Source of the DNA: Macrostomum lignano | Taxonomy: Eukaryota | Reading direction: 5' to 3' | Assembly: GCA_002269645.1 (NCBI GenBank) | Contig: NIVC01000396.1 | Coordinates: forward strand, 542,862-606,861 | Length of the DNA stretch: 64,000 nt | In this document: piece by piece, positions 1 through 64,000 of the stretch | Position numbering within the stretch: the stretch's first letter is position 1 | Layout of the letters: each line of letters opens with the position of its first letter | Notes under the pieces: generated by a model | What the model saw: the letters and a program-made list of their open reading frames with translations, nothing else | What the model was told of the DNA's origin: nothing | Database searches by the model: none | Made by a program: the position numbers and the translations under genes

Positions 1-513
1 CGTGGCCTCGGCAATCAAGAAGGGCTGGGGTGGGGGGCTGACAGATGGGTAGGAGGCTGAAAAAACGAACCGTCTGCTCAGTGCTCAAACTGTGAGGAGG
101 GAAGAATTTAATTTCAAAGCTTCAATCGAAGTTCCATCGCGGCCCGAATTCCCCAATTCCCAACAGCAGTTGCTAGGCGGGGCTGGCAGCAGCAGCTACG
201 TGACAGACTGGCATCGGATTGCGTAACCAGAAGAGCGGCGCAGAAGCGAATAGAGAAGCCTCCTGGTTCCCCGAAAACGGGATCTATTTCCCATTTCTAA
301 GAAAGTGGCCTCTGAAAGCAGGCCCAGGCTAGGCGCATTAATCCCGCAGCTTAGCGGAGAAAACGGCTGCGGGAGAAGCAGCGGCTCCTCAAGCTTCTTA
401 TTATATACATAAAGAGTTTGAGAAGCAATTCCACTGAGACGGCCACCTCAGCCTCATCACAGCCTCAGGCGCTTATGGCGTCAGGAATTGGAAAATAGAA
501 AATAGGAGGAAAC

Positions 514-1320
514 TGAGAGGGCAGCGGCCCAGCTGAGATGAAGCTGCTGAAAGTCTGCGAGGCCTTTCACGCTTGGAAAGAAGCTGGACAGTGAAAAAGA
601 ATGCTTACAGAATAACTGTTAAAAGTGCTTTGCTTACTTGAAATACTGAAAATTGCGGAAATTTATAAATACAGTTTTAAAGTAGATACGTCTGACTCAC
701 AAAGGCAATGAAGATGTTAATGTATCTGGCATCCTGATGGTAGCGCTTGTCCTGAGAAAACGCTTTAATGCACTTTTTGAGCAGGTCGTACAGTTGGCTA
801 TCCTTGCCTCCGCTGGGGTAGTTCTCCTCGGTCCAGGTGACGTAGCTGGGTAAATGTAAGTTTGGTTGTTAGTTGAGTAAAAGCAACCCAAGCCGACAAA
901 CCAACCAGAGGTAGAGATACAACCCAACCCGACAACCGAATCATAGAAAGACAACCCAATCCTACAGCTCAATTATAGAGAGGCAACCCAACCCGACAAA
1001 TCAATCATAGCGGCAACCCAACCGGACAACTCAATCATAGAGGCAACCCAACCGGACAACTCAATCATAGATAGGCAACCCAACCGGAGAACTCAATCAT
1101 AGAGAGGCAACCCAACCGGACAACTCAATCATAGAGAGGCAACCCAACCGGACAACTCAATCATAGAGAGGCAACCCAACCGGACAACTCAATCATTGAG
1201 TGGACGCGACCTGGAAACCCAACCTGACAAACCAAAAAGCAGAAAAAATAGCGGACTCACTCTATGTAAGGCAGAAGCGGATCGTCTCCCGAATAGGACC
1301 TGATTGCCAGCTCCAGCTCT
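514..1320 (-). CDS. BUB1: Bub1/BubR1 (Mad3) family spindle-checkpoint gene, N-terminal TPR exons (partial; both ends unresolved)
   Basis: Hand-spliced exons 1320-1261, 845-701, (645-638) and 583-514, with GT-AG boundaries and consistent phases. They read ELELAIRSYSGDDPLLPYIDYVTWTEENYPSGGKDSQLYDLLKKCIKAFSQDKRYHQDARYINIFIAF...QLHLSWAAAL, matching the Mad3/Bub1 TPR signature (GDDPL...W..Q.YP.GG...RY..D.RY...FY.SWA). Not shown in the ORF track. Confidence 0.85.
880..1200. repeat. Intronic minisatellite, ~30-32 bp unit (caacccaaccggacaactcaatcatagagagg)
   Basis: About 9 tandem copies, degenerate at the edges, filling the Bub1 intron 846-1260. Confidence 0.9.
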
Positions 1321-2295
1321 CTGGAATCGGCAAAGTTGGCAGTAAAATAGTTTTTTAGAAGAGAAAAAATGGCGAGCAAGACAGCAATCGAAAATAAAAG
1401 TTATTTTAGCAGAGCGCAAGCATGGCCAGTGCGCAGACTTTGATGAACTGCTGCGCTTCAAACCAGATGGGGCCAAGTCGTCCAGCCTCCCCCCTCCTCC
1501 AACCAACTGCCCAGCATCCAAACTATCTCCATCTTACTCCTCCCAGCAGACATGAAAGATGCATGGCAGTCAGTCAGTCAGTCAGCTGGACTCGCTGCCA
1601 TTATGTCCTATATCTATTACTTTGTTGGCGGCACCGCCCCAGCTCGCCCCACCTCTTTCCTTTCCCCATAGCGCGGTAGCACTGCTGGATAATTAATGAG
1701 CGGCCGGGTCATTTCTGATCCCAGTTATAAGATGCAAGTGTCGGTGGCGGCGCACCTTGATCGAAGTGGGCTTCACTTCGTAATAAAAATGTTGAAGACG
1801 GCTATTCAAAACCGGGGGGTTGCACGGACTCAGCAGTAAACTCCAGCTCAAGCCAAAACTCTGGTTTACAATTAGCGGAGGCAACACAAGCCACATTTTA
1901 TTGCCCAGTGTACTTTTTACGAATCAATCAAGGACATCAAGTACAATTTTAAGAGCAAAACGCACTTACATAACATAAGGAAAGTTACGCCTGTTAAGGA
2001 TAGGCCACTAAATACTACTTAATATAATGTAAACATCAATAAAAAATCTACATTACATAGTACAGGTACTCAGGATAATTTTGCAACAATGAGGGAACCT
2101 CCCGAATCGATGAAGTAACAATAAAACTTAGTAGAAAACCCGAACATTCGGAGACATTAATCAGTTTATAAAGGCAGAATCGTCATTGCGGCGACTAACG
2201 CGAAGAGTCGCAAGTTCTTTACAGTGCATAATTAATAATTATATACTATAGTTAGATCCCGTGCCAGGAAATCGCCCTAGGACGCCCCTTTCAGA

Positions 2296-3582
2296 TCAAC
2301 AGCCGGAGCCGAAGCTCGTCCTTGAAGCACTGCGACTAGGCGAGCTGACGGTCACGGGCCGGCTGCAGCTCGAAGGTGAGCCGCCGCAGTGCGGCTGCAG
2401 CAGATGAGGGCGCCGATCAGCATCCGTCACAGTGTACCTGGGCTTCTTCGGCGCCTCATCACCGCTTTTACTATCATCCTTATCGCCGTCTGGTCCCGGC
2501 GGCTGCTGCTGTTGAAAGTACTTTAACAGTTCGATAGGCAAAGGAAAAATGATGGTGGAATTCTTCTCAGCCGAGATGCTGCACAGAGTCTGCAAGTAGC
2601 GCAACTGCAAGGCCACGTTGCACTCCGACAGCTCGATGGCGGCCGCCTTCAGCGCTTTGCTGGCCTTCTGCTCGCCCTCAGCCGCGATCACCTTTGCCCG
2701 AGCCTCGCGGGCCGCCTCCGCCTCGGCGGCCATTGCCCGCTGCAGCTGAGTTGGCAGGCGGACATCCTTGATTTCAACGCGCTCAACCTTGACGCCCCAG
2801 GTGTCGGTGGCGGCGTCAAGAGTCTCCTGCATCACTATTGCCGACTCGTCGCGACCTGCCAGCAGTTCGTAGAGGCTGACGGTGCCCAGCACGTTCCTCA
2901 GCGTAGTCTGCGCCAGCAGCTTCGTTGAGCGATTCGAATCTTCCACGTTGACCACCGACATTACCGGATCGAATATTCGATAATAGACAACGGCGTCAAC
3001 CGCCACCGTGACCGAGTCTTTCGTCAGCACCTCCTGGGTTGGCACGTCGAATGTCATAGTGCGCAAGTCCACCCGCTTGATGCTGTCCATGCAAGGCATA
3101 ATGAACACCAGGCCCGGGCCGCTGGCCTCCGAGCTCAGGATCCGGCCGAATCTGAACACCACAGCCCGCTCGTACTGGGCGATGACCTTCAGGCAGACCA
3201 GGAAAGAGAAGGGAAAAGTGACGGCCACTAATGCTACTAGCAGAGCTTGCATAGCGGCCTCGCAGAACTGCATGCGCCGCTGCGATTGGAAAGAGCCGCC
3301 CAGGCCTGAGCGGCCTAAGCGCTCCGGCACCAAAGAGAAGCTGCGCTGCAGGCGCCGCTGATGACGCGATGGACCGCCAGCTCCGCTGCCGCCAACGCTG
3401 CGCCTGCCGTTCCTTTTAGGCGACGCCGACGCCTCCACCGCCTGATCATCGCTGTCGGCGTCCATCGCTTCCTCCTCGTCCTCCTCGTCGCTAGCCGGAG
3501 CTCCCGCCGCGGCAGCGGTGTCGACAGCGCCCGACTTCGACTTGAAGCGGGTATCCGAACTGAAGCTGACGCCTTTAGCCAT
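2296..3582 (-). CDS. STOM: Stomatin/MEC-2/podocin-like SPFH (Band 7) protein, intronless
   Basis: First ATG in the ORF is at 3582 (MAKGV). Hydrophobic hairpin LLVALVAVTFPFSFLVC with the conserved Pro, then YERAVVFRFGR, GPGLVFIMPC, QEVLTKDSVTVAVDAVVYYRI, WGVKVERVEIKDV, AMAAEAEAAREARAKVIAAEGE and LQLRYLQTL..I..EKNSTIIFPLP. Acidic N-terminal extension. Confidence 0.95.
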   Translation of the reverse strand: MAKGVSFSSDTRFKSKSGAVDTAAAAGAPASDEEDEEEAMDADSDDQAVEASASPKRNGRRSVGGSGAGGPSRHQRRLQRSFSLVPERLGRSGLGGSFQSQRRMQFCEAAMQALLVALVAVTFPFSFLVCLKVIAQYERAVVFRFGRILSSEASGPGLVFIMPCMDSIKRVDLRTMTFDVPTQEVLTKDSVTVAVDAVVYYRIFDPVMSVVNVEDSNRSTKLLAQTTLRNVLGTVSLYELLAGRDESAIVMQETLDAATDTWGVKVERVEIKDVRLPTQLQRAMAAEAEAAREARAKVIAAEGEQKASKALKAAAIELSECNVALQLRYLQTLCSISAEKNSTIIFPLPIELLKYFQQQQPPGPDGDKDDSKSGDEAPKKPRYTVTDADRRPHLLQPHCGGSPSSCSRPVTVSSPSRSASRTSFGSGC

Positions 3583-4407
3583 GCTTTTCAGGCCCCAAAA
3601 AACTTGCCAAGTTGACACGGCCAAGAAAAGAGAGCTCGGCAGATAGAACTCCAGAAGCTACAGTCTGCTGGACGCCGGTGCGTGTTGAAGACTTCAGAGT
3701 GGGAAGGCTGCCGCGCCGCTGATTGGCCTCCAATGGCGCCCAGTGACCAGCTGGACCAATAAGGACAGTTGGAACTCAAATTCCGGTTCTTTGACTGGCA
3801 TAAGCCCCCAGGCGATTCTGAGATTATGGATTTTTAAATCTAGCCAATCAACTCCATAGCCGCGAAGCTTTGCAGGTCATTGGGATGTTGCATAACCTTT
3901 TTCATCAGTTAGACTTTGCAAATCAATTGGACGCATTTTCTGTCTCCTTTCCAAGTCAAGATGCGGCGGCTAATCAAAGCGCTAGGAAAAGATCCACATT
4001 CCATATCGTGCGAGATGATTGAAATTAATGCCTATCATTTTCAAAACTGGGCCAATCACAGCCAGAAAGTATTGCATAACTTGGAGAGACCAGGGAGATT
4101 CAGCCAGGGGAAAAATCGCTAACCCCACTTTATCAAAACCTTAAATTCGACTCACTGTCATTTCTACTCATTAGAATAAACATATTTTCAGTTTGAATTT
4201 AATATATTGCAATTATATGAGTTACAAGCAAAAATGCTGCAACATATATATACTCAAAATATATAATAGATAGTCATAGCTTTAGAGGTAATAATGTTGA
4301 TAGGAACAATTGATAAAATGCAACTTTTAAGTACATTTAATTTGAAGTTAACTTTACTAATAAAAAATAACAACATTATTTAAAAAATAACAACATTATT
4401 TATAATA

Positions 4408-5680
4408 TACCAAGGTGTTGCAAAAAAACACTTTAGACTTTCACTATAAAAAGATTGCATGACCTTTTTCAGCATAAATTCTGGTGTCACCTTAACGTGC
4501 ATAAACTTGAGAGTCAGTGGCTACTAAAACTTTCCACACTTGACCATAGCCCACAAAAATGGAAGCCAGAAGGTACAGAGTGTCAGGTCTGCTTGACGCG
4601 GGCATGTCAGTGACAGACATTGCCCATTCAATTGGCATCAGTCGTCAGGCAGTTTATGACATCAGAAGGCGGCTGGAAGAAGGTAAAGGCCTGGAGAGAC
4701 AGCCAGGATCTGGAAGGCCTGCAAAATTGGACTTGAAAGAAGTCAAGCAGATCTTCACCGCGAACCCACTGGCCAAAATGTCCGACGTGGCCAAGGCGGC
4801 TGGAGTTTGCAAATCAACTGTGTCCAGAGCTGTGAAGAAGGCTGGTGGCACTTCTCTCCGTCGAATAGAACGGCCACTGCTGACTGATTGGCAGCGAGAG
4901 GTTTGTCAGGAGTGCTTAAGAAAATTGCTGAATAGCTTGAAGAGTTCGGGGGGAGGAATCTTGATTTTCTCGGATGAAAAGACTTACTGTGGATCCCATT
5001 TTTAATAAGCAGAACGATTGATTTGTTAGCTTCAGCAATGATGACAGAGCAGGTTGGTGCATGCCCACCACCAAGCACCCTACCTCAGTCATGATGCTTG
5101 GTGTTGTGGCCTCCAATGGTGTAGTCATGCCGCCTGTGTGATTTGTGCAAGGCTATTGCCTCAATGCAGCTGCATACAAGACTGTTCTGCAGGAAACTGT
5201 GCTTCCATGGGTCACCAGAATCACGGCTGGTAAGCCTTACATTTTTAGCAGACAGGGCGCATTAGCACATAGCCAATATCGAGCAGAATTGGTTGGCTGA
5301 GAACATGTCATTCTGGGACAAATCCTGCTGGCCACCGCAGTCACCAGATTTAAAGCCACTAGACTTTGCCATCTAGGCACAAGTAGAGTCCAAGGCTTGC
5401 ACCATTTGCCACCCCAATTTTGACTCTCTCAAAGCAAGTGCAACAGAGAAGTGGACAAATTTGCCTACTAACTACATTGCCAAAGTCTGCTTCAGCTTCC
5501 AGCTGCAACTGTAAAAAGTTGTGGCGCCGTGGCGGCCAATGGCGACTACATTGGACTGAGCTGGCACTCTGCCTGCATTTTAATTAACAGACCCAAAAAA
5601 TGTTTGTTTCATGTGCACTATACTAGAGTGATTTTTAGTGAATAGCCTTGTTTTGTCATGATTTTTTACAACACCCAGTA
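4408..5680 (+). mobile_element. Decayed Tc1/mariner-superfamily DNA transposon (DD~37D, maT-like)
   Basis: Imperfect TIRs (TA-CCAAGGTGTTGCAAAAAA at 4408; TTTTTTACAACACCCAG-TA at 5662-5680) with TA TSD. HTH ORF 4559-5005 with GSGRP and FSDEK, continuing through frameshifts and stops to WPPQSPDLKPLDF. Confidence 0.9.
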
Positions 5681-6499
5681 CTCATATACTGCAGAATATT
5701 ATAATATTTTTATTAGCCTTCATAATTTTAATATTTCAATATTTTTAAAAGCATTCATTTTATTCTAAATACGTTTTTATTCTATATTCTTATTGATTTA
5801 GTTTTCCCATATACTTCTATATTATTATTTGCCCCAGCACTAAATAGCCCCAATGCAGTAATAAAATATGCTTCCAAACCATTAACCTATGTAAAATATG
5901 CCAGATCTGACTAAAACTAGTCTTCTATGATATTTAAACACAAAAGAATATTTATAACAAACATTAAAATTATAATGAGTAAAAGTTTTTACAATAAAAT
6001 CATAACAAATGTTATTCTATACAATAAATACATAAATATTGAATATTAGAAAAAAATTATTTTATTATAACAAAAGAAATTACTTCTTGTAATATTTTCT
6101 TGTAATATTAAAAATATTTATATTTTCCATTCTAATTCTATTCTAATAAAAGCAATATACAAACAATTATTTTTAATATAATTGGGATCTATTATCATTG
6201 TTAATAAGTAAAAAGCAGACAATTGATAAATTGAAATGAAACAACAATTTTACAATATATGTCTATCTTTCAATATAATATAGATTCATTAGATTTTTAT
6301 GTTATTCTAAGAGTACAAATAATACATACATAAAACTTTTGCTCTGCCTAGAAAAAAAACATAAAATTCTATATTATAATGTGTTTAATATAAAAATATG
6401 GGGGTTTAATGTAGAATTTTCTATGTAAAATTAATTAAAGCATGAATATAAATTTTATAAAAAATTATGAGGGGGTTCCAAAAGTTAAATTCAATGGAG

Positions 6500-7000
6500 C
6501 CCACATTGAAACAATTATATAATCCACTTTAGTAATAGCCATTTTGGTAATAGCCAGTTTAATAACAGGGCAGATTTAAAATTTTCAACAATGTGAGAGT
6601 TTCCTAACAGACATTTAGATAGACATTCAAAACAATTGTCTGTAACTTTTAACAAAATTGACCTGCTTCAACCATCTTTTTAGCAAATATTTATGCAATT
6701 GTTGGGTATCAAATAAGATTAATTTGTTTACTGAAGTAAAAATCTTTTTGGGATACATTGATTCAAAGATTACTTAGCAACACTCTGATTAGACATTGCT
6801 TTTATGTTGACTGATCTTGTTTCAATTTCATCTGCCTACAAGTAGATGCTAGTTTAAAATGCTTCAATTTACTTTTTATGCATGTCTCAGCTTTAAAATG
6901 ATACCTCAGCCACAACAAAAGACTACGCTGATGCTGAGACACTAAACATTGCTTTGTGCAAACTCATATTTGGAAACTTTACACAGATTTTTATCAGTAT
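6500..7000 (-). mobile_element. Highly decayed LINE RT-like fragment; inverted partner of 8230-8900
   Basis: Reverse complement of the 8230-8640 segment (e.g. caagtagatgctagtttaaaatgc vs gcatttttaaactagcatctacttg). The RT assignment rests on degenerate motifs in the partner copy. Confidence 0.5.
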
Positions 7001-7229
7001 TTGTTTAGCTGCTATGTCCTTGTTTTCTATCAAAAACTCCAATCTTCAGTCATGTCTATATATATACATATAGATAGCTTATAGCTTATAAATGATACCT
7101 TAGGCACTACAAAAGACTGCACTCATGGACTTACAAGAAATGGCAATAGGCTCCATTTCTTATCTGACAGTGAACTCTCCTCAACCTCTTGAGCTATAAG
7201 AGTCACCATATATCCCCTCATGGGATGCT

Positions 7230-7630
7230 ATCATGCATTGCAACCACTGGGATTTCCATGAGATCCAAATTGTTACATGGATGGATTCATCAAAGACAGC
7301 TACAACACTAGCCCTGGGGTCTAATGCCTAGCACACTGATTCTCTACAGTCCCCTTCCAGAATGAAGTCTGCTATCAACTCCTAGGCTGCAGAGCTAAAT
7401 GCAAAAAGTACAAGAGGAGAGACTATTTTCATCTACTCTGATAGCCAAGCAGCCTTATAGGCCCTTTGCCACACCACTAAGAACTCCTAGATAGTTGCTG
7501 ACTGCACCCAGCAGCTCAACCTGGCTAGTAGCAACAATACTGTCATCTGAAGTGGATCCCAGCTGGGTATCCAGAGTTTCTAGGGAACTATAGTTGGTAG
7601 ACACCCTTGCTGAGAGTAATGGCTCTGGCT
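7230..7630 (+). mobile_element. Decayed non-LTR retrotransposon RNase H fragment
   Basis: Interrupted translation shows YMDG..., IFIYSDSQAAL*AL and KWIPAGY..LGN..VDTLA, matching RNase H motifs (YTDGS, SDSQAAL, WIPGH.G..GNE.AD.LA). Confidence 0.7.
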
Positions 7631-7999
7631 CTTTCATTGGCTCTATCCCTTCTATGGTCATCAATTGTCAGATCTGCTAGCAATCATGCACTGCAGTTCT
7701 GTGCCTCTTTCACAGGCTCAGGAATGTCCTTCCAAACCAAAATGGAAAGATATTTGCACCATTGTCATGATCTTTATGTGCCATGGCTACCTTAACACTA
7801 GGTACCATCTTGACTAGCCTACAACTTTGCCTGTTTGCTTTTCATGCCATTGCTAAGCCTTCATAGGCTAGAGGAATAGGCAACACTCACCTTCTTGCTG
7901 TGTCTATGGACCACCTTGCAAAGTCCTACACTCCTACTGCTAAGTAAAAGTAATTAAGTCAAGTCAAGGGATCAATTATTGAAATGTCAACAGGGCTTA

Positions 8000-8900
8000 A
8001 TAAAGAAATTGCTAAAATGTCGAGGCTTACTCATTACTCTTTACTTTATAATAAATTTATACAAGGACTAACAGTGTGCAACAAATAAAAAAATTGACAG
8101 TGTACCCAAAAGCTGTGCTATAGACACAGTCCTAAAACTTTTCTGATACACTTTGTAAATGACTAGAATGTAATGATGATATTTGATTAAAAACAAAAAC
8201 ACAATAGCTGAACAAATATTGATAAAAAATTGATAAAGTTTCTGAATATTAGTTTGCGCAAAGCATTGTTTAGTGTCAAATATCTCAACATCAGATTTAT
8301 CTTTTGTGGTAGTACTAAGGTATCATTTAAAGCTGAGACATGCATTAAAAGTAAATTAAAGCATTTTTAAACTAGCATCTACTTGTAGGCTACTATAGTT
8401 GAAACAATTTCAGTCAATAGAAAAGTGATGTCTAATTAGAATATTGCTAAGCAATCTTTAAATCAATGTATCTCAAAAAAATTTTACTTTAGTAAATAAG
8501 TTAAATATTATTTGATGCCCAACAGTTGCATAAATATTTACTAAAATATAATTAAAACAGGTCAATTTTGTTAAAAGTTAGGCCTTATAGACAATTGTTT
8601 TGAATATCTATCTAAATATCTGTCAGGAAACCTTTACATCTGTCAATATTATATCTTGATAATAATTAACTTTAAAACTATTAATTTAATAATTAATATG
8701 TCAAATATTTTATTGTTAAATACAATTTAATTTTCTAGTTAAACTGTATTATAAATTGTTTAAACTAACATAGATTAGTAATGAGGCAAATATACATATT
8801 CTATGACTATAGTTTTATAAATTCCTTGAAAAAGCATCTCACAATATAATGGCAATTACCAATTGGACTATTACCATTGAAACTGCATTAAATAGGCTTA
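8000..8900 (+). mobile_element. Highly decayed LINE RT-like fragment (AT-rich)
   Basis: Degenerate QG..S.LLFN.FI-like segment near 8000-8070 and KYLNIRFIFCGS thumb-like segment near 8280. Many stops. Confidence 0.45.
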
Positions 8901-9936
8901 AAGCTCAAGTTCAGCCCAATGTAAGAAATCTAGTATCAAATTTAGAATTGAATGGAATTAAAACTCAATGCCTTAAGTTGAATTAAAGGTGGATATTTCT
9001 ATATTGAATTGGTTTATGAGTATTAATAAATTAAAATTTTGTTTTGGTAAAAATGGTATTGTAGAATATACATAAATGCTTTAATTAGTTAATAATTTTA
9101 AAGAAATTATATCACTTAATTGAAGCATAAGATACACATTGGCCTAAGTGATTTAAATTAATAATTTTTTAGCAAATTTTAGACCAATTAATCAATATGA
9201 TAGGCCTAGTGCCTAGATAGTGTCATGATATGTCTAGACCTGACATAACTCAAGGTCTTACAAAAATAGGATTAGTATAAGAAAAGCAGAATAACTTACT
9301 GTCTTTTGTTTTTTAAATATTTTTGGTGGTCTTCAGAGTGACTCTGCGCAAGACTTAAATTTAATTGCTCTACCGACCTTCCTCCTTTTGCGTGTTGAAC
9401 ATTTTCTTTATCTAGCTCCCATTGGTTCTCCATTTGTTGGATTTGACTTCTTACTGTCACTGTTTAATTAAAGCTAGAAGGTTTAGGAAACCTGCGAAAG
9501 AAACACCTTTTTATGTCGGCGGTTAATTATTTGCTACAACAGTAGGTTCTTAATGCGAGTGATAAACAGTTACAGGCGCAAACAATATAAACAAACCATT
9601 CAATGTATTGATTTGCTAACTATAAGCACAACGCACGTGCTAGCATGTTATACAGTAAATCATCTGTATAATATTTTAAAATAGTACTCTTTAGACAGTT
9701 CTTAGCACAAATTTTCAATGTGTTTATGATTTTTCAACTAAAATTTGCCATTTTATAACCAGTAGAGCTCATAAAAACTACTTTAACAAGACTAACTTTG
9801 TTTTAAACTATTTGAAAAATGTTTTGCAGGCCGTAAGGAACCACTATTTAGAATAACAGCAACAAAAATACGCAGCCCCGAATGCAAGGTAACAGGTAGA
9901 GCAGGGCGCATCAGATGGCGCGCCGCAGAGCCTGAG

Positions 9937-10029
9937 CAGGCGCGTAGCCAGGATTCACGTCAGGGGGACAGAGACATCAATCTATCGCCGATGTTAGCGT
10001 CTCCGGTGTCCCCCTTGGCTATGCCCCTG
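9937..10029. mobile_element. 93-bp MITE with 8-bp TSD (hAT-like)
   Basis: TIRs caggcgcgtagcca / tggctatgcccctg, flanked on both sides by agcctgag (9929-9936 and 10030-10037). Internal palindrome ggggaca...tgtcccc. Confidence 0.75.
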
Positions 10030-10199
10030 AGCCTGAGAGCGGCGCATGGGCAGTGTCGGGCGCAGCAATGTCGCATAGCATGCAGGCAGTCCACATATCG
10101 ACGAGTTCAGGCCTGACCCTGCCAGAACTGGCCCTGCAAGGTGAGCAGCCAGGATGTCCTAAAACAGGTTGGGGTTAGTAAGCCCTTGGCCCGGATCAC

Positions 10200-11866
10200 G
10201 TGGCCCGCCAGTTGAAGTCGCCGCCGGCGCACGATGGTAAAGGGTGGTGCAACTTAGCCCGATCGTACAGGGTCCGAGACCCGTCGCTCTCGTCAGCTCG
10301 AAAGGCCGCACGGAGCAGCCCTGAGTGCGCCGAATCCAACTGCCGCTCTAGCGTAGCCGTCAGCGTCCACGTCTCGGTGTTTTATAGCAGAACCGCCGCT
10401 TAACTGCCACAGCCGAGCCCTTGGCGGTCGCTCTGCGCTTCGACTGGAGGACGGCTCGGATCGAACGAAAGGCCGCCAAGGCAAGTCTTCTGCGCCGTCG
10501 GAGGTCCTCTTCCACGTGGGGCACCAGACCGCCGAGGTAGGTGAACCGCGATGGTAGCGTGCGAGCTTGATTATCTGCCCGTCTGCGCCGCGGCACGTCA
10601 GGTCCGCGGTGATGTCAGACGGAACACACAGCACGGTCTTCGGCATGTCGACAACCGGACCGACGCTTGATAATACTAGAAAAGCCTGTCGATCTGGCGC
10701 TGGGCGCCTTCAATGGACGAGGACAGGAAGGCGAGGTCGTCAGTGTAGCCAAGCCCACTCAGGTGCTTTTCGCCGTGGCGGCGACCGATGCGTCTGCGCA
10801 GCAGGAAGCCGTCGTCAGCCGACGGGAGTGCGGTCCGAAGCACTCAGTCCAGCAGCAGCACAAAGAGGAACGGCGCTAGCGTGTCACCCTGCAGAACTCC
10901 TGATGAGGGGTCGAACAGGTCAGACAGGTCGTCCACCGTCACTACAGCAGCTCGGGTGTCGCAATACAGTGCCATGACAGCGTCAATTAGCTGCTGCGGA
11001 ACCCGGTAGGCTCAAAGGACGAAGGGAAGGAAGACACCGAGTCAAAAGTCAACGAAGACAATATTAAGTGTAGACTGATGAATGCGTTCTGCTCGTACCG
11101 CAGTGACGGTCCAGCACTGACTGCAGGCGATCGAGCAGCAGCCGTTTGAAGAGCTTCGCGGTGCAGGACATCAGCGAGATCCCGCAGTGGTCTTCTTTCC
11201 GCGTTGTCCCTGCATTCTTCAGAAGTGGCACGATGTGTGCGACGGACCACTCGGTGGGCGCAGGGACACGCGGCTCATGACGCCTGTGACCTGGGAGGAC
11301 TTCGTCGGGACCGAGCGCCTCGCCGCCTAGTGCTTTCCGAGCGAACAGCACAACGTCCTCCGTTGTGACTGCGCTGGTGCAGAAGTTCTCCTCAGCTGTG
11401 AGCGGCGTGTCCAGTGGGAGCGCAAAACTGGCGGGCAGCGGCGACGCGGGAGCGTTCACGATGCGTTCACGCGATAGTAGCTCCGTGGCCGCTGCTGTGG
11501 CGGTCGGTAGAGCTGGTCGTGGAGCCGCAAGTCGCAGAGCAGGAGTTGATGGATTGACCGGAGAGCCAGGGGAGCCATGGCGTCGCACCAGCGCATGATC
11601 GAGTTGCGCCAGTCTCCTCGTAGCGTTCCGCCCGCGTGCGTTCCGTCGCCTTCTCTTGCAGCCCGCAAAAGTGACCAGGCGGGCAAGGGGCTTGCGGAAC
11701 TGGGTGTTTGCGGACACCAGGTCCAGCCGGTCAAGCAGGTCCTCCAGTGCATCGGTGTTGGCGTTCTCGCGTCCCCCGACAAAGGGCGAGCGCTCGGACC
11801 TCCGCGGGACTGCGTTCAGGTCTCCGAGCACCGCCAGCGTGTCGCGGTTTGGCACCTCTTCTAGCT
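10200..11866 (-). mobile_element. RTE-like LINE ORF2 relic with internal deletions
   Basis: APE endonuclease motifs (LGDLNAV, LAQLDHALV), RT entry (EWSVAHIVPLLK...GISLMSCTAKLF) and C-terminal RFTYLGG...DL.RR..LA.AAF. Confidence 0.85.
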
Positions 11867-12830
11867 CCCCGCGACTGATGCGGGTCGACCTGCGCCTGCG
11901 TGGCCGCTGCATTCGGCTGCTCTGCGTGTATGCACCCACCGCTGTTCACCCCGAGGAGGCTCGTACCTTCTTCAACTTCCTGGCTGGGCAGCTAGAAGTG
12001 AAGACCTGCGCGAGGCGGAGTATTCCGACATCAGCACCGCCGTTAGAGCCGCCGCGAAGCAGACAGTCACGCTGATGCGGCCAGCGCAAAAATCGCTGCC
12101 TGTCTGGCAGAGCGACCCGACCATCAGGCAAGCACGGCTCAATATCGAGCGACTCCGCAGAAACCGGCGGCCCACACGCGACGCTGAAGACGCGTTTGAG
12201 TGCCTTCTAGACGAGCGGCAGCAGGCCAACTGTCGACGACGCCGTCAGATCCATCACTGCAGCCGGCCCTGACGTGAAGAGCCGCGAAGTGGTGACGGCC
12301 GTCCGGACTCTGACGGAGCGAAAAAAGCGCGTGGCGCTGAACCTGGCCGGCGACACCCCGGAGGAGCGCAGGAACAAATTGCGCAACTTCTTCGCCAGAA
12401 TCGTGAACGCACCCGCGTCGCCGCTGCCCGCCAGTTTTGCACTCCCACTGGACACGCCGCTCCCAGCTAAGGAGGACTTCTGCACCAGACCAGTCCCCAC
12501 GGAGGACATTGTGCTGTTCGCTCGGAAAACAACAGGCGGGCAGATAATCAAGCTCGCACGCTACCACCGGTTCACCTACCTCGGCGGTCTGGCGCCCCAC
12601 GTGGAGGAGGACCTCCAGTGGCGCAGAGGACTTGCCTGGGCGGTCTTTCATTTGATCCGAGCCGTCCTCCAGTCGAAGCGCAGAACGACCGCCAGAGGGC
12701 TCGCTGTGGCAGGCGGTGGTCGAAACCGTCCTGCTCTACAACGCCGAGACGTGGACGCTTATGGCTACGCTGGAGCGGCAGTTGGACTCGGGGCACTCAG
12801 GGCTGCTCCGTGCGGCCTTTCGAGCTGACG
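11867..12830 (+). mobile_element. RTE-like LINE ORF2 relic, head-to-head with the previous copy
   Basis: APE motif LLCVYAPT, then linker, IVNAPASPLPASFALPLDTPL and RFTYLGGLAPHVEEDL. These segments are shared with the minus-strand copy. Confidence 0.85.
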
Positions 12831-12891
12831 AGAGCGTCTAATACCCGCTGGCCCAATCAAAACCATGAATAGTTAAATTTAACAATTAAAT

Positions 12892-14028
12892 CAGGGACTA
12901 CTCAAACATCGGGACGGGAAACTAGGCAAATCATGGCGAAGTTTTTACGAGGCTGGTTAAATCTATGGCCGCGCCAATGCAGCAGTAGCCATTTTCCATA
13001 TTTCAATAAATCTTCAATAAATTTTATATTTTATTATATCTGTGAATTTTAATATTCATGTGCTATCTGAATTTAACAGATTTAAGCATTGAATAGTCGG
13101 GAATACTCAGTAGATGTGAACTTGTCTGTTCCGCAATGTCACGCACTTCTAAGTTTTTTGTCTTTCTCTCTTGAACGGTGACGGATGATGGAGCCACCTT
13201 CGATGATCTCCGGACAAGTCCCTTAAAGAATGTGTTTGTTGCTCTTCGTGCCACACCTTGGACGTTGAAGTCAATGTAATGGAAGAAATTTTCAGCTATA
13301 GTTGTAAATAGTGTCTGCACTCTCGTTGCGCAAACGGGTGAGTGGGCAGTGAAGCATGCGTAGCAGAGGGTTAGAAATGAAAACAGCCACTCTGGGGGGT
13401 GCCGTAGCTTTCCCCGCGATAGTAACTGAGTAAATTCACCGGCTTCTTCTTTTGTGCTGTCCGCAAGTTCTCTGTCGACGCCTTCAATTTTCTCCTTGAC
13501 ACAGATATAGCCTGAAAAAGATCCATTTAGTACTCGTATCATCGCTGCTTCAGCACACCAAAAATACAATTAGTCTGGGGCTATATACTAATTAGATACA
13601 GCAAGAAAAGAAATCTTACCAGCGATGAAATAAGGTTCGGCAGGGCCTTTTTCCATCGCTCTCGCTCAACCGAGTCCTTCGGAAACAGATGAACTTTCGT
13701 AGCTAATCGTTCGGACTCGTAATTTGACTTGCAGCCAACAACGCTGCACTTTCTTGGCATTGATGCCAACAACACAAGCAGAAAAATCGAGCTTGTCCTA
13801 CGCGTCTGCCAGAAACTTAGCTGCTATAAAATAATGCAAGCATCCCTGCTAGACTGTAGTGGAAATAACGGTATCACAAGCTTCAAATAATAGAAAATAA
13901 CCATAGACAACAAAGTATCGCTCTATACAAATAAGCCAGCCAGCCTCGTCAGCTGCTAACAAACCAGCCTCGTAAAAACTTCGCCATGATTTGCCTAGTT
14001 TCCCGTCCCGATGTTTGAGTAGTCCCTG
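12892..14028 (-). mobile_element. Internally deleted P-element-superfamily (THAP) transposon, 1137 bp
   Basis: Perfect 67-bp TIRs (cagggactactcaaacatcgggacggg...gctggtt) and 8-bp TSD AATTAAAT (12884-12891, 14029-14036). THAP domain MPRKCSVVGCKSNY...HLFPKD...RWKKALP starts at 13760. Transposase C-terminal remnant FSGYI...SRGKLRHP at 13063-13569. Confidence 0.93.
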
Positions 14029-14575
14029 AATTAAATTTACGCCATTCGCTTTACTCTATAATGGTTGACCTCCACATTTCGGTGTACATTTAGCAATATT
14101 ATAGGCCTAACAATATCTGTTGTTCGACTATGGCCTAGTTCCATTCTTCCGTCGCAAAACAACCCCACTATTGCTACATGCAACAAACGCCGACACGATC
14201 TCGATGGCGTCGCTGGGCTTAACTTTGAGTGTACCATCTCGGTTTTACAGTCTCCTTTTAGTCAACATTTTGTACTTTATTAACAACATTATTTGCTTTC
14301 GGCAACTAGGGCACTTTCTTCAAGAATCGTAAGAGAAGTATTATGTATACTTCCTTTATTAGTTATTCAATCTAAGGTTCTTGCTTGCTACGAAAACTGA
14401 TTTAGTAGATTTGTCCCGTGTATTTGTATGTCTGATTGCACTTGCAAATAATCACTGACTTAATGTTGCTACATCTTGAGGGAGGTAAGGAATATTTGAA
14501 TCCAAAAAATATAAATGTTACTGAACTGACTGCACATCCTGTTCGTGTCACAATCCTTATTTAACTGATGCCAAA

Positions 14576-16722
14576 TCAGCGGGTATTAGCAAAGTTGAAC
14601 ACCAGCGCCAGAACTACAGACAGAAAGGTGGATCGCAGCTCGGTCGCCGACTTAGTTGAGCTTTTTGTACCAGCCGTTGTTGTCGTAGCACTGGTAGGTG
14701 AGCCTTTTTTACCAGCCGTTGTTGTCGTAGCACTGGTAGGTGAGCCTTTTTTACCAGCCGTTGTTGTATTAGCACTGGTAGTTGGGCTTTCTGTAGCAGC
14801 CGATGTTGTATTAGCACTGGTAGTTGGGCTTTCTGTAGCAGCCGATGTTGTATTAGCACTGGTAGTTGGGCTTTCTGTAGCAGCCGATGTTGTATTAGCA
14901 CTGGTAGTTGGGCTTTCTGTAGCAGCCGATGTTGTATTGGCACTGGTAGTTGGGCTTTCTGTAGAAGCCGATGTTGTATTAGCACTGGTAGTTGGGCTTT
15001 CTGTAGCAGCCGATGTTGTATTAGCACTGGTAGTTGGGCTTTCTGTAGCAGCCGATGTTGTATTGGCACTGTTAGTTGGGCTTTCTGTAGCAGCCGATGT
15101 TGTATTAGCACTGGTAGTTGGGCTTTCTGTAGCAGCCGATGTTGTATTAGCACTGGTAGTTGGGCTTTCTGTAGCAGCCGATGTTGTATTAGCACTGGTA
15201 GTTGGGCTTTCTGTAGCAGCCGATGTTGTATTAGCACTGGTAGTTGGGCTTTCTGTAGCAGCCGATGTTGTATTAGCACTGGTAGTTGGGCTTTCTGTAG
15301 CAGCCGATGTTGTATTAGCACTGGTAGTTGGGCTTTCTGTAGCAGCCGATGTTGTATTAGCACTGGTAGTTGGGCTTTCTGTAGCAGCCGATGTTGTATT
15401 AGCACTGGTAGTTGGGCTTTCTGTAGCAGCCGATGTTGTATTAGCACTGGTAGTTGGGCTTTCTGTAGCAGCCGATGTTGTATTAGCACTGGTAGTTGGG
15501 CTTTCTGTAGCAGCCGATGTAGTATTAGCACTGGTAGTTGGGCTTTCTGTAGCAGCCGATGTTGTATTAGCACTGGTAGTTGGGCTTTCTGTAGCAGCCG
15601 ATGTTGTATTAGCACTGGTAGTTGGGCTTTCTGTAGCAGCCGATGTTGTATTAGCACTGGTAGTTGGGCTTTCTGTAGCAGCCGATGTTGTATTAGCACT
15701 GGTAGTTGGGCTTTCTGTAGCAGCCGATGTTGTATTAGCACTGGTAGTTGGGCTTTCTGTAGCAGCCGATGTTGTATTAGCACTGGTAGTTGGGCTTTCT
15801 GTAGCAGCCGATGTTGTATTAGCACTGGTAGTTGGGCTTTCTGTAGCAGCCGATGTTGTATTAGCACTGGTAGTTGGGCTTTCTGTAGCAGCCGATGTTG
15901 TATTAGCACTGGTAGTTGGGCTTTCTGTAGCAGCCGATGTTGTATTGGCACTGTTAGTTGGGCTTTCTGTAGCAGCCGATGTTGTATTAGCACTGGTAGT
16001 TGGGCTTTCTGTAGCAGCCGATGTTGTATTAGCACTGGTAGTTGGGCTTTCTGTAGCAGCCGATGTTGTATTAGCACTGGTAGTTGGGCTTTCTGTAGCA
16101 GCCGATGTTGTATTAGCACTGGTAGTTGGGCTTTCTGTAGCAGCCGATGTTGTATTAGCACTGGTAGTTGGGCTTTCTGTAGCAGCCGATGTTGTATTAG
16201 CACTGGTAGTTGGGCTTTCTGTAGCAGCCGATGTTGTATTAGCACTGGTAGTTGGGCTTTCTGTAGCAGCCGATGTTGTATTAGCACTGGTAGTTGGGCT
16301 TTCTGTAGCAGCCGATGTTGTATTAGCACTGGTAGTTGGGCTTTCTGTAGCAGCCGATGTTGTATTAGCACTGGTAGTTGGGCTTTCTGTAGCAGCCGAT
16401 GTTGTATTGGCACTGGTAGTTGGGCTTTCTGTAGAAGCCGATGTTGTATTAGCACTGGTAGTTGGGCTTTCTGTAGCAGCCGATGTTGTATTGGCACTGG
16501 TAGTTGGGCTACTCCTAGGTTTGCGAGTACTTTTCGGCGCGGCAGATTGCAGGAGCGCCAGAATGATGGCTGGGGATCGGAAAATTAGGATTTAAAGCAG
16601 GTTACCTGCAGGTGCTCGTACAGATACTAAGAAGCCAAAGCTCAGGTTTACTTACCCCAGCCAGCAGGTGTCGAGCATTCATTGCCAATCCAAATTTGAG
16701 CAATATTGAGTACTAGAAGCAT
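14576..16722 (-). CDS. Predicted GPI-anchored mucin-like glycoprotein (~680 aa)
   Basis: Main exon 16569-14576 follows the acceptor ttttccgatccccag and reads (A)IILALLQSAAPKSTRKPRSSPTT, then ~41 x SANTTSAATESPTT, then GKKGSPTSATTTTAG...SATELRSTFLSVVLALVFNFANTR*. Upstream mini-exon ends at 16656 (GGG|gtaagt). ATG is at 16722 (phase-compatible) or 16682 (needs one extra G). Confidence 0.8.
14760..16505. repeat. 42-bp coding tandem repeat (~41 near-identical copies)
   Basis: Unit ttgtattagcactggtagttgggctttctgtagcagccgatg; encodes the mucin repeat on the minus strand. Confidence 0.97.
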
Positions 16723-16747
16723 GCGCCTGAAGTCCGCCTTCGACACC

Positions 16748-16754
16748 TTATATA
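16748..16754 (-). promoter_or_regulatory. Putative TATA box of the mucin gene
   Basis: TATATAA on the minus strand, ~30 nt above ATG 16722 and ~70 nt above ATG 16682. Confidence 0.45.
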
Positions 16755-17065
16755 CACGAGCTGGTCAGAGCATTAATTACGAGCTAAAATGCCAAGTCCT
16801 ACAGGAGAAGAAAAAATGGTCTGACATTTCCGAACTATACTTCGCACTTCAAGAACGAAAATATTTGGCTGTTGAATAAAGACAATAAATTTTTCTCGGA
16901 TTCAATAAAGTAAAATGTAAGCACCTCGAATATTGCTAAATGCTTTTCAGTGCGTCGCTGACAATTTCGAATAGAAATTGGCACACAAACTGCGTTAAAT
17001 TTCGAGCTCTGTTTTTTCTAAGATACCTGAACCCAGACAAAATTGCAGGTTAATGCAAAGCACAA

Positions 17066-17074
17066 CGTCTGTCC

Positions 17075-17118
<44 letters not shown>

Positions 17119-17170
17119 GTATTAGTGTCTTAGTGTCTTAGTGTCTGTCTGTCTGTTTGTCTGTCTTAGA

Positions 17171-17210
<40 letters not shown>

Positions 17211-17266
17211 TAGTGTCTTGTATGTCTGTCTGTCTGTCTGTGTGTCTTAGTGTCTGTCTGTCTGTG

Positions 17267-17309
<43 letters not shown>

Positions 17310-17395
17310 GTGTCTGTCTGTGTGTCTGTCTGTCTGTCTATCTGTATTAGTGTCTTAGTGTCTTAGTGTCTGTCTGTCTGTTTGTCTGTCTTAGA

Positions 17396-17443
<48 letters not shown>

Positions 17444-17455
17444 TAGTGTCTTGTA

Positions 17456-17490
<35 letters not shown>

Positions 17491-17583
17491 GTGTCTTAGT
17501 GTCTGTCTGTCTGTGTGTCTGTCTGTCTGTCTGTCTGTGTGTCTGTCTGTCTGTCTGTCTGTGTGTCTGTCTGTGTGTCTGTG

Positions 17584-17645
<62 letters not shown>
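17066..17645. repeat. (TCTG)n microsatellite with TCTTAGTG interruptions
   Basis: Directly visible. Contains an internal ~226-bp duplication (17112 vs 17338). Confidence 0.97.
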
Positions 17646-17649
<4 letters not shown>

Positions 17650-18114
17650 AAACTAGATTCTCGGTGATTTGACTATCATTCTATTTTTATGAGTTGCTTT
17701 TCCAGGCGAGCAGAATTGTTCTGTGACTCTTTCCACTGCATTTTCTGGTGAGATTAACATTTTATACTCGTAGTCTCGTAGTTTAGTTCGTAGACCTGCA
17801 AGCAAAGCTTGGAATCAGGTATCGGCGCAGGCTGGGAGACAGAGAGGCGATGGCATTTTCAGCATAAATATAATAAATATTTATTTAGGCCCACAGCCAG
17901 CGCTGAGGCAATTCTGCCCCGTTCCGCTGACTGCTGAGCGCATTCAAGCTCACCAATGCTGTACACAGGCCCGCAGTCACGCACACACGCTCTCACAGGG
18001 TGTACAGCGGCACCGAATTTCCAATCGTCAGGCATGTACACTGCCTGCGCCTTGGGTTGGTCGAATGTGGCACGACAGCCGACTTTTTAAGACGAGGTCA
18101 GAAGGGATTGCCAC

Positions 18115-19290
18115 TTGACAGTGTCTAAGGGATCGCCATTAGACAGTGTCTAAGGGATCGCCATTAGACAGTTTCTAAGGGATCGTCATTAGACAGTTTC
18201 TAAGGGATCGCCATTAGACAGTTTCTAAGGGATCGTCATTAGACAGTTTCTAAGGGATCGTCATTAGACAGTTTCAAAGGGATCGTCATTAGACAGTTTC
18301 TAAGGGATCGCCATTAGACAGTTTCTAAGGGATCGTCATTAGACAGTTTCTAAGGGATCGTCATTAGACAGTTTCTAAGGAATCATTGTTAGACAGTTTC
18401 TAAGAAGTCACCGTTAGACAGTTTCTAAGGGATCGCCATTAGACAGTTTCTAAAGGATCGCCATTAGACAGTTTCTAAGGAATCATTGTTAGACAGTTTC
18501 TAAGGGATCGCCATTAGACAGTTTCTAAGGGATCGTCATTAGACAGTTTCTAAGGGATCGCCATTAGACAGTTTCTAAGGGATCGCCATTAGACAGTTTC
18601 TAAGGGATCGTCATTAGACAGTTTCTAAGGGATCGCCATTAGACAGTTTCTAAGGGATCGCCATTAGACAGTTTCTAAGGGATCGTCATTAGACAGTTTC
18701 TAAGGGATCGCCATTAGACAGTATCTAAGGGATCGTCATTAGACAGTTTCTAAGGGATCGCCATTAGACAGTTTCTAAGGGATCGTCATTAGACAGTTTC
18801 TAAGGGATCGCCATTAGACAGTATCTAAGGGATCGTCATTAGACAGTTTCTAAGGGATCGCCATTAGACAGTATCTAAGGGATCGTCATTAGACAGTTTC
18901 TAAGGGATCGCCATTAGACAGTTTCTAAGGAATCGCCATTAGACAGTATCTAAGGGATCGTCATTAGACAGTTTCTAAGGGATCGCCATTAGACAGTATC
19001 TAAGGGATCGTCATTAGACAGTTTCTAAGGGATCGCCATTAGACAGTTTCTAAGGAATCACCATTAGACAGTTTCTAAGGGATCGCCATTAGACAGTTTC
19101 TAAGGAATCACCATTAGACAGTTTCTAAGGGATCGCCATTAGACAGTTTCTAAGGAATCACCATTAGACAGTTTCTAAGGGATCGCCATTAGACAGTTTC
19201 TAAGAAGTCACCGTTAGACAGTTTCTAAGGGATCGCCATTAGACAGTTTCTATGAAGTCACCGTTAGACAGTTTCTAAAGGATCGCCGTT
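18115..19290. repeat. 25-bp minisatellite (agacagtttctaagggatcgccatt)
   Basis: About 46 tandem copies with alternating variants (gcc/gtc, ttt/tat). Confidence 0.97.
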
Positions 19291-19789
19291 TTTGATCTAC
19301 TGCAGAGAAATACTTTAAATTTAAGCCAATTGTAAAAAATCATTCATCAGTTTAGTCATTCATGCCGCGAACGACTGGTGCTTGTATTTTCCACTTTCAC
19401 TTTTTACTTTAATAATAATCCAAAAGAGCCAGTCGGGCACAGTTTTGAGTACAAGAGCGTACGAGAGTTCATTAGCGCAGGTGCGAGACAGTACAGTGTG
19501 TTAGTGAAGACTGCGGTTACGGTGGCAGCTACAAGCTAAATCAAATTTTTTCGTTACTTTTGAAGGGAAAACCTTGCTGAAAAACCTAGTATGGGCTAAG
19601 CATACTGTAGGCTTTTGACTGTTGAAGCTATGAATATGAAAATTTTCTAAGCTTGTTTAAGTAGCAAATGAAATTCAGTAGCTCTATCTACTGAGGGGAA
19701 TCAGAATGTTACTACCTAACTATTTTTTTGTACGAAGCATTGGGGGAGCATGAATTTGTGACGGGAAATTATCCGTAGGGAATTTGGGA

Positions 19790-20435
19790 TGAGGAATTAA
19801 GGAATAGTGAGCTTTGCAATGGGCAATTAGGGAATGGAGAGTTGAGGAATAGGGAATAAAGCAATAAAAAAATTAGAGAAAGAGGAATTAGGGAACGGGG
19901 AATTAGGGAATCGGAATTAGGGAATGGGGAATTAGGAAATGGGGAATTAGGGAATGGGAAATTAGGGAATGGGGAATTATGGAATGGGGAATTAGGGAAT
20001 GGGGAATTAGGGAATGGGAAATTAGGGAATGGGGAATTAGGAAATGGGGAATTAGGGAATGGGAAATTAGGGAATGGGGAATTATGGAATGGGGAATTAG
20101 GGAATGGGGAATTATGGAATGGGGAATTAGGGACTGGGGAATGAGGAACTGGGGGATTAGGGGATGGGGAATTAGGAAATGGGGAATTAGGGAATGGGAA
20201 ATTAGGGACTGGGGAATGAGGAACTGGGGGATTAGGGGATGGGGAATTAGGAAATGGGGAATTAGGGAATGGGAAATTAGGGACTGGGGAATGAGGAACT
20301 GGGGGATTAGGGGATGGGGAATTAGGGACTGGGGAATGAGGAACTGGGGAATTAGGGAATGGGGAATTAGGGAATGGGGGAATTAAGGAATGGCGAATTA
20401 GGGAATGTGGAATTAGGGAATGGGGAATTAGATAA
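19790..20435. repeat. 15-bp G-rich repeat (gggaatggggaatta)n
   Basis: About 40 copies. Begins at the Ly6 stop codon; each unit carries TTAGGG and GGAATG. Confidence 0.95.
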
Positions 20436-22992
20436 TGGGGAATTGAGCATGAGGAACTAGGACCACAGAGGCGAACAGGCGGCAGCACAGAGCGGCCAGG
20501 GCGGCCGCTGCGGTGGTGGCGAGGCCGGGACCGATCCCCGCAGCGGAGTCCTGCACAGACCGAGGGTCATCGTGCAGGATGCTGCCGCCAGAGGTGGCAT
20601 TGCAGACCCCGTCGGCGTGGCAGATGGTGCAGTTGAAGGTGTAGGCCGGGCAGGGGCCGCAGCCGGCGTTGAAAAACTGCAGAGGGGCAGATGGGGCGCG
20701 CGACCTGCAGAATCCCCTTAAGATAGGGAAAATAATATAGAATGACAATAATCTTGAATCAATGAGATTATACCTTCAGTTATCCTAAAATGACCTACAG
20801 TGTCACTAAGGGGATCATGGCCAACATTTATCCCATCGGATAAAATGACCTACAATGTCACTAAGAGGATCATGGCCAACACTTATCCCATCGGATAAAA
20901 TGACCTACAATGTCACTAAGAGGATCATGGCCAACATTTATCCCATCGGATAAAATGACCTACAATGTCACTAAGAGGATCATGGCCAACATTTATCCCA
21001 TCGGATAAAATGACCTACAATGTCACTAAGAGGATCATGGCCAACACTTATCCCATCGGATAAAATGACCTACAATGTCACTAAGAGGATCATGGCCAAC
21101 ACTTATCCCATCGGATAAAATGACCTACAATGTCACTAAGGGGATCATGGCCAACATTTATCCCATCGGATAAAATGACCTACAATGTCACTAAGGGGAT
21201 CATGGCCAACATTTATTCCCATTGGAAAAAATGACCTACAATGTCACTAAGGGGATCATGGCCAACATTTATCCCATCGGATAAAATGACCTACAATGTC
21301 ACTAAGGGGATCATGGCCAACATTTATTCCCATTGGAAAAAATGACCTACAATGTCACTAAGGGGATCATGGCCAGCACTTATCCCATTGGAAAAAATGA
21401 CCTACAATGTCACTAAGGTCTAAGGGGATCATGGCCAACATTTATTTCAATAGAAAACATGACCTTCAATGTTACGAGCAAACAATGTCTCCCGGATGCC
21501 AATATAGAAGTCCAGAGGCTCACCGGCAGGCGGGAGGCGGACTTCTCGTAGAAGCAGCGGTGCTCGCCGGGCGGGCAGATCACGGACTCGGTGGGCTCCA
21601 CCCGGGAGACCTTGGCGTGGAGGCAGAAGCGGTAGTCTGCATGCAGCCGCTTCCACAGCTTCTGGTTGCAGAGATCCTTGCCGTGGCAGTTGGAGATGTA
21701 CTCATCCACTGGTCCGTTGGCACCGCTGTACGAGGCCTTGATCCGGCCGCCGCAGCCCGCCGTGTACGTCTGCGGGGTGTCCGTAGTGTGAGGATCGGTG
21801 CTGAGTGAGCTGGGATATCATTGAGAATCAGTGCTGCGAGTTGGGATGTGGGGATGGAGGTGTCGGCCTGATGTTCAACTGTACACAGAAGACGACATCG
21901 AGGCTGCGATTTCAACAGTTCGTCTACCTCGGCGGTCTGGTTCCCGACGCCCGCGAGTATCTGCACAGGACTGCCTTCAGTCTGAGACCCTCCTGACTAC
22001 CAGAGGCCGCCTTCAAAAGATCGGCGACGAGGGAGTCACCAGCGCGGCACTCCACCGCCTCGCGGACCTGGTCCGCCTAAGCGATCTGTTGCGCCGTCGG
22101 CAACTCCAGCTGGCCGACTACATCAACCCTGTCGAGCCGTACTGCCCGCAGCCGGTGAAATTGCAGCTGCCGATGACGCTGCAGGCACCCCACAGGCACT
22201 CGGCGCTTGGATTCGGTCGGTGGCGCGACATACGTTAGCGCAGGGGCTTTGAGGCTCTCTTCAAGACAGCGTATTATGTACTAGATAAGAGCGGGGATCT
22301 GAGGGGATCAGTGCAGTGAGAGCAGGGGTCTGAGGAGATCAGTGCAGTGAGAGCAGGGATCTGAGGGGATCAGTGCAGTGAGAGCAGGGATCTGAGGGGA
22401 TCAGTGCAGTGAGAGCAGGGGTCTGAGGAGATCAGTGCAGTGAGAGCAGGGGTCTGAGGGGATCAGTGCAGTGAGAGCAGGGATCTGAGGAGATCAGTGC
22501 AGTGAGAGCAGGGGTCTGAGGGGATCAGTGCAGTGAGAGCAGGGATCTGAGGAGATCAGTGCAGTGAGAGCAGGGATCTGAGGGGATCAGTGCAGTGAGA
22601 GCAGGGATCTGAGGGGATCAGTGTAGTGAGAGCAGGGATCTGAGGAGATCAGTGCAGTGAGAGCAGGGGTCTGAGGGGATCAGTGCAGTGAGAGCAGGGG
22701 TCTGAGGAGATCAGTGCAGTGAGAGCAGGGATTCGAGGGATCAGTGCAGTGAGAGCAGGGATTCGAGGGGATCAGAGCAGCGCCCTACCAAGTGGCTGAC
22801 TCCGTGGTAGCCATACACATATTCGTAGCAGGTGTTGACTCCATCCTCGCAGGTCATGTTGCCACGGGGATCAGCAAATTTGGTGGCATTGTAGCAGGTG
22901 ATCGGCGCCCTTCTCTGCTGCAGAGTCGGGCTGATCAGCATGCAGGCCAGCAGCAGAAAAAAGCAAAAGCAGGCAGGCTGGCAAAATGGCAT
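20428..22992 (-). CDS. Two-domain Ly6/uPAR (three-finger) GPI-anchored protein, 3 exons, ~232 aa
   Basis: Exons 22992-22789, 21769-21524 and 20676-20428, all phase 0. Signal peptide MPFCQPACFCFFLLLACMLIS; domain 1 ITCY...TC...TCY...AGC...NCHGKDLCN; domain 2 FCL...IC...RCF...AGCGPC...CTICHADGVCN; hydrophobic tail LATTAAAALAALCCRLFASVVLV. Confidence 0.85.
20790..21470. repeat. 55-bp minisatellite filling Ly6 intron 2
   Basis: Unit atgacctacaatgtcactaagaggatcatggccaacatttatcccatcggataaa, ~12 copies. Confidence 0.95.
21880..22230 (+). mobile_element. Short RTE-like LINE 3' fragment in Ly6 intron 1
   Basis: gacgacatcgaggctgcgatt...cagttcgtctacctcggcggtctggttccc, shared with the 49870-50350 LINE segment. 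Confidence 0.75.
22290..22775. repeat. 31-bp minisatellite in Ly6 intron 1
   Basis: Unit gggatcagtgcagtgagagcagggatctgag, ~15 copies. Confidence 0.95.
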
Positions 22993-23554
22993 TCCAGCTG
23001 CTTCAAACAGCCGCTCAGCTCTGGTTCCACCGAGCTGCTTCGTTCGAACTCCGTTGCCGATGGAAATGGAAATTCCCCGAGCACGAATCTTCCTCGACGA
23101 ACGCTTTGAGCTCAAAAGTTTATTTCAGCTAGAAAGAACTACATGTAGAAGGGTTGGTTCCGCCATAGACAAGTCTTTTTAGTTTTGCAGAGGTAAAGCA
23201 AGGAACGGGAGGGCTGATATATTCCTGCACGGTAAGGAATTCCATTGTCGGATGATTCATCGTGCAGGAATGCACAAAACCGTGCAGGAATGCATTTCTG
23301 CGCCTAATGCTTTTTCAGTGAGATTTTACCATAGACATCCATTCCTGCACGCAAAAGAGTGCAAGAATGCCATTCTTGCATAGGAAATCAGCCGACAATG
23401 ATTAACAAAACTACAAGGGGGAGATTTACTCCAACCCCCCCGACGATTTTTTGCTGCACAGGGACGGAGCAACGCAGGCATTAACTTTTTATTTCAAAGG
23501 TCCATGACACTCATAAAGTGAGCGAGTACACCAGTTCACGCTGCTGTGGTAGGC

Positions 23555-24140
23555 TAGATGGGGACAAGTGGATAGGGACAGGTAGATGGGGACAAGTGGA
23601 TAGGGACAGGTAGATGGGGACAAGTGGATAGGGACAGGTAGATGGGGACAAGCGGATAGGGACAGGTAGATGGGGACACGTAGATGGGGACAGGTAGATG
23701 CGGGACAGGTATAGATGGGGAACAGGTAGATGGGGACAGGTAGATGGGGACAGGTAGATGGGGACAGGTAGATGGGGAACAGGTAGATGGGGGACGGGTA
23801 GATGGGGAACAGGTAGATGGGGGACGGGTAGATGGGGAACAGGTAGATGGTGACGGGTAGATGGGGACAGGAAGATGGTGACAGGTAGATGGGGACAGGT
23901 AGATGGTGACGGGTAGATGGGGACAGGTAGATGGTGACGGGTAGATGGGGACAGGTAGATGGTGACGGGTAGATGGTGACGGGTAGATGGGGACAGGTAG
24001 ATGGTGACGGGTAGATGGGGACGGGTAGATGGTGACGGGTAGATGGGGACAGGTAGATGGTGACGGGTAGATGGGGACAGGTAGATGGGGGACGGGTAGA
24101 TGGGGACATGTAGATGGTGACGGGTAGATGGTGGCGGGTA
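23555..24140. repeat. 14-bp G-rich minisatellite (ggacaggtagatgg)n
   Basis: About 40 copies with tgacggg variants and a longer gatagg-containing variant at the left end. Confidence 0.95.
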
Positions 24141-24779
24141 GACAAAAGAGGAAAGCGTGCGTGCCCCATGATTAGTCCAATAGAAAAAGCGAGTCAGAGA
24201 GCGGCGGTCTGCACAGGGATTAAACAAGAGATTATTACAGCCGAGTCAGCCTGACGCCAAGCCAGCCAGACAAAAATATTATTTATTGAAATTAGCGCAC
24301 AACTTCAATGGGAAGGGGTATTCAACGTTGGACCGCAACAGTGAGCGAAACACAAAAAACCAACGAGCGAAAACACCGGAAAAAATGAGAGTACAGTTGG
24401 GAAATGAATGAATGAGAGGCAGAGCAGCATCGGCATTTTAGCATAAGCTTCACCATAATCTTGGCACCGATTTAAACGTATAAACGCTAAGATAATTAAT
24501 TACACGCTAAGAGATTAACAATTAGCTGAAAATATTTACATTGAATCGTGACGACTATGCAACTTTGTTGAGGCCACTCAGACTGCCGGTGCAGTGCACA
24601 GCCGGGCCTCGACCAGCTGCCCTTTCATTGCTTTTGTTTCTCTTTTGTTTCTAGCTAGTAGCTAGAAGTTTAAAATAGAAAAAAGCGGATGAGAAATCAA
24701 AACTCATTCTGTCTGCAACGAAGGTCAAAAAGATTTATTGGAATTGATAGCAGGCAAGTAGGAAAGAGACAGCCGGGCG

Positions 24780-24812
24780 GAGAAAGACAGACAGACAAAC
24801 AGACAGACGCTA

Positions 24813-24845
<33 letters not shown>

Positions 24846-24848
24846 CTA

Positions 24849-24891
<43 letters not shown>

Positions 24892-24984
24892 TAGACAGAC
24901 ACTTGAGACAGACAGACAAGACAGACAGACAGACAGACACTGAGACAGAGACCAAGACAGACAGACAAGACAGACAGACAGACA

Positions 24985-25033
<49 letters not shown>

Positions 25034-25036
25034 CTA

Positions 25037-25067
<31 letters not shown>

Positions 25068-25074
25068 GAGACAT

Positions 25075-25113
<39 letters not shown>

Positions 25114-25116
25114 CTA

Positions 25117-25151
<35 letters not shown>

Positions 25152-25255
25152 GAGACATACAGACAGACAGACAGATAGACAGACACTTGAGACAGACAGA
25201 CAAGACAGACAGACAGACAGACAGACACTGAGACAGAGACCAAGACAGACAGACA

Positions 25256-25306
<51 letters not shown>

Positions 25307-25365
25307 AACTAAGACAGACACTAAGACAGACAGACAGATAGACAGACACTGAGACAGACAATCTG
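24780..25365. repeat. (GACA)n microsatellite with CACTAAGA interruptions
   Basis: Reverse complement of the TCTG/TCTTAGTG family. Internal duplication at 24891 vs ~25175. Confidence 0.97.
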
Positions 25366-25667
25366 AGAGGTCAGAAAATACAGACGGGACCCACAATCCC
25401 ACAAAACTACATCCTTTTAACAGCAGCGCTGGAGCTGGCGCATGCTGACCTTCAACATGGGCAAACGCAGCATGCAGATACTGTAGGGTTAAAGGGGAAT
25501 TATCGATATAAAAAATAAACATAGATTAGTAAAAACCAATGAAAGAATGGCCTGGCCGCACGGGCTCAGTGCAGGAAGAAAAGGACATTAAATGGAGCAT
25601 CAAATCCAGCATTCAGTCAGCAGTCCTCAGCGCAGTCGATCACTGCTAAACTGTCAGTGTCGCAGAT

Positions 25668-28600
25668 TTATTGGCCTTGCGCTTTGCGAAATCTTGGCGG
25701 CAGTTCTCGATTGCTGTTGTGAAAAGTGCGCGGTCCTCCGCCACCGCCGCCGCCACCGCCGCCGCCGTATCTTCCAGATCGACCGCCTACGCCTCCGCCA
25801 GCAGGGAATCTTCGACCGCCGCCGCCGCCGCCGCCTCCTCCTCCGCCGCCGCAGTTGTTCCTCCGCTGAAACCGATGCTGTTGGTTCCGGTTGCGGTTCC
25901 GGTTACGCACAACTTCCGTAAATTCGTCCTTGACACCGTGGAATGACTTGTTGTCGTAATAGTCGGCATCGAATTGCAGCGACATGTCGTCGTCTTCAAA
26001 TGTGGCGCCCTGCTGCTGCTGCTGCGCGCCGGGCCTTGCGGTACGGCGCCAACGCCAGCCGCCTGCTGCTGGGCAGCCTCTGGAGGAGCGGCAAAGCCCT
26101 GCTGGCTGAAGCTGAAATTCTTCGGCAAGTGTTGAGCAAAGTAGCGAACGAACTTTTCGTGAAATTTGCCCTTCAACTGGCCGAGGCTCCTGTTGTGCAC
26201 GTTGAAGCGCTCCCACACCAGCTTGTCGATGTCAGTGTCGATTGTCTTGTCCAGTCGGTCGATGTCCGACTTTAGCTGGGTTCGGCGCGTCTGCAGAACT
26301 TCTAGCAGGACGTCGCCTCCGCCACCGCCACCACCTTCGCCTTCGCGGCCGTCGTCGCTAACTTCGCCGACACCGGACCTGGTCTTCAAGATTTGCTCAA
26401 TCTCGTCAATTTTTGCCTCCCAGTGACGCTGCTTGTCCAGGAAGTCCGCGATGAAGGTGGAAAATCGTTTGAATGCGTTCAGGCGTTGCAGGTGATTATC
26501 CGAGGACAGGTGGGCGGACACCGATGGCAGTTTGACCTGCGGACGCGGGGTCAGGTAGGGCGCAATAAATACAAGGCATGCCACTTGCACACTGGCTTCA
26601 CCAATAACAGCGGTATTGTGGGTGAGCGAGCGACTGAGCGTGCTCAGGTTCGACTCCTGAATCTGGGGACAGGTTTGAAAAGCAGGGATTCTAACCGATG
26701 GGAGCTCACACTGGTTCCCAGAACGGGATTCGAACTCGGGTCCTCTAAATGAAATTCTAACCAATAGGAGCTCACACCGGTTCCCAAAACGGGATTCGAA
26801 CCTGGGTCGTCTAAATGAAATTCTAACCAATAGGAGCTCACACCGGTTCCCAAAACGGGATTCGAATCCGGGTCGTCTAAATGAAATTCTAACCAATAGG
26901 AGCTCACACCGGTTCCCAGAACGGGATTCGAACTCGGGTCGTCTAAATGAAATTCTAACCAATAGGAGCTCACACCGGTTCTCAGAACGGGATTCGAACT
27001 CGGGTCCTCTAAATGAAATTCTAACCAATAGGAGCTCACACCGGTTCCCAAAACGGGATTCGAACCTGGGTCGTCTAAATGAAATTCTAACCAATAGGAG
27101 CTCACACCGGTTCCCAAAACGGGATTCGAATCCGGGTCGTCTAAATGAAATTCTAACCAATAGGAGCTCACACCGGTTCCCAGAACGGGATTCGAACTCG
27201 GGTCGTCTAAATGAAATTCTAACCAATAGGAGCTCACACCGGTTCTCAGAACGGGATTCGAACTCGGGTCCTCTAAATGAAATTCTAATCAATAGGAGCT
27301 CACACCGGTTCCCAAAACGGGATTCGAACCTGGGTCGTCTAAATGAAATTCTAACCAATAGGAGCTCACACCGGTTCCCAGAACGGGATTCGAACCCGGG
27401 TCGTCTAAATGAAATTCTAACCGATGGGAGCTCACACCGGTTCCGAGAACGGATTCGAACTCGGGTCCTCTAAATGAAATTCTAACCAATAGGAGCTCAC
27501 ACCGGGTCCTCTAAATGAAATTCTGACCAATGGGAGCTCACACTGGCTCCCTGACCGGGATTCGAACCCGGGTCCTCTAAATGAAATTCTGACCTATGGG
27601 AGCTGACACCTGTTCCCTGACGGGGATTCGAACCCGGGTCCACTAAATGAAATTCTGACCAATGGGAGCTGACACCGGTCCCCTGACCAAGAGTCGAACC
27701 CGGGACCCTGGGCGACAACCGGGAATCCTAGTCGCTAGAGGCTCACAAATGGCGTATCTGCAGTGCCCCCCCCCCTCTGATCAGCCAACAGAACCAGCCT
27801 ACCTGCAAGCCGAAGCCGGTAGACGCCTGCGGCAGGTCCAATTCGACGTCCTCGTCGCGCAGCAGCTGCATGCCGCAGATGCCGCAGTAATCTTCAGTCG
27901 GCACAAATGGCCGCAGCTTCTCCGGCAGGCTGTCCGGCTCCAGCGCCGGCTGCCGGGCGGCCTGAGCGGCAACGGCGGCGGCTCGCTGGCTCCGGTTGAT
28001 GAGGCTGTCGCGCAGTTTGAAAAGCCGGTCCCCGTAGCCGGACGGCAGATGATTGTCGCAGAAGTAGTCCATGTCTACTAGGAACTCGCCGATAGCCGGC
28101 AGAATCACCGGATGTCGGGTTTCGTACAGCGGCCTGGCCGGGTAGACATTGGAGATGTACATGATGACGTAATCGTTGTACTTGAAGCGGCCCTCCATGC
28201 GCTGCACATAGTTGCGGGTGGCGGTGGCCCGCTGGGAGTCGTCGCGCAGCCGGTTGGACCGGCTCATGCTGTGCTGGTGCAGCAGACGGCCGAAGCGCAG
28301 CAGGTAGCCGGCCGCCATGGTCATGTCGCGGAACTCCTCGGGTGTCTCGTATCTGCCGCCGTGCTTGTAGGCGCACTGATTCGAGCTGACCTCGATGCTC
28401 AGCGCCTTGGAGCAGGCGTTGTCACCCTGGCACTGGCTGGGGCAGTAGGCTCGGCTCAGGGCGTCCTCTTTCAGGAACATGAACAGCAGAGGCAGGGCAT
28501 CGCTGATGAGATTCTCGCAGAACATTGACACGCTGCTGTTCACCTCCTGGCGTGCGGACAATTGCGGGGAAGGAGATGGACTGATTGACTGTGTATCTAC

Positions 28601-28714
28601 CGCTAGATAAGATGTAGTAAAGCTGCCCAACCATTAACCAAACGGACTGACCTCGATTGACACGACAAATTGATTAAAACTGTCTGTCTGTCTGTCTGTC
28701 TTAGTGTCTATCTA

Positions 28715-28761
<47 letters not shown>

Positions 28762-28764
28762 GTC

Positions 28765-28795
<31 letters not shown>

Positions 28796-28822
28796 GTCTC
28801 TGTCTGTCTGTCTGTCTATCTA

Positions 28823-28869
<47 letters not shown>

Positions 28870-28914
28870 GTCTCTGTCTGTCTGTCTTAGTGTCTGTCTG
28901 TCTGTCTGTCTTAG

Positions 28915-28951
<37 letters not shown>

Positions 28952-28955
28952 GCGA

Positions 28956-28991
<36 letters not shown>

Positions 28992-29055
28992 TAGTGTCTG
29001 TCTGTCTGTCTGTCTGTCTTAGTGTCTGTCTGTCTGTCTGTCTGTCTGTCTGCGA

Positions 29056-29127
<72 letters not shown>

Positions 29128-29193
29128 TAGTGTGTCTGTCTGTCTGTCTTAGTGTCTTAGTGTCTGTCTGTCTGTCTGTCTGTCTGTCTGCGA

Positions 29194-29245
<52 letters not shown>

Positions 29246-29322
29246 TAGTGTGTCTGTCTGTCTGTCTTAGTGTCTTAGTGTCTGTCTGTCTGTCTGTTTG
29301 TCTTAGTGTCTGTCTGTCTTAG

Positions 29323-29367
<45 letters not shown>

Positions 29368-29371
29368 GCGA

Positions 29372-29435
<64 letters not shown>

Positions 29436-29613
29436 GTCTCTGTCTGTCTGTCTATCTGTCTGTCTGTCTGTCTGCCTGTCTTAAGTGTCTGTATGTCTGT
29501 CTGTCTTAGTGTCTGTCTGTCTGTCTTAGTGTGTCTGTCTGTCTGTCTGTCTGGCTGTCTGTCTGTCTGTCTTAGTGTCTTAGTGTGTCTGTCTGTCTTA
29601 GTGTCTGTCTTAG

Positions 29614-29682
<69 letters not shown>

Positions 29683-29841
29683 TAAGTGTCTGTATGTCTG
29701 TCTGTCTGTCTGTCTGTCTGTCTTAAGTGTCTGTATGTCTGTCTGTCTGTCTTAGTGTGTCTGTCTGTCTGTCTGTCTGTCTGTGTGTATGTCTTAGTGT
29801 CTTAGTGTCTTAGTGTCTGTCTGTCTGTCTGTCTGTCTTAG

Positions 29842-29898
<57 letters not shown>

Positions 29899-29903
29899 GA
29901 CTA

Positions 29904-29984
<81 letters not shown>

Positions 29985-29985
29985 A

Positions 29986-30070
<85 letters not shown>

Positions 30071-33000
30071 TAGTGAGTGAGCCAGTCAGGCACTTACGGA
30101 TCTGGCCACACTATTTATTTTTTGCGGCCGGCCGGCAAGAGAGAGCAGCCGCCTGGCCTGCGGGTAGCCGGCAGGCCGCAGCTGCAGGTCCATGAGGCGG
30201 GACTTCTCAGTGAGCCCCAGGAAGCGATAGGTGCGCTGGATGACGCTAAGGTTGGGGTTTTTGCAGCGATCACTGAAATTGATGATGAGTTCGCCCAGCA
30301 TCCGCAGCGGCAGCAGCAGCTCGCGCATCCACACGGACCGAGTGGCCGGATCCTCGCCGAGGATGCTGCTGTCCTGGCAGACGATATTCAAGATGAACAC
30401 CAGGCCGATCTCGCAGTTCATCTGGCGCATCTGCACGAAGGCCTGCTGCAGGCACCGGATGTCCCGGGTCGCGTCGCCCAGCAGAAGTCGGCAATAGGCG
30501 GCGTCCTGGTGAGCGGCCACCAGCTCGGCCTTGCCGACGGCCGTCCGCAGAGCCTCCCGGGCCTTGTCTTGAGCCTCCTGGTTCCGCTTTCTATCCCAGT
30601 GCGAGTAAGCCTTCTCAGCCAGAGCTGTGGCGCACTGCGATAGAAGCTGCTCATCGTCGGCCTGCGGGAGTGCAAACGGCTCGGCTGAATGAACCACCGT
30701 CCAGCATTTTGTAATTCCCCACCCTCCAGCATTGTAATTCCCCACCTTGTAGCATCGAGAATTCCCAACCCTCCAGCATAAAGAATTCCCCACCATGTAG
30801 CATCGAGAATTCCCCACCCTCCAGCATAAAGAATTCCCCACCTTGTAGCATCGAGAATTCCCCACCTTGTAGCATCGAGAATTCCCCACCTTGTAGCATC
30901 GAGAATTCCCCACCTTGTAGCATCGAGAATTCCCCACCTTGTAGCATCCAGAATGCTCCACCTTCTAGCATCTAGAATTTCCCACCCTCCAGTATAGAGA
31001 ATTCCCCACCCCCAGCATCGAGAATTCCCCACCCTCCAGCATCAGAATTCCCCACCCTTCAGCATCGGATTCCCCACCATCGAGAATTCCCCACCCCCAG
31101 CATCGAGAATTCCCCACCCTCCAGCATCAGAATTCCCCACCCTTCAGCATCGGATTCCCCACCATCGAGAATTCCCCACCCCCACCATCGAGAATTCCCC
31201 ACCCCCAGCATCGAGAATTCCTCACCATCCAGCATCGAGAATTCCCCACCCTCCAGTATCGAGAATTCCCCACCCTCCAGTATTTTGTAATTCAATGCCC
31301 TCCAGCATTTTGTAACTCCCCACCCTCCAGCATTGTAACTCCCCACCCTCCAGCATTGTAACTCCCCACTATCGAGCATTGTAATTCCCCACCCTCCAGC
31401 ATCGAGAATTCACCACCATCCAGCATCAGAATTCCCCACCCTTCAGAATCGGAATTCCCCACCCTCCAGTATCGAGAATTCCCCACCTTCCAACATTTTG
31501 TAATACCCCACCCTCCAGCATTGTAACTCCCCACTATCCAGCACTGTAATTCCCCACTCTCCGGTATCGAGAATTCCCTATCCTGCAACATCAAGAATTC
31601 CCCACCCTCCAGCATCAAGAATTCCCCAAAATCCAGCATCGAGAATTCCCTACCCTCTAGCATCGAGAATTCCCCACTCTCCAGCATCGAGAATTCCCCA
31701 CCCCACCCTCTAGCATACTTCCCATACTTCTCGTACTTCCCAACCCTCCAGCATCGAGAATGCTCCACCATGTAGCATCGTGAATTCCCCCTCTCCAGCA
31801 TTTACCTCGGAGGCGTACTTCCAGGCCTCCTTGATGTAGCCGTGGTCGTACATAAACACGGCGGCTTCGCGCTTCTGATTCTCGGCAGCGTAGGCCGCCG
31901 CAGCCGACGGCAGCTCTTTGTGCTCAACAAAGAACATGACCCGCTCCTCCAGCGGCAGCGACTGCACCATCTTCTCCAGTTTCTCTTTGTTGTTCTCCCG
32001 CTTGTAGGCCTTGGCGCCGCGCAGCAGGATCACTTTGTCGTCGGGCAGCCTGGCCAGCTCGGCCTCCAGACGGGCGGCGTCGCCGGCGCAGTGCTGCTCG
32101 GCCTCCCGCTTGGCCTGCTGCCGGGCCTCGAACGCCTCAATGTAGAGCCGGTGCTGCAGCAGGTATTTGGCAGCTTGGGCGGCCCGGCCGGACAACTGCA
32201 GCGCCTCGGCTGCCCGGGTGTAGTTCTGCGACTTGTCGAACACCTGCAGTGTCGCATCGAATGGGAAATTAAATTATTGAATCGATTAAAAAATTAGGAT
32301 CAACTGTCTACCAGAATCTTCGCCTACCATCTACCAGAATCATCACCCGCTATCTACCAGAATCATCACGCGCTATCTACCAGAATCATCACCCGCTATC
32401 TACCAGAATCATCATCCGCTAGCTACCAGAATCATCACCCGCTATCTACCAGAATCATCATCTGCTATCTACCAGAATCATCACCCGCTATCTACCAGAA
32501 TCATCATCTGCTATCTACCAGAATCATCACCCGCTATCTACCAGAATCATCATCCGATATCTACCAGAATCATCATCCGCTATCTACCAGAATCATCACC
32601 CGCTATCTACCCGAATCATCACCCGCTATCTACCCGAATCATCACCCGCTATCTAGCAGAATCATCACCCGCTATCTACCAGAATCATCACCCGCTATCT
32701 AGCAGAATCATCACCCGCCATCTACCAGAATCATCATCCGCTATCTACCAGAATCATCATCCGATATCTACCAGAATCATCATCCGCTATCTACCAGAAT
32801 CATCATCAGCTATCATGGGTGTTAGGCCATACACATCTAAAAGTGCAGACATCACACCATGCACGCGCTCACCCTGAACACGCGGTTATATTGGCCCAAC
32901 AGCTGGAACAGGTTTGCCGCTAGCAGAGGCTGCCGGCCGTGCTCAAGACACTTGGCCGCCTGCTCAATCCAGCCGAGTTTCAAATAGATCCTAGCGGCCG

Positions 33001-36000
33001 ATACGAAATCCTCGCGCTGCTGCTTCGGCTCGGTGAGTTTCAGAGCCCGCAAAGCCTTGCCATTAGCTTCGGCCAGCTGTTTGAGATCGGCGTCGCCTGA
33101 CCGATTATAGCACTTGGCGGCCAGGTCGAACAGGCGCCTGCAGTAGAACTCGTGGCCTTTGGCGCGCCACTGCTCCGGACTGGAGGTGGCGGCGAAACCG
33201 TCGGCGCATTCCAGCGACAGCTCAAGCGACTCGCTGCCCGTGGCAACCACGTTAACGACCTTGAGGTGGGCGTCAAAGTGTATTGTATTTTTAATAGAGA
33301 ATTTCAGGCCGAGTAAAGGACACTACACTGACAAATTGGTTGTTGTAGCCAGCTTCCAGCCCAGGGACCTCTGTAGTTTGCGCCTCGGTAGCTGGTTGTG
33401 CCCTCCTCTGTAGCTGGTTGTGCCCTCCTCTGTAGCTGGTTGTGAACCCTCTGTAGCAGGCTGTGCCCCCTCTGTAGCTGGTTGTGCCCCCTCTGTAGCT
33501 GGTTGTGCCCTCCTCTGTAGCTGGTTGTGAACCCTCTGTAGCAGGCTGTGCCCCCTCTGTAGCTGGTTGTGCCCCCTCTGTAGCTGGTTGTGCCCTCCTC
33601 TGTAGCTGGTTGTGAACCCTCTGTAGCTGGTTGTGCCCCCTCTGTAGCTGGTTGTGCCCCCCTCCGTAGCTGGTTGTGCCCCCTCCGTAGCTGGATGTGC
33701 CCCCTCTGTAGCTGGTTGTGAACCCTCTGTAGCAGGTTGTGCCCCCTCTGTAGCTGGTTGTGCCCCCCCCTCTGTAGCTGATTGTGCCCCCCTCCGTAGC
33801 TGGTTGTGCCCCCTCCGTAGCTGGATGTGCCCCCTCTGTAGCTGGTTGTGAACCCTCTGTAGCAGGTTGTGCCCCCTCTGTAGCTGGTTGTGCCCCCCCC
33901 CCCTCTGTAGCTGATTGTGCCCCCTCTGTAGCCTATCTGAGCGCAGGCACATACGGGCTGGAGCTAACCTGCATAGTTTTGAAGAACTCAAACATCGGCT
34001 TGCGAACTTCAACATCTTCGTCAAAAATCCACACGTTCACTCTGGCCCTGGTGACCGCCGTGTACAGGTGCTTGAGCACGCTATTAAGTATCTTGTGCTC
34101 GCCGGCGCTGAACTCAATTGGCCGGCTGGACCGCTTGGCGTACTCTGCAAGGTCCAGCTGCTTCAGCAGGGCGCCGGGCGTAGCGGCGGTGCTGCCGCCC
34201 GCTCCATTGGTGGAGGCCGCCTCGCTGACTAAGTCGCGCAGAACTGCGCTTGCAACCCGCCAATCCTGTGAAGGGTTGTGGGAAATAGATTTATTGGGTA
34301 GAGCGGGTAGATTTATTAGGTAGAGCGGGTAGATTTATTTGGGTAGAGCGGGTAGATTTATTTGGGTAGAGCGGGTACATTAATTTAGCTAGAGCGGGTA
34401 GATTAATTTGGGTAGAGCGGGTAGATTAATTTGGGTAGAGCGGGTAGACTAATTTTGGGTAGAGCGGGTAGACCTATTTGGGTAGAGCGGGTAAATTAAT
34501 TTGGCTAGAGCGGGTAGATTAATTTGGGTAGAGCGGGTAGACTAATTTGGGTAGAGCGGGTAGACTAATTTGGGTAGAGCGGGTAGACCTATTTGGGTAG
34601 AGCGGGTAAATTAATTTGGCTAGAGCGGGTAGATTAATTTGGTAGAGCGGGTAGATTTATTAGGTAGAGCGGGTAGACTAATTTAGGTAGAGCGGGTAGA
34701 CTAATTTGGGTAGAGCGGGTAGACTTATTTGGGTAGAGCGGATAGATTACAATGAGTGAAGGAAAACCTTTGAGAGTAAGTAAGTGTTTCGTAGGTAGAG
34801 AACAATATCTAATCTAACCTTTTCACTGGCGGGCGAGTCCTTGAAGAAGTTGTACAGCAGCACGTCATCAAATTCGAGGCCTTTGGACTCGTACACGGTG
34901 AGCACCAGGGCGATGGACAGCTCGGGCACATTCTCAACCAGATAGCGCCTGGCCTCATCGCTGGCCACAATAATAGCCTGATGGGCGCCAAAGTCGATGT
35001 GCGCGTTGCTCTTGCGCCTGGCGCCCTGCAGCAGGAAGGCCAAGTCGGTGGCAGAGCAGGACTCAATAAGCACGGGCTTGGGCCCGGGGAACAGGCCCAT
35101 GTCCGGCTCAAGCGGGTCGAACGTGCTGGGGAACAGGCGGCCCAGCAGCAGGATAACGCAGGAGGCCAGGCCCAGAATGCCCGAGTGGCTTCTGTAGTTG
35201 TGCGTCAGCACCTGCAGCCCGTCCGGCATGCGTAGCGCCCCGGTGGCGCCCTGCGACTGCAGGCCCCGCCTAGCGTGATGGAACAGAGTCTTCAAGTCGG
35301 TGAATCGGAACGACACGCCACGCATGATGCTCTGCGCGGTGTCGCCGGTGAAGAACATCCTGTTGGGGTCCTGGCAGCAGCGGAGCAGGAGGCTCAGCTC
35401 GGCCTGAGTGAAGTCCTGCGTCTCGTCAACAAAGATCGCGTGCAGAGCCCAGTCCTCTTCGGGCGACGGAGCGGCTGACTCGGCCAGCCAGACGGTCTGG
35501 CGGCGGTACAGACAGGCCACCAAGTCGTTCATGTCGAACAGTCCCAGGTCACGCAGCAGGCGCTGGTACTCTTCAAACAGTCGGTAAACTCGTTCGCGCG
35601 AATCGGCAAACTCGGGCGCGCGTTTCTTGCCGAGCTCGCGGTACTTGGCCAGCGACAGGAAGCCGCCTGGCGAGTTCAAGGCCTCCACAGAGCCTTTGAT
35701 GAAGGACACCAGCTCTGTCCAAACCAGGCTGGGCTGCAGACCCGAGCGCAGCTTGCTGGGCAGCTTCTCCCACAGGCTGGTTGAGAACAACTCGTAGGTG
35801 ACCTCGCGCCGCCTGTCCTCCAGCTGCTGCGGCGCCGGATTCTGCTGATCCGCGTTGGCGCCGCCCGCTCCGGCAACGTCGGCACCGCCTTCGACGCCGC
35901 CGCCATCGGCGTTGCCGTCATCGTAGTAGTTGGCCGCGTCAAACAGATCGTCGGCGGTGGAGTCCAGCAGGAACTCGATGTCCGCCTCCTCATCCTCCCA

Positions 36001-39000
36001 GCTCGGCACCTGAGCGTGGAAAATTGCGAGCACAGTATGAGCGATGTACAGAATGACCTCTGATCTAGTATGACCGATTTACTAAATAACTCCCTCCCCC
36101 ATCTCAATATGACCGAACCATCAAATGACCACTACTTCAATATGACCGATGCACTCAATGACCCGCAGTTTCAAATGAACAGCATCTTAGTTATGACCAA
36201 ATCTAGATGACCTTCAGTTCAGTTATGACCAAATCTAGATGACCTTCAGTTCAGTTATGACCAAATCTAGATGACCTTCAGTTCAGTTATGACCAAATCT
36301 AGATGACCTTCAAGTTCAGATATGACCAAATCTAGATGACCTTCAGTTTAGTTATGACCAAATCTAGATGACCTTCAAGTTCAGATATGACCAAATTTAG
36401 ATGACCTTCAGTTCAGTTATGACCAAATCTAGATGACCTTCAGTTCAGTTATGACCAAATGACCTATGATTTAGTATGACCAGAAGCTGTCATACTAAGC
36501 TGCCAAAACGCTCACCTTCTTGGCCAGACTGCCGTCCTCGTTGCGCTGAAAGAACGGCTGACCGGGCAGACTGGCGTCCAGCAGCATCCACAGCTGCTTG
36601 GAGCTGACAAACATGGGGAAATGACCGGAATTGGCCACCTGCAGCCGGTTTGGCAGTTCGAACTCCGGCTCCGGCAGCTCGGCGTCCCGCAGGCCGGCGC
36701 ACAGATCGTAGAAGTTTTTGCGGACCTCCCGGCACAGCACCGGGTTTTTAGTGACGAACAGCTGGCGAAGATGGTCGAACTGCGGCTCCGGCGCGTCCTC
36801 ATTGTCGGAACCGACGTCGACGGCTGAAGACGCGACTGCGGCGGCCTCCTCTTCGTAGGTGTCGGTGGCATCGCTGTTGGTTGTGCGATTCCGGTTCCTG
36901 ACGCGGCCGCGGTGCCGGCCTCTGTGCCGCTGGTCGGCCTCGCAGCCGGCCGCGTCGCCAGCGTCATCGGCGGCGTCCGCGTCCTCGTCAGACTGGGCGC
37001 CATCGTCGGCGGCGTCGGGATCGACCTTTGATAGTTCGAGGGCGACAACCTTCGAGGATTTATCATTTTTCAGACATCCCACTGAACCACTGTTGCTGAC
37101 TCCCTCCATGACATATTGCTGACTAGTCAAATGACCTACTAATGACCGACCCAATCGATGAATGACCCACCTGCTAACTGACCCTCTGATTCTGACCCAC
37201 TGCTGACTGCCCGTTCTATTACTAATGAGGCACTCACTCGATGGCTCACTGAACACCTACCCATTCTATGACCCACTGATGACTGACCCATTCTATGACC
37301 CACTGATGACTGACCCATTCTATGACCAACTGATGACTGACCCATTCTATGACCCACTGATGACTGACCCATTCTATGACCAACTGATGACTGGCCCATT
37401 CTATGACCCACTGATGACTGGCTCATTTTATGACCCACTGATGACTGGCTCATTTTATGACCCACTGATGACTGGCTCTTTTTTTGACCAACTGATGACT
37501 GACCCATTCTATGACCCACTGATGACTGACCCATTTTATGACCCACTGATGACTGACCCTCATTTTATGACCCACTGATGACTGATCTATGACCCACTGA
37601 TGACTGATCTATGACCCACTGATGACTGATCTATGACCCACTGGTGACTGATCTATGACCCACTGATCGACTGATGATAAAAGCTCTCAAACGCACCAGT
37701 CTGTACAGGCGGCGCCGCGGGATAATCGGGTTGGCCTCCGAGCGGACCTGCAGCCAATAGTTGGAAAATTCGGAGAACATTCTAAACACGCAGCAAGTTG
37801 TCTTGCCTGTGCCGCTCCGACCAATGAGCAGCACTGGAGACTCGGAGCTCAGCTCGATGATAGCGTGCTCCTGCTCAGTGACACGGAACGGCAGATCAAT
37901 TCTCGCCTCGCCAGTGAGAATATCGGCAATGAGGCTGGCGTCCCAGCTATAGAACTTCATCATGTGATACTCGGTCTCCTTGGAGGCGCCAGGCGGCTGG
38001 AAACGGACGAGGTCGGAGGACCCGCCGCCACCGCCAGAAACGACACTGTAGGTGCGCGGCAGGATGCGACCAGCATTAGCGGCGTTGTCGCTGGCTAAAG
38101 CCGAGGCGGCTGCGGCTGCGGAGTTCAACTCGCGGGCAAGCGCGCAGGCGGCGCCACGCTTGTGCGCGGTGATCGCCCTGGTGATCTCCTCGGCTAGAGC
38201 TTCCGAGGATTCCACGATGGCCCACAGGCGCAGCACGTCGCAATAAATTCGGCCCTGCGGACCGGACCGCTTCGGGCTGAAGGTGACGGCCCGCTCCCAC
38301 AGCAGGCTGGCCTGGCCGCCCAGGCTGGTCTGGTAGAACTGCAAGCCCAGACCGGCGGCCGACTCCGGCAGGCGGACCGGCTTAGCCAGAGAGCGCCAGC
38401 CGCGCCCGCTGGCCAGTTTTAATAGGCGCCTAGCCAATCGGCGCCTCAGTTGGCGCCACGTGTTCCGACGGCGCCGAAGAGCGTTCCATAGTTCCACCTG
38501 TAGGCATATTAGGCATTAAAAGGGGGTTGTAGCGTCGGACTCACCACTGAAAGGTCGGGGGTTCGATTCCCTATCTACTTGGAACAATTTGTGGCCTTGA
38601 GCAAGACACTTAACTCTGCATTGTTTCAGTTCACCCAGCTGTAGAGTGTGCACCAGCATTAGCTGGGGTAATTGAGGCTGTGTGTGGCGACCCCCCTCCC
38701 CCAGTCCTTGGACTGAACAGCCGGACGCAGCCTTCAGATGCGCCGTGCAATAGCTGCGGCTGAGCTGTCGGTTGCACATCTGGCCCAATTGGGGCAGGCG
38801 TAATCAATTATTATTATTTAGACATACATGTACGAGTTCATAGAACCGCTGCAAGGTGACCAAGTGTACTGCAATAGCACAGAACATGTACAGCAGGGGT
38901 AGGCAAACTCCGGCCACATGCAGCCCGCAAAGCCTCTCTATCCGGCCCTCGGGTCCTTTGAAACTTCACAATAGCAATCCGGCCCGCTCAATTTCTATCT

Positions 39001-42000
39001 CTTCTCAGCGCTCTTCTCTCTAATCTCCTCTCTTCCTCTCTCCTAGTCTCTAGGCAAGAAAAGTACGCACTCTGTGCCCTGAGGGTTGGACCTCGTGTGT
39101 CCTACTAGTAGACAGATTTCCGCGCGCTGAATCGAACCCGGGACTTAATTACAAGAATCGGACACTCCGTTAAGCAACTCTGCCATCCCATCCCCAGCCT
39201 CACCGTGCATTCGATCTCCCAGTCGAGCTCAGCTCCATCGCGCACCATCAGCGCGCTCGCCTCAACGTCAGCCTCGTCGTCGCTGCCAACAACTTCGTCC
39301 GTAGGTGACGTCTGCCGATCATTGCCGCCAACAATGTCCTTCTCTTCGTCGGCTTCGTCCTCTTCTTCTTCCTCGGCGTCCGACTCTTCCGGCGGCGCGA
39401 TGTCGCGCGGGTTCGGCGCGCGCACGGCATTCCGAGTCCGATCGACAATGTCGTCCTTGGTGAGCCGGTCCAGCTGGCGGTGGAACCACTGCAGAGTCTG
39501 CTCGAACTGCGACTGCGGCGTCTGCTGCAAACTTTCGTCCAGCTGCTTCTGCTGCTGTTGTTGTTGCTTCTGCAGTTGCTTCTGCTGCTTCGACGTCAAC
39601 GGTAGATCGCTGCCAACTGACGGCTTGCCAGACCCCGACGCTATGGAGCCGGAGGCCTCGCTGCCGCTGTCAGCGTCGCTCTCGTCGCCAGACGCGTCAT
39701 CGTCGGCGCCAAAATCTGGTCGGGAGTCGACGGGCTCCGGCTCGGGGGAATCTGGCGGCCGCCTGGGTCAGCTGCATCACCAGCTGGGCGCGGTCGCGGC
39801 GGCGGACGGACCGGCAGATAGCCTTGAGGGGGGGGGGGAGCGAGAGAGCAGTGTCCAATGCCATCGGGTTATCTAAACAGACAACTATTGCAAGCTTTTG
39901 GGGATAAGCTAATGGGGACAATGGGGATTTCGATCGGCCGGATAAACCATTGGGGATAATGAGGATTCCGATCGGTGGGATAAATCATTAGGGATAATGG
40001 TGATTTTAATCGGTGGGATAAATCATTGATGATGATGAGTATCCCGATTGATGGGATAAACCTTCGAGGATAATAAGGATTCCGATCGGCCGGAAAACCA
40101 TTGGGGATAATGTGAGGATTCCGACCGGTGGGATAAATCATTGGGGACAATGGGATCCTGATCGGTGGGATTTAGCAACTGATAGTTATCATCCTTTGAT
40201 TCATCCGTTGGGATAATCTACATTGGATTTATCAATGGGGATAAATGAGGATAATAACAAATCCCAGCAGTCTCGCTCACCTGCAGAGCGGTCTGCCTGG
40301 CCTTATTTCGCAGATTCGGATTAGCATCAGTGAGTTCGGCAATTTTGCGCACAGCCTCAATGGAGTGACGGCTCCGGGTGGCGGCGGCAGTGTGATACAG
40401 AGTGTTGCCGTCCCGGTCGCGCAGACAGGGGTCCAGCTGCGGGTGGGACTCCGGGTCCGATTTGTACAGGCCGAGCAGGTGCTCGAACAGTTCAAAGTAG
40501 CCGGGCTCAATGTCCAGGGCAACGATGAGCGCCTTGTGCAGAGGATTTTCGCCAAGACAGTCGGGGCCGAGCAGGCCGCGCTGCATCAGCTGCGGCAGGT
40601 CGCGAGCGAAGCCCTGGCGCTGCTGGCTGGACAGCTCGGACATCTCCATGCCGGACAGGTCGCACAGGGCGCCGGCACGCCTCAGCAGGTCCACCAGCTC
40701 CAATCGCTTGGTCTGGTCGCCGCGCTGGTAGCCAGACATGAGCAGGTCCTGGTTTGGAGGAATTGGAGGCTTTATATCCCGAAAATCTCAACTGTTAGAC
40801 CATTGTATCCAGATAATCTTATATCACTTACTTAGGAATCTCTTATTCAATTCAGAAAATCTTACATATCAATCAGAAGCTCACATCCTGATAAGAGAAT
40901 CTCACATCCTGATAAGAGAATCTCGCATCCTGATAAGAGGATCTCACATCCTGATAAGAGAATCTCGCATCCTGATAAGAGGATCTCACATCCTGATAAG
41001 AGAATCTCACATCCTGATAAGAGAATCTCACATCCTGATAAGAGAATCTCACATCCTGATAAGAGAATCTCACATCCTGATAAGAGAATCTCACATCCTG
41101 ATAAGAGAATTTCACATACTAACAATAGAATCTCAACACACCCCAGTTACTAAATTCACCGATCTCAGTCCCCCAGTTTCACTCACCTGCAGCCTGGCGG
41201 ATGCGGCAACATTGCCCCGCCTGGCGTCCTCCACCACAGCCTCAACGGTGTGCACTCCCAGGTACAGCCGCAGTCCGTGCTCCAGCGTCGGTTTCAAATT
41301 CGTGTCGGGATTGGCCGACGCGGCGCTGCCAAAATAACACTTCAGCAGCACGTGAATGGACTTCCAACACTTAAAAGTGCCGTCCTCGGCCGTGTTGGTG
41401 TCCAGGGTGATGAGGCCGTGTAGTAAACAAGCCAGCAGAGCGGCCGGACTCAGCAGCTGGTCAGTTATGAACCTGGCCGAGATGAGATCGCTCTGCGACA
41501 ACAGCTCCAACAGGTCCGGCAGCAATCGGCCAATGAGGTCGGCGTGCGACTTGCTGAACTGCCGCTTGTGATCCTCGTGCAGCAGGGCGCCGAAAAAGCG
41601 CAGCAATTCTTCGCGCTTTGATAAGTTGCGATGCTTCTCCAGGCTTTTCTCGCACGGCTGCAGAAATAAGCGGATTTTTTCTGGTTCCGTCTATCCCAAA
41701 ACTTATTCCGGTTTCTTCTATCCCAAAACTACTTCCGGTTCCGTCTATGCCGAAACTACTTCCGGTTCCGTCTATGCCGAAACTACTTCCGGTTCCGTCT
41801 ATCCAAAAAAACTTCTTCCGGTTTCTTCTATCCCAAAACTACTTCCGGTTCCGTCTATCCCGAAACTACTTCCGGTTTCTTCTATCCTAAAACTACTTCC
41901 GGTTCCGTCTACCCCGAAACTACTTCCGGTTCCGTCTATTCAAAAAAACTTCTTCCGGTTTCTTCTATCCCAAAACTACTTCCGGTTCCGTCTATCCCGA

Positions 42001-45000
42001 AACTATCCCGGTTTCCTCTATCCCAAAATTACTTATCCCCAAATCCAAATCTACTTTAAGTTCCGTTTATCCAAAAACTACTTCCGGTTCCGTCTATACC
42101 AAAACTACTTCCGGCTTCCTCTAACCCCCAAAACTTCTTCCAGTTTCGTTTAACTAGTCTCAATATGTCAGCGTTACCTGGCAGAGGTAGGCGCCGCCTC
42201 CGTCGCCGGAGATATTATTAGCAGCATCGGCAATGAGAAACTCGGTGCGCTTAGGATGCACGCCGAGACGCTGAGCAAAATAATAGAACCAGCAGTTGGA
42301 GACGCGATCGCAGGGATCAGTGTAATTTAAGCAGGTCTCCGGGTACTGCAAGTAGCCGTACTCTATATCAGACGGCTTATAGTAATCGACCGCTTTGTGG
42401 CCTTTTTTATTTAAAGCTTGTGGATCAACGTGCCCATATCTGCAGGATTAGGAGAGTTTACGACTGCATTGAAGTTAAGCATTTTCATGGCTTTTGATAC
42501 TACTTTCGAGTAGTAACAATAGGCTACTAATAGTAGAGGTGAATAAAAGGCTACTCATAGTAGAGGTGACTAATAGGCTACTCATAGTAGAGGTGACTAA
42601 TAGGCTACTCATAGTAGAGGTGAATAAAAGGCTACTCATAGTAGATGTGACTAATAGGCTACTCATAGTAGAGGTGACTAATAGGCTACTCATAGTAGAG
42701 GTGACTAATAGGCTACTCATAGTAGAGGTGACTAATAGGCTACTCATAGTAGAGGTGACTAATAGGCTACTCATAGTAGAGGTGACTAATAAGCTACTCA
42801 TAGTAGAGGTGACTAATAAGCTACTCATAGTAGAGGTGACTAATAAGCTACTCATAGTATAGAGGTGACTAATAAGCTACTCATAGTATAGAGGTGACTA
42901 ATAATTAAGTATATGCCATACTAAAAGGCAGTCCTCACCTAACCAGCAGTTGAATAGCGGTGCAAGCGAACTCCTTGGAGTATTTGCAGCCAAAAATTTC
43001 ACCGGCCTCCCTGGCCGCCCCAATTAAATGCAGCAGAGTGTCGCCAGTTTTGTCTGCCGACCGGGGCCGATGGAAGTAGAACAGAAATCTGTACAGATCT
43101 AGCGAGCCCGTCTGAATGGCCCGAGTGATTGACGTGTGAAAGCAGGTATTGCCGAGGTGACCTGCGAGGTAAGCCACATTATTATTATTATGCATGAGTA
43201 ATACAAACAGTTTAAAAGGGCCCGAGTGAAAGATTCTCAAGGTTAGAGATGGACCATTTTCAAGGTTGAGATTGACCATTCTCGAGGTTAGAGATGGACC
43301 CTTTTCAAGGTTAGAGATAGACCATTCTCAAGGGTAGAGATGGACCATTGAAGATACTTAAGGGTAGAAAGAGTGAGGTAGAGGATTCTCAAACTCTCAA
43401 AGGCAGGGGATGGGACGGCCAAAGCCCCCAGACAGACAGACTCCCTCACCAGTTAGCGATGAGCTGGGATCCAGTCCCAGCAGGCAGAATAAAACCAGCA
43501 GCCGCTCTCCGTATCGTTTCCACTGCGCGGCCGGCAGCGCCAGCAGGTCCTTAGTTGACGCGGAGCGGCACAGGTGCATCCCATCCGAGCGAAGCGGCTC
43601 CAGCGCCGGCCCGGAGAACTGATGCTCAGCCGAACCGAAAGCCAGCAGCTGGCACAGCGCCAAATAATTGCGACTAGCCAGGTGATGCTGTACAACTGGC
43701 GACCAGATTGCCGCGTCGCGAACTTTTACAGCCGACCGAAGGAAGGCTTTGCGCAGCGCAACTAGCAGCGAGCGCTGGTTGCTGCCGCCGTCACCGCCGC
43801 CGCCGCCGCCGCCGCCGCTGTCCAATAGGGCGGCGATCTCAGTGAGCACGCTGCTCAACAGCGGGCGAGAGGACTCGCCGAGCAACTTCAACGCGCCGGA
43901 GTCGGCCAGGCCGGTCAGGTAGGCGCGGGCTGCCAGCTTGGCAGCCTCGCCAGCCAACAAAGTCATCGAGCTGGTGGCGCCGCCGCCCCGACGCTGAGCG
44001 CCAGCGGAGCCGGCAGCCGAGGCTGAGGCCGATTTCGCCAGCAGAAGGTGGCCGGCCAGCAGGTGCAAGACTGGCGGCGCATTGTCTGAAAATTTCACAC
44101 CCAGACTGACGGCGCGGGACGCCTCCTCATGGCCAGCCAGAGAGCAGGCGGCCGGCGCGGTGTAGCAAGAGCCGATCTTGTAACCGGGCTGGGTTCGGGA
44201 TCGGGGAGGGTTGGCGACTCAGATTGCACTCAATTTAAAAAGCACCGCGCCTATACTGCCTTGAGACAGCTTCAATTAAGACTAATATCGTTTCTTAAAT
44301 GTATAAATCTCACCCATTAAATATAAATCTCACCCTCCGACACACTAAGTATCAATCTTAACCCCAAATATCAATCTAACCCCTTAAATATCAATCTCAC
44401 CCCTTAAATATCAATCTCACTCCTTAAATATCAATCTCACTCCTTAAATATCAATCTCACTCCTTAAATATCAATCTCACTCCTTAAATATCAATCTCAC
44501 TCCTTAAATATCAATCTCACCTCTTAAATATCAATCTCACCTCTTAAATATCAATCTCACTCCTTAAATATCAATCTCACTCCTTAAATATCAATCTCAC
44601 TCCTTAAATATCAATCTCACTCCTTAAATATCAATCTCACTCCTTAAATATCAATCTCACTCCTTAAATATCAATCTCACTCCTTAAATATCAATCTCAC
44701 ACTTTAAGTATCAATCTCATCCATGAAATATCAATCTCACCAATTAAATATCAACCTCACCCATTAAATATCAATCTCACCCATTAAATATCAATTTCAC
44801 CCATATCAAATATCATTCTCAAACCTTTAATCTTGATTTCACCCTCTAAATATCAATCTCAACCTTCCCCAAACACCCACAGATTCAGTACCTGCGTATG
44901 TGGCGCCAGCGTGAGCGCCAGGCGCGTCAGCGACTCGGCCACCCGAACTCGAAAAGCCGGCTCGGTGACCCGATCCGGGGTCAGCGACGGCCAGACGCGG

Positions 45001-46233
45001 TCAAACATGCTGGCATTCCAGCCGCCGCCGCCCTTGACTGACAGATTTTCAACAACGTTGACAAGTTCAGACTGGCGCAGCGACTGGGCGCCGCTCCCCC
45101 CAGCCAGGTCGATGAGGTAGGCCGGGTCGCTGAACGGGGCGGCCAGCTCAATAGCCGGGCCGGTCTGGCGTCGGAGCTCGGCCAGGGTGAAGGCCAGCTG
45201 CGGTCGGCGCTGCTGCCGTTTCAGCTCGGCTAGGAGGCAGTTCCAGGAGGCGCTGGACAGGCCCAGCTGCTGAATGCCGCCGTTGCTGGGGCCGTTGGCT
45301 GACTCAACCGGGGTCCCATTATTTCTCAACTGGCTCGAGTAGCCAGCCGGGGCGGCCGTCTCCAGGTATTCGATGTACATCTCAACGGCTGAATTCGCGC
45401 TGAACTCGTCGCGAGGAAATTCACAGTTGGCGAAGCAGGCGACGATGACGCGAGGCGCATAGTCGGAGAGACCAATGTCCTTGTGGATCTGGGCCAGCCA
45501 GTGGTAGGACTGGCGATGCGGGGGCGGGGTAGGCCATGTTTGATTAGAAAAATTTGAGAGGGGATCATAGAGGGGAGATTTTCACTACGGGGATAACAGG
45601 GGAAATTTCCCATAGGAGGGTAATAGAGGGGAGATTTTCACTAGGGAGTAATATATGGGGACTTTCACTAGGGGGATAATATAGGGGAGATCTTACATTT
45701 TGGAACACATGCTATAGCTATAATAAGCAGTTACACCCTTGAGCACATTTGCGTGTAAGCTACTGTCAGTTCAGTAGAAAGTTCAGTTTGGCCCTCTTAA
45801 TCCCTAAGCCAAGCATAGCATTCCTCGGCATTCCAGCCTAAACTGTCGCGCATATTGTTAGTAGCTCTGGCTGCACCACTAGAGTTTGCTTACGCCTTAA
45901 AGCCGGGCACAGAGACACTGCTTTGCCAAGCCAAGACAATTAAAAGTTCAAACTAAGCAAACAGCAAGCCAGCCTTACTCGCCAGTACTTCTTGTCGCAT
46001 TTAAGCGCATTCAGGGCATCCTCGTACGCCGACTGCATTGCCGAGAGCTTGCGCCAACAGGCAGCCCTGTTGCACAGGACCTTAGCCTTGGCGGTCTTGT
46101 CCTTGGTAGTCTTGTCAATCAGGCCGACGCAGAAGGAGTAGAGCAGCAGAGCCGGGTGAAAGTCATCCCGGCGGAAATAATCGTTCCCTCTGTCGCGAAA
46201 GAATTTGTCATCAAATTGAAACTGCTGCTGCAT
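25668..46233 (-). CDS. TRANK1: TRANK1/Lba1-like giant TPR-ankyrin-UvrD(SF1) helicase, 17 exons, ~3180 aa
   Basis: Exons: 46233-45979, 45509-44892, 44188-43450, 43161-42939, 42439-42178, 41657-41187, 40748-40281, 39822-39204, 38497-37697, 37118-36516, 36009-34819, 34265-33969, 33259-32873, 32243-31806, 30661-30098, 28546-27803, 26536-25668. All are GT-AG with matching phases, apart from single-base frame breaks in exons 8 and 17. N-terminal TPR (RDRGNDYF...NRAAC); ankyrin repeats (GDTLLH, GENPLH, GNTLYH); helicase motifs [53 protein letters not shown]; TPR-like helices; Gly/Arg tail. Total coding 9549 nt. Confidence 0.92.
26680..27720 (-). repeat. 60-bp tRNA-derived tandem repeat in TRANK1 intron 16
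   Basis: About 16-17 units such as tggtcagaatttcatttagaggacccgggttcgaatcccggtcagggagcc. Each has a B-box GGTTCGAATCC, and there is a 4-unit higher-order period. Confidence 0.9.
28680..30068. repeat. (TCTG)n microsatellite filling TRANK1 intron 15
   Basis: About 1.4 kb, with TCTTAGTG and GCGA interruptions. Confidence 0.97.
30705..31800. repeat. 23-24 bp minisatellite, TRANK1 intron 14
   Basis: Unit agcatcgagaattccccacc(ttgt/ctcc); the array begins within a few nt of the donor. Confidence 0.95.
32305..32815. repeat. 23-bp minisatellite, TRANK1 intron 13
   Basis: Unit ctatctaccagaatcatcacccg. Confidence 0.95.
33370..33935. repeat. 21-bp minisatellite, TRANK1 intron 12
   Basis: Unit ccctctgtagctggttgtgcc. 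Confidence 0.95.
34285..34750. repeat. 23-bp minisatellite, TRANK1 intron 11
   Basis: Unit ggtagagcgggtagattaatttg. Confidence 0.95.
36190..36485. repeat. 32-bp minisatellite, TRANK1 intron 10
   Basis: Unit ttatgaccaaatctagatgaccttcagttcag. Confidence 0.95.
37255..37675. repeat. 27-bp minisatellite, TRANK1 intron 9
   Basis: Unit atgactgacccattctatgacccactg, shortening to a 22-bp variant near the donor. Confidence 0.95.
38520..38790 (+). mobile_element. tRNA-headed SINE with conserved central domain, TRANK1 intron 8
   Basis: tRNA-like head with B-box ggttcgattcc (38560-38570), followed by ccttgagcaagacacttaac...cagttcacccagctgta, which resembles the conserved central domains of CORE/Deu/Meta-type SINE superfamilies. 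Confidence 0.7.
39900..40255. repeat. Degenerate ~40-bp minisatellite, TRANK1 intron 7
   Basis: Recurrent attccgatcggtgggataaatcattggggataatg. Confidence 0.8.
40875..41120. repeat. 21-bp minisatellite, TRANK1 intron 6
   Basis: Unit cctgataagagaatctcacat. Confidence 0.95.
41680..42125. repeat. 27-28 bp minisatellite, TRANK1 intron 5
   Basis: Unit aaactacttccggttccgtctatgccg. Confidence 0.92.
42515..42905. repeat. 27-bp minisatellite, TRANK1 intron 4
   Basis: Unit aataggctactcatagtagaggtgact. Confidence 0.95.
43230..43350. repeat. 22-23 bp minisatellite, TRANK1 intron 3
   Basis: Unit ttctcaaggttagagatggacca, ~5 copies. Confidence 0.85.
44300..44865. repeat. 20-bp minisatellite, TRANK1 intron 2
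   Basis: Unit tccttaaatatcaatctcac; homogeneous core with degenerate edges. Confidence 0.95.
45565..45695. repeat. Short degenerate ~28-bp repeat, TRANK1 intron 1
   Basis: Recurrent ggggagattttcactagggg.taat, ~4-5 copies. Confidence 0.65.
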
Positions 46234-48789
46234 AGCTAGGCCGGCTGGGGCTGCAATGTACATTTAGGCCATGTATTTTAGTGACAGTCTGGCTGATTTG
46301 ATTTATGCTTTCTATAAATCAGGCTAATGATATTTCCCATGGCCAATATCATAGTCGGTGCAGTCAGGACTTACAATGCCTTAAAATTGGGAATAGTTTA
46401 TTGATTTCTTAGCATGTAATAAATGAGATCTTATATTATTATTTTTCATTCGATTGCATATAACCAAAAGTATTTAAAGAATTTAGGGTGTTCCCTAGCC
46501 AATAGCAGGCCTCTAGCATCTGAATAGCAACCTCAGCCCCAATTTCCATTCCCAGTGCCCAATGAATTGTGTCCCATGGAATTCTAAGAGTGTATTCTTA
46601 CTAAATATTCTTTTCATTGATTGATTTCAAAGTTCACAAGGAAGTAAAGTTTGGAAGGCAATAAATTCAATAGAACTAAGATCTGAGATCTCAAATTACC
46701 CAACCTAAGTTTGTATCCCAGGGAAGAAAAATACTTAAAACCAAAAATACAAATATGTAAGAATCTGATATCCTTTAAGTGTTGTCTACTACCTAAAATG
46801 ATCTTAAAAATGAACATGCTTTGAAATTTTATTTGTAGCCATGTAGCCAGTTAGCTAGCTAGACTGACTGCTCTAAGTGAAAGTAGCAACTTACCTTTGA
46901 TTGGGCAACATCTCAGTTTACAGGTTTATAGGTAGATTGAACAATTCAAGGCTGGCTAACAATATGTTGCCAACTTACCCAAAAGTGGTTGGCAAAAGTT
47001 AGGATACATGATAGGAACAAGTCTTGCAGCTATTGTCTTGAAACTCTGTGCTTGATCAGCTTTACTTGTGGTTCTCTTTTAAATAAACATAGAAGCATTA
47101 TGCGGTATGTATTTCTATGGCTAAGAGTATGCAAACAAATGCATGCTGCTTACAATAAAAAGCCCTTATAAAAAATTAGACTCTTGTGCTATAATTAGTA
47201 TAAAAGCTAAAATAAGCCACTAACTTTTAAGGCATATGATTTTTTAATACATATTAAAACTTTACAAGCAAGCAAAAGTGACATTACAACTAGGATATCC
47301 CTTGTAAAATAGTAAAACAGTAGTGTTAAAATAGTTCTTTACCGAAAAATAAAAAGATTAAAATAACAAATAATAATCATTATTTTTATTATTGATTTTT
47401 TACATTGCCTTATGACAATATGATGACAATTGTCACTTTATTACACATTATTTTTTTGAGTAGGCCCAATGTGTCCATCACTGCCTAGAAAATATAAAAC
47501 ACTTATATAAAGATCTTTACCCATAAAGTCAAAGATCTTTATATGTAAAATATATATTATAGGCCTAGTCCAAATCTATAAATTGCCAATACTAGGCCAA
47601 TATAAAAATGATTCTGCTGTAGCAACATTTTTTATTATATTTTCAATGATACAGATATTTATATTTATATATATATATATAGTTATATATAAAAATAGGC
47701 CTAGATAAAAATTTATGAATTATATTAGTCTAGCTGATCCTATAAATAATAGGTTAGGCTTAGCCTAGCTGCCTAGAAGTCTATGACTCTATGCTAATTA
47801 ATAAAGTCAAGAAACTGAAGAATTGGTATACTGGATTTGGAACTAATAGACCTGCATTAAATATACCTATGGCTATAGGCAACTTGCCTATAAGTATAAC
47901 AAACTAAAAATTGCCTAAGCTTAATAGTCCTAATACCAAAGGCAACATCATAATAGGCCTATATTATGGGTGGGGGTTATTTTTATGGCTAAGCCATAGA
48001 TATAGCCTGAATACAGTAAATACTAATTTTTTATGGCTGGCCGACGGCCATAGAAATGTCAAAAGTTGTTATAATTATGGCTGAGCCATATTATAGCCAT
48101 AGGCTTATATTATATATATTAACTGGACTGCCTGTCAGTTATTGCTAGTAAATTAATAAAGAAGTAAAAAATAATGCTTTCTTGAATTTAATAGGGCGTA
48201 GGAACTTAGGAAGTATAAATAACAGCAAATAAAAGCATAACATAAAAATAACATACAGCCATCATCTGCCATGCAACTCAGTCTTGACCAAAAACGCAAC
48301 AAAGTTTCAGTTCATTTGCTCCTGTAAAGAAAAGAAGAGAAAATTCTCTAACTTGAGTTAAAACGAAAACAAACACTCCAAGTAGGGCACACGGGCCCAA
48401 ATAGTTATATTGTCTCTTGATAGCACAGTTACCAGCGGACGCTTGAGATGCATTGAGGATGATGAGATCGACTTACAACTTGATAAGTTGCGCATGTTTT
48501 GAATCATCACATTTTTCGCTTTTTATATGTGATCTCATAAATTTATTAAAATTAAGAACATACTTTTGCCTACGAATTCTTCAAACGTTAAGATACGATT
48601 TCGCGGCTCTACAAAGTGCGAACTATATAGTTTTTGTTTTAACTGATTACTTTTGCTTAACATTAAGCAAATAAAGTAATGAGCTACGAATCTTATAACA
48701 GGGACTGCCATACTGTTATTAGAAAGACAAGATGGATAGATGGATTTATAGATGGATAGACAGATAGATCTCTGCTTGGGATGAGCTCA

Positions 48790-50480
48790 AATTGACGCCT
48801 GCCGAGCTGAGCGAGGTACATGTAGCATAATCATAATTCTCTGACGGGGGCGAAAGCAGCGCATTCCGCTAAACCTGGCAGTCGACTCTGACGAGCGCGG
48901 GAACGAGCTACATGAGTTTTTCGCCGCCATTGTCAACGCGCCGCTATCCCCGCTGCCAGACAGTCTGACGCTGCCGCCGGAGATGCCGTTGCCGGCAGAG
49001 GAGAGTTTCAGCCTAGCATCAGTCAGCACAGCCGACGTTGTGAGGCTCGCCCAACAGTCACCGGGCGGGTAAGCGCTGGGTCCGGACGAGGTGCCCATCG
49101 AGGCGCTGCGCATCCACTGTGTGGCCAGTGAGGTCGCCAGAGTGATTAATCGCGTACGCTCTTCGGTGAGGATCGAGGCACCTAACGAATGGACCACGGC
49201 GCACATCGTCGCAGTTCCTAAGAAACCGGGCACCACGAGGCTTGAGGAGCATCGAGGTATCTGCCTTCAGTCCTGCTCTGCGAAGTTGTTCAACCGGATG
49301 CTGTTATCGCGGTTGCAGCCCGTGCTGGATCCGTACCTGCGTCCTTGAGCAGATCGGCTTCCGGCCCCATCGCGGCACAGCTAGTGACGCAGATCAGCTG
49401 GCTCTTCGGCGAGTCATCGAGGAAGCACAGATATGCCAGTCGATCCTATTGTTATCTTCATAGATTTCAAGAAAGCATTCGACTCGGTCGTCAGGTCTGA
49501 GCTCCCAAAGGTGCTCCGTGCGTACAACGTGCCAGAGCAGCTGATTTCCGCCATCATGGCGATGTACCGTGATACGAAAGCTGCTGTTTAAACACCGGAC
49601 GGCCTATCGGACTTCTTTAAGACATCCTCCGGGGTGCTACAGAGAGATACGCTTGCGCCATTCCTGTTCGTTCTGATGCTTGACTGGGTGCTGCGGACCG
49701 CTCTTCCTATCAACGACGACAACTTTCTGTTTCTGTTTGCTTGGCTACGCCGACGACTTCGCCCTGCTGTCCTCAACTGTCGAGGGCGCCCAGCGACAAC
49801 TGGACAAGCTAGTTGCTGTTGGGAAAGTGTCGACCTGGTGGTCAACACGTAGAAGACCGTCATGCTCTGCGTGCCGGACGACATCGAGGCTGCGATTTTG
49901 AGACGAGGTGCTGATGGACGGGCAACAGAGCTTCCGCGTTGTCAGCAGTTCGTCTACCTCGGCGGTCTGGTTCCCGCGGCGTGTGCGAGGATTTGCAGCG
50001 TCGACGCGGGCTTGCCTGGGCTGCCTTTCGTTCTGTGAGGGCAGTCGTGCAGTCCGAGGCCTTACCTGACCGCCAGAGGGCGGCGTCGTTCCAGGTGGTG
50101 ATCGAGACCGTCCTGCTGTACAACGCCGAGACCTGGACGCTGACGGAGTAGCTCGAACAACAAGTTGACGCGGCGCACGCTGGCCTGCTGCGCGCCGCCT
50201 TCAAGATCGGCTACGAGCGAGTGGACCAACGCGGCTTTGTATCACCGCGCCGGCCTGGTCCGTCCAAGCGGCGACCTGTTGCGCCGTCGGCGACTCCAGC
50301 TGGCAGGCCAAATCATCCGCGCCGAGTCGTACTGCCCAGAGCCGGTGCAGGAGGTGCTGCTGCTAACGCTGCAGTCACCCTACCGGCGGGGGTAGGCGCG
50401 CACTCGGCGTTTCGTCGATTTCCTGCTGGCTGACGCCGGCGCCCCGGATTCGGCCGGCGGCGTGGCGTTCATTCGCGACC
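48790..50480 (+). mobile_element. 5'-truncated, decayed RTE-like LINE (RT domain)
   Basis: EWTTAHIVAVPKKPG...HRGICLQSCSAKLFNRMLL, DFKKAFDSV, GVLQRDTLAPFLF, LGYADDF and FVYLGGL; frameshifts and stops. Same family as 10200-12830. Confidence 0.9.
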
Positions 50481-51261
50481 TGCCCGTGACGCCAATCGCG
50501 TATTCTGTTGTTGCATAACCATCATAAACTTCCTCTTCGCAAAACAGATGGGTGGGAAATCTGCTTGCAGCTATTAGGGTTACTATCTATGACATGGGCA
50601 TACTTGTCAAATGTACAAGTAGTCTAAGGAGCTTTTATCCTCATAATTTTTGCGACAATTCAATCAAATGGAAACGATGAACTAACATAGAAATATTTTC
50701 AAATTTGGGTCTTATGGTCGGATATTCTATATAGGTTCTTAATTAAAAGCATGTGAGGCATTATTTTTTCCAAACTTTACTGATCAAATATCTGTAATGT
50801 TGAAATAAAGATGGGTAATATTATGCACTTATGTGACATGAAAGTGCCAATTTTCCGTGAACTAAGGTGGATCTGCAGCTGCATGATGCATGCGTGACAA
50901 GGACTTCTCTCAAGTACTCAAAGCATGGTTTGTGCGTTCGTACGTGATGAACGTGCATTCAATGTGGGGTGCAGACCACATATACGATCAGCGCCTATGC
51001 GGGACAGCGACCCTAAATGTAGCTGTACATATATGCAAAATTTAAGTTTTTTACTAATTCACTACTCACAAAATCGCAAACATCTCAAGACAAGCCTGGT
51101 GTTGCGTTGATATATATATAGGGAGCACATCCGGATCGACATGCGTCAGGCTAAGGGTTTTTTTAAACGAATAATGAAAGTAGAACCGTTATCACATAGG
51201 GCCTCAAATACGAAATTGACTCTTTAAATAGCGCGTTTCCCATATCCATTAAAACTGCTTT

Positions 51262-51878
51262 TCAGACAATATGATCCATGTAGATCAGCAGATGGTCGGC
51301 AAAGCCCACAACTTTCTCCAAGTACGGGGCGTCGTACTTTGCGTAGAAAAAAATAGGGAGCTTTGTGAAACCAGCCTTGTTGGCAAACGGCATTAGACAA
51401 TCGTCTTTGTCGCTTTCTACAATCCCCATAAAGCCGCGATCATTGTCGCAGTCGCGATCATCGAACTTGTGGATGTAAAACGTCCTGTTGGAGGAGCTGC
51501 TGCGGTTGTGTCCAGCGATGCTGAAATGAGCGAATTTCGGCGCCGAGCGGCCGTTGTTGTACATCCAAAACGGGATGGTGTACAGGAGCCGCTCCGGACT
51601 GAACCAGTTGGAAGTATTCAGCCCGGTCTTGTCGCTAACGTCAAACCACGCCGAAGCTACTCGGTTGGCTTTCTGCCGCAGTTCAACCACAATGATATCG
51701 GCGTTGTACTGCAGCAGAGCGTTGCTCAGGTCGTCCAGCAAGGCAGAGCGGTAAATTGTTTCAATTTTTGTTGCGTTGGTCCGATTCCCGCTCGCAGCGC
51801 CGTCACCGTAGAAAAATACCGTCGAAGGTTCTTCGTCGGTACCGCCCTCGGCCGAAAACAGCACCATCTCGGGCTTGG
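51262..51878 (-). CDS. Terminal exon of an uncharacterised, probably extracellular invertebrate-type protein
   Basis: GC-rich open frame after a phase-1 acceptor (cctttcag|CC). Pattern YRS..LD...WF...K...SNWFS..RL...FSI.G...RTFYI...DC.ND.GF...C...P..FY, with several NxS/T sequons. Upstream exon not identified. Confidence 0.6.
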
Positions 51879-52849
51879 CTGAAAGGGGTGGAGTATATTT
51901 AAAACTTTGCGCGGTAACACATTCCAGGATGTTGCTTCCTGTCTGCAACTTTTGTGCCGGTAGTTCATTTCTTCTTTTTTCATTATTTTGTTATCTTCAA
52001 TTATTCTTCGCTTCAAGGATGCATTCGCTGTATTAACCTTTAAATTTTTCAATTGAATTCCGGTGCAATATGACAATGCTTAATATTTTTTATTAATATT
52101 CCATAACGATGTTAATTCATTTTTATGAAATGAAATGACGGATTTTATTGCTTTTGTTCTCACATTTACAATTTACTCACTTCATAAAACACATTGTATA
52201 CCAACAAACCAAATTATACTTTAAACTATGTTTCTCGTTACTAATCTGTTCCATGCAATAGTACGTACGTCGTTTCATGCAATAGTTTGCTTTTTCTTTT
52301 ACTCAAGTTCAACAATTTCATAGAAAATATTCGTCTAGACTCATTAGACTACAAAGATTCAGTAAACAAAATGACGCAGTTTCTTTCGTATTGGCCAACC
52401 AGCTCAGGCTGTCTTCTCTAGCTGAGCCATTGCACTTCATTACTACTACTGTCTCCAGACTTGCAACCAGAAAACTAACAAACTTCAATCCAATATATGC
52501 ATACACGCGCATTACTCACGGAAAGCAAGTGTCGCCACGGCAGCGCTGATGAGAAGGACGAAAAGGTGGAATAGTTGATCGCGCATCATTTTTGTTGCCT
52601 TGACAACTCCACACTCATGCCTAATGCATTTGCGTTAACATTTATAGCTCAAACGCGTGGGATAGAATCTTGTCTGAGAGCTTTGTTTTTGTGACATTTG
52701 CCATAGAGATAGCTACATATTCTTTGACCGGGCCACTCAATCAGTCATAAGATTATAACCATGGATGAAGGAATACACTGGATTGCTCATCTGAAATAGT
52801 CTATGGTCGAGTTCTTTCCTCCAAACTTGGAATTTACCCCCCTAGGAAT

Positions 52850-53524
52850 CTATTGGCTGATGAAAGTTAAAAATAATCCCCTGTAGGACGTGATTGGCTG
52901 CTGAATCAGTCTATCAAATACATCTTTGGATTTCCCTCAAATTTTCAGCAGCTAGACATGCTTGTAGGTAGAAAAGCCTAAATAAAGCATCACGCTGTTG
53001 CCTGCGGACGTCTCACCAGCCCTGATCATTAATCACAAAGAGACTGGAATGGGCGACCGGTCTGAGCCTTAACTGGTTTTGTTTTTTATTTAGCAGCGAG
53101 GGTTGAAATTACGTCTCCTATTGCTGTCAGGGATAATCCTCTTGGGCAAGGATTTTCCTCTTTAACACTAAGGTTGAAGTGATAACGAATGTTACCGATT
53201 TCAAACGACCACTGTATCGTTATCGGAGCAGTACATAATTATTAAGATGCCGATTATTAATACAGCTAGCTCTAGGTGCATAAAATTCCAAAATTATGAA
53301 TTCTTGATTATGGTCGCTGCCACCAGTCCAATGTTCCTACTATTAAGATGTAAATATAGAGTTAACAGGTAACACAGAGACACAGAGACAGAGACATACT
53401 GCTACAATATTCTACGAAAACACTCAAAGTCAAACTCACACCCCGATCTTCGAATTCCCCCTGACTGATTCAGCAGCCAGTCAAGTCCTACAGGGAATTA
53501 TTTTTAACTTTCATCAGCCAATAG
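52850..53524. repeat. ~62-bp inverted repeat pair flanking ~550 bp (MITE-like)
   Basis: ctattggctgatgaaagttaaaaataatcccctgtaggacgtgattggctgctgaatcagtc at 52850-52912 and its reverse complement at ~53463-53524. No TSD recognised. Confidence 0.75.
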
Positions 53525-54184
53525 CAACTCAAACACACACTCACACAGGGTCTTCGAATTCGAATTGATTTCGACAAGAAGCTCTAGTCAAACTTTGCAC
53601 ACTTCGTGACTTTGTTAAACAGAAAGGTTTCATCTTTTATTGCATTTCTTGGAAAAAAGCACGACTAAAAATCGCACGAACAGCCACTGAAGTTATAAAT
53701 TAAAATAGTCGATAATAGTACCGTGACTATGGCTTTAGAGCTATTATTATGGTAGATTAAATTAACTGATTGCACAACACAAATTTAGTAACCTAATATG
53801 GATTTAAAGGTACCAAAGCATTCTGCGCCTTGGAAATGCCTTTGCGCGAAAAGTGCAATAGTACGAAGTAATTAGAATAATAAATTGAAATTCGCTTTGG
53901 GAACTGTGCGAGCATACGCTACAAAGGCACAAAGTACAGGGACAATGAGCGTGGATCCAAGGCAGGGGGAAGTTTTAACCGCGCAATATTTGAACCCGTT
54001 GAAAAAATCCTAAATTCAGAGACAAAACGCCTGAAAGAATAGCAAAGATAAAGACCCCTGGGACCCAATTGGTTATTTTTCTTAACTCTGTGGCATTCAA
54101 AGCTCATTTTGGCTACTTGATGCTTCGGTTTGTTCCACAAGGTGAGACTGTGTCTGGTTCCGAATTTAGACAATTATTGATTTT

Positions 54185-55370
54185 TGTCTATGGTTCCAGA
54201 GTTAGACAATGGTAGATTGTGTCTATGGTTCCGGAGTTAGACAATGGTAGATTGTGTCTATGGTTCCGGAGTTAGACAATGGTAGATTGTGTCTATGGTT
54301 CCGGAGTTAGACAATGGTATAGATTGTGTCTATGGTTCCGGAGTTAGACAATGGTAGATTGTGTCTATGGTTCCGGAGTTAGACAATGGTAGATTGTGTC
54401 TATGGTTCCGGAGTTAGACGATGGTAGATTGTGTCTATGGTTCCGGAGTTAGACAATGGTAGATTGTGTCTATGGTTCCGGAGTTAGACAATGGTAGATT
54501 GTGTCTATGGTTCCGGAGTTAGACAATGGTAGATTGTGTCTATGGTTCCGGAGTTAGACGATGGTAGATTGTGTCGATGGTTCCGGAGTTAGACAATGGT
54601 AGATTGTGTCTATGGTTCCGGAGTTAGACGATGGTAGATTGTGTCGATGGTTCCGGAGTTAGACAATGGTAGATTGTGTCTATGGTTCCGGAGTTAGACG
54701 ATGGTAGATTGTGTCTATGGTTCCGGAGTTAGACAATGGTAGATTGTGTCTATGGTTCCGGAGTTAGACGATGGTAGATTGTGTCGATGGTTCCGGAGTT
54801 AATGGTAGATTGTGTCTATGGTTTCGGCGTTGATGTTAGATTGTGTCTATGGTTTCGGCGTTGATGTTAGATTGTGTCTATGGTTTCGGCGTTGATGTTA
54901 GATTGTGTCTATGGTTTCGGCGTTGATGGTAGATTGTGTCTATGGTTTCGGCGTTGATGTTAGATTGTGTCTATGGTTTCGGCGTTGATGTTAGATTGTG
55001 TCTATGGTTTCGGCGTTGATGGTAGATTGTGTCTATGGTTTCGGCGTTGATGTTAGATTGTGTCTATGGTTTCGGCGTTGATGTTAGATTGTGTCTATGG
55101 TTTCGGCGTTGATGGTAGATTGTGTCTATGGTTTCGGCGTTGATGGTAGATTGTGTCTATGGTTTCGGCGTTGATGTTAGATTGTGTCTATGGTTCCGGA
55201 GTTAGACAATGGTAGATTGTGTCTATGGTTCCGGAGTTAATGGTAGATTGTGTCTATGGTTCCGGAGTTAGACAATGGTAGATTGTGTCTATAGTTCCGG
55301 AGTTAGACAATGGTAGATTGTGTCTATGGTTTCGGAGTTGATGTTAGATTGTGTCTATGGTTCCGGAGTT
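54185..55370. repeat. Composite 35-bp / 31-bp minisatellite
   Basis: 35-mer atggttccggagttagacaatggtagattgtgtct, interrupted at ~54810-55190 by the related 31-mer atggtttcggcgttgatgttagattgtgtct. Confidence 0.95.
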
Positions 55371-55623
55371 ACGTGGTATTCAGTAGATAGTGTCCATTGT
55401 TCTGGAATCATACTGTACGATACGACACGGATATGCTTTACTGATTCCATGTACTTTTCCGAGGCAATTAAAATTTTGAGGCTGTTGTGCTGCGCAGTTG
55501 CGGATCGCTTCGAGTATCGCTTGTTTCTAAGAACAAAGAGAAGCAATCCGTCGCGGACTACTTAAATTTTTCTGCATTAGCGGTGCATGGGACAGACGTG
55601 CAGAGCACATATTTACGATCTAC

Positions 55624-58600
55624 TCAGAGCAACCAGCGAAAGTCCCGTTGAACCCAAAGCACATTATCTGGCCAGGTTAGGGTCCACCCCTGATTCAATT
55701 GTGTTTTCCCGTCTACAGAGTGGGCCGTGTAGCCGTGCGAGTTGAAGAAAGCCAGGACATCGGCGGAGTCCGTGCCCGTGAGGTGCCTGCTGAGCCACTC
55801 CATCTGGACGGCCGCCACTTTCCTGTCTTTGAAGAGGCGGCCGGCCGTGCGCAGGAAGTCGGCCTCGCCGCCTTCGGCGTCCAGCTTCAGCAGCACCATC
55901 CGCGTGGGCACCAGCTGGACGAGCTGGTCGGCGGCCAGCGGCATCACCTCCACGGGGTCGGGCACCGAGCGGGCGAACTTGGTGGCGCCGCCGATGTTGC
56001 AATCAGCTGGATAGTTCAGCCTGGCCAAGCGGCTCCTGTCGGAACTGATGAAGCTCCACAGGAGGCTGACGGAGCCGTACGGAGCGGCAGAGCTGCTGCT
56101 GATGGTGACTCGGACGGGTTCGCCGACGTAGCTTCGCGCAGGGCCATGCGAACTCGCATCAGATTGCGGGCGTTGGCGTCCACGGCGATCACCTGTGGAG
56201 GAGGTTGAAGATCAAGCTCAAGTTCAGGTATATTTATTTCTAAATGCCAAGTTTTTTACATTCTTCTTCTTCTTTACAGTAGCTGTCATGGCCGTGGGCG
56301 CGCCCATTCATGCACCAGCTTCCTCCACCACTGCCTGTCCTTTGCTGCTCTTCTTAGCCTCTCCATTTGTCCACCCGGTCCATTCTTTCAGGTCATCTTC
56401 CCACTGTCTTTTTGGTCTTTCTCTTCTTTCTTTCACCCTCCATTTTTCCTTGAATACAGACATCTGCCATGGCTCCCTTTCTTGTCTGATGTCCGTAATA
56501 TTTGAGCTTTCTCCGCTTGATGATCGCCTCCAAAGATCCTGGTTCCTTTCCCAATACCTCCGTAACTTTTCTCTAAACCCAGGCATTTGTCTTTTTCTCT
56601 TTCCGTGAAAAACTTCTTCTGTAAGATTTCATTTCAAACGGTTTGAATGTCTCCATAATTTTCTTCCCCAGAGTCCAGCTCTTGCACCCATGTGACCGCC
56701 TTTGTAATCTTAAGGCGATTCTTCAAATTGACTCCTTTGAGCCGCCAAAGTTCCTCAAGCCTTATCATTTCTACATTACTGTAAGTAGAAATGCTCGACT
56801 ATTTACCGGGAAACCCAGCGCCGCCGCCTGCAGCGTGTAGGTGCCAATGTTGCAGCCGATATCGATCAGCGTAGCGTTGCCAACGCCAAGGCGCAGCAGG
56901 CGGTCTAGCAGCGGCGCAACCAGCGACTCCTCCCAGGCGTGATCAGCGACCAGCTTCTCGGTGATGAAGTCGCCTCCCGTGTGGCCCCAGATGGGAACTC
57001 GGCGCGGCGCTGGTGAGCCTGCCGCAGGTGATGCAATTCGCAGCCAGGTTCGGACGCTGCTTTTGCGAAGTCGGCGCTGCAGCCAGGCGGGCGGGTCGGA
57101 CAGGCGGCACAGCGGGAAGCCGCCGCCCGGCAGGTGTTTGTACAGCCGGACACCGTCCAGACAGACGGCCGAGTGGTTGTCCTGGAAAGCCACATTTTCA
57201 AAGTTCATTAGTCACGTGATGATCTAGCCACACGTGTTAGTTGCGCCAGCCCTGCTTGTTCCCTCGGTTAGTAGAAGGAGTTTGATATTTCTCAGCGCAA
57301 TCTGATATCTATATAATCTGTATATAATCTACCTCAATTCATATCTAATCTACCTCAATTCATATCCAATCTACCTTAATCCATATCGAATTTATCTCAA
57401 TTCATATCTAATCTAACTCAATCCATATCCAATCTACCTCAATCCATATCTAATCTATCTCAATTCATATCCAATCTACCTTAATCCATATCGAATTTAT
57501 CTCAATTCATATCTAATCTAACTCAATCCATATCCAATCTACCTCAATCCATATCTAATCTATCTCAATCCATAGCTAACCTACCTCAATCCATAACTAA
57601 TATACCTCAATCCATATCTAATCTACCTCAATCCATATCTAATCTAACTCAATCCATATCTAACCTTAACCTGCATCTAATCTATTTCAATCCGTATCTA
57701 TTACTAATACCTACTAACCATTACTCGTATCCGTTGTTTTTGTAAAGATTAATAGAAACGTTTAAACAAAAAAAACAATTACTACTGAAACCATGCTTTC
57801 TAGCCTAGATATCTATATATGCAGATATCGCGAAGAACGAGCACCCCCAGCGAGCCTTGGCATCTCAGCAACTCCACCATGACCCTTTGGCATCTCAATA
57901 ACTCCCCCGCCATTTATCCTTTGTCATTTATTTGTCATTTATCCTTAGGGCCCTGCGCACTGTAAAGGCGAAAATGCGACTATTGCATATTCAAAGAGCC
58001 TTTGGCAATCAAAGGCAATCGATTATCCAGCAATAAACAACAGCTTGAATGCTTCCAAAGAGATTAGGCAGTCATGCACAGATTCTAGCGCAGATTCCCT
58101 GTTTTAAGCAAAGCCACCCCAAGGCAGGTGTAGGCAGGACTCTGCTGGCGGTCATTTGCAACAGGAAAGAGCAAAGGAGGGTAGGAACACAGCCCTGTGC
58201 CGGTCGGTTTGTTTAGCAACACAAGCGCAGGGCAGCACAGAATGAGGCGAGCCTTGTTTAATTTGTGAGGCATTTGACTGTTTTCAGATACTGCATGCTG
58301 AAACCATGCTTGACTAGCTGTGTTTTGCAGACTTCACAGCTACAGTATAATAGGTAAAAAAAGGGTTAACAGTTTAGCCTGTAAATCCTGTAACTTCACA
58401 GTTGTAACATATATCAAGACGCAGCACAAGTACTGCTGACGCAAAAATCATATCATGCAACCCAGGGTTGGGAATTTTGGCCGAATAGTTCTTCCGAATT
58501 CTTACCGAAACCCAGTAGATCCAATAGTAGATCTACCGAATCCCAGTAGATCCAATAGTAGGTCTACCGAGTCCCAGTAGATCTAATAGTAGGTCTACCG

Positions 58601-59564
58601 AGTCCCAGTAGATCTAATAGTAGGTCTACCGAGTCCCAGTAGATCTAATAGTAGGTCTACCGAGTCCCAGTAGATCCAATAGTAGGTCTACCGAGTCCCA
58701 GTAGATCTAATAGGTAGGTCTACCGAGTCCCAGTAGATCCAATAAGTAGGTCTACCGAGTCCCAGTAGATCCGATAGTAGATCTACAGAGGCCCAATAGA
58801 TCCGATAGTAGGTCTACCGAGTCCCAGTAGATCTAATAGGTAGGTCTACCGAGTCCCAGTAGATCCAATAGTAGGTCTACCGAGTCCCAGTAGATCTAAT
58901 AGTAGGTCTACCTAGTCCCAGTAGATCTAATAGTAGATCTACCGAATCCCAGTAGATCCAATTAGTAGGTCTACATAATCCCAGTAGATCCGATACCATG
59001 TCTACCGAATTCCATTAGATCCGATAATAGGTCTACCGAATACCAGTAGATCTAATAAAGTAGATCTACAGAATTCCAGTAGATCCGATAGTAGATCTAC
59101 AGAATCCCAGTGGATCGAATAGTAGATCTACAGAATCCCAGTAGATCCGATAGTAGATCTACAGAATCTCAGTAGATCTGATATAGTAGATCTACAGAAT
59201 CCCAGTGGATCGAATAGTAGATCTACAGAATCCCAGTAGATCCGATAGTAGATCTACAGAATCTCAGTAGATTTGATATAGTAGATCTACAGAATCTCAG
59301 TAGATCCAATTGTAGATCTACAGAATCCCAGTGGATCGAATTGTAGATCTACAGAATTCCAGTAGATCCGAATCCGTGCAGCGCACAAGAACTCACCTGC
59401 TCAACCCACATGGCCAGGTCGCCCAGACTCCGCAGACATTCGCCCCGACCAGACAAGCCAGTTGCAGTGAAGTTTCGCATCGCGGCCCAGTGCACGATGG
59501 CAACCGTCAGTGCAACCGCTATGGAGAACACCAGCAGCTTCTTCCAACGCATATTGCTCAACAT
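55624..59564 (-). CDS. Type II membrane FkbM-family (Methyltransf_21) SAM-dependent methyltransferase, 3 exons
   Basis: Exons 59564-59397, 57181-56807 and 56192-55624, all phase 0, with a 1-nt frame break near 56132. N-terminal anchor KKLLVFSIAVALTVAIVHW; motif I LIDIGCNIGTYTL; VIAVDAN; LLKLDAEGGE; VQMEW. Confidence 0.85.
56260..56790 (-). mobile_element. 3' end of an RTE/BovB-like LINE in FkbM intron 2
   Basis: Decayed ...RRERPKRQWEDDLKEWTG... terminus followed by a (GAA)n tail. Confidence 0.75.
57320..57680. repeat. 21-bp minisatellite with 105-bp higher-order period, FkbM intron 1
   Basis: Unit atccatatctaatctacctca; the variant ccatatcgaatttatctc recurs at 57381 and 57486. Confidence 0.85.
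58505..59370. repeat. 31-bp minisatellite, FkbM intron 1
   Basis: Unit cccagtagatctaatagtaggtctaccgagt; ends ~25 nt from the donor. Confidence 0.93.
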
Positions 59565-59959
59565 GAGTGGAAAAATATTCGATCAGCTGTAGGGCAGCTT
59601 AGGTTAAACTTATCTCTCAGCTTGATTGAAAGCTGGGCAGAGTGACAGAGTCGATAAGGCCGAAAGCATTGGCACAGTCACTTTTTGTGCGCTCTGGATG
59701 ATGCTCGGTGAAAGCGCGCGGAGCTCCTATTGGCCAGAATGTCCCAAACCAATTTGCCGTGTTTGCCTGCCTGTCTCCAAAAGTAGGGGGGTTTGCAAAG
59801 GCTTGTTTGCTTTGCTGTGAGTGTAGAGCCATGGGCGGATTTCTATAGCAATATGGAGACCAAAGGGCAAGTTGTTTGTTTTACATGCATTCACATTTCC
59901 GCTATGGAATTGCTTCAGTCGGCATGTGGCAACCAGCTTGAATGAGACTTAGGTTCTGT

Positions 59960-61090
59960 GAAGCTTAGGTTTGTGAAGCTTAGGTTTGTTAAGCTTTTGG
60001 ATTTGTGAAGCTTTTGGGTTTTTGAAGCTTGGGGTTTGTGAAGCTTAGGATTTGTGAAGCTTTTGGGTTTGTGAAGATTTTGGGTTTGTGAAGATTTTGG
60101 GTTTGTGAAGCTTAGGATTTGTGAAGCTTTTGGGTTTGTGAAGCTTGGGGTTTGTGAAGCTTAGGATTTGTGAAGCTTAGGGTTTGTGAAGCTTAGGTTT
60201 GTGAAGCTTTGAGTTTGTGAATCTTAGGGTTTGTGAAGCTTTGAGTTTGTGAAGCTTAGGATTTGTGAAGCTTGGGATTTGTGAAGCTTGGGGTTTGTGA
60301 AGCTTAGGGTTTGTGAAGCTTTGAGTTTGTGAAGCTTAGGGTTTGTGAAGCTTAGGATTTGTGAAGCTTTTGGGTTTTTGAAGCTTGGGGTTTGTGAAGC
60401 TTAGGATTTGTGAAGCTTTTGGGTTTGTGAAGATTTTGGGTTTGTGAAGATTTTGGGTTTGTGAAGCTTAGGATTTGTGAAGCTTTTGGGTTTGTGAAGC
60501 TTGGGGTTTGTGAAGCTTAGGATTTGTGAAGCTTAGGGTTTGTGAAGCTTAGGTTTGTGAAGCTTTGAGTTTGTGAATCTTAGGGTTTGTGAAGCTTTGA
60601 GTTTGTGAAGCTTAGGATTTGTGAAGCTTGGGATTTGTGAAGCTTGGGGTTTGTGAAGCTTAGGGTTTGTGAAGCTTTGAGTTTGTGAAGCTTAGGGTTT
60701 GTGAAGCTTGTGATTTGTGAAGCTTGGGATTTGAGAAGCTTAGGATTTGTGAAGCTTAGGGTTTGTGAAGCTTTGAGTTTGTGAAGCTTGTGATTTGTGA
60801 AGCTTGGGATTTGTGAAGATTTATGAAGCTTGGTGTTCGTGAAGCTTAGGGTTTATGAAGCTTAGGATTTATGAAGCTTGGGATTTGTGAATCTTAGAAT
60901 TTGTGAAGCTTTGAGTTTTTGAAGCATAGGATTTGTGAAGCTTTGAGTTTGTAAAGCTTTGAGTTTGTGAAGCTTTGAGTTTGTGAAGCTTAGGGTTTGT
61001 GAAGCTTGGGATTTGTGAAGCTTTGAGTTTGTGAAGCTTAGGGTTTGTGAATCTTAGGGTTTGTGAAGCTTAGAGTCTGTGAGGTTTGTG
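59960..61090. repeat. 15-17 bp repeat (gaagcttagggtttgt)n with ~356-bp internal duplication
   Basis: The variant order at 60001 recurs at 60357. Confidence 0.95.
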
Positions 61091-61594
61091 AGGCCATGCC
61101 AAATAGATTTCTAGCATCGGGAAATTTGGAGTTAACGATAAAGATTCGAGCTTTAGTTTTGGGATCCCGTTATCGAGTATGCAAATGAAAACTACCCCCC
61201 CCCACACACAACACATTTATAATAGTGGCAATGCAGTATACTCATTAGTCATTGTTATACCTTGATGCGCTTCTTTAATCCTTAAATACTTAACTCAAAT
61301 TCCGTTATCGATTTTTCTGTTATTGATCCTGGGGGGGGGTAAGAAGTGGTTGTGCGATAGTTAGTTCCCACGGTAAATTGTATTAGTGCAATATGCCAAT
61401 TTTCGGTGCTTGCCAATGACTTGAGAGCATTGGGTTGGAGACTGATTTATGGCTGGAGGGGCCCGGGCTCGCATTGGAAATTCAGAGATTTACTGTGCGG
61501 CCCCATGACTGACCGATCGAAGCCATGCAGATCCGGTTGAATAAACACAGGCCAAGAACAGGGAGCAAATGTTATGACTGTTTGTGCCTTCCAC

Positions 61595-61960
61595 GGGAGT
61601 CAGGTATTCAGGTATTCAAGTATTCAGGTACATGTATTTTGGCATTCAAGTATTCAGGTACATGTATTCAGGTATTCAAGTACATGTATTCAGGTACATG
61701 TATTCAGGTATTCAGGTATTCAGGTACATGTATTCAGGTATTCAGGTATTCAAGTATTCAGGTACATGTATTCAGGTATTCAGGCCTTCGGTATTCAGGT
61801 ATTCAGGTATTCAGGTACATGTATTCAGGTATTCAGGTACATGTATTCAGGTATTCAGGTACATGTATTCAGGTATTCAGATATTCAGGTACATGTATTC
61901 AGGTATTCAGGCCTTCGGGTATTCAGGTACATGTGTTCAGGTATTCAGGAATTCAGGAAT
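61595..61960. repeat. (ATTCAGGT)n / (ATTCAGGTACATGT)n repeat
   Basis: Directly visible. Confidence 0.93.
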
Positions 61961-62174
61961 TGTGGACAAATTGTTTTCTACTTCCTTTAATTAATTTATG
62001 CTGACTTAAGTCATTGACTAACGCAGATATTAGATAAAAAGACAATAAATCAGAATGAAAATTTTAGCGCTGTCAGCTAAAATGCGCAGGTATTGAGGCG
62101 CAGATATTGAAATAGTGCAGTGCGCTAAAAGAGCGCAGCAAAGGTCACAATGCCGCTGCACTCTAACGTTTTGA

Positions 62175-64000
62175 ATTAGGCATTTACACCTGCACCAATG
62201 TTCTGAATTAGGCATTTTTAATTGCACCAATGTTCTGAATTAGGCATTTTTACTTGCACCAATGTTCTGAATTAGGCATTTACACCTGCACCAATGTTCT
62301 GAATTAGGCATTTACACCTGCACCAATGTTCTGAATTAGGCATTTACACCTGCACCAATGTTCTGAATTAGGCATTTACACCTGCACCAATGTTCTGAAT
62401 TAGGCATTTTTAATTGCACCAATGTTCTGAATTAGGCATTTACACCTGCACCAATGTTCTGAATTAGGCATTTTTAATTGCACCAATGTTCTGAATTAGG
62501 CATTTTTACTTGCACCAATGTTCTGAATTAGGCATTTACACCTGCACCAATGTTCTGAATTAGGCATTTACACCTGCACCAATGTTCTGAATTAGGCATT
62601 TACACCTGCACCAATGTTCTGAATTAGGCATTTACACTTGCATCAATGTTCTGAATTAGGCATTTACACCTGCACCAATGTTCTGAATTAGGCATTTACA
62701 CCTGCACCAATGTTCTGAATTAGGCATTTACACCTGCACCAATGTTCTGAATTAGGCATTTTCAATTGCACCAATGTTCTGAATTAGGCATTTACACCTG
62801 CACCAATGTTCTGAATTAGGCATTTACACCTGCACCAATGTTCTGAATTAGGCATTTACACCTGCACCAATGTTCTGAATTAGGCATTTTCACTTGCACC
62901 AATGTTCTGAATTAGGCATTTACACCTGCACCAATGTTCTGAATTAGGCATTTACACCTGCACCAATGTTCTGAATTAGGCATTTACACCTGCACCAATG
63001 TTCTGAATTAGGCATTTTTACTTGCACCAATGTTCTGAATTAGGCATTTACACCTGCACCAATGTTCTGAATTAGGCATTTACACCTGCACCAATGTTCT
63101 GAATTAGGCATTTACACCTGCACCAATGTTCTGAATTAGGCATTTACACCTGCACCAATGTTCTGAATTAGGCATTTTCACTTGCACTAATGTTTTGAAT
63201 TAGGCATTTAACTTGCACCAATGTTCTGAAGTAGACATTTTTACACCTGCACCAATGTTCTGAATTAGGCATTTACACCTGCACCAATGTTCTGAATTAG
63301 GCATTTACACCTGCACCAATGTTCTGAATTAGGCATTTACACTTGCATCAATGTTCTGAATTAGGCATTTACACCTGCACCAATGTTCTGAATTAGGCAT
63401 TTACACCTGCACCAATGTTCTGAATTAGGCATTTACACCTGCACCAATGTTCTGAATTAGGCATTTTCAATTGCACCAATGTTCTGAATTAGGCATTTAC
63501 ACCTGCACCAATGTTCTGAATTAGGCATTTACACTTGCACCAATGTTCTGAATTAGGCATTTTCACCTGCACCAATGTTCTGAATTAGGCATTTTCACCT
63601 GCACCAATGTTCTGAATTAGGCATTTACACCTGCACCAATGTTCTGAATTAGGCATTTTCACTTGCACTAATGTTTTGAATTAGGCATTTACACCTGCAC
63701 CAATGTTCTGAATTAGGCATTTACACCTGCACCAATGTTCTGAATTAGGCATTTTTACTTGCACCAATGTTCTGAAGTAGACATTTTTACACCTGCACCA
63801 ATGTTCTGAATTAGGCATTTACACCTGCACAATGTTCTGAAGTAGACATTTTTACACCTGCACCAATGTTCTGAATTAGGCATTTACACCTGCACCAATG
63901 TTCTGAATTAGGCATTTACACCTGCACCAATGTTCTGAATTAGGCATTTACACCTGCACCAATGTTCTGAATTAGGCATTTTTACTTGCACCAATGTTCT
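62175..64000. repeat. 32-33 bp satellite running off the window end
   Basis: Unit caccaatgttctgaattaggcatttacacctg, more than 55 copies. Confidence 0.97.

What the first reader, a model, noticed from the sequence alone, without database searches (positions are those of the whole stretch)
26680..27720. Intronic satellite built from a tRNA-Glu-like unit, with a divergence gradient and 240-bp higher-order repeat
Seen: on the minus strand, units near 27500-27720 read TGGTCAGAATT-tcatttaga-GGACCCGGGTTCGAATCCCGGTCAGGGA. Established: eukaryotic tRNA-Glu ends in ...GGCCCGGGTTCGATTCCCGGTCAGGGA and has TGGTTAGGATT in its D arm; here the anticodon arm is replaced by ~9 nt. Toward 26680 the units drift (cccggtcaggga to cccgttttggga) and homogenise in a 4-unit cycle repeated ~2.5 times. 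Inference: a tRNA or SINE-head fragment seeded the array, leaving ~16 tandem Pol III B-boxes (TFIIIC sites) sense to the host gene. It could act as an insulator or boundary, or yield tRNA-like small RNAs. It is the one intron array whose seed can be identified.
Basis: partly seen in the sequence, partly recalled or inferred. Interest (0 to 1): 0.7.

Follow-up and report, generated by a model that had tools for sequence, protein, structure and literature searches.

The report
tRNA-Glu-derived minisatellite filling an intron
A 1-kb run of 66-base repeats inside one intron of a flatworm gene descends from a decayed copy of a glutamate tRNA, a tidy but ordinary example of a tandem repeat seeded by a tRNA-like sequence, with no sign that it still does anything.

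Summary
The array is real. About 15 head-to-tail units of 66 bp lie on the minus strand at 27678-26715, inside a 1266-nt GT-AG intron (27802-26537) of a TRANK1-like gene in a Macrostomum-like flatworm. The last ten units form a 4-unit higher-order repeat of 264 bp, not 240.

The first, divergent copy U0 (27739-27681) matches human tRNA-Glu(UUC) positions 11-70 at 49/60, far above every other isotype and every shuffle. A terminal partial copy keeps ...GGTTAGAATCCCTGCTTTTCA. Regular units match tRNA positions 12-72 with one 8-nt deletion. On their own, only their T arm and 3' acceptor are significant. The claimed D-arm match is not.

Nothing indicates function:
- ARAGORN and the Rfam tRNA model find no tRNA.
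- Substitutions in the T stem break pairs without compensation.
- Folding is no better than for shuffled sequence.
- The A box is gone.

The exact B box GGTTCGAATCC survives in 6 units and its core in 12 of 14, which recent homogenisation explains equally well. Almost every intron of this gene carries its own array, as in M. lignano. Verdict: a neutral tRNA-derived intronic minisatellite, a new member of a known kind.

The parts
26537..27802 (-). Host intron: 1266 nt, GT at 27802-27801, AG at 26538-26537, phase 0 on both sides. It lies in a TRANK1-like gene transcribed on the minus strand.
   Evidence: Sequence read. The upstream exon ORF ends ...GFGLQ at 27803 and the downstream exon ORF starts VKLPSV at 26536. 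The gene was identified from the helicase exon.
27741..27753 (-). GCCATTTGTGAGC, the counterpart of the 11-12-nt spacer (GCCAGTGTGAGC / CCGGTGTGAGC) that precedes the tRNA-like part in every unit. It is probably the original 5' flank of the seed.
   Evidence: Read directly. The 7-mer TGTGAGC sits in the same position relative to the tRNA-like body as in all units.
27681..27739 (-). U0, the oldest and most tRNA-like copy. It covers tRNA-Glu(UUC) positions 11-70: D loop, complete anticodon arm (anticodon mutated TTC to GTC), T arm with loop TTCGACT, and the 3' acceptor strand. The 5' acceptor strand is missing.
   Evidence: 49/60 identical to human tRNA-Glu-TTC-1 with one gap. Score 73 against 39 for the best non-Glu isotype; 0 of 500 shuffles reach it. 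The reference tRNA sequence was checked in PMC12310068, PMC12293987 and PMC12217144.
27506..27678 (-). Units 1-3, the early type (TCCCATTGGTCAGAATT...CCCGGGTTCGAATCCCGGTCAGGGA). Unit 3 is cut to 41 nt by a 25-nt deletion between CCGG repeats.
   Evidence: The T arm plus 3' acceptor is 24/25 identical to tRNA-Glu-TTC-4-1.
26715..27505 (-). Units 4-15, the late type (TCCTATTGGTTAGAATT...CCCGTTCTGGGA). Units 6-9, 10-13 and 14-15 form a 264-bp four-unit higher-order repeat (27374-27111, 27110-26847, 26846-26715).
   Evidence: Pairwise difference matrix, alignment A2. A late unit aligns to tRNA positions 12-72 with a single 8-nt deletion.
26676..26714 (-). Terminal direct partial unit: spacer, then TCCCATCGGTTAGAATCCCTGCTTTTCA. 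This is tRNA-Glu positions 1-37 with the D-loop deletion, but it still has the 5' anticodon stem and the loop with TTC.
   Evidence: nhmmer hit at 26713-26688, E = 1.1e-05. Alignments. Best panel hit is Glu_TTC_1, reached by 1 of 500 shuffles.
26637..26678 (+). Inverted partial unit capping the array. On the plus strand it carries a T arm (TCAGG-TTCGACT-CCTGA), a 3' acceptor and the start of the spacer. It is U0-like, with an exact B box GGTTCGACTCC at 26647-26657.
   Evidence: Plus strand against U0-u1: score 34, 29/38 identical, 0 of 1000 shuffles reach it. B-box hit. No other array in the window has a clearly significant inverted flank; one (37259-37675) is marginal.

Best explanation
The array is a neutral, decaying intronic minisatellite that grew from one tRNA-Glu(UUC)-like insertion. 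The insertion was a retroposed tRNA pseudogene or the head of a tRNA-derived SINE.

Shown:
- The array lies in sense orientation in a phase-0 intron of a TRANK1-like gene of a Macrostomum-like flatworm.
- Its outermost copies are the most tRNA-like. U0 has the D loop, the anticodon arm and the T loop TTCGACT. The terminal direct copy keeps the anticodon loop CTTTTCA. An inverted U0-like fragment caps the 3' end.
- Interior units lack 8 nt of the D loop and 8 nt of the 5' anticodon stem.
- The last ten units are a 264-bp four-unit higher-order repeat.

Inferred:
- A segment made of about 11 nt of flank plus the roughly 73-nt tRNA-like body was duplicated in tandem, giving an ancestral period of about 84 nt.
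- Two deletions produced the 66-nt variant.
- Unequal crossing-over or gene conversion amplified and homogenised that variant in the interior, while the edges, which exchange least, kept older states.
- An inversion affected the 3' edge.

The units are not tRNA genes and show no selection for tRNA-like structure. Their B-box cores are carried along by homogenisation. The array belongs to a lineage-wide tendency for introns to fill with tandem arrays.
For: Array and higher-order repeat.

tRNA-Glu identity:
- U0 against Glu-TTC-1 is 49/60, score 73. Other Glu references score 53-57, the best non-Glu isotype 39, and shuffles at most 36.
- U0 is Glu-specific without its T arm (46 against 29).
- A late unit aligns to positions 12-72 with one 8-nt deletion.
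- Terminal copy.
- Reference tRNAs were taken from the literature.

Edges older than the centre: the TTCGACT loop occurs only in U0 and the inverted fragment.

No function visible:
- ARAGORN finds 0 genes at default settings.
- Rfam gives no tRNA hit at E<=10, even when U0 is offered as a 5'-truncated stretch.
- Of 12 stem pairs, none has a compensatory change; all 5 T-stem pairs vary only by breaking.
- Fold z-scores are -0.3 to +0.9.

Context:
- About 25 distinct arrays lie in the window, nearly one per intron.
- The M. lignano locus L008 shows the same landscape.
- Simple and tandem repeats make up 15% of the M. lignano genome (PMC5730564).
- Two other tRNA-related SINE-like heads lie in the neighbouring inter-exon gap of the same gene.
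Against: - The reference tRNA-Glu is human, not the species' own, and 6 of its 72 nt come from memory and stem logic.
- Regular units upstream of the T arm are not significantly tRNA-like by themselves (53/500 and 373/500 shuffles), so their assignment rests on being in register with U0 and the terminal copy.
- The T loop TTCGAATCC is invariant in all 14 units. That could reflect constraint, although a non-tRNA block of 14 columns (AGAATTTCATTTAG) is equally invariant.
- Neutrality is argued from absence of evidence. No expression, TFIIIC or population data exist here.
- No other copy of the family was found, so SINE and pseudogene origins cannot be separated.
Confidence: 0.72

Rival explanations
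1. The array is a functional cluster of TFIIIC-binding B boxes (ETC-like or tDNA-like) inside a Pol II gene. It would act as a chromatin boundary or insulator, or as a roadblock for Pol II.
For: The core GTTCGAATC is present in 12 of 14 units and the exact GGTTCGANTCC in 6, plus one on the plus strand in the inverted fragment. There are 22 hits with at most 1 mismatch in the window against 2.7 expected. The T-loop columns are invariant. From general knowledge, B-box-only sites bind TFIIIC in yeasts and mammals, and clustered tDNAs can act as barriers.
Against: Invariance is no greater than in a non-tRNA block of the unit. G52 or G53 is mutated in 8 of 14 units. The array is one of about 25 unrelated intron arrays in the window, so no special explanation is needed for its existence. 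There are no occupancy data.
Confidence: 0.08
2. The units are Pol III transcription units, or are processed from the intron, and yield tRNA-like small RNAs.
For: They are sense to the host gene. B boxes are present. Five late units carry TTTT right after the T arm (units 6, 9, 10, 13, 14), which could terminate Pol III.
Against: The A-box region is destroyed by the D-loop deletion. The acceptor stem has only 4-5 pairs. The T stem is broken in most late units. Predicted folding is no better than for shuffles. ARAGORN and Rfam find no tRNA. Even a composite of the best-preserved pieces is not recognised as a tRNA.
Confidence: 0.04
3. The seed was the head of a dispersed tRNA-Glu-derived SINE family of this genome rather than a direct tRNA retropseudogene. 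This rival concerns origin only and is compatible with neutrality.
For: tRNA-related SINE-like heads occur in the neighbouring inter-exon gap. One is on the plus strand at 38525-38572, followed by a CORE-SINE-like motif. The other is on the minus strand around 39185-39115. SINE-derived tandem repeats are documented in squamates and a limpet (PMC10702118, PMC11121367).
Against: No SINE body, LINE-derived tail or simple-repeat tail is recognisable next to the array. The outer intron flanks show no similarity to anything else in the window. The two neighbouring SINE heads are Ile/Thr-like, not Glu-like. U0 is 82% identical to a genuine tRNA-Glu. Junctions reading A-CCA or A-CCG after the acceptor could be a relic of a mature tRNA 3' end.
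Confidence: 0.35
4. The resemblance to tRNA-Glu is coincidental. A GC-rich hairpin with a TTCGA loop arose by chance in a minisatellite.
For: Regular units upstream of the T arm are not significantly tRNA-like. The generic tRNA models are silent.
Against: The match of U0 spans 60 nt including the Glu-specific D loop and anticodon arm (0 of 500 shuffles). The terminal copy independently keeps GGTTAGAATCCCTGCTTTTCA.
Confidence: 0.02

Closest known systems
tRNA-related tandem repeat families of amphibians: PolIII/TAN (Cynops), OAX / satellite I (Xenopus), Rana/polIII. As summarised in PMC10702118.
   Same: Tandem arrays whose unit contains a tRNA-derived segment with a Pol III box B.
   Different: Those units are 200-750 nt and genome-wide abundant, and some are shown to be Pol III-transcribed. 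Here the unit is 66 nt and almost entirely tRNA-derived, at a single 1-kb intronic locus, with no evidence of transcription by Pol III.
SINE-derived satellites (sSats) of squamate reptiles (PMC10702118) and PcH-Sat of the limpet Patella caerulea, proposed to derive from a Nin-SINE (PMC11121367).
   Same: Part of a tRNA-related retroposon amplified in tandem. Modest array sizes. Independent origins in many lineages.
   Different: In those cases a parent SINE family is known. Here no parent SINE could be identified, and the seed matches a genuine tRNA-Glu at 82%.
Higher-order-repeat organisation of satellites such as primate alpha satellite (general knowledge).
   Same: Identical multi-unit blocks (4 x 66 bp), a homogenised centre and more divergent edge monomers.
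   Different: About 2.5 higher-order copies in 1 kb of an intron. Not centromeric. Thousands of times smaller.
ETC / COC sites and tDNA insulators, i.e. TFIIIC bound to B boxes without Pol III (general knowledge).
   Same: Clustered B-box motifs outside functional tRNA genes.
   Different: Those are defined by measured TFIIIC occupancy and boundary activity. Nothing of that kind is known for this locus, and 8 of 14 B boxes carry a G52 or G53 change.

Membership tests
Functional tRNA gene | Cloverleaf recognised by tRNA detectors (ARAGORN, Rfam RF00005) | tested here: not met
   ARAGORN finds 0 genes at default and -ps settings. Rfam gives no tRNA hit at the gathering score or at E<=10, even for U0 offered as a truncated stretch. 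The ARAGORN -ps80 'tRNA-Ser' calls are uninformative, because the same setting gives about 40 unrelated hits across the window.
Functional tRNA gene | Complete acceptor, D, anticodon and T arms with paired stems | tested here: not met
   Regular units lack 8 nt of the D loop and the 5' anticodon stem. The acceptor stem has 4-5 of 7 pairs, and T-stem pairs are broken in most late units. A composite of the best pieces is still not called a tRNA.
tRNA-Glu-derived sequence (pseudogene or relic) | Significant, isotype-specific sequence similarity extending beyond the B box | tested here: met
   U0 matches at 49/60 over tRNA positions 11-70. Glu references rank 1-4 in a 30-tRNA panel, and 0 of 500 shuffles reach the score, with or without the T arm. 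For regular units alone, only the T arm and 3' acceptor are significant.
tRNA-derived SINE | tRNA-related head joined to a body, a LINE-derived 3' region and a simple-repeat or A-rich tail | tested here: not met
   No body or tail is recognisable. The outer intron flanks match neither the unit nor anything else in the window.
tRNA-derived SINE | Many dispersed copies in the genome with target-site duplications | not testable with these tools
   There is no other copy in the 64-kb window. The metagenome scan gave only chance hits. The protein-space search with the array ORF gave nothing. The species' genome is not available here.
Minisatellite or satellite with higher-order repeat | Head-to-tail units, and multi-unit blocks more alike than neighbouring units | tested here: met
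   TRF score 1427. Units 6=10=14, 8=12 and 9=13 show 0 differences, while neighbouring units differ by 2-6.
Satellite DNA in the strict sense | Long arrays at many loci, typically heterochromatic | not testable with these tools
   Only one 1-kb intronic locus is visible, so 'minisatellite' is the safer term.
TFIIIC-bound ETC site or tDNA insulator | B-box consensus GGTTCGANTCC | tested here: met
   Exact in 6 units plus the inverted fragment. One mismatch in 8 units and in U0.
TFIIIC-bound ETC site or tDNA insulator | Measured TFIIIC occupancy and boundary activity | not testable with these tools
   Requires ChIP or CUT&Tag and reporter or deletion assays.
Pol III type-2 transcription unit | A box (TRGCNNAGTGG) at the proper distance upstream of the B box, with a T>=4 terminator downstream | tested here: not met
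   The A-box region is reduced to TTGGTYAGAAT by the D-loop deletion, matching 5 of 9 specified positions by my own count. TTTT follows the T arm in only 5 late units.

The most novel reading that the evidence does not exclude
The dozen or more B-box cores form a genuine clustered TFIIIC-binding element inside a Pol II gene of a flatworm. More broadly, array-filled introns may be a lineage-specific mode of intron growth or gain in macrostomid flatworms, and this array would be the one case where the captured seed, a tRNA relic, can be traced. A relative's contig (L007) encodes two neighbouring exons of this gene as one uninterrupted ORF, so at least one array-filled intron is absent there.
Probability: 0.07. 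Interest if true: 0.6.

Novelty: new member of a known kind. Interest (0 to 1): 0.3.

Why it matters
The array is a clean, small-scale record of how a tandem array is born from a tRNA-like insertion and then matures. The edge copies preserve successive ancestral states: full anticodon arm, then loss of the D loop, then loss of the anticodon stem. The interior is homogenised into a higher-order repeat. That makes it a useful teaching or model case for minisatellite evolution, and a possible marker for studying why macrostomid introns fill with arrays. It does not by itself reveal a new mechanism or function. If TFIIIC did bind it, it would be a natural multi-copy B-box array in an animal outside the usual models.

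Tried and rejected
1. ARAGORN at 80% threshold 'tRNA-Ser(aga)' across unit junctions. Rejected, because the same setting gives about 40 unrelated hits across the window, including in another array.
2. The Rfam tRNA model found nothing on the region, the whole window, or U0 offered as a 5'-truncated stretch.
3. The metagenome scan for AGAATTTCATTTAGNNGACCC gave 6 single hits with no flanking similarity, which is the number expected by chance.
4. The protein-space search with the 197-aa ORF that runs through the array found no hit.
5. I tested whether the intron's first 49 nt (27802-27754) or last ~100 nt (26640-26537) are further degenerate units. They are not significant (500/500 and 367/500; 157/500 and 162/500 shuffles reach the scores).
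6. I tested whether the 5' part of regular units matches another isotype better (an Ile/Thr-type D arm). No panel member is significant.
7. I tested whether inverted partial units cap arrays in general. Only this array shows it clearly; 37259-37675 is marginal.
8. A composite of the best-preserved pieces was given to ARAGORN and was not recognised as a tRNA.
9. An exact-sequence look-up of the window's helicase exon found nothing on record.
10. A coding 22-aa repeat was considered and rejected. The upstream exon frame stops 60 nt into the intron (27743). Two open frames in a 66-nt unit are not unusual. GC content drops relative to the exons.
Full report
**1. What is there.** On the minus strand, Tandem Repeats Finder reports a 66-bp period at 26688-27509 (12.5 copies, 94% matches, score 1427) and at 27502-27704 (3.1 copies). 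Anchoring on TTTCATTTAG gives 15 units with spacings of 66 nt, except one of 41 and one of 65. The unit-specific 21-mer occurs 15 times against 0 expected. No copy exists elsewhere in the window (nhmmer with a unit profile; BLAST of the units and flanks).

**2. Context.**
- The array lies in an intron, 27802-26537, which is 1266 nt long. The upstream exon ends ...GFGLQ|GTAGGC, the downstream exon begins CCGCAG|GTC (VKLPSV...), and the intron is phase 0 on both sides.
- The gene runs on the minus strand from about 46.3 kb to about 25.7 kb. Its helicase exon matches 'TPR and ankyrin repeat-containing protein 1' (TRANK1) of many invertebrates, with a best identity of 58%.
- The neighbouring intronless stomatin gene is 68% identical over 97% of its length to a Macrostomum lignano protein. 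It is 79% identical at the DNA level over 865 bp to M. lignano contig NIVC01000029. The window therefore comes from a macrostomid-like flatworm (inference).
- Almost every intron of the TRANK1-like gene is nearly filled by its own unrelated array.
- The M. lignano locus shows the same landscape, and 15% of that genome is simple or tandem repeat (PMC5730564).

**3. Internal structure.**
- Units 1-3 (27678-27506) are of an early type. Unit 3 is truncated to 41 nt by a 25-nt deletion between CCGG repeats.
- Units 4-15 (27505-26715) are of a late type. The two blocks differ at 8-11 of 66 positions, and late units differ at 0-6.
- Units 6=10=14, 8=12 and 9=13 are identical, and 7, 11 and 15 differ by 1-2. 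This is a four-unit, 264-bp higher-order repeat present about 2.5 times.

**4. Is it tRNA-derived?** Generic detectors say nothing:
- ARAGORN finds no gene.
- Rfam gives no tRNA hit at the gathering score or at E<=10.
- Lowering ARAGORN's threshold yields 'tRNA-Ser' calls, but equally about 40 unrelated false positives.

I therefore tested sequence similarity directly. Reference tRNAs came from the literature:
- ten full human tRNAs, including Glu_TTC_4-1 (PMC12217144);
- the 5' 34 nt of Glu-TTC-1 (PMC12310068);
- the 3' 32 nt of Glu-TTC-1 (tRF3E, PMC12293987);
- the 6 nt in between, which follow from the anticodon and stem complementarity and from my memory.

All 30 fold with the stated anticodon in ARAGORN.

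**5. Results of the similarity test.**
- The first, divergent copy U0 (27739-27681) aligns to Glu-TTC-1 positions 11-70 with 49/60 identities and one gap, score 73. The other Glu references score 53-57, the best non-Glu isotype (His) scores 39, and the best-of-panel score in 500 dinucleotide shuffles never exceeds 36.
- With its T arm removed, U0 is still Glu-specific (46 against a shuffle maximum of 29).
- A late unit aligns to positions 12-72 with a single 8-nt deletion. TCATTTAGAGGA lines up without gaps with TCACCCAGGCGG.
- The part of a regular unit upstream of the T arm is not significant by itself (53/500 and 373/500 shuffles reach the score). The T arm plus 3' acceptor of the early units is 24/25 identical to Glu_TTC_4-1.
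- The terminal direct partial unit (26714-26676) reads spacer-TCCCATCGGTTAGAATCCCTGCTTTTCA. It has the D-loop deletion but keeps the 5' anticodon stem and the loop with TTC.
- Immediately beyond it, on the plus strand (26637-26678), lies an inverted, U0-like fragment: T arm with TTCGACT, 3' acceptor and the start of the spacer. It is 29/38 identical, and 0 of 1000 shuffles reach its score. No other array in the window has a clearly significant inverted cap.
- The outer 49 nt and ~100 nt of the intron are unrelated to the unit.

**6. Reconstruction (inference).**
- One tRNA-Glu(UUC)-like insertion lay in sense orientation in a pre-existing intron.
- A segment of about 11 nt of flank (GCCAKTGTGAGC) plus the tRNA-like body was duplicated in tandem, giving an ancestral period of about 84 nt.
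- An 8-nt D-loop deletion followed. It is shared by all units except U0.
- An 8-nt deletion of the 5' anticodon stem followed. It is shared by units 1-15 but not by U0 or the terminal copy.
- The 66-nt form was then amplified and homogenised, most recently as a 264-bp block.
- The edges retain older states. The TTCGACT loop, as in Glu-TTC-1, occurs only in U0 and the inverted fragment.
- Whether the seed was a retroposed tRNA or a SINE head is open. Two other tRNA-related SINE-like heads lie in the neighbouring inter-exon gap of the same gene, but they are Ile/Thr-like. No SINE body or tail is seen here. Several junctions read A-CCA or A-CCG after the acceptor, which might be a relic of a mature 3' end or mere CpG decay.

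**7. Function.**
- The B box GGTTCGAATCC is exact in 6 units. AGTTCGAATCC occurs in 6 and GATTCGAATCC in 2. U0 has GGTTCGACTCT.
- The A-box region is destroyed by the D-loop deletion.
- Over 12 pairs of the acceptor and T stems, no pair shows a compensatory change, and all five T-stem pairs vary only by becoming unpaired.
- Predicted folding energies of early, late, U0 and terminal copies are indistinguishable from those of shuffles (z from -0.3 to +0.9).
- The invariant T loop is matched by an equally invariant non-tRNA block, as expected from recent homogenisation.

I therefore regard the array as a neutral relic. TFIIIC binding remains possible but untested, and Pol III transcription is unlikely.

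**8. Comparison and novelty.** tRNA-related tandem families are already described. These include PolIII/TAN, OAX / satellite I and Rana/polIII, and SINE-derived satellites in squamates (PMC10702118) and a limpet (PMC11121367). This is a new, small, intronic member of that kind in a flatworm. Its notable feature is edge copies that document the steps from tRNA to satellite unit. Interest is modest.

Noticed in passing
window 25700-46263 (minus-strand TRANK1-like gene); also 14600-25400 and 54100-64000: Nearly every intron is almost filled by its own, mutually unrelated tandem array. Units are 4, 14-66 bp, and arrays are 0.1-1.9 kb. M. lignano locus L008 looks the same. This is a striking genome architecture that deserves its own analysis.
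   Followed up: partly
window 36034-36512 compared with locus L007 3001-4581: A relative's contig (GCA_029979725.1) encodes the two window exons flanking this array-filled intron as one uninterrupted 526-aa ORF, and has almost no tandem arrays. At least one array-filled intron is therefore lineage-specific, either gained here or lost there.
   Followed up: partly
window 38525-38800 (+): A tRNA-related head (best match Ile-like, GGTCGGGGGTTCGATTCCC) is followed by CCTTGAGCAAGACACTTAAC..., which resembles the core of CORE-SINE / MIR-like elements (from memory). It is probably a SINE antisense to the host gene.
   Followed up: partly
window ~39185-39115 (-): A second tRNA-related head (Thr/Gly-like...GTCCCGGGTTCGATTC...) lies in sense orientation at the start of the same inter-exon gap.
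   Followed up: partly
every 66-bp unit, e.g. 27434-27410 (-): Each unit contains a 5' splice-site-like GTGAGC and, 31 nt on, a 3' splice-site-like TTTCATTTAG. This gives about 15 cryptic donor and acceptor pairs inside the intron. Their use could not be tested.
   Followed up: no
27752-27750, about 27546-27544, about 26714-26712 (-): After the 3' acceptor and discriminator, three junctions read CCA and most others CCG. This may be a relic of a post-transcriptionally added CCA, implying a retroposed mature tRNA, or it may be CpG decay. Unresolved.
   Followed up: no
window 2296-3624 (-); 4559-5005 (+); 10300-12900 and 48800-50400: There is an intronless stomatin / MEC-2-like gene whose closest hit is M. 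lignano, a Tc1/mariner-like HTH ORF, and several GC-rich non-LTR (RTE-like) retrotransposon fragments.
   Followed up: partly
window 17067-17648, 24781-25360, 28680-30068: Very long tetranucleotide arrays are present: (GTCT)n x145, (AGAC)n x143 and (CTGT)n x345. The M. lignano locus has (AGAT)n x492.
   Followed up: no
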